Both the position numbers and the translations under genes were made by a program. Under the pieces are notes generated by a model that saw only the letters and a program-made list of their open reading frames with translations, made no database searches and had not been told where the DNA came from. A stretch of DNA of 64,000 nucleotides from Kofleriaceae bacterium (GTDB lineage: Bacteria; Myxococcota_A; Polyangia; Haliangiales; Haliangiaceae): positions 1-64,000 of the forward strand of contig JBKJLC010000297.1 in NCBI GenBank assembly GCA_046597055.1, read 5' to 3'. Positions 1-64,000 of this stretch are shown here, piece after piece. Within the stretch, counting starts at the first letter, position 1. Each line of letters opens with the position of its first letter.

Positions 1-191
1 CACGCCGGTGCCATTGCCCCAACCCGCCGACGCACGCACCACCCGGCCGGGGAATTTACGAGCGCGCCTGGGACCTCGTCCCCGCCTCGGCTCGTCCTCC
101 GTGCCGGTCTCGAACACACGACCCGTGCTCGACGGAAATGCCTCTCGTGCGACAGCCCGTACCGTGCGTCCTGAGTCCATCCACCATTTGA

Positions 192-230
192 CCTGGGCGC
201 GGCCGGTCGCGAAGCGCCGGAGTCGAAGGG
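192..230 (-). repeat. REP-like intergenic palindromic repeat (CCCTTCGAC...CAGG family)
   Basis: Reverse complement reads CCCTTCGACTCCGGCGCTTCGCGACCGGCCGCGCCCAGG; it has the same ends as the copies at 5330, 29398 and 62594. Confidence 0.5.
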
Positions 231-256
231 CACCCGGGCACCCGGGCACCCGGGCA
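228..256. repeat. Tandem repeat (GGGCACCC)x3.6
   Basis: Read directly from the sequence; it lies about 10 nt beyond the truncation point of the DUF4157 pseudogene. Confidence 0.85.
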
Positions 257-266
257 GTCGGCCGCC

Positions 267-620
267 CGCGACCAGCTCCCGCGACGGCGACGCCTCCCGG
301 AACGCGACCGACGAGCCGTGCGCGGCGGCGCGGGCACCGAGGACGTGCAGGCCGGTTGCCGCCTCGTCGCCGCCGCCGACGTGTGCGCGAACCGCGCCGA
401 GGTCGACGCCGAACGCGTTCTCGAGGTGCGCGCCTCAGGGCAGCTCGGTCGCGGCGCCACGGGTCGCCTGCTCGAACGCGGTGCCGGGCGTGGCGCCGTC
501 GGGAGCGTCCGCGGCGCGCTTGAGCTGGATGCGACCGGCGAGGGTGCGCTTGCCGGTCGCGCCGCCGCTGGGTGCCTCCCTGGACTCGGTGGCCCCGCCC
601 TGCCTGTCATGACCGCGCAT
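267..620 (-). pseudogene. DUF4157 (eCIS core domain)-like pseudogene
   Basis: From ATG 620: MRGHDRQ...TELP*GAHLENAFGVDLGAVRAHVGGGDEAATGLHVLGARAAAHGSSVAFREASPSRELVA. There is an in-frame TGA at 437-435, and similarity ends just before the expected HExxH motif. Confidence 0.7.
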
Positions 621-747
621 GTCCTTGTACGCACGAAGAATCCTGAACCTGCCCGTTCGCTCCACGGCCGCGGTTGTTCGGTGCTCGCAACCGACCGACC
701 GTCCCGGGCGCGCGCGCGACAGTTCCGCGACAGCACGTCCCGCGGGC

Positions 748-1230
748 CTAAGGCTGCGCGGCCGGCGCGACCGTGCGCAGCCAGGCGTCCGCGGCCTCCA
801 CAGAGACCGCGCCACCGCGCTCCATCGAGTAGCCCTTGTACTCGCGAGGGCCGACCGGGTTCTCGTCGAGGATGAGCCTCAGGTCGGGATCGCGGTGGCC
901 GCCGGCGAGCCGCTCGATGCGGAAGCCGGTGGTCGCCCGCTTGTTGCTGCCCGGCAGGACCAGCTCGAGCTGGTCATCCTTCAGCTTCCACCGGAAGACC
1001 TCGAAGTCGCCCTTCCAGGCGGTCCGGTGCTGGGCGATCGCGAAGCCCTGATCGGCGAAGATCGCGAGGTGGAACTTGTCGCGCGGCGTGCGCGGCGCGT
1101 GGTCGAGCCACACCCGCTCGGCGAGCAGCTGGGCGGCCTCGCCCGGTGGGAGCGGGTCGCGGCGCGCGCGTCCGTCCTTGCAGGCGGCCAGAGAGACAGC
1201 GACGAGGGCGATCACGAGGGCGGCGCGCAT
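748..1230 (-). CDS. Hypothetical lipoprotein (paralog of 14062..14529)
   Basis: Signal peptide with lipobox LAAC; TAGACT lies 6 nt upstream of the ATG; shared motifs with 14062..14529. Confidence 0.8.
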   Translation of the reverse strand: MRAALVIALVAVSLAACKDGRARRDPLPPGEAAQLLAERVWLDHAPRTPRDKFHLAIFADQGFAIAQHRTAWKGDFEVFRWKLKDDQLELVLPGSNKRATTGFRIERLAGGHRDPDLRLILDENPVGPREYKGYSMERGGAVSVEAADAWLRTVAPAAQP

Positions 1231-1313
1231 GCGCCGAGTCTACCCCTGCCGCCGCCGGTCGATCGGCGGCGGCGGCGACGCTCGCGGGCGTGGCTTCGGG
1301 CGACACTGTACCC

Positions 1314-2102
1314 GTGACGGTCCCACCTCCGGTCCAGGTCCTCGAGCACGGCATGGCGGTGCGCACCCGCGCGGGCGGCGGCCGCACCCTGGTCTGGATC
1401 CACGGGCTCGGCGAGGCCGGGCGGTGCTTCGATGCGATCACGGCGCACCCGAGGCTGGCGCACTACCGACACGTCGTGCCCGATCTGCCTGGCTACGGCC
1501 GCGCGCCGTGGCCCGCGGTCCGGTGCGGCCTGGAAGCCACCGCCGACGCGCTGGCGGGTTGGCTGCGCGCGCGCGGCGACGCCCCAGTCGTGATCGGACA
1601 CTCCTTGGGCGGGGTGCTCGCGACCTTGTGCGCCGAGCGCGACCCGGGCGGGATGTCGGCGGTGATCGACGTCGACGGCAACGTGTCGCTCGGCGACTGC
1701 ACGTTCTCGAGTCAGTTCGCCGCGATGGACGAGGCCGAGCTCGCGAGCGGAGGGTTCGCGCGGGTCTGGGGCACGCTGTACGCGAGCGCCGGCGCCGACC
1801 TGGCGCTGCGCGGCTACGCCGCGAGCATGGCCTTCGCTGACCCGGTGCAGCTGTGGCGGCACGCGTGCGAGCTGGTCACGCTCTCGGATGGCGAGACGCT
1901 GGCGGCCCGGCGCGCCGCGCTCCCGGTGCCGCTGCGGTTCCTCGCCGGCACGCCCGGCGGGATCTGCGCCCGCTCGCGCGCGCTGCTGACCGCGGCTGGT
2001 GTCCGGTTCTCGGACATCGGCCCGGGTGGGCACTGGCCCTTCATCGACCAACCCGACGCCTTTGCCGGCGCGGTCGCCGACTTCGTCGAGGGCCTGGCCT
2101 GA
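1314..2102 (+). CDS. Alpha/beta-fold hydrolase
   Basis: IHGLG oxyanion motif, DLPGYG, GHSLGG nucleophile elbow, C-terminal GHWP. Start is GTG 1314 (alternative ATG 1353). Confidence 0.9.
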   Translation: MTVPPPVQVLEHGMAVRTRAGGGRTLVWIHGLGEAGRCFDAITAHPRLAHYRHVVPDLPGYGRAPWPAVRCGLEATADALAGWLRARGDAPVVIGHSLGGVLATLCAERDPGGMSAVIDVDGNVSLGDCTFSSQFAAMDEAELASGGFARVWGTLYASAGADLALRGYAASMAFADPVQLWRHACELVTLSDGETLAARRAALPVPLRFLAGTPGGICARSRALLTAAGVRFSDIGPGGHWPFIDQPDAFAGAVADFVEGLA

Positions 2103-2174
2103 GCCGAGCGAAGCGAGGCGGCTCTGGTTCCGTACAGATCGGGCGCGGCCTCCGGGCCGCGGCCGATCGATCGA
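2100..2174 (+). repeat. ~75-nt structured repeat, copy A (copy B at 48326..48399)
   Basis: About 65/75 identical to copy B by manual alignment; it begins at the TGA stop; internal hairpin CGGCC-TCCG-GGCCG. Confidence 0.8.
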
Positions 2175-2666
2175 AAGGGAGGGTGGGATTCGAAAGAATC
2201 ACAGCCCCTGAGCCCCGCATCGCGAGGCGGCGCTGGCTCCGGACCGAGCGGACGCGGCCTCTGGGCCACAGCCGACCTATTTGACCTGGAGAATCAGCGC
2301 CTCTGTCCGGTCATCGGCGGCGGGCGCTGGCTCGCGCAGGCCGCGCAGACACGGACCTGGCGGGCGACCTCGGCGCCGGACCCAGCGGGGTCATCGGCCC
2401 ACCGGCCGGACCCGCCGTGGCGCGAAGGTCGCCGGTGGGCGGCGGGGTGGCGCGGATACTTTCGCGGCCGGGTCTCGACGACGATCTTGATGCAGGCAGC
2501 GCGAGTCGGAGCTACGGAATCCCAGACGTCACAACGAAACATTCACGGACAGCCATCGGTAGCGCTCGAGCGAGGCGGCCGGGAACTCGGTCGAGATGGC
2601 AGCACCGTTAGCAGCGCCGGGCGCGCCACGCAATCGCGACACGCGAGTGCGTTCCGGTCGGCGCGG

Positions 2667-3128
2667 TCAGCCGACGCGGACCGCGCCGAGGTCGGCGAGG
2701 ACGTCGTCGGCGTGCTGGTTGACGTCGACCTCCGGGTAGGTGCGGACGATCGTCTGGTCGGGGCCGATCAGGTACGAGATGCGGCGCGGCCAGTCGGGAT
2801 CGTCGGGGTCGATCGCGTCGTAGGCGCGGCCGAGCACGCGCTCGGTATCGCACAGCAGCGGAAACTCGAAGCCGAGCTTGGCGGCGAACGCGCGGTTCTT
2901 CTCGACCGCGTCGAAGCTGACGCCGAGGATCGCGGTGTCGGCGGCCGCGAACTGCGCGGCGCGGTCGCGGAGCCCGCGGCCCTCGATCGTGCAGCCCGGG
3001 GTGTCGGCCTCCGGATAAAACCAGAGCAGCACGTGCCTGCCCGCCAGGTCGCGCAGCCGCACGGTGCGGCCGTCGTGGGCGACGACGGCGAAGTCGGGAG
3101 CGCGGTCGCCAGGCTCGAGGAGCGCCAT
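2667..3128 (-). CDS. bcp: Peroxiredoxin, BCP/PrxQ family
   Basis: FYPEADTPGCTIE peroxidatic motif, GVSFD, FPLLCD, RISYLI; GATACT lies 7 nt upstream of ATG 3128. Confidence 0.9.
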   Translation of the reverse strand: MALLEPGDRAPDFAVVAHDGRTVRLRDLAGRHVLLWFYPEADTPGCTIEGRGLRDRAAQFAAADTAILGVSFDAVEKNRAFAAKLGFEFPLLCDTERVLGRAYDAIDPDDPDWPRRISYLIGPDQTIVRTYPEVDVNQHADDVLADLGAVRVG

Positions 3129-3190
3129 GAAGCGGAGTATCCCCGGGTGCGGGCACGGCCGCCAACCGCGAGCGGTGTTATCGTCGAGGC

Positions 3191-4537
3191 ATGGCGCCTG
3201 CGAAGCAGCGACGAGCGTCGACGGCCGGGGCAACCAGAAAGGCGCCGGCCGCGCCGGGGAAGAAGGCCGCGCCGGGCAAGGCGGCGGCGTTGAAGGCCGG
3301 GTCAGCCCGCAAGGCAGCGTCCGGCAAGAAGGCCGCACCCGCCAAGAAGGCCGCGCCCGCCAGGAAGCCCGCGCCCGCCAGGAAGCCCGCGCCCGCCAGG
3401 AAGGCCGTCTCGGCGAAGAAGGCCGTCTCGGCGAAGAAGGCCGCCCCGGAAAAGGTGGGGCTGGTGAAGACGAGATCCGTCAAGAAGGCCGCGCCCGCCA
3501 GCAAGCCCGCGCCCGCCAGCAAGCCCGGCCGTGGCACCGCCGGCTCCGCGGAGCCCGCCGCACCCAGGAAGCCCATGACCTCGGCAAAGGCGGCGGCGAA
3601 GAAGCCCGCTTCGCCCCGGCCGCCGGCGCCGCCCCGGACGGGACGGACCGAGCCGCTGGTCGAGCGTGATCGCGGCCGCTTCCTCCACGACGGAGCGCGC
3701 TTCGGGTCGGCGGTCGTCGCCCATCACCCGATCGCCACGCTCGCGCTGCCGACCGGCGCGGTCGTCACCTGCGATCCGTTCGTCGTTGACGGGCCGACCC
3801 TCGCCCGTCGGATCCGGCCCGGCGCGTACCCGGTGACCATCGCGGTCTCGACGTTCGACGGCGGCAAGGGCGAGCAGCGCGTCGCCGCTGCGATCGTGCA
3901 ACTCAAGAACGGTATGCCGGTGCGCTGGGAGGTCGCCACGTTCGACGACGGGCCCGCGCCGGCGCGCGGCAGCGATCCCGGCTACCGGGTCGACGCCGGG
4001 ACCGGCTGCTTCATGGACGCGCGTGCGCTCGCCGCGATCAAGGCCGAGCCGAGCATCTGGCCGACCCCGAGCTACAAGGCGTTCGAGCGCCAACTCCTCA
4101 CCGACCACTACGTCCACACCTGGGGCTGGGCCGTGTACCAGCCCGATCCGTCGTCGCAGGCCAACTGCGTCGCGTTCATGAGCGGCTGGGGCGACGGCGT
4201 CTACTCGTCGTACTGGGGCCTCGACGACGCCGGCGAGCCAGTCGTGCTGCTGACCGACTTCGATGTCTTCACGGACGAGGACTGGACGGGCACGGCGGCG
4301 GCGCTTGACGGCTCGGACGCCAGCGCGTCCGCCGTCGACGAGCCGGGCGCCGATGCCGCGGACGACGCGAGCGCCGACGCGACCCCCGACGCCGCCGACG
4401 CGACCCCCGACGCCGCCGACGCGACCCCCGACGCCGCCGACGGGCCCGCCGCCGACGCGAGCGAGCCAGACAAGGCGGATCCGGACGAGACCGGCGAGCC
4501 CGCCCCCGCGGCCCCGGCGCGGGACGAGCCCGCATAG
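3191..4537 (+). CDS. DUF4241-domain protein with Lys/Ala/Pro-rich N-terminus and acidic C-terminal tail
   Basis: Core motifs LPTGAVVTCDP, GYRVDAGTGCFMD and SGWGDGVYSSYWGLD...LLTDF are typical of DUF4241; KKAAPA repeats at the N-terminus and DATPDAA repeats at the C-terminus. Confidence 0.8.
   Translation: MAPAKQRRASTAGATRKAPAAPGKKAAPGKAAALKAGSARKAASGKKAAPAKKAAPARKPAPARKPAPARKAVSAKKAVSAKKAAPEKVGLVKTRSVKKAAPASKPAPASKPGRGTAGSAEPAAPRKPMTSAKAAAKKPASPRPPAPPRTGRTEPLVERDRGRFLHDGARFGSAVVAHHPIATLALPTGAVVTCDPFVVDGPTLARRIRPGAYPVTIAVSTFDGGKGEQRVAAAIVQLKNGMPVRWEVATFDDGPAPARGSDPGYRVDAGTGCFMDARALAAIKAEPSIWPTPSYKAFERQLLTDHYVHTWGWAVYQPDPSSQANCVAFMSGWGDGVYSSYWGLDDAGEPVVLLTDFDVFTDEDWTGTAAALDGSDASASAVDEPGADAADDASADATPDAADATPDAADATPDAADGPAADASEPDKADPDETGEPAPAAPARDEPA
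3326..3445 (+). repeat. Coding 18-nt tandem repeats (KKAAPA/RKPAPA/KKAVSA)
   Basis: About 6.5 units of A(A/G)GAAG(G/C)CCG... visible in the sequence. Confidence 0.8.
4376..4438 (+). repeat. Coding 21-nt tandem repeat x3 (DATPDAA)
   Basis: GACGCGACCCCCGACGCCGCC occurs three times in tandem. Confidence 0.85.
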
Positions 4538-4547
4538 CACGAGCGGG

Positions 4548-5180
4548 CTACTTGGTGCCGAACAGGCGGTCGCCGGCGTCGCCGAGGCCAGGGACGATGT
4601 AGCTTTTCTCGTTGAGCCGCTCGTCGATCGCCGCGGTGTAAATCGGCACGTCGGGGTGGTGAGCGTGGAAAGTCCGGATGCCCTCGGGGCAGGTCAGGAG
4701 GCATACGAACTTGATCGTGCGCGGCGAGGTCTCCTTGACCCGCTCGACCGCGGCGATCGCGCTGTGGCCGGTGGCCAGCATCGGGTCGACCAGGATGCAG
4801 TCGCGGTCGGCCATCTCGCCGGGGACCTTGAAGTAGTACTCGACCGCGGTCAGCGTCTTGGGATCGCGATACAGGCCGATGTGACCGACGCGGGCCGACG
4901 GCAAGATCTCGAGCATGCCCTCGAGGATGCCGCTGCCGGCGCGCAAGATCGATACCAGCACCGTCTTCTTGCCGTCGAGCGTCGGCGCCAGCATGGGCGC
5001 GATCGGTGTCTCGATCTCGATCATGGTCACCGGGAGATCGCGGCACACCTCGTACGCCAGCAGCATGCTGATCTCGCGCAGCAGGCGACGGAAGTTGCTG
5101 GTGCTGGTGTCCTTGGACCGCATCAGCGTCAGCTTGTGCTGGACCAGCGGGTGACTGATGACGACGACCTGTCCTGCCAT
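4548..5180 (-). CDS. upp: Uracil phosphoribosyltransferase
   Basis: [27 protein letters not shown] loop, [17 protein letters not shown]; 210 aa from ATG 5180. Confidence 0.97.
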
Positions 5181-5329
5181 GGCTGCGACCATCGTATCAG
5201 CGACCGACCGGTCGCCGGGACGCACCGGCCACCCGCGGTGGGCGTAAGGCCGCCCTGCCAATCCGCGCTTCGCGCTGCGCTCAGGACAGAGGAGTGATCA
5301 GGGCAGCGGGTGTTCAGGCCCGTACGGCT

Positions 5330-5365
5330 CCGTTCGCCCTGTGCGCAGCGCGCAGTCGAAGGGCG
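5330..5365 (-). repeat. REP-like repeat (CCCTTCGAC...CAGGGCGAACGG)
   Basis: Reverse complement reads CGCCCTTCGACTGCGCGCTGCGCACAGGGCGAACGG; a partial opposite-orientation copy (GCGCTGCGCTCAGGAC) lies at about 5272-5287. Confidence 0.6.
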
Positions 5366-5613
5366 ACCCTCGGCGCCAAAGGTCGCTCCCATATGCCGGC
5401 AAAAGGCACGCGACCGATCACATCGAGAGAGGTGATCGATCGCGATGACCAGCGGCCCAGCCCGTCGATGCGCGCGGCCACCACCTGCGCGTCGGCTGCG
5501 ACACGGCGCCGCCCGACCGGAGCCGGACAGGCCGCGGGCGCCGGCTCAGGGCCACCGGAAGAGGGAGCGCTCTCGATCATATCGAGAGCGGTGATCGCTC
5601 CCGCGGCCCGGCG

Positions 5614-6866
5614 TCAGAAGACGGTGCCGTCGCTGTCGACGCGGATCGGCGAGCCGCCGCCGGGGCGGCGCTCGCGCGCGACCAGCCGGCCAGCCGCCCA
5701 GGTGCCTCCCTCGAGGATGCGCGCGAGCGGCAGCTGCTCGGCCGAGACCTCGAGCTTCTCGCGCACGGCGTCGGCGACCCAGTCGAGCAGCGCGACGGTG
5801 AGGGCGCGCCACTCGACGATCACCTCGTCGCCGACCTGGTGGAGGTCGCGGGTGACGCCCTCGTGGCGGGGCACCAGCGCGCCGAGATCGACCAGCAGGC
5901 CGCCGTTGCGGTACTCGGGCAGGCCGGTCAGCGCGCCCGGCTGCACGACCCGCAGGCCGCCGCGCTCGATCGGCTCGAACAGCGAGTAGGCCAGCCACTG
6001 GGACAGCTTGTGGAACGGCATGAGGCCGGCCGACGGCCCCGAGCCGCCGGCGACCGGGTGCCGCCACACGTCGCCCAGGTTGACCCCACCCAGCGTCGTG
6101 CGCCCCGGCCAGATCGGCGCGAGGCCCTCGAGCAGGTCGCGCAGCAGATCGGCGGCGCGCACCTCGCGGCCGCGGGCGCGCAGCGCCTGCAGGTAGCCGC
6201 TGGGCCGGCCGCCGGCCCACAGGGTCGGGTTGCCGGCGAGCACGTCGCCGAGCCGGCGCAGCAGCTCGGCGCGGCCGGCGACGCCGACCAGCGGATTACC
6301 GGCGCTGACCTGGAACGCCCGGGCCAGCGCGCCCTCGTCGAGCCCGCGCAGCGCGGCGGCGTCGACCCGGCGCGGCGCCAGGGGGTCGGCCGAGAACAGG
6401 CCGGCCTCGAACGCGCGCAGGCTGGCGACCGCCAGCCCCTCGGACCGCGCCACCTCGGCGCCGGTCGCCTCCTCGCGGTAGCGCCAGGCATCGCCGGCGC
6501 CGGCGTCGAGCAGGACGCTGACCATGACCAGGTCGAACAGCGCGTCGGCGGCCGCCGCCCCACCGCCCACCGCCTCGACCAGCGGGGCGACCCGATCGAT
6601 CTTGCCGACCCGGAAGTGACCGAGCCGGCCGTGCACCGGGATGCGCAGGCTCGGGTAGTTGTCACGGGTCACCGCGATCACGCGGTCGGCGACCGCGTCG
6701 ATGCGGCGGCGGTCGACCGTGAAGTGGCGCAGCTCGCCGAGCAGGCCGGCCTCGAGCACATTCGCGGCGCGGACCCGGATCGCGAGCGGCGTCCGCAGGT
6801 ACGCGACCGCGGTCCGGGCCTCCTCGCCGCGCGCGGGCGGCAGGAACCCGCTGTGATCGTCCGCGC

Positions 6867-6870
<4 letters not shown>
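5614..6870 (-). CDS. URC4/Urg3 (DUF1688) family protein
   Basis: IPVHGRLGHF, SVLLDAGAGDAWRY, RSEGLAVAS, PFHKLSQWLAYSL, LTGLPEYRNGGL, VEWRALTV, SDGTVF end; ATG 6870 overlaps the upstream stop. Confidence 0.88.
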
Positions 6871-8129
<1,259 letters not shown>

Positions 8130-8215
8130 AGGGGGTCTTTGCGCTACTGCCGAGGAAGCTTTTCAGTCTGTCACGCAGCCCCGGGGCGGTAAAGATTGGA
8201 GCCATCTGTCCGCTT

Positions 8216-9385
8216 TCACTGGATTTTTCCGTCCATGACGGCCGTGCTACCGCGGTCCAGCAGCGCCGCGATGCCCTCGCCGTGCTCGAACGCACGCCGC
8301 CGCTCCCGGCTGAGCGGATAGAAGTTGCGATCGATCAGCCGGACCCGCAGCGCGGTCGGCGTCAGGCGGTCGAGCAGCCGCGCGCGCACCGACCACTCGC
8401 GCCGCGGCAGCTCGGCCATCAGGCGGTCGCCGGCGGCCGCGAACAGGTCGGTCATGCGCAGGTAGTCGGCGCGGAAGCGGACGTAGTCGCAGCGGGGCCC
8501 ACCCGGGCTGCGCGGTCCGTAGTCGGCGGCGTACACCAGCGCGAGCGCGCGCGGCAGATCGTGCTCGATGTGGGCGCGCATCCCGGCGTGGATCGCGATC
8601 AGCGCGCGCTCGAACCGCGACCGGTCGGAGGCCGCGGCGATCTGCGCGAACGCGTGCCGCCAGTGCGACTCGGTCGGGCCGGCCAGGCTGGTCGCGAACA
8701 GCTGGTGGAAGCGCGGGATCAGGCGCAGCACCCAGGACGGGTGGTCGAACCGGCCGCTCCGGGTCGCGTCGATCAGCCCGGCGGTCACGTGGTTATACAC
8801 GCGCGCGAACCAGCCGCGATCGTCGCCCGCATCGACCAGCCGGCTCGCCAGCGCCGCCTGCTCGGCGGCGATCGCCTCGGCGACCCCGCGCACCGCGGGC
8901 AGCGGGCCGCCCTCGTCGAGATCGCGCCGGAGCGGCGGCGGCGACGGCTCGACCCCGGGCGCCAGGTCGGCGAGCGCGGCCAGGCTGGCGACGAGCCCGC
9001 CGCGCAGCTGGCGGGCCATGAGCGCCCCGGTGCCCGGCACCAGCGGCGTGGCGGTGACCACCCAGCGCAACAGCGTGCCGGTCGCGGTCGGCACCAGCTC
9101 GATCGTGCCGAGGTGGTCGACGATCGGCGCGCCGGCGATCACCCGGTACTGCAGGTGCAGTGGGCCGCTGCGCTCGATCACCTCGGTGAGCACGCCGAGG
9201 TGATGCGGCAGATGCACGCGGCGCAGCGCGCCGACCCCGCCCGGGTGACCGCCGTCGCCGGGCGCCAGGCTCTCGATCCGCGCCGACGACCAGCGGTTCA
9301 TCAGCGCCGGATCGGCGATCATCGCCCACACCACCGCGGGTGGGGCCGGCACGTCCTGGTGGAGATCGATTGCAAAGGCGGGCAC
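8216..9385 (-). CDS. SRPBCC (polyketide cyclase-like) + DUF5995-like fusion protein
   Basis: N-terminal PAPPAVVWAMIAD...GGVGALRRV...DHLGTIEL (SRPBCC); C-terminal FARVYNHVT, F.HPSWV, GMRAHIEHDLPRAL (DUF5995-like). Confidence 0.65.
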   Translation of the reverse strand: MPAFAIDLHQDVPAPPAVVWAMIADPALMNRWSSARIESLAPGDGGHPGGVGALRRVHLPHHLGVLTEVIERSGPLHLQYRVIAGAPIVDHLGTIELVPTATGTLLRWVVTATPLVPGTGALMARQLRGGLVASLAALADLAPGVEPSPPPLRRDLDEGGPLPAVRGVAEAIAAEQAALASRLVDAGDDRGWFARVYNHVTAGLIDATRSGRFDHPSWVLRLIPRFHQLFATSLAGPTESHWRHAFAQIAAASDRSRFERALIAIHAGMRAHIEHDLPRALALVYAADYGPRSPGGPRCDYVRFRADYLRMTDLFAAAGDRLMAELPRREWSVRARLLDRLTPTALRVRLIDRNFYPLSRERRRAFEHGEGIAALLDRGSTAVMDGKIQ

Positions 9386-9439
9386 GACGGCATCGTGCGA
9401 CCGTGGTCGCGCCGGTGCCAGCGGGCGGCCCCGGTTTGA

Positions 9440-10111
9440 TCAGGCCGGCGTGGCGTAGGCGACGCGACAGCTCTCGATCGCGGCGGCGAGGTCGGCGGCG
9501 AGCGGCACGTCGACCTCGATCCGGGGCGCGCCGAACGGGTGGTCGAGCCCGAGGTGGACCGCGTGCAGCGCCAGCCGGTGCAGGCCGTGCTCGGTGCGGA
9601 AGATGCGGTTGTGCTCGCCCTTGCCGTAGCGCACGTCGCCGATCAGCGGACAGGCCAGGTGCTTCAGGTGGCGGCGGATCTGGTGGAGCCGGCCGGTGCG
9701 CGGGTGGGCCTCGACCAGCGCGTAGCGGCCGAAGGTGGCGCGGCACCAGATCTCGGTGACCGCGGGCACCCGCTCGCCGCCCGGCTCGCGCGGGATCGGA
9801 TGGTCGATCAGCTGGTGGGACGGCGGGTGGCCGCGGGTGATCGCCAGGTAGTGCTTGGTGACGGTGCCGGCGGCGAACGCGGCGCTGGCGCGGGCCGCGG
9901 CCTCGGCGTCGAGCGCGAACAGCACCGCGCCTGACGCGCCCCGATCGAGCCGGTTGATCAGCCACACGTGGGCGCCGACCAGGTCGCGCACCTGCTGCAG
10001 GAGCGGCAGATCGTCGTCGCCGCCCACCGCCCAGCCGCGATGGACCGCGACCCCCGCCGGCTTGTCGACGACCACCAGGCGGTCGTCGCGCCAGGCGATC
10101 CGCGGGGTCAT
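9440..10111 (-). CDS. RluA/TruC-family pseudouridine synthase
   Basis: VVDKPAG, NRLDRGASG (catalytic Asp), TGRLHQIRRH, GDVRYG, LALHA. Confidence 0.93.
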   Translation of the reverse strand: MTPRIAWRDDRLVVVDKPAGVAVHRGWAVGGDDDLPLLQQVRDLVGAHVWLINRLDRGASGAVLFALDAEAAARASAAFAAGTVTKHYLAITRGHPPSHQLIDHPIPREPGGERVPAVTEIWCRATFGRYALVEAHPRTGRLHQIRRHLKHLACPLIGDVRYGKGEHNRIFRTEHGLHRLALHAVHLGLDHPFGAPRIEVDVPLAADLAAAIESCRVAYATPA

Positions 10112-12390
10112 TTCTGGGTCGGGAGGCCGAGGTGCTGGCGGAAGAACTCGATCTCGCGGGTCAGGAGCGCGGCCTCGGCGATCGGGTCGGCCATCATGTG
10201 GGTCGACGGCAGCGTGATCAGCTCGTGGTGCTTGCCGGCGCGGAACAGCGCCGAGACCAGCGCCAGGGTGTTGGCGAGGTAGACGTTGTCATCGGTGAGC
10301 CCGTGTACGAGCAGCAGCGGGCGGGTCAGCTGGTCGGCGAGCTTGACCGCGCTGGTCGCGTCGTACGCGGCGGTGTTCTCCGCCGGCAGCCCCATGTAGC
10401 GCTCGGTGTACGCGGTGTCGTAGTAGCGCCAGTCGGTCACCGGCGCGCCGGCGACCGCGGCCTTGAACACGTCGGGGCGCAGCAGCACCGCCATCGCCGA
10501 GAAGTAGCCGCCGAACGACCAGCCGATCGCGCCGACCCGGTCGAGGTCGAGCTCGGGGTGGGCGGCGCCGACCGCCTGCAGCGCGGCGACCTGGTCGGCC
10601 ATCGGGATCGTGATCAGGTCGCGCGTGATCGCGCGCTCCCACGCCCGATCCCGGCGGGGCGTGCCGCGGCCGTCGGTGGTGACGACGATGAAGCCGGTGT
10701 CGGCGAGCAGCTGCGCCGTGAAGTACGAGCGCGGGTTGTTCCACACCCGGGTCACGCCGGGACCGCCGTAGACGCCAAGCAGCACCGGGTAGCGGCGGGC
10801 CGGATCGAAGTCGCGCGGCCGCACGATCGCGACGTGGTGGGTGCGCCCGTCGAGCGTGACGGTCTCGAGCGCGAGCTTCGGCATCGCCGCGGGCTCCTCG
10901 GCGACCGAGGGCAGGATGCCGAGCAGCTTGTCGTGGCGGGCCGCGAACCAGTTGCGGGCGCCCTTGTCGTCGCTGATCGACGCGACCCGGGTCCCGCCGC
11001 GCTCGCCGACCATGATGCCGTGGACACCGTGGCCCTCAGTGAACTGCGCGTACTTGCCGGTCGCGAGATCGACCTGGCCGAGATGATTGTCGGTCGGGTC
11101 GAGGGCGACCGACACGAACGCCTGGCCGGCATCGTCGTCGACCTGCACGCCGCCGAGAAAGCCCGGGATCTCGAACGTCTTCAGCACGGCGCCGTCGGCG
11201 CCGCGCTGCTCGAGCTGCCAGACCCCGGTCTTCTCGGTCGACCACAGGAACGACCGGCCGTCGGCGAGCCAGCGCGGGCCGTCGGGGATGTTGACCCAGG
11301 CCGGGTCGCGCTCGGTCACCAGCAGGCGGGTCTTGCCGGTCTTGACGTCGACCGCGAGCACCCGCGCCTCGGTCTGCGCGCGATTCATCACGACCAGCGT
11401 GGGCGGCGCCAGCTTGGGCCACTGGACGTCGCGCAGGTACGGGAACCCGACCCGATCCCACTCGATCGCGAGCGGCTTGCCGGCCTTGCCAGCGCGCGCC
11501 GACACGATCGCGAGCCGCACGTCGGCGTTGGCGGTGCCCGCGCGCGGGTAGCGGAACCCGGTCGGGGCCTGATCGGGCTGGGCCGGGTTGGATACGTACA
11601 GGGTATCGACCTTGCTCTCGTCCGTGCGCTGCACGATCAGCGCCTGGGCGTCGGGCGACCACCAGTAGCCGCGGGTGCGGTCGAGCTCCTCCTGCGCGAC
11701 GAACTCGGCGGCGCCGTGGCTGACGTCGGGGCCATCCTTGCGGGTCAGCCGACGCGGCGTGCCGCCGGCGAGCTCGGCCACCCACAGATCGCCGGCGCGC
11801 AGGAAGCCGACCCGCTTGCCGTCGGGCGACAGCCGCGGGTCGTCGGGGTAGCCGGCCCCGAGCGCGAGCGCGCGCGTCTTGCCGGTGCGGCGATCGAGCA
11901 CGAACACCTGGGCACCCAGGGGCAGCAGCAGCGTGTGGCCGTCGTCGGAGGCTTGCACGCCGACGATGCCGCGGATGGCGGTGCGGGTGCGCTCGCGCCG
12001 CGCCTTCTCGGCGGTCGACAGCTCGACCTCGGTCGCGGCCATCAGGTCGGCGGCCGAGGCCAGCTTGCGGCTGGTGCCGTCGGTGGCGGACAGCTCGTAC
12101 AGCTCGGCGACGTAGTCGCGCGGACCGGTGCGCAGGAACAGGACGTTGCCGTCGGGCAGGATCGCGACCGGCCGGGGCGTGCCCAGGCTGAAGCTGCGGG
12201 TCGCCGACAGGTCGGCGATCGCGGCGCGGTTGATCGGCGGTGCGGTCGGGGTCGGCGTCGGTGGATTCGGCATGGAGGCGGTGCCGCCCTGGGGATCAGG
12301 GGGCAACGGACACGCGGGCGTGATCACGCGCGACGCGCACGCGGTGGTGGACACGGAGAGAGCGAGGGCAACAGCGAGGGCGCGATACAC
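10108..12390 (-). CDS. S9B dipeptidyl-peptidase IV family serine peptidase (lipoprotein)
   Basis: EFVAQEELDR, WWSPD, VYGGP, GWSFGG, YDTAYTERYMG, HGLTDDNV. GTG 12390 gives signal peptide MYRALAVALALSVSTTAC, with TATCCT 8 nt upstream. Confidence 0.92.
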   Translation of the reverse strand: MYRALAVALALSVSTTACASRVITPACPLPPDPQGGTASMPNPPTPTPTAPPINRAAIADLSATRSFSLGTPRPVAILPDGNVLFLRTGPRDYVAELYELSATDGTSRKLASAADLMAATEVELSTAEKARRERTRTAIRGIVGVQASDDGHTLLLPLGAQVFVLDRRTGKTRALALGAGYPDDPRLSPDGKRVGFLRAGDLWVAELAGGTPRRLTRKDGPDVSHGAAEFVAQEELDRTRGYWWSPDAQALIVQRTDESKVDTLYVSNPAQPDQAPTGFRYPRAGTANADVRLAIVSARAGKAGKPLAIEWDRVGFPYLRDVQWPKLAPPTLVVMNRAQTEARVLAVDVKTGKTRLLVTERDPAWVNIPDGPRWLADGRSFLWSTEKTGVWQLEQRGADGAVLKTFEIPGFLGGVQVDDDAGQAFVSVALDPTDNHLGQVDLATGKYAQFTEGHGVHGIMVGERGGTRVASISDDKGARNWFAARHDKLLGILPSVAEEPAAMPKLALETVTLDGRTHHVAIVRPRDFDPARRYPVLLGVYGGPGVTRVWNNPRSYFTAQLLADTGFIVVTTDGRGTPRRDRAWERAITRDLITIPMADQVAALQAVGAAHPELDLDRVGAIGWSFGGYFSAMAVLLRPDVFKAAVAGAPVTDWRYYDTAYTERYMGLPAENTAAYDATSAVKLADQLTRPLLLVHGLTDDNVYLANTLALVSALFRAGKHHELITLPSTHMMADPIAEAALLTREIEFFRQHLGLPTQK

Positions 12391-12448
12391 GGCGGCGGAG
12401 GATACTCCCAAGCCGGGGCCGGGTCTGGCTGGACGGCCCCCGCGTTGA

Positions 12449-13258
12449 TCACGGGCGGTGTGCCGGGAACGGGGCAGTTTCTTCAATGCGGAGCGCGGAC
12501 TCGTCAGCGGTCGGCTGATCGGCGCGGTCCGGTTCGTGGCGAGCGCGTTCCGAAAGCGACGTGGGAGAGGCGAGGTCTACGAAGCGCTCCTGGTGGACGA
12601 CGGCGGCCAGGGGAAGCCGGGGCGCCCAGCGGCTTTCCTCGAGCATGGGCCGTTGCCGAAACGCGACCGGTCGCCCGAGACACAGATAGGCGACGGGCAC
12701 GACGCCCGCCGGCAGGTCGAGCTCGGCGCGCAGCACGGCCAGCTCGATGAGACTCACCCATCCAACGCCGATGCCTTCGACGCGGGCGGCGAGCCAGAGG
12801 TTCTGCACCGCGCAGTATGCGCTGGCGCGCATCGTCTCGGGCTGCGCCGTGGTGCCCAGCACCGGGCCTGGGTCGCGCTCGTCGACGACGACGCAGACGT
12901 TGACCGCGGCGTCGAGCAGGCCTTCGAGCCGGAGCGCGAGGTATGCGGCGCGGCGCTCCGGGGCAAAGCGCTGGGCCTCGGTCGCGCGGACCCGGAGGAA
13001 GCTGTCCCGAATGCGTTCTCGCCGCGCGCGGTCGCGGATCACGATGAAGCGCCACGGCTGCGAGAAGCCAACGCTGGGCGCGTCGTGGGCCGCCGTGAGA
13101 ATTCGACCCAGGGTAGCGTCATCCAGGTCGACGCCGCGCATGAAGTGGCGCACGTCGCGGCGGAGCGCGATGGCGTCGTACACGGCACGGCGCGCCGGTT
13201 CGTCGAACGCCCCGATGGCATCGGCTTCGAGGATGGCTGGGTCCGGCAGCTGGGTCAT
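12449..13258 (-). CDS. bluB: 5,6-dimethylbenzimidazole synthase (nitroreductase fold)
   Basis: RRDVRHF, APSVGFSQPWRF, LRLEGL, CAVQNLWLAARVEGIGVGWVS; TACAGT lies 7 nt upstream. Confidence 0.9.
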   Translation of the reverse strand: MTQLPDPAILEADAIGAFDEPARRAVYDAIALRRDVRHFMRGVDLDDATLGRILTAAHDAPSVGFSQPWRFIVIRDRARRERIRDSFLRVRATEAQRFAPERRAAYLALRLEGLLDAAVNVCVVVDERDPGPVLGTTAQPETMRASAYCAVQNLWLAARVEGIGVGWVSLIELAVLRAELDLPAGVVPVAYLCLGRPVAFRQRPMLEESRWAPRLPLAAVVHQERFVDLASPTSLSERARHEPDRADQPTADESALRIEETAPFPAHRP

Positions 13259-13504
13259 GCAGCCGACTGTAGATCGTCGCTGGCGCGCAGCTGCGCTCGG
13301 TCGGCCCTGGCATTCGTCATCGATGCGGCGTGACGGAGCGGCCAGCGCAGCGCGCCGGTCGCCGGGAGTGCGAGCGCGACCGCGCGGGCGCGGGCGCGGG
13401 CGGCGCAGGGTATCCCCCGGTGCGGTTGCGCATGCGAGTCGTCTGGCCCGGGCGCGACCGGCGATTTTGTTGCCACGTCGCCGCGGGCTGATCAGAGTGG
13501 GCTC

Positions 13505-13879
13505 ATGAGCGAGTCCGATCGGAGGCGGCGCCGGAGCGCCGACACCAGCCAGGCCCTGCACTTCCAGCTCGCGGCCTGCTGTGAGGGGGGTGAGGTCACC
13601 GCGATGGCGGTCGCGGACGACGACGGCGTGCCGCTGGCGCTCGCCGGCAGCGTCGAGGCGTGCCGCGAGGTGGCGGGCCGGATCGCCGCGGTCGCCGCGC
13701 GGATCCAGGAGCTCGAGTGCACCGTGCTCGGTCACGGCGGGCCCTGGGACGTGTCGATGCGCAAGATCCCGACCGAGGCCGGCGAGGTCCTGGTGTGCGC
13801 GGTCGGCGGCACCGCCGAGGCCCGCCGTCGGCAGATCAGCCGGACCTCGGCCGGCGCGCAGCGGATCCTCGGGGCCTGA
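13505..13879 (+). CDS. Roadblock/LC7-like small protein
   Basis: 124 aa with AMAVADDDGVPLA and a beta-rich C-terminus resembling the roadblock fold; typical codon usage. Confidence 0.55.
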   Translation: MSESDRRRRRSADTSQALHFQLAACCEGGEVTAMAVADDDGVPLALAGSVEACREVAGRIAAVAARIQELECTVLGHGGPWDVSMRKIPTEAGEVLVCAVGGTAEARRRQISRTSAGAQRILGA

Positions 13880-14061
13880 TCCGCGTGGCCGGCGGCCGCG
13901 GGAAGGTCCCGTGCCACGGCTCGCCGCGGACCGTGCGCCGGAAACCGAAGCGGCCGGCGTTGGCCTCGAGCCAGGCGAACGCGCCGGCCCCGTCGATGTA
14001 GAGATCGAGCGCCCGCCCCGCCCTGCTGGGCCCGCCTCCCCCCGATGCTACCCTTGCCTCC

Positions 14062-14529
14062 ATGCGCACCGTCACCGGCCTCCTCGCCCTCGCCGCCCTC
14101 GCCACCGCCACCACGGGCTGCGGCCGCGACGACGCCCCTCGCAACCGCGCGGTCACCGGCCAGGACGCGGCCCGCCTCCTGATCGACCGCAACTGGCTCG
14201 ACAGCTGGCCCACCGACAAGAACGATCACCTGCAGGTCTACCGGTTCGTCCCGTCGATGGGCGGCGGCGTGTTCCAGGACCGCACCGTCTTCAAGGGCAC
14301 GTTCGAGCTGTTCCAGTTCACCGCCGATCCCGGCACGCTCGACTTCCAGTTCCCCCACACCGACGAGCACGCGAAGGTCGGGTACCGCATCGAGCGCGTC
14401 ACCGGTCCGGCCCCGTTCGATCTCAAGCTGACGATCGAGGCCGACCCGCGCGGGCCCGGCGTCTACTACGGCATGACCTCGGACCGCGGCCAGGACGTGC
14501 AGGCGCTGGTCAGCGCGCAGCGGAAGTAG
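14062..14529 (+). CDS. Hypothetical lipoprotein (paralog of 748..1230)
   Basis: Lipobox-like TTGC after a hydrophobic stretch; TACCCT lies 7 nt upstream. Confidence 0.8.
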   Translation: MRTVTGLLALAALATATTGCGRDDAPRNRAVTGQDAARLLIDRNWLDSWPTDKNDHLQVYRFVPSMGGGVFQDRTVFKGTFELFQFTADPGTLDFQFPHTDEHAKVGYRIERVTGPAPFDLKLTIEADPRGPGVYYGMTSDRGQDVQALVSAQRK

Positions 14530-14602
14530 GCCGCCGCGCGCGACGGCCTCGGCACGTGCCGAGGCGCCGTGCAGCCCACGCCAAGCCCGCGGGCCGCGAA
14601 GC

Positions 14603-17461
14603 CTACTTCCGGCGGCGCCGGCGCAGCGTCAGCGCGGCGGTCACGAGGCCAAGACCGATCGGCCCGACCGGCGCCCCGCTGCCGGTGGTCGAGCAGCAGC
14701 CGCCCGGCTCCTCGACGGTCTCCTCGGCCTGGCACAGCGACGAGCAGCCGTCGCCGCTGGCCTGGTTGCCGTCGTCGCACAGCTCGCCGGGATCGACCGC
14801 GCTGTTGCCGCAGCTCGCCAGCCCGCTCGCCATGATGCAGAAGTCGTCGACGGTCCAGCCGCCGAGCTCGAAGCCCTGGTCGGACACGATGCGGAACCCG
14901 ACCTGCACCGAGCCGTCGGCGGCCGCGGTGGTCAGGTCGACGTCGTGGAAGCGCCACTCGCGATCGCGGTGCGACACGACCGCGACGTCCTCGGTGGCGC
15001 TGGTCAGGTTCGACCACACCGGGGTCCCGTCGGCGAGCACCATCGCGTCGTCGTAGAAGCCGTCCTCGACGCCGAGCGAGCGCTGGTACTGCAGGCGGAT
15101 GCCGCTGCGGCCGGTGACGTCGATCACCGGCGACAGCAGGGTCGTCATGGTCTCGGCCGGGTAGCGGCCGTCGCGGCCGAGGGCGCCGAGATCGGTGCCG
15201 ACCACGCGGGTGCCGCTCACCGCCGCGCCGGGATCGCCGGCGTCGCCGCTGGGCACGCCCCACTCCCAGTCGTCGGCGGCGCCGGTGGCGGTGTGAGTCC
15301 AGCCGGCCGCGAACGGATCGCTCTCGAAGTCCGTGCAGTACACCGGCACCAGCGGTCCGACGTACATCTCGTAGTAGGTGTCGGCGGCGTTGTCGGGGTA
15401 GGTGACGCGCAGCCCGTTCTCGAGCGTGACGGTGACCCGGTACTGGACCACACTGCCGTCGGGCTGGGTCGGGATCGCGCCCTGCCAGGTCCCGGCATCG
15501 ACGGTCATCGGGATCGCCGCCGCGACGGTGTCGGCGCGGAGCTTCCAGTTGAGCACCACCCCCTGCACGGCCACCGGCGGGCAGCCCCCGGTCGGGGCCC
15601 CGATCGCGAGCGACACCGAGAGCCCATCGCGCACCGGCAGCTCATGGCCGAGGCCGAGCACCCGGTCGGTCAGGCCGTGCGACCCGAACGTGCGGTCGAT
15701 GAGGCACTTGTTGGGCGTGCCGTTGCCGAGATTGCCATCGTCGTCGTCGGCCGCGAGCACCTCGACGTAGGAGCTGGGCATCTCCGAGGACCGCTGGAGG
15801 ATCGCGTAGAAGAAGTCGTCGGCCTTGCGCTTGCCCGCCTCGGCGCCGTAGGCCGCGATCAGCTCCTTGCGGGCATCCCACAGCGCGCCGGCGATGATCA
15901 GGCCGCTGAGGTGCGGGTCGGCCTTCATGTCGCGCGGGTACGAGAGCTCGCGGCCGTCGGGATCGATGTGGCGGAGCGGCGCCGTGGTGCCGACGAAGAA
16001 GCCGCGGCCCATGCCGGGATCGTCGGTCATCGTCGCCGCCAGGTAGTCGGAGGTGCCCTCGGACACGTGGGGGTCGAACGCACCGGCGCCGGGGATGACC
16101 GACTGCGTGTGCAGCGAGTGCCCGAACTCGTGATAGACGACGTCGGCCAGCCGCCCGGTGTTCTCGCACTGACCGCCGGCGACGAAGAAGTGGATGTCGT
16201 CGCCGGTCGAGTAGGCGTTGCAACGGCCGCTCTCGTTGACGGTGACGTCGATCGCGCGCTCGAGCCACTCGAGCTGCGGGTTGAGCTCGGCCTTCGCGAA
16301 CGTCTTGGCGAGGTTGGTGTGCACGTAGGCGGTGAGCTGGGCGTCGAGCGTCGCGGTGGCGCGGCCGTCCCACACGCCGGTCCCGCCGTCCGCGATCTGG
16401 AGCGCCTGGGTCGCCGGGGTCCCGACGCCGGTACGGACGCGGACGCGGGTCCCGGTCACCGCCGCGACCACGTTCGCGATGCTGGTGGTCGCCGAGGTGA
16501 AGCTGCCGCCGCTGTCGGTGAGCGTGCCCTGGGCGTCGACGGTGATCGACGCGGTCACCGCCGGATAGTCCTGGCGGTCACCGGTGGGGAACCGCTGCGC
16601 CACGTTGTAGCGCAGCGTGCCCGCGCCGAAGTGCAGGAGCTGCCGACGGGCCAGCGGCACGCCGCTCTCGGCGTCGAGGTAGATCTCCCAGCGCGCGCGG
16701 GGCTCGGCGAGATCGACCACCAGCGTGGTGACCACGCGATGCTCGAGGATCGGCCCCGGCGCGGGCGCGCGCAGCGTCGGATCGGCCGGCTCGCGCAGCA
16801 GCGGCAGGATCGCGCGGCCGCGCTCCTCGAGGACGGTCGGGGTCGCGCCGTAGGCGTCCTCGATCCACGCCAGCGCGGCGCCGCGGGCCTTGGCGGCATC
16901 GGCGGAGCGCACCGGGATGCGCACGGCCAGCCGCGGCGACGCGGCCGAGCTCATCACGATCAGCCGGTCGTGCTTGAACAGGAAGCTGATCTGACCGCCG
17001 AGCACCGGCAGGCCGGCGTGGGTCTGGGCGAAGCCGACGGTGCGCATCGCGCCATCGCGGCCGTGAACGGTGTTGCTGACGAGCACGAAGTCGGTGACGA
17101 GGGTGCCCGGCGCGAGCAGCGCGAGCTGCTCGGCGAGCACCGTGCCGGCGATCGCGAGCGCCTTGCCGGCGTGGGCATTGGCGCCCGGCGCCGGCAGGCC
17201 TTCGCCGAAGACGCGCAGCGGGATGCCGCGATCGTGATCCCAGATCGCCTGCCAGGCGCCGTGCGGGCCGTGGAGCGCGACCCACGCCTTCTTCGCCGCG
17301 GCCGGGACCTGCCACGAGGTCGGCGCATGCAGCCGACCTCGCCCGGTCGACATCTCGACCGGGCGCTCGTCGAGGTAGGCCGGCTCCTGCACCGCGACCG
17401 CGTCGGTCGCGAGCAAGAGCGCAGGCAGGGTCAGGGCAAGAGCTCCCCAGCAGCGCTTCAT
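14603..17461 (-). CDS. Secreted M4/M36-like Zn metalloprotease with DUF4215 cysteine-rich repeat and MYXO-CTERM tail
   Basis: Signal peptide, FTP-like propeptide, CNAYS, HEFGH plus EGTSD third ligand, CGNSAVDPGELCDDGN...GDGCSSLC, and a GGCCST...hydrophobic...RRRRRK tail; TACGGT lies 7 nt upstream of ATG 17461. Confidence 0.85.
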   Translation of the reverse strand: MKRCWGALALTLPALLLATDAVAVQEPAYLDERPVEMSTGRGRLHAPTSWQVPAAAKKAWVALHGPHGAWQAIWDHDRGIPLRVFGEGLPAPGANAHAGKALAIAGTVLAEQLALLAPGTLVTDFVLVSNTVHGRDGAMRTVGFAQTHAGLPVLGGQISFLFKHDRLIVMSSAASPRLAVRIPVRSADAAKARGAALAWIEDAYGATPTVLEERGRAILPLLREPADPTLRAPAPGPILEHRVVTTLVVDLAEPRARWEIYLDAESGVPLARRQLLHFGAGTLRYNVAQRFPTGDRQDYPAVTASITVDAQGTLTDSGGSFTSATTSIANVVAAVTGTRVRVRTGVGTPATQALQIADGGTGVWDGRATATLDAQLTAYVHTNLAKTFAKAELNPQLEWLERAIDVTVNESGRCNAYSTGDDIHFFVAGGQCENTGRLADVVYHEFGHSLHTQSVIPGAGAFDPHVSEGTSDYLAATMTDDPGMGRGFFVGTTAPLRHIDPDGRELSYPRDMKADPHLSGLIIAGALWDARKELIAAYGAEAGKRKADDFFYAILQRSSEMPSSYVEVLAADDDDGNLGNGTPNKCLIDRTFGSHGLTDRVLGLGHELPVRDGLSVSLAIGAPTGGCPPVAVQGVVLNWKLRADTVAAAIPMTVDAGTWQGAIPTQPDGSVVQYRVTVTLENGLRVTYPDNAADTYYEMYVGPLVPVYCTDFESDPFAAGWTHTATGAADDWEWGVPSGDAGDPGAAVSGTRVVGTDLGALGRDGRYPAETMTTLLSPVIDVTGRSGIRLQYQRSLGVEDGFYDDAMVLADGTPVWSNLTSATEDVAVVSHRDREWRFHDVDLTTAAADGSVQVGFRIVSDQGFELGGWTVDDFCIMASGLASCGNSAVDPGELCDDGNQASGDGCSSLCQAEETVEEPGGCCSTTGSGAPVGPIGLGLVTAALTLRRRRRK

Positions 17462-17592
17462 TGCCGGCACCGTAGTGGACTCGCCGGTCCCCCGGGGCTG
17501 ACAGGATCCAATGTCTGGCCCCGCCGGTGTCGCGCCCAGTGCGCAGCGCTGGCGGGGTGGCACCAACCGGCCGTGATCACGGCCGGTTAGAG

Positions 17593-18831
<1,239 letters not shown>

Positions 18832-18931
18832 GGGTAGCGCGTGACTATATCGATGCAAGGGGGGGTGTCAACGGTGTCGTGGGTGACTGCGGACGTCCCC
18901 TGGGTCGCGGGCCCGCGGTACATTGACCGCA

Positions 18932-19579
18932 ATGAAACGGGTGCTCCTGGTCGCGCTGGCGATCGCGGTGGTGGGTGCCTGTGGGGGTCGGCCACCGGCG
19001 CCGCGACGGGGCGTCGCCGAGGCGGCGATCGGTGACTGGGACTTCGGGCGCTTCCAGGAGATGCTGGACGTCGAGGTGTGGGTCCCCGCCAACGCCGGCG
19101 TCTCGTACGCCGGATCGTACGTGAAGGCGGCCGCGGCCCGGGCCGGTCGCCTCGGCGACGAGGAGGTCGCGAGCGTGATCGTCACCCGCTACCAGCAGGA
19201 CGACGGCGTGCTGCGCGCGACCGTGAAGTTCCTGCGCCGGCTCGCCCAGGAGGCCGGCTACACCGTCGAGGAAGACCGCATCGAAGGCGTGCGGCTGGTG
19301 AAGATCTCGGGCAACGGCGAGCTGTGGGCGATGTGGGCCTCCCAGGGTCACGTGGTCAAGGTCGGCGGCCGCAACCGGGCGGGCGTGCCCGCCGATCTGA
19401 TCGAGTGGTACGGCGAGCGGTATCCGTCCACGCTGGCGTCCGGCGTGCTCGAGGGACCGCTCCCGGCCGGCACCGACGAGCCCAAGCCCGAGCCGAGCGC
19501 GCCGTTCGATCCCGACGCGCCGACCCCCGACTGGGACGGCTACGACCCGAAGCAGACGACACCCCCGACCCGCAAGTAG
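18932..19579 (+). CDS. Hypothetical lipoprotein
   Basis: MKRVLLVALAIAVVGAC lipobox; TACATT lies 7 nt upstream; strong GC3 codon bias. Confidence 0.75.
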   Translation: MKRVLLVALAIAVVGACGGRPPAPRRGVAEAAIGDWDFGRFQEMLDVEVWVPANAGVSYAGSYVKAAAARAGRLGDEEVASVIVTRYQQDDGVLRATVKFLRRLAQEAGYTVEEDRIEGVRLVKISGNGELWAMWASQGHVVKVGGRNRAGVPADLIEWYGERYPSTLASGVLEGPLPAGTDEPKPEPSAPFDPDAPTPDWDGYDPKQTTPPTRK

Positions 19580-19829
19580 GGGCCGCGGACGCGCGCGGCG
19601 CGCGACCCGAGCTTCGGCGAGCGTGCCGGTCGGGCGGTAGAAGTTGCACACGACGTCCTCGCGCGCGCCGGTTGTCCGTCGTCCGGCTCGTCGAGGCGGT
19701 CGCGGGCGACCACCGCGGGCAGCGCGTACCCGCTGCCCGGCGCGCAGGGTCCGAGCCGGGGCGGCCCTGCGACGCGAAGCAGCGAGGCCTGAGGTTCCCT
19801 CGGGCCGTCCGCGCGCTATCTTCCCGCCG

Positions 19830-21110
19830 ATGTCGCTCCTGCGCACGCTCCGCCCCGAAGACGCCGGCTTCGCCGCGCTGTTCGATCGCTCGACCACGTT
19901 CGCGCCCGAGGTCGAGCACGCGGTCCATGCGATCGTCGAGGCGGTGCGCACCCGCGGCGACGCCGCCGTGCGCGAGTACACCGAGCGCTTCGACCGCCGC
20001 TACCCGGGCCCCGACGGCAGCTACGAGGTCACCCGCGCCGCGTGGCGGGCCCGCGCCGCCGGCATCACCCACGAGGTTCGCCACGCGCTCGAGCACGCCG
20101 CCGAGCGGGTGCGCTGGTTCCACGGGCACCAGCGCGCCGAGGACCTCGACGTCCGGCGTGGCGGCGTCCGGCTCGGCCTGCGGGTGTCGCCGCTGGCGCG
20201 GGTCGGGCTGTACGTGCCCGGCGGCACCGCCCGCTATCCATCGTCGGTGCTGATGACGGCGATCCCGGCCAAGGTCGCCGGCGTCGGCGAGATCATCATG
20301 GTCACGCCGGGCGCGTCACCCGAGACCCTGGCCGCGGCCGAGCTGGCCGGCGTCGATCGGGTGTTCGAGATCGGCGGCGCCCAGGCGGTGGCCGCCCTCG
20401 CCTACGGCACCGCCTCGGTGCCGCGGGTCGACAAGATCGTCGGACCCGGCAACCAGTGGGTCGCCGCCGCCAAGCGGATCGTCTTCGGCCAGGTCGACAT
20501 CGACTCGGTCGCCGGTCCGTCCGAGGTCCTGATCATCGCCGACGAGCACGCCGATCCGGCCTGGGTCGCGGCCGACCTGATCGCCCAGGCCGAGCACGAC
20601 GTCGAGGCCCGCCCGATCCTGGTGACGACCGTGCCCGGGCTGCCGGCCGCGGTCGAGCGCGCGCTCGCCGAGCAGCTCGCGACCCTGCCGCGGGCCGACA
20701 TCGCGCGGGTCTCGCTCGAGCGCCACGGCGTGGCGGTGATCGTCCCGTCGCTGGCGGTCGCGGTCGAGGTCGCCAACCGGTACGCGCCCGAGCACCTCGA
20801 GCTCGACGTCGCCGATCCGCACGCGCTGGTGCCGCTCTTGACCTCGGCCGGCGCGATCTTCGTCGGCAAGTGGGCGTCCGAGGCGGTCGGCGACTATGTC
20901 GCGGGCGCCAACCACGTGCTGCCGACCGGCGGCGCCGCCCGCTACGCCAGCCCGCTCGGGGTCTACGACTTCCAGCGGCGGACCTCGATCGTCGAGTACG
21001 ACCGCGCCGCCGCCCTCGCCGACGCCCCGCTGATCGCGGCGCTGGCCGCGGTCGAGGGGCTCGATGGCCACGGCCGCTCGGCCATGATCCGGACCGGAGA
21101 GAAGCCATGA
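19830..21110 (+). CDS. hisD: Histidinol dehydrogenase
   Basis: [61 protein letters not shown] lies 7 nt upstream of ATG 19830. Confidence 0.97.
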
Positions 21111-22210
21111 GCCTCGATGACCTCGTCACCCGCGGCCTCCGGGGCCTGACCGCCTACCACGTGCCGCGCCCCGAACTGGTGCGAGCCAAGCTCGACGCCA
21201 ACGAGCTGCCCTACCCGCTGCCACGCGAGGCCGCCACCTCGCTCGCCGCCGAGCTGGCGGAGGCCGGGCTGCACCGCTACCCACCGGCGGATCCGCACGA
21301 GCTGCGGGCGCTGTGCGCCGCCGAGCTGGACGTCGATCCGGCCAGCCTGGTCTTCGGCAACGGCTCCGACGAGCTGATCACGATGCTGTGCGCCGCGTTC
21401 GCCGAGCCGCGCAAGGGCCGGCCCCGGGCCGCGGTGCTGTACCCGGATCCGTCGTTCGTCGTGTACCGCCTGGCCGCGCTCGGCCACGGCCTCGACCCGG
21501 TCGAGGTGCCGCTCGACGACGACATGCAGCTCGACTTCGAGCTGGTGGAGGACGCGCTGCGCGGCGCCGCGCCCAACCTGGCGTTCTTCGCGCTGCCCAA
21601 CAACCCGACCGGCACCCTGTGGGATCCAGCCAAGGTCGCCGAGCTGGCCGTCCGGTTCCCGGACACGCTGTTCGTGTCCGACGAGGCCTACATCGTGTAC
21701 GGCGGCCGGACCCTGCTGCCGCGCCTGCCCGACCTGCCCAACCTGATCGTCATGCGCACGCTGTCGAAGATCGGCATGGCCGGCCTGCGGATCGGGTTCC
21801 TCACCGCCGCGCCCGCGATCGTTGCCCAGCTCGAGAAGGTCCGCATGCCATACAACCTCGGCTCGCTCAACCAGCGGGCCGCGGTCTGGCTGCTCCGCAA
21901 CCAGCGCGACTGGCTGCTCGCGCGCTGCCGCGAGCTGCTCACCGAGCGCGAGCGCCTGGCCGCCGCGCTGCGCGAGCTGCCCGACGTCCGGGTCTTCCCC
22001 AGCGAGGCCAACCTCCTCCTGTGCCGCATCGGCCGCGCCGGCGACGGCCGCGCCACTGCGCTGTGCCGAGCCCTCGCGGCTCGCGGCATCCTGATCCGCA
22101 ACTTCGACCGCCCCGGGCCGCTCGCTGGCTGCGTCCGGATCACTCCGGGCACGCCCGCCGAGAACGACCTGCTCCTGGCCGAGCTCCCGGCCGCCCTCGC
22201 CGGCGGCTGA
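21107..22210 (+). CDS. hisC: Histidinol-phosphate aminotransferase
   Basis: [36 protein letters not shown] (PLP lysine); ATGA overlap with hisD. Confidence 0.95.
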
Positions 22211-22302
22211 CCCGGCGGCTGAGCCGCGCCTCCGCGCGAGGGCGCAGTCCGGCCCGCAGGTCTGGCTTGCGCCCGCGCCACTTGGTGTATTAACGACACT
22301 AT

Positions 22303-22794
22303 ATGACGCACCCGCCGTTCACGTTCTTCTTCACCGAGGCCTCGCCCTTCTCGCAGTGGTACCGCAGCCGGTTCGAGCTCGACGGCCACGGCTTTGGATG
22401 CGCCGAGCAGTACATGATGTTCGGCAAGGCCCAACTGTTCGGCGACGCCGAGGTCGCCGCCGAGATCCTGGCCGCCGAGCACCCGCGCGTGCACAAGGCG
22501 CTCGGCCGCAAGGTGCGCGGCTTCGACGACAAAGTGTGGCGGCGCGAGCGCGAGGCGATCGTGCTCGCCGGCAACCGCGCCAAGTTCGGGCAGAACGACG
22601 CCCTGCGCGCGGCGCTCCTCGCCACCGCTGGCACCACGCTGGTCGAGGCCAGCCCGTACGACAAGATCTGGGGGATCGGCCTGGCCGCCACCGATCCGCG
22701 CGCGCTGGATCCCGCGATGTGGAAGGGCCCGAACCTGCTCGGCCAGATCCTCACCCGCCTGCGCGACGAGATGATGGCCACCTCGGCCGGTTGA
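22303..22794 (+). CDS. NADAR (YbiA-like) family N-glycosidase
   Basis: FSQWY, AEQYMM..KA..F, KALGRKV, KFGQN, LVEASPYDKIWGIG, GPNLLG. Confidence 0.92.
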   Translation: MTHPPFTFFFTEASPFSQWYRSRFELDGHGFGCAEQYMMFGKAQLFGDAEVAAEILAAEHPRVHKALGRKVRGFDDKVWRREREAIVLAGNRAKFGQNDALRAALLATAGTTLVEASPYDKIWGIGLAATDPRALDPAMWKGPNLLGQILTRLRDEMMATSAG

Positions 22795-22799
22795 TCGCG

Positions 22800-24794
22800 C
22801 TACTGCGGCGCGATCTGCACGCGCGCGTCGTTGTAGCAGGCGCCGCCGCCGAGATCGGACAGGGTCTCGGGGATCAGCGCGTTGGAGGAGGCGCCGTTGC
22901 GGGTGTGGAACCGCCACAGGCCCTTGGGCAGCACGGCGACGCCGGGCCGCACGTGGGCCGAGATCCGGGCCAGGCACACGACCTCGCCGAGGTCGTTCCA
23001 GATCCGCACCACCGCGCCGTCGGCGATCGCGCGCGCGGCGGCGTCGGCCGGGGCCAGCTCGACCGCGGCGTCGATCTTGCGCAGCTGGCCGAAGGTCGAG
23101 CTGATCTGCTGGGCGATCGCGGGCGAGATCAGCGCGAGCGGGAAGCGCGCGTCGCCGGGGTCGGGCGTGAAGTGATAGAGGCCGGCGGGCGCCTCGGCGT
23201 CGAGCCCGGCCGGGCACAGGTCGATCTTGCCGTCGGGCGTGCCAGGCGCGAGGTCGACGAACAGCAGCGCCGCGGCCGGGCTCGGCGCCGCCACGCCCTT
23301 GCTCGCGAGCTGGGTGGTGATCGCCGCGCCGGCCTCGCCGGCGAAGATCACCGCCGCCAGCTCGTCGTCGGTCATCGGATCGCCGTCGCGCCACAGGCCC
23401 AGGCGCTCGAGCAGCGCGCCGAACAGCTGGTTGTTGCTGCGCGCCTCGCCGGGCGGGTTGGCCACTGCCGGCGCGTCGTACAGGCGCATCGCCCCGTAGC
23501 CGCGGCGGATCTCGCGGTGCTCGAGGAACGCGGTCGCCGGCAGCACCACGTCGGCCCACCGGCAGGTATCGGTAAAGACCTGCTCGTGGACGACCGTGAA
23601 CAGGTCGGCGCGCGCCAGCCCGGCGAGCACCTTGCGCTGATCCGGCACGGTCTGGGTCGGGTTGCAGTTGTAGACGAACAGCGCCTCGACCGGCGGGGTG
23701 GCCGCGGCGAGCGCGTCGCCGAGCTGCACCATGTTGATCGCGCGCGTCTTCGGCTCGGGCTCGGCGATCCCGGCCTCGGGGCCCACGCCCCAGCGGGCAT
23801 CGCCGTTCGACATCGTGTAGCCGCCGCCGCGCACGCCGAACTTGCCGGCGACCGCGGGCAAGGCCAGCACCGCGGCCACCGCCGAGCCGCCGTTGCGGTT
23901 GCGCTCGAGCCCCCAGCCGATCCGGATCGCCGCCGGCGTCGCCGCCGCGTATAGCTCGATGAAGCGCTGCAGGTCGGTCACCTCGAGGCCGGCGGTGGTC
24001 GCGGCCCGGCCCAGCGTCCACGGCTCGGCGCGCGCGCGCAGCTCGTCGGCGCCGCGCGCGTGCGCCGCCAGGAACCTGGCGTCGGCGCGGCCGCTCGCGA
24101 ACAGCTCGCGGATCACCGCCAGCGCGACCGGCAGGTCGGTGCCCGGCTGCACCGGCAGGTGCAGGTGCGCCTTGCGCGCGAGCGGCGTCTTGCGCGGGTC
24201 GACCACGACCAGGCGTGCGCCCTCGGCCAGCGCGCGATCGATGATCGGGATCATGTGGATCCCGGTTGCCGACGGGTTCTGGCCCCAGATCACGATCAGC
24301 TTGGCGTGGACGTAGTCCTCGAGCGCGATCCCGGGCACCTGGCCGTACATGGCGCGCACCGCCGCGGTCGACGGCGCCGCGCACAGCGTGCGCAGGCAGC
24401 GGCTGGCACCGAGCCGGCGGAAGAACCGGGTCGCCAGCGCGCCCTCGGTCAGCCAGCCGTTGGAGCCGCCGTAGTGGTACGGCAAGATCGCCTCGCCACC
24501 GGCGCGGTCGCGCACCTCGCGCAGGCGGCCCACGATCAGGTCGAGCGCCTCGTCCCAGCTCGCCTGGCGGAACGACGCCTCACCCTTGGCCCCGACCCGG
24601 ATCATCGGGTGCAGCACGCGGTCGGAGCCGTACAGGTGATCGGCGATGTTGCGGACCTTGCCGCAGATGAAGCCGTCGGTGATCGGCGTGCGGGTGCCGC
24701 CGTTGACCCGCTTGACCCGGCCGCCGTCGACCTCGACCTCGAGGCTGCACAGATCGGGGCAATCGAGCGGACACGCGGACGACAGCGTGGGCAT
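22800..24794 (-). CDS. Molybdopterin-dependent oxidoreductase
   Basis: CPLDCPDLC...GFICGK Fe-S motif, WDEALD, WGQNP, DTCRWADVVLPA, C-terminal binding domain with SDLGGGACYND. Confidence 0.92.
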   Translation of the reverse strand: MPTLSSACPLDCPDLCSLEVEVDGGRVKRVNGGTRTPITDGFICGKVRNIADHLYGSDRVLHPMIRVGAKGEASFRQASWDEALDLIVGRLREVRDRAGGEAILPYHYGGSNGWLTEGALATRFFRRLGASRCLRTLCAAPSTAAVRAMYGQVPGIALEDYVHAKLIVIWGQNPSATGIHMIPIIDRALAEGARLVVVDPRKTPLARKAHLHLPVQPGTDLPVALAVIRELFASGRADARFLAAHARGADELRARAEPWTLGRAATTAGLEVTDLQRFIELYAAATPAAIRIGWGLERNRNGGSAVAAVLALPAVAGKFGVRGGGYTMSNGDARWGVGPEAGIAEPEPKTRAINMVQLGDALAAATPPVEALFVYNCNPTQTVPDQRKVLAGLARADLFTVVHEQVFTDTCRWADVVLPATAFLEHREIRRGYGAMRLYDAPAVANPPGEARSNNQLFGALLERLGLWRDGDPMTDDELAAVIFAGEAGAAITTQLASKGVAAPSPAAALLFVDLAPGTPDGKIDLCPAGLDAEAPAGLYHFTPDPGDARFPLALISPAIAQQISSTFGQLRKIDAAVELAPADAAARAIADGAVVRIWNDLGEVVCLARISAHVRPGVAVLPKGLWRFHTRNGASSNALIPETLSDLGGGACYNDARVQIAPQ

Positions 24795-24830
24795 GGCGCC
24801 CGCAGTCTACCGTGGGCGCCTGGCGGTGAG

Positions 24831-26612
24831 CTACAGCGAGCCACCGAGCGACAGCATCCACGACGTCCCGCCCGCCTCGTCGCGGCCGGGGGTGAGCTGG
24901 GGGATCACCTTCGGCAACTTGGGCAGGTCGAGGTTGCGCGTCACGTAGACGCCCAGGCCCAGGCCGACGACCATGCCGCCCAGCGCGAAGTGCGCGGTGC
25001 TCTCCTGCGAGTCGACGTCGAAGGTGGTGGTGGTGAGCGCCGACAGCGCGGCGCCGACCGTGATCCCGGCGAGACCGGCGACGTCGATGTAGACCACGCG
25101 GCGACGCGAGAACTCGTAGCCGCGGGCGATCAGGCCGCCGCTGAGGAGCCCGACGTTGAGGCCGGTCAGCGCGATCACGTACTGCACGCGCGAGCTGCCC
25201 GAGAAGATCACCGTGAACAGGCCGCCGGCGGCCGCGCCCCACACCGCGCCGCTGTTGTAGACCGCCGCATCGCCGGCGCTGGGTTCGAGCCCGGATGCCG
25301 TGATCACCGCGGTGGTCGCGGCCAGGGTCGCGCCCACGATCACGCCGGCGCCGATGGCCTGGCTGCGCGCGGTGTCGTCGCCACCATCGGCGAGCAGGCG
25401 ACCGAACAAGGCGCCGTCGAGCATGCCGGCCGCGGTGGTGGTGATGATGTACGAGGACTCGCCCAGCGCGAGGTCGTCGGGGACCAGGAAGTAGCTGCCG
25501 GCGGCGCCGACGCCGATGCCGAGCACGAAGCCGAGCCCACCGGTGGTGCTGCTGGCGGTGGCGCTGCCGGCCGACAGCCCGAGCGCCGCTCCGACGAGGG
25601 TCGAGGCGGCGATCAGCTGGCGGCGCCCGACCTGGCGCGGCGGCGCCAGCTCGACCGAGAGCTGACCGGGGGTGCCGTCCAGCACCTCGACGGTCTGCTC
25701 GCGCGCGAGCCGCCCGGGCGCCTCGATCCGCACCCGGTGCTCGCCGACCGTGACCTCGCCGTCGAAGGTGCCGATCCCGACCGGGCGGTCGTCGATGAGG
25801 ATCTTCGCGTCGCCCGGCACCGCCTGCACGCGCAGCCGACCGCGCTGGGGGGTGAGCCGGAACGAAAAGCTGTACGGACGACCGATGCCGACGACGATGT
25901 CCTTGGCGATCGGCTCGAAGCCTGGCTTCTCGACCCGCATCCGGTAGCTGCCCGCGGTGACGTGGAGGGGCGCCTCGTCGCGACCGGTCGCCTGAGGCCC
26001 GGCCTCGCTCGCGATCACCACGGTCGCGCCGGGCGGCTCGGTGGCAACCTGCACCACCGACCGCTGGCGTTGCATCACCTGGATCCGCGACGACATGGTG
26101 AGGCGCTCGGCGTCGCTGATGCGCTTGCACTCGCGATCGGTGGCCGCGCAGGGCGGAATCGCGACCACGTAGCGCTCGTAGTAGGCGATCGCCTTGTCGT
26201 AGGCGATCATGCGCTCGTAGGCGAGGCCGACCATCTTGAGGACCGAGTACGAATCCTCGACGGGATTGGCCGCGAGCAGGCAGTAGAACTGAACGTACTC
26301 GCTGATCGCGCCCTCGTAGTCACCCTGCTGGTAGAGGTTGCTGCCGCGCGTGTACCGCGGGACCCCTTCGCTGAGCACGAAGCACTCGGGCTTCTGGGCG
26401 TGCGTGGGGTTGGCGCACCACTTGCGCGGGTCGACGTCGCCGGGAATGCCGCTCCACGGCACGTAGCCGGGCGGCAGGACCTGGGGCACGACCGGGCAGT
26501 CGTCGATCTCCAGCCGCGGCCGCTCCCTGCCGATGAAGCCATCGTCGTCGGCATGCGCTGCCGTGCCGGTCAACAGGACGACCAGCGCGCACGCTCCGAC
26601 GCGCGCGATCAT
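24831..26612 (-). CDS. Secreted/membrane TPR + PEGA-domain protein
   Basis: Signal peptide, TPR-like helices (GLAYERMIAYDKAIAYYERY), two PEGA repeats (TEPPGATV; VPGDAKILID), Gly-rich hydrophobic C-terminus. Confidence 0.78.
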   Translation of the reverse strand: MIARVGACALVVLLTGTAAHADDDGFIGRERPRLEIDDCPVVPQVLPPGYVPWSGIPGDVDPRKWCANPTHAQKPECFVLSEGVPRYTRGSNLYQQGDYEGAISEYVQFYCLLAANPVEDSYSVLKMVGLAYERMIAYDKAIAYYERYVVAIPPCAATDRECKRISDAERLTMSSRIQVMQRQRSVVQVATEPPGATVVIASEAGPQATGRDEAPLHVTAGSYRMRVEKPGFEPIAKDIVVGIGRPYSFSFRLTPQRGRLRVQAVPGDAKILIDDRPVGIGTFDGEVTVGEHRVRIEAPGRLAREQTVEVLDGTPGQLSVELAPPRQVGRRQLIAASTLVGAALGLSAGSATASSTTGGLGFVLGIGVGAAGSYFLVPDDLALGESSYIITTTAAGMLDGALFGRLLADGGDDTARSQAIGAGVIVGATLAATTAVITASGLEPSAGDAAVYNSGAVWGAAAGGLFTVIFSGSSRVQYVIALTGLNVGLLSGGLIARGYEFSRRRVVYIDVAGLAGITVGAALSALTTTTFDVDSQESTAHFALGGMVVGLGLGVYVTRNLDLPKLPKVIPQLTPGRDEAGGTSWMLSLGGSL

Positions 26613-28303
26613 CGCGGACGCTTCCGCAGCAGCGGGTTCTCGATGATCTCCCCGTCCCCGTCGGGATCGCTGTCAGGATCGATGTCGCTGCCATTCGGCC
26701 CGGGCACGAGCGGCGGCTTCTTGATCACCTTCTTGACCTGGCCCTTCTTGGTCCTGGTGAGCCGACACAGGACGGGCGCGTCCTTGTCGATCGCGGGCCG
26801 CACCATGCACTCGGCGTCGTCGTAGCCGTCGAGCGACGCGACCAGCTTGATCTGCTCGCTGTTGCGCAGCCAGCGGTGCGTGTGCGGGCCTTGCCCGAGG
26901 AAGCGCGCGCCCTCGTAGATCTTGGCGCCGGGCGGAATGGTGACGATCACGACCTCGACCACCTCGGGCCCGGGCAGGGTGGGCGGCGCCCCCGGGCTCG
27001 GGCCCACGTCGACCACCGCCGGCGCGCCCGCGGCGTCGATCGGCAGCGCCACCCGGGACGTGCCGGGCGTGCTGGGCACGAGCACGTTGATGGTGACGAC
27101 CACGCCGGCGATGATCACCGCGATCACCGCGAGCCACGCCGCCAGCCGCAGGCCGCTGCGGGGTACCGCCCGCCGCCGCCGCGGGCCGGTGATCCGCGCG
27201 CGCTGGGTCGAGTGGGTCGGATCCTCGGCGAGCGCCGACAGATCGCTCAGCATGTCGGCGGTCGACTGGTAGCGGTCGTCGCGATCCTTGGCCAGGGCCT
27301 TGAGGATGATCGCCTCGAGCTCCTCGGACAGCTCGGGCCGGTCCGCGCGCGGCGAGCTCGGCGAGTCGTTGAGCACCTGCGAGATGATCGCCAGGTAGTT
27401 GCCGCCGGTGAACGGGACCCGTCCGGTCGCCAGCTCGTACATGATCACGCCGAGCGCGTAGATATCGATGCGGTGATCGAGCTCCTCGTCCCCGCGGGCC
27501 TGCTCGGGCGACATGTAGAGCGGGGTGCCGAGCACCATGCCGGTCTGGGTCAGCCGCGGCGAGTCGGCCTCGCCGGCGTCCGACACCCGCATCGACTTCG
27601 AGATGCCGAAGTCCACGACCTTGATGAAGTCGCGGTCCTTGCGGCGCAGCAGGAAGACGTTCTCCGGCTTCACGTCGCGGTGGACGATGCCCTTGGCGTG
27701 GGCGGCGCCGAGCGCGGACGAGATCTGGGTCGAGATGTGGAGCAGCCGCGCCTCGGGCAGCGGTCCCTCGCGGTTGAGCAGCTCGGCCAGGCTCTCGCCC
27801 TCGAGGAACTCCATCACGACGAAGGTGCGACCGTCGGCGGTGGTGCCGAAGTCGGTGATGTCGATGATGTGCTCGTGCCCGATCGACGACGCCAGCCGCG
27901 CCTCTTGCTCGAGGCGGGCGACCACCTGCTCCTTGCGCGCGTACTTGTCGAGCAGGACCTTCACGGCGACCCGCTTGCCGATCAGCATGTGGGTCGCCTC
28001 GTAGACCGCCCCCATGCCGCCCTGGCCGATCTTGCGCGTGATCGAGTAGCGGTCGAGCAGCGTGGTGCCGACCAGATCCTCGCCCCGCCGCTCGGGACCG
28101 GCGCTGATCAGGTGCGACGCCGAGGTGGTGCCGTGATCGGTCGAGTCGGTTGCGGACGCCATCGCCACCGCGGTGTCGGCAGCCCCCATCAGGCCGGACT
28201 CACCGGAGGTCCCCGGTTCACTCCGCCCCGTCGCGCGCCCCCCGGCGACGGCGCGCGCGCCACTGTCGCCGGGCGCGTCGTCGCCCTGGCCGCGTCCGCT
28301 CAT
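26609..28303 (-). CDS. Hanks-type Ser/Thr protein kinase with transmembrane helix
   Basis: IGQGGMGAVY, VAVKVL, HRDVKPEN, DFGISK, GTPLYMSPEQ, a TM segment and a PEGA-like C-terminus; SD AGGAG. Confidence 0.95.
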   Translation of the reverse strand: MSGRGQGDDAPGDSGARAVAGGRATGRSEPGTSGESGLMGAADTAVAMASATDSTDHGTTSASHLISAGPERRGEDLVGTTLLDRYSITRKIGQGGMGAVYEATHMLIGKRVAVKVLLDKYARKEQVVARLEQEARLASSIGHEHIIDITDFGTTADGRTFVVMEFLEGESLAELLNREGPLPEARLLHISTQISSALGAAHAKGIVHRDVKPENVFLLRRKDRDFIKVVDFGISKSMRVSDAGEADSPRLTQTGMVLGTPLYMSPEQARGDEELDHRIDIYALGVIMYELATGRVPFTGGNYLAIISQVLNDSPSSPRADRPELSEELEAIILKALAKDRDDRYQSTADMLSDLSALAEDPTHSTQRARITGPRRRRAVPRSGLRLAAWLAVIAVIIAGVVVTINVLVPSTPGTSRVALPIDAAGAPAVVDVGPSPGAPPTLPGPEVVEVVIVTIPPGAKIYEGARFLGQGPHTHRWLRNSEQIKLVASLDGYDDAECMVRPAIDKDAPVLCRLTRTKKGQVKKVIKKPPLVPGPNGSDIDPDSDPDGDGEIIENPLLRKRPR

Positions 28304-28457
28304 AGCTCCTTGGAATGGTAGGTGGGAGGCGGGGTCAAGTCAACGCGGCGCTCGGCCGGAGGTCCCCTCAAGTGCGCGACCTGGAACGCGAACCCGCCTC
28401 GCGCCGGACGAGGCCCGGCTTGACCGCCTTTTGCCGCACGCCTATGAGCCGGGCCTC

Positions 28458-28874
28458 GTGCGCACCCTCGCCGTGACAACCGTGGGCGCCGCTCTCGCTC
28501 TGGGCGGCGGCGGCGGCGTGATGGGCACTACCCGGGAGGAGGCCGGGGTGCACGTCGAGCTGGTCTACCTGGGGCCCAGCCTGCAGTACTTCGTGCGCCC
28601 GGACGTGTTCATCGGCGGTGGCGTCGGCTTCGTGGGCCAGACCGTCCGGGTCGCGGCCCCGGTGCCGGCGTCTGACGACACCGGGGCCGTCACGCTGCGC
28701 GTGGGCCTGGCCGGGCTGCAGCGCCGGCGGCACGCGCTGAACGTCTCGGCCGAGAGCATCGTCGGCCGGTTCGACGGTCGCTGGACCACCGGCGGGTTCT
28801 TCCTGGTCGGGTACCAGCTCTACTGGTCCCTGCCAGGGACGCGGCTTGACCGGTCTCGGCCGGCGAGCCTATAA
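28458..28874 (+). CDS. Hypothetical beta-strand-rich (outer-membrane-like) protein, possibly degenerate
   Basis: Amphipathic strands LGPSLQYF, FIGGGVGF, FLVGYQLY; start uncertain and the N-terminus looks truncated. Confidence 0.4.
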   Translation: MRTLAVTTVGAALALGGGGGVMGTTREEAGVHVELVYLGPSLQYFVRPDVFIGGGVGFVGQTVRVAAPVPASDDTGAVTLRVGLAGLQRRRHALNVSAESIVGRFDGRWTTGGFFLVGYQLYWSLPGTRLDRSRPASL

Positions 28875-28947
28875 GCGCGACGCTCGTGCGTCTGCGCGCT
28901 GTCTCCCTCGGTTCGACCGCGGTGGTGCCGACCGCCGGGGCCACGCC

Positions 28948-29379
28948 ATGAGCGACACCGACATCGTGGTCACGCCGACCGTGCGCATCCCGGCGAGCGA
29001 GGTGCAGGTCAGCTTCGCGCGCTCGGGTGGGCCCGGCGGGCAGAACGTGAACAAGGTGGCGAGCAAGGTCGAGCTGCGGTGGACACCGTCGACCTCGGGC
29101 GCGTTCACCCCCGATGACCGGGCGTGGGTGCTCGGCAAGCTCGGCGGCCGGCTCACCAACGACGGCGAGCTGCTGGTCACGTCGGAGAAGCATCGCGACC
29201 AGGGCCGCAACCGCGCTGACGCCACCGAGAAGCTCGCCGCGATCGTGCGCGCCGCGCTGTTCCGGCCCAAGCCGCGCCGCGCGACCAAGCCAAGCCGGGG
29301 CAGCAAGGAGCGCCGCATCTCGGCCAAGAAGCGCCGCGGTGTGATCAAGGCCGGCCGCGGCGGCGCCAGCCACGACTAG
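28948..29379 (+). CDS. arfB: Alternative ribosome rescue peptidyl-tRNA hydrolase
   Basis: RSGGPGGQNVNKVASKV, HRDQGRNR, and basic tail RRATKPSRGSKERR. Confidence 0.95.
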   Translation: MSDTDIVVTPTVRIPASEVQVSFARSGGPGGQNVNKVASKVELRWTPSTSGAFTPDDRAWVLGKLGGRLTNDGELLVTSEKHRDQGRNRADATEKLAAIVRAALFRPKPRRATKPSRGSKERRISAKKRRGVIKAGRGGASHD

Positions 29380-29397
29380 GCCGGCAGCAGGCGCTGG

Positions 29398-29437
29398 CCC
29401 TTCGACTTCGGGCTCGCAACGAGCCCTTCGCTCAGGG
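29398..29437 (+). repeat. REP-like repeat between convergent arfB and fic
   Basis: CCCTTCGACTTC-GGGCTCG-CAA-CGAGCCC-TTCGCTCAGGG. Confidence 0.65.
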
Positions 29438-29481
29438 ACACCGGAAAGTGGTGCCGGGTCCTGGGGGCGCCGGGGCCGCGG

Positions 29482-30291
29482 TCAGGTCGTCGGCGAGAAC
29501 TTGGTCGTCTTGCGCTTCTTCGGGGCCTTCTCGGCTTCGTCGTAGAGGCGCAGCTCGGTCTCGGCGGTGGTCTGGACCGCCTCGAGATAGAGCGACAGCA
29601 GGCCGGCGGGCTCGCCGCGGAGTGATTCGTAGTAGCGCTGGCGATCGATGGAGTGGATGACGGCGACCGGGTAGCCGCCCTCCTGCAACATCATGTTCGC
29701 GGCGATCCGAGCGGTGCGCCCGCTCTCCTTCGCCCACGGAAAGATCGCCATGAAGCGGGTGTGGATCGTCGCGACCCGCTCGATCGGGTGGAGCTGCTTG
29801 GCCGTCGGATCCTCGATCCACTCGGCCAGCTTCTTCAGCGCGGGTGCGATTTTCTCGGGCGGCGCGATGTCGTGATAGTAGAGTCGGTGCAGCGGGTTCT
29901 CCTTGCGGTAGGGGAGACCCTTGGCGCGCTCGTCGGGCACGAGCATCGCGTAGATGTCGCGCATCGTCTCGAACTTGAACGGCTTCTTCTTGACCGCGAG
30001 ATCGGCCGCGTAGTCGCACGCTTCGTTGAAGCGCTTGATCTCGTCGTAGGCCGGGATCAGCGATGGATCGCTGATGATCGTTGGATCGATCGCGGCCTTG
30101 ATCTCGCTGTACGACAGGACGTCGCCTTCGAGCGCGGCGTCGTGATGGATGAGCGAGATCCGGAGGCGCTGGAGAAACTCCTTGCGCATCGCCTGGTTCG
30201 TCGTTCCGATGCGTGCGCGCCAGGCCTGCGAGATCCGATCGACCTCGGTGAACCGTGCGTCGATGTCTTCAGTTTCTTTGTACCTGAGCAC
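29482..30291 (-). CDS. Fic/DOC family protein with non-canonical active-site motif
   Basis: HDAALEG, HPIERVATIHTRF, and FPWAKESGRTARI in place of HPFxDGNGRxxR. Confidence 0.8.
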   Translation of the reverse strand: MLRYKETEDIDARFTEVDRISQAWRARIGTTNQAMRKEFLQRLRISLIHHDAALEGDVLSYSEIKAAIDPTIISDPSLIPAYDEIKRFNEACDYAADLAVKKKPFKFETMRDIYAMLVPDERAKGLPYRKENPLHRLYYHDIAPPEKIAPALKKLAEWIEDPTAKQLHPIERVATIHTRFMAIFPWAKESGRTARIAANMMLQEGGYPVAVIHSIDRQRYYESLRGEPAGLLSLYLEAVQTTAETELRLYDEAEKAPKKRKTTKFSPTT

Positions 30292-30486
30292 GTGCTTGGC
30301 CGTCCGAAGCGGGGAAGTCTACGGGTCGAAGACCCACCCGTCAAGCAAGATAGCGGGTGTGTGTTCAGGTAGTAAAATCACATTCATCCGGACCGCCAGA
30401 ACCCCGCGATTCTCAAAAGTTGCGCCATCGGTCGCGCTGTCTCTAATGAGCGGATGGCGCTCGCGCTGCGCGCGCATGAACGTCCC

Positions 30487-31463
<977 letters not shown>

Positions 31464-31467
<4 letters not shown>

Positions 31468-31823
31468 AGCCCCGCGTCTACCACCTGTTCCGACGTGCCG
31501 AGCCTGCGCAGAAGGTGCGCGGGACCATCGCCGTCATGTTGCTGGTCGCGGTGCTGATCACCGGCCTCGGGGTCCAGCGCGTCCGCGCGCGCCACGAGGT
31601 GATCCGCATCGGCTACCAGCTGTCGAAGGCGACCGAGGAGGTCCGGCGCCTGCGCGAGATCCATCGCCAGCTCGAGCTCGAGCGCGCAACCCTGACCAGC
31701 CCCGAGCGCATCCGCGCGCTGGCCACCGCGCTCGGCATGGCACCGGTGCCACCCGATCAGATCCGGGTGGTGCCCGCCGGCCGCCGGGTCGCCGCTCGCG
31801 GGTCCAGCAAGGCGGCCCGATGA
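31464..31823 (+). CDS. ftsL: Cell division protein FtsL
   Basis: Single TM plus coiled coil LELERATLTSPERIRALA..LGM..P; located between rsmH and ftsI with ATGA overlaps. Confidence 0.85.
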
Positions 31824-33931
31824 GCGAGACCCCGACCCGGATGCCGCGCCCGCGCACCGCCACGATCGCGGGCGCGGTGCTGCCGGCGGTGACCGCGGCC
31901 GCGCGCACCCGCGCCTGGCTCGCGGCGGGGACCCTGACGCTGCTGCTCGGCGGGGTGGGCTGGAAGGCCTGGGGCATCCAGGTCGCCGACGGCGCCCGCC
32001 TGCGCGAGCAGGCCGAGCGCCAGCACGTGCACACCGTCGAGATCCCGGCGCCACGTGGCGCGATCCTCGACGCGCGCGGCCGGCCGATGGCGATCTCGGC
32101 CGACACCGAGAGCGTGTTCGCCAACCCGCGCGCGGTGGTCGACGTCGCCGGCGCCGCCGACGGCCTGGCCCGCACGCTCGGGCTCGAGGTCAACCTGCTC
32201 GAGGCGCGGCTGGCGTCGCGCAAGCACTTCGTGTGGATCGCGCGTCGGGTCTCGCCGGCGCAGGCGGCCGCGGTGCGCAAGCTCGGCCTGACCGGCGTCG
32301 ACGTCACCCACGAGCCGCGTCGCTGGTACCCGGGCCAGTCCTCGGGCGGACCGGTGCTCGGCTTCTCCGGCATCGACGGCAACGGCCTCGATGGGCTCGA
32401 GCTGCAGATGGACGGGCTCCTCACCGGCCAGCGGGCGCGGTTCAGCGCGCTGCGCGACGCCCGCGGCAAGACCATGCTCGCCGACGGCATGAGCGACGCG
32501 ACCCCGGGCGCGACCGTGCAGCTCACGCTCGACCGCGCCATCCAGCACATCGCCGACCAGGCGCTCGCCGAGGCGGTGACCACCCACAAGGCCAAGTCGG
32601 GGACGGTGGTCGTGCTCGACGTCGCGACCGGCGCGGTGCTCGCGATGGCCAGCCAGCCGACCTACGATCCCAACGATCCGGCCGAGGCGGTCCGGGCCCA
32701 GGCCCGCAACCGCGCGGTGACCGACGTCTACGAGATCGGCTCGGTCATGAAGGTGTTCACGGTCGCGGCCGCGCTCGACGCCGGCGTGATCCGCCCCGAC
32801 GAGTGGTGGAACGTCGAGGGTGGCTCGTGGAAGATCGGGCGCAAGACCATCCGCGACGTCCACCACGACGAGGCGCTCACCACCGGCGGCATCATCAAGC
32901 GGTCGTCGAACGTCGGCGCGGTCAAGATCGGCCTGCGGCTCGGCCGCGAGCGGCTGTACGCCGCGCTGCGCCGGTTCGGCTTCGGCCAGGACACCGGCAT
33001 CGAGCTGCCCGGCGAGCAGTCGGGCCGGGTCCGGTCGGGCGCGTCGTGGCGCGAGATCGAGCTGGTGACGATCTCGTTCGGCTACGGCTTCACGGTGTCA
33101 CCGATCCAGATGGCGGCCGCGCTGGCGGCGATCGGCAACCGCGGCGTCTACCACGAGCCGCGGATCATCGAGCGGGTCACCGACGCGACCGGCGCGCTCA
33201 TCCACGAGCGCAAGCCGCCGGCGCGCGCGATCATGAAGCCGGCGACCGCGGCGGCGCTCCTGCCGATGCTGGCGTCGGTGTTCGACCGCGGCAGCAAGGA
33301 CGCCGGCACCGCCGGCAGCCTCTGGGTGCCGGGCTTCAAGGCCGGCGGCAAGACCGGCACCGCGCACAAGTACGATCCGGCGATCCGGCGCTACGCCGAC
33401 GACAAGTACCTGTCGTCGTTCGCCGGGCTGGCCCCGATCGGCGCGCCGCGGATCGCGATCGTGGTCGTGATCGACGAACCCTCGGGCGGCGACTACTTCG
33501 GCGGCAAGGTCGCCGGCCCGGTGTTCGCCAAGGTCGCGAGCGACACCCTGCGCTACCTGGGCGTGCCCGGCGATGCGCCGATGGACGCGCCGCCGCTGAA
33601 GCCGTTGGCCTCGCACGCGGCCAGGCCGGTGATGCCGATCGCGCCGACCCGCGAGGCCGCCGGCGATGGCGGCCCGCTGATCGACGCGCTCGCCCCGGGC
33701 GATGCCCACCCGATCCCCGACTTCGCCGGCATGAGCATCGGCAAGGCGCTCGCGACCGCGCGCGCCCGCGGCATCGACGTGGTGGTGTCCGGCTCGGGCC
33801 GCTGCGGCTCGCAGTCCCCGCCGGCCGGCGCCGCCGCCGCGGACACCGTGGTGACCCTGCACTTCGCCGACCCGTCGGGACCGACCGCCGCGCCGGTGGC
33901 CCCCACTTCGTCGAGCGCGGCGCGCGAGTAG
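31820..33931 (+). CDS. ftsI: Peptidoglycan transpeptidase PBP3 with PASTA domain
   Basis: RGAILD, SVMK (SxxK), SSN (SxN), KTGT, C-terminal IPDFAGMS PASTA. Confidence 0.95.
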   Translation: MSETPTRMPRPRTATIAGAVLPAVTAAARTRAWLAAGTLTLLLGGVGWKAWGIQVADGARLREQAERQHVHTVEIPAPRGAILDARGRPMAISADTESVFANPRAVVDVAGAADGLARTLGLEVNLLEARLASRKHFVWIARRVSPAQAAAVRKLGLTGVDVTHEPRRWYPGQSSGGPVLGFSGIDGNGLDGLELQMDGLLTGQRARFSALRDARGKTMLADGMSDATPGATVQLTLDRAIQHIADQALAEAVTTHKAKSGTVVVLDVATGAVLAMASQPTYDPNDPAEAVRAQARNRAVTDVYEIGSVMKVFTVAAALDAGVIRPDEWWNVEGGSWKIGRKTIRDVHHDEALTTGGIIKRSSNVGAVKIGLRLGRERLYAALRRFGFGQDTGIELPGEQSGRVRSGASWREIELVTISFGYGFTVSPIQMAAALAAIGNRGVYHEPRIIERVTDATGALIHERKPPARAIMKPATAAALLPMLASVFDRGSKDAGTAGSLWVPGFKAGGKTGTAHKYDPAIRRYADDKYLSSFAGLAPIGAPRIAIVVVIDEPSGGDYFGGKVAGPVFAKVASDTLRYLGVPGDAPMDAPPLKPLASHAARPVMPIAPTREAAGDGGPLIDALAPGDAHPIPDFAGMSIGKALATARARGIDVVVSGSGRCGSQSPPAGAAAADTVVTLHFADPSGPTAAPVAPTSSSAARE

Positions 33932-33993
33932 CGACCCTTGCCAGCCTGGACGAAATCGGGGAGGCTGCGCGTGCATCAGGTGAACGTCCGGTC

Positions 33994-36861
33994 ATGAAGC
34001 TCTCCGTACTCGCGTCCAGCGTCCCCGGCGCGCGCCTCGACGGCCCCGACGTCGACATCCGCGGCGTCACCAGCGACTCGCGCGCGGTGACCAAGGGCGA
34101 TCTGTTCGTCGCCGTGCGCGGGCGGCGCGCCGATGGCCACGCCTTCCTCGAGGGGGCGATCCGTCGCGGCGCGGCCGCGGTGGTGGTCGAGCAGCCCACC
34201 GAGGGGCTGGCGGTACCGCAGCTGGTGGTACCCGATGGCGGCCGCGCGCTCGGGCGCCTGATCGCCTGCCGGGCCGGCAACCCGTCGGTCGGCATGACGC
34301 TGATCGGCATCACCGGCACCAACGGCAAGACCACCTGCTCGTACCTGATCGAGAGCATCCTGGCCGCGGCCGGCCACACCGTCGGCGTGATCGGCACCGT
34401 GAGCTACCGCTGGGGCGGCGGGTCGATCGACGCGCCGTACACCACGCCGACCCCCGAGGTCCTCACCAGCGCGCTGGCCGAGATGGCCGCGGCCGGCTGC
34501 ACCCATGTCGTCCTCGAGACCACGTCGGCCGCGCTGGTCATGCACCGGCTGGCCGGGCTCCGCTTCCAGGTCGGCGCGTTCACCAACCTGACCCAGGATC
34601 ACCTCGATCTGCACGGCTCGATGGACGCGTACTGCGAGGCCAAGCAGCGGCTGTTCCGCGAGTACCTCGCCGACGACGGCGTGGCGGTGATCAACGTCGA
34701 CGATCCCGCCGGCGCCCTCATGGTCGCCGCGGCCGGACGCCACCGGGTGCTCGCGGTGTCGATCGAGGGCAGCGTGCTGCGGCCCGACGCCGGGCCGGCC
34801 ACCGCCGACGCCGAGCTGGTGCGGGTGGTCGAGCACACCTCGACCGTCGACGGCATCCGGGCCCGGATCCAGACCCCGCGCGGCGCCCTCGAGCTGGCGT
34901 CGCGGCCGCTGATCGGCAGCTACAACGTTGCCAACGTCGCGCTCGCGGTCGGGGTCGGTGAGGCGCTCGGGCTCGGCCACGACGCGATCACGCGCGGCAT
35001 CGCCGCCCTGATCGGCGTGCCGGGCCGGGTCGAGCGGGTCGCCAACGACGCCGGCCTCGATCTGGTCGTCGACTACGCCCACACCCCCGACGCGCTCGAC
35101 AACGTCTTGCGCACGCTGCGCCCGCTGGCGCGCCGCCGCCTGATCTGTGTGTTCGGCTGCGGCGGCGATCGCGATCCGACCAAGCGGCCGCTGATGGGCA
35201 AGGTGGTCGCCGAACGCGCCGACCTCGCGATCGTCACCAGCGACAACCCGCGCACCGAGGACCCGCGCGTGATCATCGAGGCGATCCTGCCCGGGGTGCC
35301 GCGGCCGTTTTACGTGGACGTCGACCGGCGCACCGCGATCCGCGCGGCGGTCGCCGAGGCCACCCCCGGCGACATCGTGCTGATCGCCGGCAAGGGCCAC
35401 GAGGACTACCAGATCCTGGGCACGACCAAGATCCACTTCGATGATCGCGAGGAGGCCGCCGCCGCCGCCGCGGCGCGCGCGCGCTGGACGCTCGGCGAGA
35501 TCGCGACCGCCACCGGCGGGACCGCATCCGGGCCGACCGAGACCGCCGCGCTCACCCGGATCACCATCGACGGCCGCGGCGCCGCCCCCGGCGACCTCTA
35601 CGTCGCGGTCACCGGCCAGCGCTTCGACGGCCACGACTTCGTCGCGCAGGCGGTCGCCGCCGGCGCCACCGGGGCGCTGGTCGCGCGGGGCCGGGCCCCG
35701 ACCGGGGTGGCCGCGATCGAGGTCGACGACCCGCTGATCGCGCTCGGCCAGCTGGCCGGCGTGCACCGCGCCCGCTGGGGCCAGGCCGACCCCGGCCGCC
35801 GGCTGGTCGCGGTCACCGGCTCGGCCGGCAAGACCACGACCAAGGAGCTGGTCCGCGCCGCGTTCGCCGGCGCCGGCGCCACCCACGCCGCGCCGGGCTC
35901 GCTCAACAACGAGACCGGGGTGCCGCTGACCCTGCTCGGGCTGCGCGATCATCATCAGTTCGCGGTGGTCGAGATGGGCATGCGCGGCGCCGGTCAGATC
36001 GAGTACCTGACCCGGTTCAGCCGCCCCGACGTCGCGGTGGTGGTCAACGCCGGCACCGCCCACATCGAGCTGCTCGGCACCACCGACGCGATCGCGCGGG
36101 CCAAGGCCGAGATCTGGCTCGGGCTCGCCGACGGCGGCATCGCGATCGCGCCCGGCGACGACGAGCGGCTGCTCGCGCTGGCGGTCGCCAACGCGCCGGC
36201 GGCGCGGCTGGTCACCTTCGGCGAGGCCGCGTCGGCCGACGTGCGCCTGCTCGGCTATCACCCGTACGGGCCCGGCGGCGCCGACCTCCACGTCGACGCG
36301 ATCGGGCAGCGCCGGCGCTTCCGGCTGCCGATGATCGGCCGCCACAACGCGGTCGACGCGACCTGCGCGCTGGCCGCGGTGCTCGCGTGCGGGCTCGATC
36401 TCGACGTCGCCCTGGCCGGCCTCGAGCGGGCCCGGCCGGCATCGATGCGCGGCGAGGTCGTCGACATCGGCGGCCGCCACGTGATCGTCGACTGCTACAA
36501 CGCCAACCCGGCCTCGATGGCGGCGGCGATCGATACCCTGGCCGAGCTGAAGGGCTCGGCCCGCGCGATCGCGGTGATCGGCGACATGCTCGAGCTCGGT
36601 GAGCACGCCCTCGAGGCCCACGCGGAGGTCGGCGAGCGGCTCGGCGATCTCGGCATCCCGGTGATCGCGATGGGCACGTACAAGCATCAGGTCGCCGCGG
36701 CGTCGGGAGACCCGGCGATGGCCTGGGCCACCGACGACCCGATCGTCGCCGCGCGCCAGGTGCTGGCCATGACCGAGCCCGGCGACTGGGTCCTGGTCAA
36801 GGCGTCACGCGGCATGCGCCTCGAGCGCGTCATCGCCGCCCTCACGGAGCTCGCCGTTTAG
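33994..36861 (+). CDS. murE-murF: Fused MurE-MurF ligase (955 aa)
   Basis: MurE: TGTNGKTT, NLTQDHLD, DYAHTPD, DNPR, GKGHEDYQ. In frame with no stop, MurF follows: TGSAGKTTTKE, NNETGVP, EMGM, DCYNANPASM, GDMLELG, KASRGMRLE. Confidence 0.95.
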   Translation: MKLSVLASSVPGARLDGPDVDIRGVTSDSRAVTKGDLFVAVRGRRADGHAFLEGAIRRGAAAVVVEQPTEGLAVPQLVVPDGGRALGRLIACRAGNPSVGMTLIGITGTNGKTTCSYLIESILAAAGHTVGVIGTVSYRWGGGSIDAPYTTPTPEVLTSALAEMAAAGCTHVVLETTSAALVMHRLAGLRFQVGAFTNLTQDHLDLHGSMDAYCEAKQRLFREYLADDGVAVINVDDPAGALMVAAAGRHRVLAVSIEGSVLRPDAGPATADAELVRVVEHTSTVDGIRARIQTPRGALELASRPLIGSYNVANVALAVGVGEALGLGHDAITRGIAALIGVPGRVERVANDAGLDLVVDYAHTPDALDNVLRTLRPLARRRLICVFGCGGDRDPTKRPLMGKVVAERADLAIVTSDNPRTEDPRVIIEAILPGVPRPFYVDVDRRTAIRAAVAEATPGDIVLIAGKGHEDYQILGTTKIHFDDREEAAAAAAARARWTLGEIATATGGTASGPTETAALTRITIDGRGAAPGDLYVAVTGQRFDGHDFVAQAVAAGATGALVARGRAPTGVAAIEVDDPLIALGQLAGVHRARWGQADPGRRLVAVTGSAGKTTTKELVRAAFAGAGATHAAPGSLNNETGVPLTLLGLRDHHQFAVVEMGMRGAGQIEYLTRFSRPDVAVVVNAGTAHIELLGTTDAIARAKAEIWLGLADGGIAIAPGDDERLLALAVANAPAARLVTFGEAASADVRLLGYHPYGPGGADLHVDAIGQRRRFRLPMIGRHNAVDATCALAAVLACGLDLDVALAGLERARPASMRGEVVDIGGRHVIVDCYNANPASMAAAIDTLAELKGSARAIAVIGDMLELGEHALEAHAEVGERLGDLGIPVIAMGTYKHQVAAASGDPAMAWATDDPIVAARQVLAMTEPGDWVLVKASRGMRLERVIAALTELAV

Positions 36862-38001
36862 ATGCTGTTCTGGCTCTTCTTCGACGTCCTCGCCGAGCAC
36901 GACTCGCTGTCGTGGCTGCGGGTCTTTCGCTACCCGTCGATGCGCATCCTGGCCGCGGCGATCACGGCGCTGCTCCTGTCGTTCGCGCTCGGCCCGTGGT
37001 TCATCGAGCGCCTGCGCTCGCGCCAGATCGGCCAGCAGATCCGCGAGGACGGGCCGCAGACCCACAAGAAGAAGGCGGGCACGCCGACCATGGGCGGCGC
37101 GCTGATCCTGTTCTGCTGGGTGGTGTCGACCCTCCTGTGGTGCGACCTCGAGAACCGGTTCGTGGTGCTGGCGCTGCTGGTGTCGGTGATGTTCGGCGCG
37201 ATCGGCTTCTGGGACGACTACGCCAAGGTCACCAAGAAGAACACCAAGGGCGTGTCCGGCAAGCTGCGCCTGCTGCTCGAGTTCGCGATCGCGATCAGCG
37301 CGATGACCTACCTCTTCATGTCCGACATGATGCCGCCCGAGCTGCGCCACGAGCTGCAGCTGCCGTTCACCAACTTCTACGAGGTGTCGCCGACGCTGGC
37401 GACCTGGCTGTACGTCGCGTTCGGCTCGTTCGTGGTGGTCGGCACCGCCAACGCGGTCAACCTCACCGACGGCCTCGACGGGCTCGCGATCGGCCCGGCG
37501 ATCGTGAACGCGGCGACCTTCCTGCTCCTGGCCTACATCGCCGGCGTCGAGACCACGATCCTCACCCGCAGCGGCGGCGAGGAGTCGATCGCGCAGTACC
37601 TGCACGTCGCCCACATCCCGGGCGTGGTCGAGCTGGCGGTGTTCTGCGCGGCGCTGTTCGGAGCCGGGATCGGCTTCCTCTGGTACAACACGTACCCGGC
37701 GAGCGTGTTCATGGGCGACGTCGGCTCGCTGTCGCTCGGCGGCGCGATCGGGATGCTCGCGGTCCTCACCAAGAACGAGCTGATCCTGGCGCTGGTCGGT
37801 GGCCTGTTCCTGATCGAGGCGCTGTCGGTGATCATCCAGGTCGGCTCGTTCAAGACCCGCAAGAAGCGCGTCTTCAAGATGGCGCCCATCCATCATCACT
37901 TCGAGCTCAAGGGCTGGGAGGAGCCGAAGATCATCGTGCGCTTCTGGCTGATCTCGATCCTGCTCGCGCTGCTGGCGCTCGGCACGCTGAAGCTGCGGTG
38001 A
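36862..38001 (+). CDS. mraY: Phospho-N-acetylmuramoyl-pentapeptide transferase
   Basis: [40 protein letters not shown]. Confidence 0.98.
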
Positions 38002-39413
38002 CCCGGGTGGACCTGCGCGGCAAGCGAGTGGTCGTGGTCGGGCTGGCGCAGACCGGCATCGCGGTCGCCAGGTTCTGTCACCGGCGCGGCGCGACCGTGG
38101 TGATGACCGACGGCAAGCCGGCCGAGCAGCTCGGCGACCGGATGGCCCAGCTCGCGGAGGTGCCGGTGGTCTGGGAGCTCGGCGGCATGCGCGAGGCCTC
38201 GTTCACCAGCGCCGATCTGGTCGTGATGTCGCCCGGGGTGCCGACCCTGCCCGAGATGGTGGCCGCGCGCGCCGCCGGGGTCGAGGTGATCGCCGAGATC
38301 GAGCTGGCCTTCCGCTGCTTCCATCCCGGCGCGCGCCTGCTCGCGATCACCGGCACCAACGGCAAGTCGACCACGACCGCGCTCACCGGCGCCCTGTGCG
38401 CGGCCAGCGGCCGGCCCAGCTTCTGCGGCGGCAACCTCGGCAACATGCCGCTGATCGACGCCGTGGACCATCCGGCCAACGTCGCCGGCGGCCTGATCGT
38501 CGCCGAGGTCGCGGCGTTCATGCTCGAGCACTGCACCTCGTTCGCGCCCGACGCTGGCATCCTGACCAACGTGACGCCCGACCACCTCGACCGGTTCGGC
38601 ACGATGGAGCGCTACGCCGAGATGAAGGGCCGGATCTGGGCGTGGCAGCCAGCCGGCGCCGTCGCGATCGCCAACGCGGCCGACCCGTGGGTGGTCGCCG
38701 CGACGCCCGGGATCGCCGCCGAGCTGTTGTGGTTCGACTCGCGGCCGGGCGCCGCGGTCGCGCGCGGTGCCTGTCTGTCCGAAGGCCGGACAGATATGGT
38801 GCTGCGCGGCGTGCCCGGGGCCGACGCCGAGGAGCGCTACCCGGTGGAGGATCTGGTGATCATCGGCAATCACAACCTCGAGAACGCGATGGGCGCCTAC
38901 CTGGCGGCCCGCTCGGTCGGGGTGTCGGTCGCCGCGATCCGCGCGGGCGCCCGCAGCTACCGGCCGCTGCCGCACCGGATGGAGCGGGTCGGCGACCTGG
39001 ACGGCCTGCACTTCTACGATGACTCCAAGGGCACCAACGTCGCCTCGGTCGCGGCCTCGGTGCGCGGCTTCCCGCGCCCGCTGGTGCTGATCGCGGGCGG
39101 GGTCGACAAGGGCGGCTCGTACGCACCGATGCTCGAGGCGCTCGACGGCGTGTGCAAGGGCATCGTGCTGATCGGCGCGGCGGCGCCGCTGATCCGCGCC
39201 GCGTGCGAGGCCCACCCGGTGCGCTACCCGGTGCTCGACGCGCGCGACATGTTCGACGCGGTCGCCAAGGCCAGCGCGCTGGCCGGGTCCGGCGAGGCCG
39301 TGGTGCTGTCGCCGGCATGCGCGAGCTACGACATGTTCGACAACTTCGGCCACCGCGGCCGGGTCTTCCGCGACGCGGTCAGCGCGGTCGGCGCGCGCCG
39401 CCTCGACGGCTGA
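37998..39413 (+). CDS. murD: UDP-MurNAc-L-Ala:D-Glu ligase
   Basis: [51 protein letters not shown] overlap with mraY. Confidence 0.96.
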
Positions 39414-39574
39414 CGCCAGGTCGTCATCGACCGCGCCGACAAGCGGGTGATCGTGCGCCGGCGCGCGCTGCACACCCCGCTGGTCGGGGCGACCGGGTGG
39501 GCGTTGCGGCACCGCCGGCAGCACTTACCCACGCCTGACGGCGCGCGCCCGCGCCGGCGCGTATCACGGGAGGC

Positions 39575-41071
39575 ATGAAGCTCGCCTCGCTGGCCTCCTC
39601 GCTCCCGTTCGTCCTGTTCGCCGCCTGCTCGAGCGTCGCGGCCTCGGGGCCGGTCCCCGCCGCGGCGGCGCGGTCGGCCGGCCCGGTGGTCGCACCGGTC
39701 GCGGCCCTGGTCGCGAGCGCCGGCGATATCACCGGGGCCCCGGGGGCGAGCCTCGACGACGCCGCGATCGCCCGGCTGCGCGCCGAGGGCCCGCCCGCGC
39801 TGGCCCGCCTGCTGGCCGAATCCGACCGGCTGGCCGGGGAGCCGGCGCGCCAGGCCCTGGCCGCGACCATCGATCGGGTCGCCGGCCAGCGCTACGCGAC
39901 CGAGTCGCGGCTGTACTGGTACACCGACCTCGAGGCGGCCAAGGCGGTGGCGCGCGCGACCGGCAAGCCGATCCTGTCGCTCCGCATGCTGGGTCGGCTC
40001 GACCAGGACCTGTCGTGCGCCAACAGCCGGTTGTTCCGGACCACGCTGTACCCGGACGCGGCGGTGAGCCAGCTCCTGCGCGCGCAGTTCGTCTTGCACT
40101 GGTCGAGTGAGCGGCTGGTGCCCAAGGTGACGATCGACTTCGGCGACGGCCGCCGCATCGAGTCGACCGTGACCGGCAACAGCGCGCACTACGTGCTCGA
40201 TGCCGACGGCGCGCCGCTCGAGGTCCTGCCCGGGCTGTACGCGGCGCCGGTGTTCGTCCGCGAGCTCGCGGCGGCGCGCGTCCTGCACGCCTCGCTGCGC
40301 GGCAAGGACGCGACCACGCGGACCCGCGTGCTGTTGGCGCATCATCGCGCAGCGGTCAATCGGCTCGAGGGGCAGTGGGACCAGCTCGGCAAGGTGCCGG
40401 TGATCGAGGGTGGGCGCAGGCTGCTGACGCCAGCGGGCGTTGCCGACGTGCTCGCGCTCGCCCAGCGCGCCACCTTTTCGAAGGCGTACATCGAGGTTCC
40501 GCTGCTGAAGACGGTCGACGTCGGCGCCGATCCGGGCGCGCTGCCTCGCGACGTGGCGCTGTGGGCGGAGATCGGCCAGCGCCTGCTCGGGGTCGGCGAT
40601 CCTCCGGCGATGCCGCCCGGCGGCTTCGACCTGACGGGTTTGGGGCTGGCGGCGAACCAGGTCGCCCCCGGTGCCACCGCGCGCGTCCCGACGCGGAGCC
40701 GGCGCCGTCCGATCCTCGACCGGTCGGCGCGGACGCTGGTGGAGCGCCTGATGGTCACCCCGGCTCCCGACGATCTCCTGAGCGACGAGGCCGCCGCGCG
40801 AGCGCTGGTGATCGCGCGGCTCGAGCAGACGATCCTCGCCGACACCGCGCTCAACGAGGTCCGCCTGCGGCCGCTGATCCGCCAGCACCTGATCAACCAG
40901 CTCGAGACCTACGGCACGCTCGGCTTCGACGACGTCAACCGCTGGATCTACGACGTGGTGTTTCACACCCCGCGCGAGGACGCGTGGCTCGGGCTGGTGT
41001 CGAGCGACACCTTCACCGGCCTGCCCGCGGGTGGGATCGTGGCCGCGCAGAACGGACGGACACGCCTGTAG
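39575..41071 (+). CDS. Hypothetical lipoprotein with thioredoxin-like segment
   Basis: Lipobox FAAC; LYWYTDLEAAKAVARATGKPILSLRMLG..SCANSR resembles the start of a thioredoxin-7-like fold with a single Cys. Confidence 0.7.
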   Translation: MKLASLASSLPFVLFAACSSVAASGPVPAAAARSAGPVVAPVAALVASAGDITGAPGASLDDAAIARLRAEGPPALARLLAESDRLAGEPARQALAATIDRVAGQRYATESRLYWYTDLEAAKAVARATGKPILSLRMLGRLDQDLSCANSRLFRTTLYPDAAVSQLLRAQFVLHWSSERLVPKVTIDFGDGRRIESTVTGNSAHYVLDADGAPLEVLPGLYAAPVFVRELAAARVLHASLRGKDATTRTRVLLAHHRAAVNRLEGQWDQLGKVPVIEGGRRLLTPAGVADVLALAQRATFSKAYIEVPLLKTVDVGADPGALPRDVALWAEIGQRLLGVGDPPAMPPGGFDLTGLGLAANQVAPGATARVPTRSRRRPILDRSARTLVERLMVTPAPDDLLSDEAAARALVIARLEQTILADTALNEVRLRPLIRQHLINQLETYGTLGFDDVNRWIYDVVFHTPREDAWLGLVSSDTFTGLPAGGIVAAQNGRTRL

Positions 41072-41077
41072 TAGCCT
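41072..41077 (+). promoter_or_regulatory. Putative -10 element (TAGCCT) for a leaderless WGR-SWIM-thioredoxin transcript
   Basis: TAnnnT 6 nt upstream of GTG 41084, the same geometry as many other genes in the window. Confidence 0.5.
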
Positions 41078-41083
41078 GACGGC

Positions 41084-44074
41084 GTGAAGGTCATCGACCG
41101 GGCCCGCCTGGGCTTACGCGAGGGCGCCTCGGACAAGCTGTACGAGGCCGACCTGGTCGAGGTGATCGCTGGGCAGTTCGTGGTGAACTTCCGGTTCGGG
41201 CGGCGCGGCGCCGCGCTCCGCGACGGCACCAAGACCGCTGTGCCAGTGCCTGAAGGCCGGGCCCGCGCGATCTTCGCCGCGCTGGTCGCCGAGAAGTCGG
41301 CCAAGGGCTACCAGCCGGTGGGCGTCGCCACCACCGCAACGCCGAGTCCGGCCGCGGCGCCCGCGAACCCCGGCAGCACCCACCAGGCGCTGCTGCACCG
41401 GCTGTGGCAGGGTCACCGCGGCGCCGGGCCGTTGCTGCCGGTGATCCGCCGGGTCGGCGAGCTCGGCGTGCGCGACGCCGAGCCGATCTTGCTCGAGCTG
41501 CTCGCCGCCAGCCGCACCAACGCCGAGGCGCCCGACGTGATCTGGCGCTACACGATCGTCGCCGCCCTGGCGCGGTGCGGATCGAGCGCGGCGGTGCCGG
41601 CGCTCGAGCGCCTGCCCGGCGATGGCGCCCAGCCCGATCACGTGCGCGACCTCGCGCGGCTCGCGCTCGCGATGATCTGGGGCGAGGCCGGCCGCGACCG
41701 CACCCGCGCGATGGCGCGCGCGCTGGTGCCACCGACGATCGCCGGCGATCCGTACCGGGCCGGGCCGACCAGCGCGACCGCCGGGGTCGAGGACCTGCTC
41801 GCGCGGGGGCGCACCGCCCAGGCCCGCGACGCGATCATCGGGCTCTACCTGCTCGACGACAGCGCCGCGCGCGCGGCGGTGCTGTCGGCGGCGCGCGGGC
41901 TGCGGCTGGCCGGCGGCGAGTGGCCGATCGTGCGCATGCTGATCCGCGGCGCCGAGCTGCGCCGCGACGGCGAGCTGTCGGCCCTGCTCGCGCGACGGAT
42001 CGAGGATCACCGGGGCGCCACGCCGTGCGGGCCGCGCACGCGGGCGTACTTTCGACGCCGGATCGCGCGGGTGCTGCGCCGGCTCGGCCAGCAAGGCTCG
42101 CCCGACTTCGTGGCGATGGCGGTGCCGCTCCTGCTCGGGTACCGCGACGACGATGCCGGCGAGGTCATCACCGGCGCGTACGGCGCGACCTACGACCGGT
42201 TCGCGCGTTTTCACGCGCTCAACATGCTGCTGTACGCGCGGTCGTCGCGCTACCAGCCCGGCCACCACGGCGCCGCGACCTGGCGGTGCGCCCCGTCCTA
42301 CCGGCCCGGCGGCCCGCCGCCGCGCGACCGCGAGGAGGCGTTCGGGCCGCTGTGGGACGCCGCGCCCGAGGCGCTGTGGCACCTGGTCCGCGCCGCTCGC
42401 GCCGAGCCGGTGGTGTACTTCGCGACCCGCGCGCTGCGCGACCAGCGCGGGTTCGTCGCCGCGCTCACCGATGGCGCGCTGGCCGCGGTGCTCGCCGACG
42501 GCCACCCGCTGGCCCAGCGGTTCGCGTTCGAGGCGGTGCGCGAGCGTCCGCTCACGGCCGAGCTGGCCCGCGCCGCGCTGGCCAGCTCGGTGGACGACGC
42601 CCACGACTGGGTGCTGGCCTGGGTCGAGCGCCACCCGGACCTGGCGATCGCCGACCCCGCGCTGGTCGCCCTCCTGATCACCGGCCCGTCGACGCGGGTG
42701 CGCGACGGCGGAGTGGCGTTGGTCCGCGGGCGCGGGCTCACCGACGAGGTCGCGCGCAGCGCCGCGACCCGGGCCCTGGCGATCCTGCTCGGGCTGTCCG
42801 ACACCCCCGAGGCCGCGGCGCGCGCCGCCGGCGCGGTCGCCGTGCTGCTGCGCGTGCTGGGCGCGCCGCTGCGCCGGCTGGGCGCTGACGTGCTGCGCGA
42901 TCTGATCGAACATCCGCTGGCCGCGCTCGGCGAGCTCGCCGGCGAGCTCATCCTCGCGCACGAGCAGGCGGCGGGGCTCCCGACCGACCTCGCCACCCAC
43001 CTGCTGGCCTCGCCGCACCCGTCGGTGCGCGCGCTCGGCGCCCGGGTGCTGGCCCAGACCCCGCCCGAGGTCGCCAAGGGCGATCCCGACGCCCTGGTGA
43101 CCTTCGCGCTGTCCGGAAACGCCGAGCTGCGCGCCGGCACCCGCGCGCTGATCGGCGAGGTCGCCCGCCGCTGGCCCGAGGTCGGCCGCGCGATCGCCGA
43201 CCTCCTGATCGACGCCCTCTTGACCGCCCAGCCCGCGGGCGCGCCGGCCCACGTGATCGCGCTGCTCCGCCACGAGCTCGCCGGGTGCCTGCCCGCGCGC
43301 GACGCGACCACCATCCTGCGCCTGTGCGGCGCGCTGTCGCCGCACGCGCGCGACGCGGGCGGCCTGCTCCTGCCCCAGCTCGGACCCGACGAGCTCGGCC
43401 TCGACGATCTGGTGCGACTCGCCAGCCACGAGTCGGTGCTGGTGCGGCAGGGCGCGTGGGCGCTGGCGGAGCAGGCCACGCCGCGGTGGAAGCTGGCCCC
43501 GGTCGCGCTGGCGCGCCTGTGCGACGCCAGCTGGGACGACAGCCGCGCCTTCGCGTTCGGCTTCGTGCGGCGCAGCTTCGACGCCGACGATCTCGCCCCC
43601 GACGCGATCATCGCGATGTGCGACAGCGTCCGACCCGCGGTCCAGGATTTCGGCAAGTCGCTGCTGCAAGAACACTTCCGCGGCGCGCACGCGGCGACCT
43701 ACCTGATCCGCCTCGGCGAGCACCCGGCGCCGGGCGTGCAGCTGCTGGTGTCGACCTTGCTCGACGCCGCGCGCGGCGATCTGGCCCGCCTGCAGGCCCT
43801 GCTGCCGTACCTCTACACCGTGCTCGGCCAGGTCAACCGCGGCGGCGTGGCCAAGCAGCGCGTGCTCGCGTTCGTGCGCGCCGAGGCGACCGCGAGCGCG
43901 GCGTCGGCCCGGCTGCTGGCCCCGCTGCTCGATCACCAGTCGGCGACGATCGCGATCACCCAGAAGGCGCCGCTGATCGCGACCATGGTCGCGGTTCACG
44001 ACGCGTATCCCGACGTCCCGCTGCCGATCGCGATCACGCCCGCGCGTCCGCACCGACCGGGCGGCCCGACGTGA
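41084..44074 (+). CDS. Retron-associated WGR-domain + ARM/HEAT-repeat protein (996 aa)
   Basis: N-terminal EGASDKLYEADL...VVNFRFGRRG...LVAEKSAKGY (WGR-like); the remainder is Leu/Ala-rich helical repeats; upstream of SWIM, ncRNA and RT. Confidence 0.82.
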   Translation: MKVIDRARLGLREGASDKLYEADLVEVIAGQFVVNFRFGRRGAALRDGTKTAVPVPEGRARAIFAALVAEKSAKGYQPVGVATTATPSPAAAPANPGSTHQALLHRLWQGHRGAGPLLPVIRRVGELGVRDAEPILLELLAASRTNAEAPDVIWRYTIVAALARCGSSAAVPALERLPGDGAQPDHVRDLARLALAMIWGEAGRDRTRAMARALVPPTIAGDPYRAGPTSATAGVEDLLARGRTAQARDAIIGLYLLDDSAARAAVLSAARGLRLAGGEWPIVRMLIRGAELRRDGELSALLARRIEDHRGATPCGPRTRAYFRRRIARVLRRLGQQGSPDFVAMAVPLLLGYRDDDAGEVITGAYGATYDRFARFHALNMLLYARSSRYQPGHHGAATWRCAPSYRPGGPPPRDREEAFGPLWDAAPEALWHLVRAARAEPVVYFATRALRDQRGFVAALTDGALAAVLADGHPLAQRFAFEAVRERPLTAELARAALASSVDDAHDWVLAWVERHPDLAIADPALVALLITGPSTRVRDGGVALVRGRGLTDEVARSAATRALAILLGLSDTPEAAARAAGAVAVLLRVLGAPLRRLGADVLRDLIEHPLAALGELAGELILAHEQAAGLPTDLATHLLASPHPSVRALGARVLAQTPPEVAKGDPDALVTFALSGNAELRAGTRALIGEVARRWPEVGRAIADLLIDALLTAQPAGAPAHVIALLRHELAGCLPARDATTILRLCGALSPHARDAGGLLLPQLGPDELGLDDLVRLASHESVLVRQGAWALAEQATPRWKLAPVALARLCDASWDDSRAFAFGFVRRSFDADDLAPDAIIAMCDSVRPAVQDFGKSLLQEHFRGAHAATYLIRLGEHPAPGVQLLVSTLLDAARGDLARLQALLPYLYTVLGQVNRGGVAKQRVLAFVRAEATASAASARLLAPLLDHQSATIAITQKAPLIATMVAVHDAYPDVPLPIAITPARPHRPGGPT

Positions 44075-46137
44075 TCTTCCAGCACCGCTACGCCGGGACC
44101 TCGACGGTGCGCCAGGCCGACGACGCGACCGCGATGTCGTTCGCACCCGACCTCCTGCGTGCGCCGACCTACTTCCGCGGCCGGGTCACCCGCGCGCTCG
44201 AGTTTCGCGAGGCGATGAGCGCGCTGCACGACGTGGTGGTGGCCGACCTGCGCTTCGTGCCCAGGGACCGCACGTCGTACCTGGCGTGGCGCGAGCGCCA
44301 GGCTCACGTCGCGCCCGGCGCCGCGGCCGCGCAGCAGGCCGAGGTCGCGGCCGAGATGGCCCGGCTCGGCGCCGAGTTGACCGAGCTCGATCGCAAGCGC
44401 GCGGACCGCCACCGCGCCTTCCACGGCGCGCGCCAGCGCTACTTCGACTACCTCTACCAGCGCGACCGCGACCTGTGGTTCAAGCTCGATCCGATCATCA
44501 CGGTCCACCCCGACCAGGTGTTCTTCGAGTGCTTCTCGCGCGACGAGTCGAGCTACGGCCGGCTGGCCGCCTCGTACGACGTCTTCGACCAGCTCGGCGA
44601 GCGGGCCAACGGCACCACCAACATCGACTACTCGCAGGGCCTGTACGACGAGTTCCAGAAGGTCCGCAGCTACAAGACGACCACGCTCGACATCGATCCG
44701 TCGGGCTTCGGCGTGGAGACCGCGCTGGAAGAGCGCTTCCGCGAGGTGAAGATCGACGTGCCCGACAGCTGGGTGCGCGGGCTGCTCCAGGTGTCGAGCG
44801 CGATGACGCTGCCGACCCACGTCGTCGATCTGCACCCGATGGACGTCCACAACCTTTGCTTCGTGCTGCGCCGCAACCAGGAGCGGTTCGGGCCCCGCTC
44901 GCTGCGCTGGCAGCTCACGCCGGGCGCGCCGGCGACGGTCGTGGTCGAGCCGTGGGGCATCGAGCTCCGCTGCCCGCGCTCGATCTACCGGGGCGATCAG
45001 CCGGCCGAGATCCGCATGTGGGGCCGGCGCCGGCTCCACGTGCTCGAGCGGCTGCTGCCGCGCGCCCGCCGGGTCCGGCTGCACCTGCTCGGCACCGGCC
45101 AGCCCACGTTCTGGGTGGTCGATCTCGGCGCGCTGACGTTCACGCTCGGCCTGTCGGGCTGGACCCGCAACGACTGGGCCCAGGCCAGCAACTTCGACTT
45201 GATGGCGGCGCGCGAGGACGTCGACCTCGACACCCAGGAGCGCGTGTTTGCTGCGCTCGGCAAGCACTGGCGCGCGAGCCCCGACACGCTGGCGAGCGAG
45301 CTGAACCTGAGCCGACCGATCGTCGCGTCGGCGCTGGCCGGCTGGGTCCAGTGCGGCCGCGCGGTCTACGACCTCGATCAGGGCGTCTATCGCAAGCGCG
45401 AGCTGACCGGCGCGCCGCTGCCGGTCGAGCGGCTGCGCTACGCCAGCGCCCGCGAGGCCGCCGCCGGCCAGCTGGTCCAGCAGGCCAAGATCGCGGTCGA
45501 CGACGCCAGCACGGCCGATGGCGGCCTGCGCCTGGTCGGTCGGCTGATGCACCGCGACCGGCTGTTCACCACCGAGCTCGTGCTCGACGTCGACCGGCGG
45601 CTGGTCGCCGGCGAGTGCAGCTGCGACCACTTCGTCCGCAACCGGCTGCTCCGCGGCCCGTGCGAGCACATGCTGGCCCTGCGCGCGGCCCACCGCCGCG
45701 GCGTGTCCGATCTGATCGACCTCGGCGACTACCAGGCGACGTGCCGCCAGGCGGTGGCGCACGCGACCACGCTGCGCGCCGGCGACCCCGCCGCCGCGGT
45801 GCGCGCGCTCACCCGCGCCGCGAAGCTGGTGCCAGCCGGCTCGCCCGAGTGGGCGCGCCTCCAGGAGGTGCTGGCCGAGACCCACCTCGCCGCCGGCGAC
45901 CGGGCCACGGCACTGGCAGCCGCCGAGCGCGCGCTGCGCGTGGCGCCGACCAGCCCGCTCGCGTTGCGCATCCAGCGCGCGCTGCAGGTCGATCCGGCGG
46001 CCAGCGCGCCACCCGCCGCCCCTGCCGCGGACGAGCCGGTGGCCGCGCCGGAGCCGCCGAAGAAGCCCGGCTTCTGGCGCCGCCTGGTCGGGCGGTTCGG
46101 CAGCAAGAAACCCCCGCCCACCGACGAGTCGGCATGA
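44071..46137 (+). CDS. Retron-associated SWIM Zn-finger protein with C-terminal TPR-like extension (688 aa)
   Basis: GTG 44071 overlaps the WGR stop (GTGA); LDPIITVHPDQVFFECFSRDESSY, GTTNIDYS, SWVRGLLQV, LGLSGWTRNDW; SWIM CSC-x12-CEH at 45616-45669. Confidence 0.85.
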   Translation: MIFQHRYAGTSTVRQADDATAMSFAPDLLRAPTYFRGRVTRALEFREAMSALHDVVVADLRFVPRDRTSYLAWRERQAHVAPGAAAAQQAEVAAEMARLGAELTELDRKRADRHRAFHGARQRYFDYLYQRDRDLWFKLDPIITVHPDQVFFECFSRDESSYGRLAASYDVFDQLGERANGTTNIDYSQGLYDEFQKVRSYKTTTLDIDPSGFGVETALEERFREVKIDVPDSWVRGLLQVSSAMTLPTHVVDLHPMDVHNLCFVLRRNQERFGPRSLRWQLTPGAPATVVVEPWGIELRCPRSIYRGDQPAEIRMWGRRRLHVLERLLPRARRVRLHLLGTGQPTFWVVDLGALTFTLGLSGWTRNDWAQASNFDLMAAREDVDLDTQERVFAALGKHWRASPDTLASELNLSRPIVASALAGWVQCGRAVYDLDQGVYRKRELTGAPLPVERLRYASAREAAAGQLVQQAKIAVDDASTADGGLRLVGRLMHRDRLFTTELVLDVDRRLVAGECSCDHFVRNRLLRGPCEHMLALRAAHRRGVSDLIDLGDYQATCRQAVAHATTLRAGDPAAAVRALTRAAKLVPAGSPEWARLQEVLAETHLAAGDRATALAAAERALRVAPTSPLALRIQRALQVDPAASAPPAAPAADEPVAAPEPPKKPGFWRRLVGRFGSKKPPPTDESA

Positions 46138-46616
46138 CGCCGCACCTGCGCGGCGCGGTGATCGCCCTCGTGCTGCTCGGCGCCGGGTGTCGCGACCGAG
46201 AGGTCACCCCGGCGGGGGCCGGCAAGGTCGAGCTGATCGAGGCGCCGGCCGCGATCGCGCTCGCGCCGGTGGTCGCCGGCGAGGTAGTCCGCGCCCGCGC
46301 CGACGGCAAGCAGCTGATCGTCTACGTCGGCGCCGCGTGGTGCGAGCCCTGCAAGTACTTCCACGACGCGGTGACGCGTGGCGAGCTCGACGCCGGGTTC
46401 CCGACCCTGCGGCTGCTCGCGTTCGACGCCGACCGCGATCAGGACGCGCTGCAGGCGGCGGGCTACGACGCGTCGATGATTCCGCTGTTCGCGGTCCCGG
46501 CTGCCGACGGCACCCCCAGCGCGCAGCGGATGCAGGGCTCGATCAAGGGCCCCGGCGCGGTCGCCGAGATCACGCCGCGGCTGCGCGCGCTGCTCGCGGC
46601 CGCCGCCGCCCGCTGA
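46134..46616 (+). CDS. Thioredoxin-family lipoprotein (WCEPC)
   Basis: ATGA overlap with the SWIM gene; lipobox GAGC; VYVGAAWCEPC; cis-Pro motif MIPLF. Confidence 0.85.
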   Translation: MTPHLRGAVIALVLLGAGCRDREVTPAGAGKVELIEAPAAIALAPVVAGEVVRARADGKQLIVYVGAAWCEPCKYFHDAVTRGELDAGFPTLRLLAFDADRDQDALQAAGYDASMIPLFAVPAADGTPSAQRMQGSIKGPGAVAEITPRLRALLAAAAAR

Positions 46617-46630
46617 CCGGCGGCGAGGCC

Positions 46631-46660
46631 TTGCGCCGGCCCGGCGCGCTGGCTGATAGT
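46631..46660 (+). promoter_or_regulatory. Putative sigma70-type promoter of the retron ncRNA-RT unit
   Basis: TTGCGC (46631-36), 18-nt spacer, GATAGT (46655-60); a 6-nt gap places +1 at about G46667, the start of the 5' inverted repeat. Confidence 0.55.
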
Positions 46661-46665
46661 CGCGC

Positions 46666-46897
46666 CGCGTGGTGGGTGTGCCTCGTGACCTTGCAACCCG
46701 GGCGGCGTTTCGCCGCTCTTGCGATCACGCCATGCATGCCTCACTGGCTCGCTCAATACTGTGTGAAATCAGTGCCGTCGCACAGGTTCCGGCTGGGATC
46801 CCCTGCGGGAATCGAACGCAGCGCGACGGCACCGATTTCACTCGAGCCGAGACGATCCAGTCCCAGGAGTGAACGAAGGTAGGCGGCCCACCACGCG
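46666..46897 (+). ncRNA. Retron msr-msd non-coding RNA
   Basis: Perfect 11-bp terminal inverted repeats CGCGTGGTGGG (46666-76) / CCCACCACGCG (46887-97); candidate branch G46678; msr stem-loop at 46684-46729; 18/19-bp msd hairpin arms 46763-81 / 46823-41; directly upstream of the retron RT. Confidence 0.85.
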
Positions 46898-46921
46898 CCT
46901 TTTTCCGCTGACCTCATCCTC

Positions 46922-48328
46922 GTGCCCGACGACGCCCCCCCGCGCAATCGCAAGGAGCTGTACGAGCGCATCGCGCGCGGCGGCAAGGACGAGGTGATCG
47001 TCGAGGAGATGATCCGGCTCGGCTTCTGGCCGGCGGCCGGCGCCCTGCCTGACGATCCGGCCGACGAGCTGCGCCGACGCAGCGAGCTGGTCGGTCGGCT
47101 CGTCACGCTGCGCGACCAGGCCGGCCGGCTGCGCAATGCCGCGCAGCTCGAGCAGGACGCACGCGCCCAGCGGCTCGCCGACGCGCGGCGCAAGCGCGAG
47201 GAGACCAAGCAGCGCCGGCTCGCGATCCGCGCGGCCCGTCAGGTCGCGTGGCGCGAGCGCAAGACCCGCGAGATCGGCTACCTCGGCGCCGGCGTCTCGG
47301 CCGGGCTGGGCCCCGCGCGGCCGGGCACACCGGTGGCAACCCCGGGCCCCGAGCTCCCGGTCCTGCATACCGCCGCTGATCTCGCGGCGGCGATGCAGAT
47401 CACCGTGGGCCAGCTCCGGTTCCTGGCGTTCGCCCGCGAGGTTTCGACCACCACCCACTACCGCCGCTTCACGATCCCCAAGCGCACCGGCGGCGAGCGC
47501 CTGATCTCGGCGCCCCGCGCGCGGCTGAAGGACGCGCAGCGCTGGATCCTCGCCAACGTACTCGAGCGGGTGGCGCTGGCCGAGCCGGCCCACGGCTTCG
47601 TCCGCGGCCGCTCGATCGTGACCAACGCGGTGCCCCACGTCGGCGCCGCGGTGGTCGTCAACGTCGACCTCAAGGACTTCTTCCCGACCGTCACCTACCG
47701 CCGGGTCAAGGGCCTGTTCCGCCGGCTCGGCTACGGCGAAGAGATCGCCACCCTGCTCGGCCTCCTGTGCACCGAGCCCGACGTGACCGAGACCGTGCTC
47801 GACGGCATCACCTACTACGTCGCGCGCTCGGCCCGGCACCTGCCGCAGGGCGCGCCGACCAGCCCGGCGATCACCAACGTCATGTGCCGGCGCCTCGATC
47901 GGCGCCTCGCCGGCTGCGCCGCCAAACATGGCTTCACGTACACCCGCTACGCCGACGACCTGACGCTGTCGAGCAAGGACGCCGCGGCCCCGGTCGGTGC
48001 CGTGCTCGCGATCATCCACAAGGTCGCGGTCGGCGAGGGCTGGACCGTGCATCCCGACAAGGTCCGCGTGCTGCGCAAGGGCCGCCGCCAGGAGGTCACC
48101 GGCGTGATCGTCAACGAGCGCCCCGGCATCGCGCGCACCACCCTGCGCCGGTTTCGCGCGCTGCTCCACCAGATCGAGCGCGACGGCCCCGCCGGCAAGC
48201 GCTGGGGCGCCGCCGGCGACGTGTTCGTGTCGGCGCTCGGCTTCGCCAGCTACGTGGCGATGGTCGATCCGGCCCGCGGCGCCGCCCTGCGCGCCCAGGT
48301 CCTCGCCCTGCGCGCGCGCCACCGCTGA
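46922..48328 (+). CDS. Retron-type reverse transcriptase with ~150-aa N-terminal extension
   Basis: YRRFTIPKRTGGERLISAP, AHGF...SIVTNAVPH (region X NAxxH), DLKDFFPT, LPQGAPTSP, YTRYADDL, QEVTGVIVN (region Y VTG); no maturase or endonuclease domain. Confidence 0.95.
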   Translation: MPDDAPPRNRKELYERIARGGKDEVIVEEMIRLGFWPAAGALPDDPADELRRRSELVGRLVTLRDQAGRLRNAAQLEQDARAQRLADARRKREETKQRRLAIRAARQVAWRERKTREIGYLGAGVSAGLGPARPGTPVATPGPELPVLHTAADLAAAMQITVGQLRFLAFAREVSTTTHYRRFTIPKRTGGERLISAPRARLKDAQRWILANVLERVALAEPAHGFVRGRSIVTNAVPHVGAAVVVNVDLKDFFPTVTYRRVKGLFRRLGYGEEIATLLGLLCTEPDVTETVLDGITYYVARSARHLPQGAPTSPAITNVMCRRLDRRLAGCAAKHGFTYTRYADDLTLSSKDAAAPVGAVLAIIHKVAVGEGWTVHPDKVRVLRKGRRQEVTGVIVNERPGIARTTLRRFRALLHQIERDGPAGKRWGAAGDVFVSALGFASYVAMVDPARGAALRAQVLALRARHR

Positions 48329-48399
48329 GCTGAGCGAAGCGAGCCGGCTCCGCTCCGTACCGATCGGGCCCGGGCTCCGGCCCGCGGCCGACCGATCGA
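48326..48399 (+). repeat. ~75-nt structured repeat, copy B (copy A at 2100..2174)
   Basis: Starts at the RT stop codon; hairpin CGGGC-TCCG-GCCCG shows a compensatory change relative to copy A. Confidence 0.8.
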
Positions 48400-48523
48400 G
48401 CTACGCCCACCCGATGGCCGGGCCATCGGCGCCATCCCATGCTCGCCCGGGTGCGCCGCCGGCGCTGGACCGTGGTCCGAGGCCACCGGCGGCGGTGAGC
48501 ACCCGCGATGCTACGCTTCCGGC

Positions 48524-49297
48524 ATGGACCCGATCGACGCGCGCCATACCCGTCGCGACACGCTCGCGGTCGTCTTGACCGTGCTCGGCGGCGCGGCCTG
48601 GCTGAGCGCCCCGGTCGCCCTGCTGCTGCGCGACCTGCGGCTAATCCTGCCGGTGTGCACCATCGCCGGCTGCGCGATCGGCGCCGCCTGTGTCGCGTCG
48701 CTCGTGCCCCGCCTGTCCCGCACCACCGCGGCGGTGGCCGGCGCGATCACCCACCTGCTCGCCCGCGGCATCTTGATCCTGTGGGCCCTGGTGCCCGGCG
48801 GCGCGCTTCGCCCCGAGGATCTGCTGATCGCCCTGGCCGCGGCCGGCGCCGCCGCGGCCGGCGCCAGCGTGGGTGGCCGCGCCCCGCGTGGCCTGACCCT
48901 GCTGCTGGTGGCCGGGATGGTGTCGCTGGCGGTCGCCACCCTGGGCGCGGTGCTGCTCGGCGTGCTCCACCTGCTCGGGGGGGAAGCGCCCCTGCTGGGG
49001 ACGTTCGGCTTCCTGCTGGCGCCGGTGGCCGGCGGGGTGGTGGCGGCCGCGTTGTTCCCGGAGATCAGCGCGGGCAAGGTGGCCGGCGGCTGGCTGGTGC
49101 TCGGCCTCGGGACCGCGGCCGTGGTCGCCGTCATCGCGCAGTCGGGCTTCTTCTTCGTCAGCGGCCTGCTCGCCGGCATTGTCCTGGGCGTGATGCCGGC
49201 CGGCCTGGGCGCGATCGGGGCCGGCGTGTACCGGACCCTGCGCCCGCGGCCGCCGGTCGACGTCACCCCGCTGCCGTCGGCGCGCGTGCTTCGCTGA
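48524..49297 (+). CDS. Hypothetical multi-pass membrane protein
   Basis: About 7-8 hydrophobic segments; TACGCT lies 6 nt upstream of the ATG. Confidence 0.7.
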   Translation: MDPIDARHTRRDTLAVVLTVLGGAAWLSAPVALLLRDLRLILPVCTIAGCAIGAACVASLVPRLSRTTAAVAGAITHLLARGILILWALVPGGALRPEDLLIALAAAGAAAAGASVGGRAPRGLTLLLVAGMVSLAVATLGAVLLGVLHLLGGEAPLLGTFGFLLAPVAGGVVAAALFPEISAGKVAGGWLVLGLGTAAVVAVIAQSGFFFVSGLLAGIVLGVMPAGLGAIGAGVYRTLRPRPPVDVTPLPSARVLR

Positions 49298-49363
49298 CCC
49301 GCCGCGCGACCACCCGGCCGAAAAGTTGGCCCGGATCGAGAGCGTAGGCAGAGTGCGGGGGTA

Positions 49364-50626
49364 GTGCTCCCGTCGAGCATCCAGCCCACCATCGAACCTC
49401 CGAGCGACCGTCCCGCGCCCAGCGTCGCCACCCAGGCGCCGGTCGCCGAGGTCGCGGAGCGCCCCTACGACCTCCTGCTGCTCGGCACGGTCCTCGCGCT
49501 CCTCACGCTCGGCACGATCGAGATCTACGCCGCCACCGCCAGCCAGGCCGGCGCCCGCCGCGGCGACCCCGGCTTCTTCCTCGAGCGCCAGCTGGTGTTC
49601 CTCGTCCTCGGCGGCGTGGCCATGTGGCTCGGCGCGATCATGGACTACCGGGTGCTGCGCCGGCGCGCCTACCTCTTGCTGCTCGGCTCGCTGCTCGCGC
49701 TCGCCGCGACCCTGGCCATGCCGTCCCTCAACGGCGCCCGCCGCTGGCTCCTGGTCGGCCCGCTCTCGTTCCAGCCGGTGGAGATCGCCAAGCTCGCGCT
49801 GATCAGCTACCTCGCCTACTCGCTGTCCAAGAAGGCCGAGAAGGTGAAGACCTTCACGGTCGGCTTCGTGCCTCACCTGGTGGTGTGCTGCCTGATGATG
49901 GGCCTCTTGCTGCTGCAGCCCGATCTGGGCTCGTCGATCATCCTGGGCGCGACCACCCTGGTGATGCTGTTCGTCGCCGGCGCCCGCATCTCGTACATCG
50001 TCCTGGCGATGCTCGCGGGCGCGCCGATCGCCTACCAGCTCATCGTGGGCACCCCGTGGCGGCTCCGGCGCTTCATGGCCTACTTCAACCCCGAGGCCTT
50101 CGGCGACCGCGAGGCCTACCAGATGGTGCAGGCCCACGTATCGCTCGGCTCGGGCGGCGCCACCGGCGTGGGCCTGGGCAACTCGCGCCAGTCGCTCGGC
50201 TACATGCCCGAGGGCCACAACGACTTCATCCTGGCCCCGATCGGCGAGGAGCTCGGCTTCCTTGGCGTCGCCCTGGTGCTGGGCCTGTTCATGGTCCTCA
50301 TCTGGCGCGGCGTGCGCGCCGCCCTCGGCGCCCGCGATCCCTTCGGCGGCTACGTCGCCCTCGGCATCACGCTCATGTTCGGCCTCCAGGCCCTGCTCAA
50401 CGTCGGCGTCGTCCTGGGCGTGGTCCCCAACAAGGGCATCACCCTGCCGCTGGTCAGCTACGGCGGCACCTCGCTGATCGTCACCATGTTCCTGGTCGGC
50501 CTGATCCTCAACATCGGCCACCGCGCCGCCCCCGGCTCCCGCCGCCGCATCCTCGGCGGCCTTGGCGGCGCCCTGCGCAAGCCCCAGCGCGTCCGCGTCG
50601 TCGTCGGCCGCCCCGCCAACGCCTGA
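49364..50626 (+). CDS. ftsW: SEDS peptidoglycan glycosyltransferase FtsW
   Basis: NGARRW, FQPVEIAK, QPDLGS, PEGHNDFI, EELG, GITLPLVSYGGTS. Confidence 0.96.
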   Translation: MLPSSIQPTIEPPSDRPAPSVATQAPVAEVAERPYDLLLLGTVLALLTLGTIEIYAATASQAGARRGDPGFFLERQLVFLVLGGVAMWLGAIMDYRVLRRRAYLLLLGSLLALAATLAMPSLNGARRWLLVGPLSFQPVEIAKLALISYLAYSLSKKAEKVKTFTVGFVPHLVVCCLMMGLLLLQPDLGSSIILGATTLVMLFVAGARISYIVLAMLAGAPIAYQLIVGTPWRLRRFMAYFNPEAFGDREAYQMVQAHVSLGSGGATGVGLGNSRQSLGYMPEGHNDFILAPIGEELGFLGVALVLGLFMVLIWRGVRAALGARDPFGGYVALGITLMFGLQALLNVGVVLGVVPNKGITLPLVSYGGTSLIVTMFLVGLILNIGHRAAPGSRRRILGGLGGALRKPQRVRVVVGRPANA

Positions 50627-50693
50627 GCCCGGCGCCGGTTCGCGCCGGCGCTCCGCTGCGTCCGGCCAGCCGACGCGGTGGTACGTCCGACGC

Positions 50694-51500
50694 TCAGGTC
50701 GCGACGTCCCGCGCGGCCGCTACCGACGAACAGAACGCGGCGAGCAAGGCCTGCCCCTCGTCGCCCCCCTGCTCGTGCGCGATAGCCACCAGATCGGCGC
50801 CCAGCCCGTGCCGCCAGCCGGCGTCTTGGTGCCACCAATCAGCGGCACCCGTCGCCGCCGGGGGCGCGAACGGGAATGCACCACGAGACATCAAGACGAG
50901 GCTCGCCCCGGCATGAAGGGCAACCAGGAACTCCTGCCTCGCGGACGTGGGCGGTTCGAGCTCGGTCAGGTCAGACACCTCGCCGAGGAGCGGATCCCCC
51001 AATAGCCCCCACGATGTTTGGGTCAGGTCGACACCCATTCGCCGTAGTGCACCGAACCGGAGGTCTTCGGACAGAAGCCGAACCTCGCCATCACGAGCAA
51101 GCGCCACGCCATTGGGACCCGCGCGCCAGACGGCGAGGACGCCGGTGGCGAGTGCCACCACCGCCATCACGGACGGCGTGGCTCGCTCCAACAATACAGC
51201 CTCGAACTGCCGCCAGACTTCGGCTCGCAGCGACGCGAGCACCGCGCCAGCCTCGCGTTTCTCGTCCTCCAGGTCCAGGAGCTGGTCGACCGCGCGATCC
51301 AGAATGTCTCGAGCGCGGTGCTCAGCAACGCCTGCCGAAAGCGAGAGGGCCACAAGCAGCCGGCCGCGAGCACTGACCACCGTGGGCTGATGGAGATGCG
51401 TGAGCAGCCCCGGCACTGCCGGGACTCCCACATGGCCGAATCGAAACCCACCTTGGAGGCAGTGCCATGTGAAACCTGGCCTGCACGGCAGACTCGTCAT
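50694..51500 (-). CDS. Hypothetical protein, remote PP2C-like fold without catalytic Asp residues
   Basis: LAVWRAGPNGVALARDGEVRLLSED and ALHAGASLVLMSRG echo the PP2C GDSR and SDG motifs; codon usage is atypical. Confidence 0.45.
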   Translation of the reverse strand: MTSLPCRPGFTWHCLQGGFRFGHVGVPAVPGLLTHLHQPTVVSARGRLLVALSLSAGVAEHRARDILDRAVDQLLDLEDEKREAGAVLASLRAEVWRQFEAVLLERATPSVMAVVALATGVLAVWRAGPNGVALARDGEVRLLSEDLRFGALRRMGVDLTQTSWGLLGDPLLGEVSDLTELEPPTSARQEFLVALHAGASLVLMSRGAFPFAPPAATGAADWWHQDAGWRHGLGADLVAIAHEQGGDEGQALLAAFCSSVAAARDVAT

Positions 51501-51609
51501 TTGCTTCCTCCAGCTCGCCAGCGGAGAGCGACGCCCGGGGACGACCTCACCGGGAACCGCTGCGGCTGCAGCCGCGCCAGCTGAGGACGCCGCGGCCGAT
51601 CTGTTGTTC

Positions 51610-51666
51610 GTGAAACACGGTGAAACACCTCTGGACAGCGTGAAACATTCGATACCGAGCTGAAAC
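51610..51666. promoter_or_regulatory. Phased direct repeats TGAAAC x4 (putative regulator binding array)
   Basis: TGAAAC starts at 51611, 51621, 51641 and 51661 in the divergent intergenic region. Confidence 0.55.
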
Positions 51667-51735
51667 GATCACCGCCTGGGAATTCAACCACAACGGCAAC
51701 CTGCGGGCGGCACGACCAATGCAGTCAGGGTGTGA

Positions 51736-52155
51736 ATGGCACTCGCGTTTCTCACCCCGCTCGCGGGCGGGGCCCTCATCGGCGTCGCAGCCTCGCTGCT
51801 GCTGATCTCATCGGGCCGGGTCGCCGGCATCAGCGGCATCCTTGGTGAGCTGATCGGCGTCTCGGTCGACCGCGGGTGGCGCGCCGCGTTCGTGCTCGGG
51901 ATGCTGGTGACCGGGGTGATCGCCACGGTCCTGTGGCCGCAGGCGATCACCGCGTCGCCGGCGTCCGTGCCGGTGCTGGTGATCGCCGGCCTGCTGGTCG
52001 GGTTCGGCACCCGCCTCGGCGGCGGCTGCACCAGTGGCCATGGCGTGTGCGGGCTGTCGCGGCGGTCGCCGCGGGCGCTGGTCGCGACCCTGACGTTCAT
52101 GGCCGCCGGCGTCGCCACCGTGGCGATCGTCCGCGCGGTCGGAGGTGGCTCGTGA
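51736..52155 (+). CDS. YeeE/YedE family sulfur-compound transporter subunit
   Basis: [35 protein letters not shown]. Confidence 0.9.
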
Positions 52156-52604
52156 CGGCGGCCGGCTCGCCCGCGGTGCGGCTCGCGATCGCCGCGGTCG
52201 CGGGCGTGCTGTTCGCGCTCGGGCTCCTGCTCGCGGGCATGACCCAGCCGACCAAGGTGATCGGCTTCCTCGATATCACCGGCGACTGGGACCCGAGCCT
52301 GGCGTTCGTCATGATGGGCGCGATCGGCGTCCACCTGATCGCCTACTGGCTGATCCGCGGCCGCGCCGCGCCGCTGTTCGACGCGAAGTTCCACCTCCCG
52401 ACCCGCCGCGACCTCGACCGGCGCCTGATCGCGGGCGCCGCGATCTTCGGCGTCGGCTGGGGCCTCGCGGGCTACTGCCCGGGGCCCGCGGTGGTCTCGG
52501 TGGCAGCCGGCGGCCCGACCCTCGCGTTCTTCGCGGCGATGCTGGTCGGCATCGTCGCCCAGCGCGTGCTCGACCGGCCCACCGCCCGCGGCGAGGTCGT
52601 ATGA
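52152..52604 (+). CDS. YeeE/YedE (DUF6691-like) family membrane protein
   Basis: [38 protein letters not shown] overlap. Confidence 0.88.
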
Positions 52605-53500
52605 GCGCCACGCCCGCGATCGAAGCGTTCTTCGACCGGGTCACCTCGTCGGTGACGTACGTCGTCCATGCCGGCCACGACGCGGTCGTGATCGACCCGG
52701 TGCTCGACTACGACCCGCAGGCGTCACAGACGTCGACCGCGTCGGTCGAGGTGGTCGGCCACTTCCTGCGCGCGCGCGACCTGCAGCTCCACTACGTGCT
52801 CGAGACCCATCCTCACGCCGATCACCTGTCGGCCTCGCAGTGGCTCAAGCGCCGCCACGGGGCCCGGGTCGCGATCGGCGCCGGGATCCGCCACGTGCAG
52901 GCGGTGTTCGCCGACCTGCTCGACCTCGGCCCGGACTTCCGCACCGACGGCAGCCAGTTCGACCGGCTGCTGGTCGACGGCGAGGTCGTCACCGCCGGCG
53001 CGCTGGAGCTCGCGGTGCTGGCCACGCCCGGCCACACCCCGGCGTGCGTGTCGTACCGGATCGGCGACGCGATCTTCGTCGGCGACGCGCTGTTCTTGCC
53101 CGACTACGGCACCGCGCGCTGCGACTTCCCCAGCGGCGACGCCGACGTCCTCTACACGTCGATCCACGACCGGCTGTACACGCTGCCCGACGACACCCGC
53201 GTGTTCGTCGGCCACGACTACCAGCCCGGCGGCCGCGAAGTCGGCTGGATGACGACGATCGGCGCGTCGCGCCAGGGCAACGTGCAGCTGCACGCGGGCA
53301 CCGCCCGCGACGCGTTCGTGCGCCTGCGCCGCGACCGCGACCGAACGCTCGCCGCGCCCCGCCTGCTGTACCCGAGCATCCAGGTCAACGTGAACGCCGG
53401 GCTCCTGCCCGCGCCGGGCGCCGGCGGCCGCCGCTACCTGTCGATCCCGCTCAACCTGTCGCAGCCGACCGAGGACGACGGCAGCCCGGTGCGCCGTTGA
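52601..53500 (+). CDS. MBL-fold persulfide dioxygenase (ETHE1/Blh-like)
   Basis: [49 protein letters not shown]. Confidence 0.9.
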
Positions 53501-54240
53501 CCGCCGTGGTGCTCGCGCTCGCGGTCCTGGTCGGCATCGCCCTCGGCCTGCTCGGCGGCGGCGGCTCGATCCTGACCATCCCGATCCTGACCTACGTGGC
53601 CGGGCTCGAGGCCAAGGTTGCGATCGCGACCTCGCTGTTCGTGGTCGCGGTCACCAGCAGCGTCGGCGCGGCCTCGCACGCGCGCGCCGGCCGGGTCCGC
53701 TGGCGCACCGGCCTGATGTTCGGCGCCGGCGGCATGGCCGGCGCCCACGCCGGCGGTCGCCTGGCGGGGTACCTGCCCGCCGACCTGCTGCTGAGCCTGT
53801 TCGCGGTCATGATGGCGGTCAGCGCGATCGCGATGCTGCGCGGCCGGCGCGCGATGGTCACGACCCTCACCGGCGATCGGCCTGGCCTCAAGCTGGTACT
53901 GCAGGGAAGTGCGGTCGGCGTGGTCACCGGCCTGGTCGGCGCCGGCGGTGGATTCGTGATCGTCCCGGCGCTGGTCATCCTGGGGCGGCTGCCCATGAAG
54001 GACGCGGTCGGGACCTCGCTGCTCGTGATCGCGATGAACGCTGTCTCCGGCCTCACCGGCTACCTCGGCCACGTCGACATCGACTGGCCGCTGGCGCTCT
54101 CGGTCACCGCGGCCGCGGTCGCCGGCAGCCTGGTCGGCACCCGCCTGGCCAGCCGGGTGCCGCAGGAGTCGCTGCGCCTCGGGTTCGGCTGGTTCGTGAT
54201 GGCGATGGCGGCGTTCATCCTCATCAAGCAGCTGGCCTGA
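53497..54240 (+). CDS. Sulfite exporter TauE/SafE family protein
   Basis: GLLGGGGSILTIP, AIATSL, GLVGAGGGFVIVP, AVGTSL; TTGA overlap. Confidence 0.9.
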   Translation: MTAVVLALAVLVGIALGLLGGGGSILTIPILTYVAGLEAKVAIATSLFVVAVTSSVGAASHARAGRVRWRTGLMFGAGGMAGAHAGGRLAGYLPADLLLSLFAVMMAVSAIAMLRGRRAMVTTLTGDRPGLKLVLQGSAVGVVTGLVGAGGGFVIVPALVILGRLPMKDAVGTSLLVIAMNAVSGLTGYLGHVDIDWPLALSVTAAAVAGSLVGTRLASRVPQESLRLGFGWFVMAMAAFILIKQLA

Positions 54241-54354
54241 CCGGCGACGCCCCGGCGGGTCCCCGAAGGCGCCCCGACGGCGCCGGCGAGGGCGGTCGTT
54301 GACAAGGCTGGCGACCGAGGCGGAGACTGCGCGTCCCCGCCTCGAGGTCACTCC

Positions 54355-54930
54355 ATGCATCATCGCATCGCCGCTGTCGCGCTCTCGTTCGTTGCCGTGG
54401 TCGGCTGTGACGCCGGCCCCAAGCCCACTCCGATCGGGACCGGGAAGGTGGCCGCAGCCGCCCCCGCCGCCTCGACCGCGCCGACCACGACCCCGGGCGT
54501 GCCGGCCCCGACTGCGGCGACCGGCGCGCGCTTCGGCGCTGGCGTCACGCTGGCCACCTCGATGCCGATCGACCTGCTGCTCGCCGATCCCAAGGCGCAC
54601 GTCGGCAAGTCGGTGCGGGTCGAGGGCCTGATCGTCGACGTGTGCCCCAAGCGGGGCTGCTGGATGGACCTCGCGGGCGCCGGCCCCGGCCAGAAGCTGC
54701 GCTTCAAGGTCACCGACGGCGACATGGTGTTTCCGGTCGACGCCAAGGGCAAGTACGCGGTCGTCGAGGGCGTGGTCGCGGTCAACGAGCTCACGCTCGA
54801 GCAGACCAAGGAGTACGTCGCGTACCAGGCCCGCGAGTACGGCGCCGCGATGGATCCCGCCGCGGTGACCGCTCCGATGTCGATCGTGCGGCTCGACGGG
54901 ACCGGCGCGATGCTGCGCGACGCGCGCTAG
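54355..54930 (+). CDS. DUF4920-like lipoprotein
   Basis: Lipobox VVGC; VRVEG.IVDVCPKRGCWMDL OB-fold motif. Confidence 0.75.
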   Translation: MHHRIAAVALSFVAVVGCDAGPKPTPIGTGKVAAAAPAASTAPTTTPGVPAPTAATGARFGAGVTLATSMPIDLLLADPKAHVGKSVRVEGLIVDVCPKRGCWMDLAGAGPGQKLRFKVTDGDMVFPVDAKGKYAVVEGVVAVNELTLEQTKEYVAYQAREYGAAMDPAAVTAPMSIVRLDGTGAMLRDAR

Positions 54931-54932
54931 CG

Positions 54933-55490
54933 ATGGCCTGGCGGAAGTGGTTCCGCGCCCTGCACCGGGATGTCGGGTACCTGGCGGTCGCGCTGACCCT
55001 GGCGTACGGGCTCTCCGGCGTGGCGGTGAACCACATCGAGGACTGGAACCCGAACTACCGCTTCGAGCAGACGTCGTTCGAGCTGGGACCGCTGCCGGCC
55101 GGCCCGCCCGACGCGCAGGCCGCGCACGTGGTCGCGCAGCTGCGGCTCGATCCGGCCGCGGTGCGCGGCCACTTCCTCGAGACCGATACCCAGCTCCGGG
55201 TCTTCCTCGATCAGGGCCAGGAGGTCCGGCTCGACGTCCGCACCGGCCGCGGCCAGCGCAAGAGCATCACCACGCGCGCGGTGCTGTTCGAGGTCAACAG
55301 CCTGCACCTCAACAACCTCAAGGGCGTCTGGACCTACGTCGCCGACGTGTTCGCGCTGGCGCTGATGTTCCTCGCGGTCACCGGGGTCACCATGATGAAG
55401 GGCGATCGCGGCATCACCGGGCGCGGCAAGTGGTTCGTCGGCGCGGGCCTCGCGATCCCCATCGGCTTCATCGTCTACCTGTATCAGTGA
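54933..55490 (+). CDS. PepSY-associated TM-helix protein
   Basis: RALHRDVGYL...SGVAVNH, NSLHLN, W.YVADVFA...TG. Confidence 0.8.
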   Translation: MAWRKWFRALHRDVGYLAVALTLAYGLSGVAVNHIEDWNPNYRFEQTSFELGPLPAGPPDAQAAHVVAQLRLDPAAVRGHFLETDTQLRVFLDQGQEVRLDVRTGRGQRKSITTRAVLFEVNSLHLNNLKGVWTYVADVFALALMFLAVTGVTMMKGDRGITGRGKWFVGAGLAIPIGFIVYLYQ

Positions 55491-55511
55491 CAGTGACGGG
55501 CGCCGCTGCGC

Positions 55512-56720
55512 TCAAGGGGTCACGACGACCCGGGTGGCGCTGCGGCGCATGTCGACGTCGTGGGTAAAATACGACGCCATGTCGATGGCGAGCTCTGGAT
55601 GCGTGCGCGCCCACGTCCAGTCGCGGTCCTTGGCATGGTCGAGCAAGATCGTCTCGGGGCCGACCTCGGCCGCGAGACCGGTCGGCAGGGTGAGCTGGCC
55701 GCGGCCCGGATCGGCCAGGAGGGTCCAGCGTCGCCCCGCGTTCACCGTGACCACGGTCGCCGCGGTCCCGGTCGGGATCGTCCAGCGGATGACACCAGCC
55801 TCGTTCACCGCCGTGATCGGCGGCAGGAAGGCGACGTCGTACTCGAGGCCCGGCGTGGCAAACGCCTCCGCCGGCCGCGACCAGCGCGCCCAGCGCCGCC
55901 CGGCGAAGACCCACTGGGTGATCACGACGTCGAAGCCAGGGACGTAGTCGACGTCCACGGTCGCGCGGCCGTCCACGGCGGGCACGGCGGCCTCCGCGCG
56001 GTCGAGACCGACGCTGTGGCCCCCGTGGCGGGCGCGGCGCGTGGACACCAGACGGCGAGCCAGTGGGGGGACGCCGACCAGCGTGGTCGTCGCGCGCGGC
56101 ACCGGCATCCAGGGGCCGCCGACGGTGACGCTCCCACCCACCACCAGCTCTCCCGGCGAAACGCTGTACACCCGCGCGAGATCGTGGACCGCCAGCACCG
56201 GCCCCGGACACGGCGAGGTGCTCACGCGATGCGGGTGGCGGTGGCTGGTCGCGTCGGCCTGCGATGCGCCACCGCCGCACGCGCTGGTCGTGAAGATCCG
56301 CCCGCCGGCGGGTGCCCCGGTGACGTTCACGTCGACGAGCCCGGCCAGCGGCGACACCGCCTCGCGCCCGGGCCCGGTGAAGTCGACCCGATCGCCATCC
56401 CGCACTCCGACCACGGTCGTCCAGACGAAGCCGGTCCCGAACGGTCGGACCTCCGTGACCGAGCCGTCGTCGGGCAGCATGACGGTGGTCGCGCCGTCGG
56501 CATCGGCCAACAACTCGGTCAGCGGGCGCCCGGCAGCATCGTGCAGCGCGAGCGTGGTGCCGCGCAGGTTGGTGAGCACGGTCGCCGTGACCTCCGGCTC
56601 GGCGCCGGCATCAATCACGAGCGGTTCGCGTCCATCAGGGACGTCCGGCGCAGCTCCCTCGGGACACCCGGCGAGCGCGAGCATGGACAGCAGGGGCACG
56701 AACCGAGCGCGGGACAACAT
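55512..56720 (-). CDS. Hypothetical lipoprotein
   Basis: MLSRARFVPLLSMLALAGC lipobox; beta-rich body; CAACGT lies 6 nt upstream. Confidence 0.6.
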   Translation of the reverse strand: MLSRARFVPLLSMLALAGCPEGAAPDVPDGREPLVIDAGAEPEVTATVLTNLRGTTLALHDAAGRPLTELLADADGATTVMLPDDGSVTEVRPFGTGFVWTTVVGVRDGDRVDFTGPGREAVSPLAGLVDVNVTGAPAGGRIFTTSACGGGASQADATSHRHPHRVSTSPCPGPVLAVHDLARVYSVSPGELVVGGSVTVGGPWMPVPRATTTLVGVPPLARRLVSTRRARHGGHSVGLDRAEAAVPAVDGRATVDVDYVPGFDVVITQWVFAGRRWARWSRPAEAFATPGLEYDVAFLPPITAVNEAGVIRWTIPTGTAATVVTVNAGRRWTLLADPGRGQLTLPTGLAAEVGPETILLDHAKDRDWTWARTHPELAIDMASYFTHDVDMRRSATRVVVTP

Positions 56721-56921
56721 CGGCTCACGTTGCGGCCGGCGCGGTCCGCGCGCACCTCGAAACTGTGGCATCGGGCGGCGGGTCGCGGCGCTGCGTGCCG
56801 TCCCCACGGACCGACCTCGCAGCCCGGCGGTGGGCGCGGCCCGACCGACCGCCGCGCGGGTGGCGCCGACCGCCCCGCCAGAAACAAGCGTCGCCGTCGC
56901 AGCTGCGCTAGCGTGCGGGCC

Positions 56922-58009
56922 ATGCGACTGCTCATCGCCGGCGGTGGAACGGGCGGGCACCTGTTCCCGGGTGTGGCGATCGCCGAGGAGCTGCGGGCGC
57001 GCGATCCGGCGGCGACGGTGCGCTTCGTCGGCACCGAGCGAGGCATCGAGGCGCGGGTGCTGCCCGAGCTGGGCTGGGACCTGACGCTCATCCGGGTCTC
57101 GGGGCTGAAGACCGTCGGCGCGCTGGGCGCGGTGCGCGGCCTGTTCAAGCTGCCGCGCGCGCTGTGGCAGGCGCGGCGGGTGGTCAAGGAGTTCCGCCCC
57201 GACGTCGTGATCGGCGTCGGCGGCTACGCTTCGGGCCCGGTGGTGCTGATGGCGCGCCTGATGGGCCGGCCCACCGCGATCTGCGAGCAGAACTCGATCC
57301 CGGGCGTGACCAACAAGATCCTCGGCAAGGTCGCGCGCACGGTGTTCCTGTCGTTCGACGAGAGCCGCCGGTTCTTCGCGGCGGAGAAGGTCGTGATGAG
57401 CGGCAACCCGGTGCGCCGCGAGCTCGCGCGCAAGCTGCTCGCCGCCGGCGCCGCGCCGCGCCCCACCGCGGACGCACGCTCGGTGCTGGTGGTCGGCGGC
57501 TCGCAGGGTGCGGTCGCGGTCAACGCGCTGGCGGCCGCCGCGCTGGCCACGCTGGCGAAGACCCGCACGCTCCGCATCGTGCACCAGACCGGCGCCGCGG
57601 ACCTCGACGCGACCGCGGCCCGCTACACCGCCGCCGGGGTCACCGCCGACTGTCGCGCCTTCATCAAGGACATGGCGACCGCGTACCAGGATGCCGACGT
57701 GATCATCGGCCGCGCCGGCGCGACCACGGTCGCCGAGCTCGCGATCGCGGGCAAGCCAGCGATCTTCATCCCCTACCCGTTCGCGGCCGACAACCACCAG
57801 GAGCTCAACGCGCGCGAGATGGTGACCGCCGGGGCCGCGCTGTCGTTCCGCCAGGCCGAGCTCACCGCCGCCGGGCTGGCCGCCGCGCTGGCGCCGCTCC
57901 TCGACGACGACGCCACCCGGGTCAGAATGGGTGAGGCCATGCGGGCGCTGGCGCGCCCGACCGCCGCCGCCACCGTGATCGACTGGTGCCAGCAACAGAC
58001 GGAGCGACC

Positions 58010-58013
<4 letters not shown>
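56922..58013 (+). CDS. murG: Lipid II GlcNAc transferase
   Basis: GGGTGGHLFP, GGYASGP, EQN..PG.TN, GNPVR, GGSQGA, RAGATT, HQELNA; TAGCGT lies 7 nt upstream. Confidence 0.97.
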
Positions 58014-59341
<1,328 letters not shown>

Positions 59342-59345
59342 TCCG

Positions 59346-60032
59346 ATGACCGATGGCCTCGGGCCGGTCGCACCGGGTTGCTGGGCGGCGGTCGCCGACA
59401 CCTTCCTCGACGAGTACTTCGCAGCGACGGTCAAGCCGCATCCGCCGTCACCGGCGCTGCTGCAGCGCTATCGCGACGCCAGCGGATCCGAGCTGGTCGA
59501 GCTCGCCGACCTGCTGGCCCATCCGCACCGCCGGCTGCTCGTCGCGACGCTGTACCGCCATACCGCCTACCTGCCTGGGCCGCTGGTGGAGCCGATGCTC
59601 GCCGCCGGGATCGAGGAGCCTGATCCCAGCTTCAACCGCGGCTATCTCGACCCGTGCCTCGACGTGCTGGGTGCGCCCGTGGTGCTCGAACGGCTGCTCG
59701 ACGAGGTCGAGCACGGCGCGCACCCGGTGGGGGCCGCGCAGGCGCTCTACTGGGCGTGGGTGCGGGCCGCGCGCGACGGCGTCGACGTGTCCGCCTTGCG
59801 CCAACGCTCGCGCGTCCTCGTGCTCACCACCTTCGTCGAGCGCGACGACCTGCGCCTGCGCCGCATCCTCGTGGGGCGGCTGGAGCTCCACGATCCGGAG
59901 GTCTATCCACCGGCGCTGCGTCCGATGCTCGGCCGCGCGCTCGCGATCGGACGGGCGTGCGAGGACGCGGACGTCCGGGCCCGCATCGAGCTCCAGGCCG
60001 GGAACCTCGCCGGCCTCCGCACGCCTCGTTGA
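59346..60032 (+). CDS. Hypothetical helical protein
   Basis: 228-aa ORF starting 4 nt after pfp with normal codon bias; contains EPDPSFNR and AQALYW. Confidence 0.6.
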   Translation: MTDGLGPVAPGCWAAVADTFLDEYFAATVKPHPPSPALLQRYRDASGSELVELADLLAHPHRRLLVATLYRHTAYLPGPLVEPMLAAGIEEPDPSFNRGYLDPCLDVLGAPVVLERLLDEVEHGAHPVGAAQALYWAWVRAARDGVDVSALRQRSRVLVLTTFVERDDLRLRRILVGRLELHDPEVYPPALRPMLGRALAIGRACEDADVRARIELQAGNLAGLRTPR

Positions 60033-60057
60033 GGTCGAGCGGCGCCGCGCGCTGCCG

Positions 60058-60774
60058 TCAGTCACCGAAGCTGGACGCGCCGTCCCAGCGCATCGGCGCC
60101 TGCAGGTCCACGCCCTCGGCGCGCAGGCGCGGCGCATGGTCGGGCGCGATGCGGCGGAGGTCGGCCGGCACCACCCGATGGACCGGCAGCGCCGACCCGG
60201 TGGCCAGCTGGCGGAGCAAGGGCGGGAACGCGCGACAGTACGAACGCTGGACGCCGACCACCGTGGCCAGCTGCGCGTACGTGAGGATCTGCCCGGGCGG
60301 TACCTGCGCGATCACCGCGGCGACCCGGGCCTGCCAGCGCTCGGCCAGCGGCGGCTGGCGGTCGGGCTCGACCTCGACCGCGGCGCCGGGGACCAGCCGG
60401 CCGGAGGTGACGACCCGGGCCAGCCGGCCGCGGGTGGCCCGGACCTCTCGTGCCAGGCCCGGTCGCACCCGCTCGAGCAGCGCGCACGACTCGCACGCCA
60501 GCGTGATGCGCAGGCGCACGTCGCCCGTGCGCAGCACGGTGCCCGACGGCAGCGCGTCGACGTCGCCCTCGACCACGAGATTGCCGCGCAGATCGCCGGC
60601 GGCCAGCCGCGCCGTCGCGACCACGGCGGCGCTCACCAGCAGCACCTGGCGCGGGCTCGCCGGGTCCTGGTTGCAGTCGTGGTCGAGCCCGAGCCCCGCC
60701 CGGGCCTCGGCGCTCGCCACCGTCTGCATCGGGCAGCGGTGCGCGGGCTTCAGGTGAATCGATCGAATCCGCAT
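60058..60774 (-). CDS. MOSC domain + alkyltransferase-like (Atl/MGMT DNA-binding) fusion
   Basis: N-terminal RQVLL...LRGNLVVEG...CESC...RG.LARV...G; C-terminal VPPGQILTYAQLA...LPVHRVV...LRAEGV. Confidence 0.75.
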   Translation of the reverse strand: MRIRSIHLKPAHRCPMQTVASAEARAGLGLDHDCNQDPASPRQVLLVSAAVVATARLAAGDLRGNLVVEGDVDALPSGTVLRTGDVRLRITLACESCALLERVRPGLAREVRATRGRLARVVTSGRLVPGAAVEVEPDRQPPLAERWQARVAAVIAQVPPGQILTYAQLATVVGVQRSYCRAFPPLLRQLATGSALPVHRVVPADLRRIAPDHAPRLRAEGVDLQAPMRWDGASSFGD

Positions 60775-61108
60775 CGCGACACCGACCGGAGGCGGCCCGC
60801 GATCCGTAGCAGGTCTGGCGGCTGCGCCGAGCCATCCCGTCGGCGCCCGCGCGGCACATGCGGCGCACCGCACCGGCGCTGACCGCCGCGGGCGCAAGCC
60901 GGATGCGGAGTGGTCCCACCGGTCGGCACGGGGACCGCGCGGCGCGGCCTGCTTCCTGACGCCGGTTCGAGGCCCGCCCCGCGCGCGGCAATAACGTCGG
61001 GGGTGTAGGCGTTGATCTGACGTGGCCCAAGCAGCTGGAACAACTCGTCTGGCCCCGTCACATCCGGAGCCCGCGCGGCGCTCTGGGTTTGATATGAAGG
61101 CCCCCGCG

Positions 61109-62527
<1,419 letters not shown>

Positions 62528-62593
62528 TCCGATGTGGGATCCGCGCCCCAGCTCCGCTCGGACTCGGATGGGTCGGGCCTCCGGCCTGGACGG

Positions 62594-62646
62594 CGTCCTT
62601 CGTCGGCGCCGGTCGCTCCGCACCGGGCTGCGCTCAGGACGAACGG
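62594..62646 (+). repeat. REP-like repeat between murC and murB
   Basis: CGTCCTTCG...GCTGCGCTCAGGACGAACGG matches the family ends. Confidence 0.55.
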
Positions 62647-62719
62647 CAGGGCTCGAGGTCCTCGGCGGACCTGACCGACACGCGGTCCCGACCCCGCCGC
62701 CGATCCTGGGAGAGCGGTC

Positions 62720-63712
62720 GTGACCGTCGCGGACGACGTCCTGATCGGCGACGAGCCGGTCGAGGGCGACGGACCGGCGATCGCGAATCCGCGGTCGGTG
62801 CTCGGCGGCGAGGCGCGGGCGGCGTTGCTGGCGCTGGCCGGCGAGGACGTGCGGTTCGACGAGCCGATGCGGCGGCACACCACCGCGCGGATCGGGGGGC
62901 CGGCCGACGCGCTGGTGCGGCCCTCGACCCGCGAGCGGCTGGAAGCGCTGGTGCGCTGGTGCGCCGAGACCGCCGTGCCGGTGACGGTGATCGGCGGTGG
63001 GTCCAACCTGCTGGTGCAGGACGCCGGCGTGCGCGGGGTGGTGCTGGCGACCGGCCGGCTGCGGCGGATCGAGCTGGCGTCCGCCACCGCGATCGAGGTC
63101 GAGGCCGGGGTGTCGACCGGCAAGGTGCTGTCGCTCGCGATGAAGCACGACCTCGGCGGCGTCGAGTTCCTCGGCGGCGTGCCGGGGTCGGTCGGCGGCG
63201 GGCTGATCATGAACGCCGGCACCTATCTCGGCGAGTTCACCAGCGTGACCCGCTGGGTCGAGAGTGTCCGGCTTGCGGACGGTGCCCGGGTCCGCCGCGA
63301 CCACGCCGCGTGTGGCTTCCGCTACCGGGCCAGCGACCTGCCGGCGACCGAGATCGTGGTGGCGGCGCGGCTCGAGCTGCGGCCGCGGCCGCGGGCCGAG
63401 ATCGAGGCCGAGGTGAAGGCGCTGCGCCGGCGCCGGGCCGAGCGCGAGCCGACCAAGGTGTCGTCGAACGGCTCGACGTTCAAGAACCCGGCCGGCGGGT
63501 TCGCCGGTCGGCTGATCGAGGCGGCCGGGTGCAAGGGCTGGCGCGAGGGCGACGCGGTGTGCTCGCCGGTGCACGCCAACTGGCTGGTCAACGTCGGCGC
63601 GGCCACCTGTGCCGAGCTGCTGGCGCTGATCGAACGCGTACGCAGCCGCGTGCGCGAGGTCCACGGCGTCGAGCTGGAGCTCGAGGTCAAGGTCATCGGA
63701 GACGCGACATGA
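62720..63712 (+). CDS. murB: UDP-N-acetylenolpyruvoylglucosamine reductase
   Basis: HTTARIGGPAD, GGGSNLL, PGSVGG...MNAG, FRYRAS, GSTFKNP, HANWLVN, LELEV. Confidence 0.95.
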   Translation: MTVADDVLIGDEPVEGDGPAIANPRSVLGGEARAALLALAGEDVRFDEPMRRHTTARIGGPADALVRPSTRERLEALVRWCAETAVPVTVIGGGSNLLVQDAGVRGVVLATGRLRRIELASATAIEVEAGVSTGKVLSLAMKHDLGGVEFLGGVPGSVGGGLIMNAGTYLGEFTSVTRWVESVRLADGARVRRDHAACGFRYRASDLPATEIVVAARLELRPRPRAEIEAEVKALRRRRAEREPTKVSSNGSTFKNPAGGFAGRLIEAAGCKGWREGDAVCSPVHANWLVNVGAATCAELLALIERVRSRVREVHGVELELEVKVIGDAT

Positions 63713-64000
63713 TCGAACGATTTCGCGGCAAGCGCATCGCCGTCCTCCTGGGCGGTCTCTCGGCCGAGCGCGAGGTCGCGCTCAAGACCGGCGGCGGCGT
63801 GCTCGCCGCGCTGCAAGAGCTCGGCTACGACGCGATCGGGATCGACTGGAAGCTGGGCACCTCGCTGCCCCAGCTGCTCGCCGACGCCGGCGCCGCGGTG
63901 GTGTGGAACGCGCTGCACGGGACCTACGGCGAGGACGGCGCGGTCCAGGGCCTGTGCGCCTGCCTGGGCCTGCCGTGCACCGGCTCCGGCATCCTCGCCA
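63709..64000 (+). CDS. ddl: D-alanine--D-alanine ligase (5' part; runs off the window)
   Basis: Manual translation: MIERFRGKRIAVLLGGLSAEREVALKTG...NALHGTYGEDGAVQG...TGSG; ATGA overlap with murB. Confidence 0.93.
   Translation, partial: MIERFRGKRIAVLLGGLSAEREVALKTGGGVLAALQELGYDAIGIDWKLGTSLPQLLADAGAAVVWNALHGTYGEDGAVQGLCACLGLPCTGSGILA

Follow-up and report, generated by a model that had tools for sequence, protein, structure and literature searches.

A type XIII retron msr-msd RNA gene in a Kofleriaceae bacterium and a family-based prediction of its branching guanosine

The window analysed here, 64,000 nucleotides of a Kofleriaceae bacterium contig (JBKJLC010000297.1, assembly GCA_046597055.1), carries a structured RNA at 46666–46897 that is preceded by two genes of retron partner proteins and followed by a reverse transcriptase gene. 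The protein-coding genes around the RNA are as follows.

41084..44074, + strand, WGR_XIII / HEAT-ARM partner of 996 aa (PADLOC WGR_XIII 2e-243, HEAT-ARM_XIII 3e-30)
44071..46137, + strand, SWIM_XIII partner (PADLOC 5e-214), start codon placed by the GTGA overlap; predicted PCNA-like clamp fold (residues 34–364), helical winged-helix-like part, SWIM finger (516–533) and TPR-like tail
46134..46616, + strand, thioredoxin-like (CEPC) probable lipoprotein between the SWIM gene and the RNA (Pfam Thioredoxin_7 2.5e-5, below cut-off)
46922..48328, + strand, retron reverse transcriptase of 468 aa, type XIII / clade 10, with an N-terminal extension

The reverse transcriptase (RT) matched the PADLOC model RT_XIII at 7e-174 (577 bits), the next model following at 2e-101 (338 bits), and carried the NAxxH (NAVPH, 235), YADD (343) and VTG (392) motifs of retron RTs. 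It gave a Pfam RVT_1 match of 5e-22, the genome containing no second one; its GTG start was consistent with the N-termini of its homologues, and its best PDB match was 7v9u (Retron-Eco1; E 2e-44). Upstream, a gene with WGR and HEAT/ARM parts lay 5′ of the SWIM gene, as is characteristic of type XIII, and the SWIM protein contained the CxCx12CxH finger at 516. A slightly widened form of the Dx7Dx4Ex30-32Dx37E pattern was present from D140 in the SWIM protein of the window and in 54 of 55 homologues. Among the best 80 of 201 related RT loci, many of which end early, a SWIM homologue was found in 64, a WGR homologue in 45 and the thioredoxin-like gene in none; this last gene is probably a passenger. 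Taken together, the locus very likely represents an intact type XIII retron of WGR-ARM, SWIM, RNA and RT, of which 46666–46897 is the msr-msd RNA gene.

The surrounding region is a cell-division cluster (mraY-murD, ftsW and a murG-like gene; window 39413–57995) that is interrupted twice: before ftsW by a 498-aa ORF, the retron and a membrane protein, and after ftsW by a segment of about 6 kb that includes YeeE/TsuA-like and sulfur-dioxygenase-like MBL genes. The window also holds one tRNA-Tyr gene (6235–6334, minus strand), distant from the retron.

Folded as RNA, 46660–46900 reached –121.5 kcal/mol (z –4.92; none of 200 shuffles equally stable), and the minus strand of 46735–46890 folded as DNA gave a z of –5.36 (none of 200 shuffles). 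The window held no second hairpin of 19 bp with one mismatch or none, while 11-bp arms alone were common, 35 such 11-mers having a partner 150–300 nt away. The proposal made in a sequence-only reading of this DNA, that a retron msr-msd RNA lies here, is borne out by these fold z-scores, the RT_XIII context and the homologous RNAs described below, and we regard the identity of the RNA as confirmed. That reading had called the RNA unannotated, which agrees with the absence of any Rfam match at the gathering level in the window (three chance matches at E up to 10) and of the published type XIII ncRNA models from Rfam; consensus structures of type XIII ncRNAs have, however, been published (Mestre et al. 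2020, PMC7736814). The features of the RNA are:

46666..46683, + strand, outer part of the a1 arm: perfect arm 46666–46677, bulged G46678 and continuation 46679–46683 (pair probability 0.92–1.0)
46688..46692, + strand, inner part of the a1 arm, ACCUU, pairing with AAGGU at 46876–46880
46693, + strand, priming and branching guanosine in CUUGC, predicted from conservation
46700..46718, + strand, msr hairpin of 8 bp (46700–46707 / 46711–46718) with a UUU loop
46730..46742, + strand, conserved linker CAUGC..CAC (C46735, A46736, C46739 and C46742 conserved in 51–57 of 57 copies)
46743..46861, + strand, msd long stem: lower helix 46743–46754 / 46849–46861, conserved internal loop 46755–46762 / 46842–46848, upper helix 46763–46781 / 46823–46841, apical part to about 46810
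46874..46897, + strand, predicted template start C46874, opposing G46875 and a2 arm 46876–46897
46730..46874, – strand, predicted msDNA of about 135–145 nt, 5′ end templated by C46874 and 3′ end near 46730–46740

An iterated nucleotide profile search recovered RNA homologues, some of them partial, at 55 of the best 80 of the 201 related RT loci, spread over seven phyla. Fifty-eight full-length copies were kept, that of the window included, and 50 of these entered the sequence-only alignment A1 (median identity to the window copy 49%), from which seven near-duplicates (L007, L008, L012, L022, L026, L039 and L048) and the second copy of L033 were excluded. An unbiased MI-APC scan over 25,878 column pairs placed the msd registers 46743–46754 / 46849–46861 and 46763–46789 / 46814–46841, together with the 8-bp msr hairpin, at the top, most of the top pairs falling in the register of the msd long stem. 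The lower msd helix was 92.5% paired, with double-sided changes in 8 of its 11 pairs, and the upper helix showed them in 19 of 19. Within the msr hairpin 99% of cells were paired and 4 of the 8 pairs had double-sided changes; C46694–G46721, the pair below it, was invariant in 50 of 50 copies. The apical msd pair 46797/46813, part of a conserved CGG motif outside the main helix register, covaried strongly as well (46 of 50 paired, MI-APC rank 2).

Covariation was thus present among the homologues. Scored on A1, the revised structure was 83.8% paired with a covariation of 0.490, as opposed to 0.08–0.18 for slid controls. The earlier structure scored 68.4% and 0.387, its outer arms being penalised by poor alignment; as the revised structure was derived from the same sequences, this comparison leans its way. 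All sequence elements that the sequence-only reading had named were found, namely the arms 46666–46676 / 46887–46897 with U46677–G46886, the msr motifs at 46684, 46691, 46702, 46711, 46719 and 46725, the msd arms 46763–46781 / 46823–46841 with A46771–C46833 as their single mismatch, and GGCTCG at 46746 and CGAGCC at 46843. The msr stem built from those motifs stood in part: its central hairpin has 8 bp rather than 6, and its CGUGA/UCACG helix lacks covariation, being paired in 11–26 of 50 copies per position and absent from the top 45 MI-APC pairs. Likewise absent from these pairs was GGCUCG/CGAGCC, which showed a single double-sided change in 300 cells and competes with a covarying ACUGG/CCAGU helix for G46746–G46747; as the outer pairing of the msd it is probably wrong, the msd stem being longer (46743–46861).

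The stems that close the RNA called for separate treatment. Because the freely varying outer arms were misaligned, an alignment-based count of their pairs (49%) was an artefact, and per-sequence duplex folding was used instead. By this means, in 54 of 57 copies the 5′ and 3′ arms formed a better duplex with each other than with the arms of other copies, by a mean of 14.6 kcal/mol, the arm sequence itself being free to vary. In the window copy the outer stem extended inward through 46679–46682/3 with 46881/2–46885. G46678, described earlier as the first unpaired base, is indeed unpaired, but since the terminal stem continues inward it forms a one-base bulge and does not mark the end of the stem. 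The inner stem ACCUU/AAGGU is short and nearly invariant, and therefore offers few compensatory changes; that it was only 80% paired in A1 is due to a one-column slip, which at CGAAG persisted in A2, a sequence-only model realignment.

Several variants of this arrangement were seen. In 5 loci among the best 80 of 201 (L013 105–636; L014 8075–8831, plus a partial copy at 8881–8942; L021 8401–8965; L030 8460–8935; L033 895–1531), a single RT was preceded by two or three complete tandem copies of the RNA, 67–90% identical to each other. More distant clade 10 RTs, from planctomycetes and Verrucomicrobia, are preceded by a divergent version (L059 8382–8629, L060 8167–8416, L063 8253–8501 and L077 8169–8415), in which the stem end has CTGAGAC or CTAAGAC together with GAAGTCAG or GAAGTTAG rather than CTTGC/CGAAG. 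In the Bacteroidota loci L037–L048 and L057 the genes are arranged RNA-RT-WGR-SWIM, and the RNA has one more small hairpin, placed after the branch G and ahead of the 8-bp hairpin. At L075 and L080, just upstream of position 9001, the stop of the upstream gene lies 4 nt from the RT start and leaves no room for the RNA, which must be elsewhere or absent there.

As judged from conservation, the branching guanosine is in all likelihood G46693, 15 bases downstream of the base chosen in the sequence-only reading. This base was a G in all 50 aligned copies and in all 26 clusters formed at less than 70% identity, U46691, G46693 and C46694 being invariant in A1. The column of G46678, which the sequence-only reading had taken for the branch point, held G in 26, T in 13, C in 6 and A in 5 of the same 50 copies (G in 11 of 26 clusters); that assignment is probably wrong, and we leave it only a slender chance. 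The eight held-out copies (outside training; L086 was excluded as identical to L019, and L051 was missed by that profile) all contained CTTGC and CGAAG, 175–179 nt apart, and kept the branch G. When the two ends were allowed to fold freely, the arm duplex stopped immediately 5′ of the conserved G in 43 of the 57 copies and in 6 of the 8 held-out ones; by the earlier rule, the base after the longest arm helix was a G in only 7 of 57, the window copy included. Outward from the conserved G, successive positions were paired in 54, 49, 54, 44 and 25 of 54 distinct motif-anchored copies (three skipped, one duplicate). A CG preceded the a2 arm in all anchored copies and in three hand-anchored divergent ones, although the CG, G-G and C-C counts in anchored copies are circular because the anchoring used that motif. 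The pair next to the branch G was U-A in the window copy, A-U in L049 and G-C in L053 and L056; L049 and L051 have the classical TTAGC at the branch site, and L053 and L056 have CTGGC/CGCAG.

Published features of retrons bear on the same choice. Two opposing G residues are described as such a feature in PMC7736814: G46693 faces G46875, while a G-G at 46678/46885 occurred in just 2 of 57 copies. According to PMC6868368 the priming G lies directly 3′ of a1, usually in the context TAGC, and PMC10849725 gives G as the most frequent first RT-DNA base. For Retron-Eco1, the sites reported as intolerant to substitution in PMC11257497 were the priming G and the UUU loop only; they match the places where invariance clusters in the type XIII RNA family, which counts for G46693. 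Against it stands the branch context, UUGC here versus the CAGC reported for Mx162 and Sa163 and the GAGC reported for Mx65. The chief result against G46693 is the fold of the window copy alone, in which the family fold costs 2.6 kcal/mol relative to the msr fold of the sequence-only reading: G46678 was unpaired at a probability of 0.99, G46693 was paired at 0.99, and the inner stem reached 0.02.

These energies might in turn indicate that the priming site has shifted in the window copy, with G46678 branching opposite G46885 and an msDNA from about 46884 to 46740. Indeed, both the minimum-energy fold and the ensemble of the single sequence have G46678 free and G46693 inside the CGUGA..UUGCAA stem, the G opposite G46678 is preceded by a C, and the window copy is among the seven with a G after the longest arm helix. 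However, besides the poor conservation of the position (26 of 50), in the six closest copies the matching base is either A or a G that is itself base-paired within the arm, and G46678 is followed by a U, whereas a C follows most of the listed priming Gs. Moreover, the window copy retains the family signature at 46689–46695 and 46874–46879, which would be free to drift if it were unused. We consider a shifted priming site highly improbable and retain G46693 as the predicted branching base.

With G46693 directly after ACCUU/AAGGU and opposite G46875, reverse transcription would be expected to start at C46874 and to yield an msDNA of about 135–145 nt, which as DNA folded with a z of –5.04 (none of 200 shuffles). 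The size given by the sequence-only reading was thus about right, and its start at 46885 is probably wrong, C46874 being predicted from the branch geometry. The linker 46730–46742 is the probable zone of RT stop and RNA:DNA hybrid; its part 46735–46742 lies 42–49 nt after G46693, which, compared with the stop of Eco2 52 nt after its G (PMC12916289), suggests the same length.

Strand bias in the msd concerns another claim, that its A-C mismatch, being G-T on the reverse-transcribed strand, favours folding as DNA. This argument holds across the family: isolated mismatches on the RNA strand of 50 distinct msd regions comprised 53 A-C and 13 G-U (22 copies versus 6, with 22 ties), counts that come from non-independent relatives, with many of the A-C contributed by the six Kofleriaceae-like copies. 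The reverse strand folded better in 44 of 50 msd regions with DNA energies and in 26 of 50 with RNA energies, and the msr hairpin showed the reversed bias (66 G-U and 2 A-C among 400 cells). The pattern points to selection on the msd for folding of its reverse-transcribed strand.

Public sequencing runs contained the RNA as well. Run X1, whose RNA label is a guess, gave a 164-nt contig over 46706–46869 without differences, and run X2, a metatranscriptome, a 188-nt contig over 46684–46869 with two differences; the runs come from two studies, with small word shares of 0.07 and 0.05. The contigs are shallow (depth 3–4) and may be DNA, and they show presence rather than ends or strand. The two share an end, 46869, stopping 5 bases before the predicted msDNA start and 15 before that of the sequence-only reading; this is a weak hint of an msDNA end. 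In a speculative and unlikely reading, 46869 would be the mature 5′ end, the msDNA having lost five bases next to the branch in the manner of Eco4. Since, in addition, the X2 contig reaches 9 nt upstream of G46693, the contigs fit either branch model. The RT gene was not covered in X1 or X2, which says nothing on expression levels. X2 also carries the RNA of a relative with a different msd (joint 46765–46853).

The energy difference of 2.6 kcal/mol in favour of the alternative msr fold could also mean that the RNA of the window copy is trapped in its locus-specific CGUGA/UCACG fold and is inactive or poorly active. An unrelated gene does stand between the RNA and the SWIM gene, and a promoter and terminator scan returned neither, including no sigma-70-like promoter (a T5 run at 46900–46904, after the a1/a2 stem, was not scored as a terminator). 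However, the three retron genes are open with intact catalytic motifs, near-identical sequence occurs in the RNA-labelled runs of the two studies, and the window RNA, which is single-copy in the genome, scored 118.7 bits on the family model, mid-range for a copy that belonged to the training set. An inactive copy is therefore, in our view, very unlikely.

In comparison with the published type XIII retrons of RT clade 10 (PMC7736814), the cassette shares the N-terminally extended RT with NAxxH, YADD and VTG, the SWIM/DEDE and WGR-HEAT/ARM partners and the RNA beside the RT, and differs in the thioredoxin-like gene between SWIM gene and RNA and in the TPR-like tail of its SWIM protein. Myxobacterial clade 10 RTs with a similarly extended N-terminus are known from Retron-Nex2 (Ne144), Mxa1 (Mx162), Mxa2 (Mx65) and Sau1 (Sa163). 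The name Ne144 implies an msDNA of 144 nt, close to the predicted 135–145 nt; neither RNA sequences nor mapped RT-DNA ends of Ne144, Mx65 and the census retrons turned up in the supplementary material searched. RNA subclasses have been distinguished (XIIIA firmi, B Ne144, C Mx162, Mx65), and one 2026 survey counted 143 more type XIII retrons. Production of RT-DNA in E. coli is reported for clade 10 retrons, which are among the best RT-DNA producers, and the RT-DNA of the type XIII retron Mestre-1673 (Chitinophaga eiseniae) is made and stays branched, according to a preprint (Khan et al., PMC10849725). Since the Chitinophaga loci L024 and L026 carry the same RNA family as the window, Mestre-1673 probably has a window-type RNA, so that a member of this family has probably been tested. 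With Retron-Eco1 (Ec86) the RNA shares an 8-bp stem with a UUU loop, which is bound by region Y of the Eco1 RT (PMC6868368), and a priming G right after a1. By analogy, the 8-bp UUU hairpin is a probable RT recognition element here. Eco1 differs in its clade and effector and in its shorter msDNA; most copies of the type XIII family have one msr hairpin and a far longer msd than Eco1.

In retrons generally, the RT primes at the 2′-OH of a guanosine and stops before the msr. For the window copy, the RNA ends would pair in a bulged stem closed by ACCUU/AAGGU, and the RT would bind the 8-bp UUU hairpin and prime from the 2′-OH of G46693. Synthesis would begin on C46874 and proceed to about 46730–46740, and RNase H would remove the template, with priming chemistry, start, stop and removal all modelled on other retrons. 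The product would be a branched msDNA of about 135–145 nt in the shape of a single long rod, interrupted by the conserved internal loop.

An AlphaFold model of SWIM residues 1–550 (pLDDT 79.5) bears on what this msDNA might serve. Its residues 34–364 matched PCNA with a Foldseek E of 2.6e-9 (VIA Z 21.4, rmsd 2.8, 234 of 244 residues, 10% identity), which suggests a two-domain PCNA-like clamp fold with a helical insertion, a shared fold that by itself shows no function. The published DEDE pattern falls inside this predicted fold, in contrast to the transposase fold suggested for it in PMC7736814. A PDB sequence search with the SWIM profile returned nothing below E 0.08, and our literature search did not find a clamp fold of the type XIII SWIM protein in print. 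The TPR-like C-terminal tail was found on the SWIM proteins of a Kofleriaceae-like group (9 of the best 80 of 201 loci); the protein has 688 aa here (tail at window 45700–46137) versus 841–845 aa, with a longer tail, in relatives (L001 6190–8727; L004 6222–8747). One might speculate that the PCNA-like domain rings or clamps the msDNA rod and reads the internal loop 46755–46762 / 46842–46848, the msDNA acting as a decoy of a replication or repair intermediate that is disturbed by phage clamp-loading or DNA-processing proteins, but we consider this mechanism unlikely.

The biological role of the retron is itself a prediction by analogy. We lean slightly towards defence, in which the RT-msDNA complex would serve as a DNA decoy or sensor that restrains the WGR-ARM protein and the clamp-fold SWIM protein until a phage interferes with it and a growth-arresting activity is released; a functional or defence test of a type XIII retron was not found in the literature searched. 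The same RNA and msDNA might alternatively belong to a domesticated DNA-metabolism or stress module, with the PCNA-like protein and the WGR scaffold using the msDNA as a ligand or regulator. The predicted clamp fold supports such a reading, domain searches recognised no toxin-like enzyme domain in the partner proteins, and a moderate correlation of type XIII with host 16S has been reported (PMC7736814). In addition, all four cyanobacterial genomes examined (G031, G032 and G033, with L050, L052, L054 and L110–L112; G034, with L055 and L116) retain RT, RNA and SWIM gene split over separate contigs. Three of these have SWIM gene and RNA on one contig and a single RT on another, and one has RNA and RT apart from the SWIM gene; the assemblies are drafts, though the flanks hold unrelated genes. 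However, 5 of the 30 relatives had a close RT (57–60%), the cassette is an insertion upstream of ftsW, the 498-aa ORF directly preceding ftsW in 4 of 10 same-genus loci (1.5-kb flanks only), and phyla are mixed on the RT tree, a quick tree without any named clade 10 RT on which the RT of the window groups with Kofleriaceae-like bins (99% SH-aLRT). This patchiness, the insertion and the mixed phyla fit a mobile defence cassette, so that a domesticated module seems possible but doubtful. A plasmid search found a full-length relative in 1 of 26 plasmid records, unannotated, and a phage search gave no full-length match.

Type XIII is the oldest known retron type. The retron RNA of the window is real but ordinary, type XIII retrons and their RNAs having been described before. 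If the family model holds, the msr fold obtained by folding the window copy alone is the wrong one, and mutations of G46678 would probably affect no more than a neutral bulge. For a clade that produces RT-DNA strongly, the corrected map predicts branching at G46693, a start at 46874 and an editable msd at 46763–46841. Independently of the window copy, the predicted clamp fold of the SWIM partner may offer a testable lead on the function of type XIII retrons.
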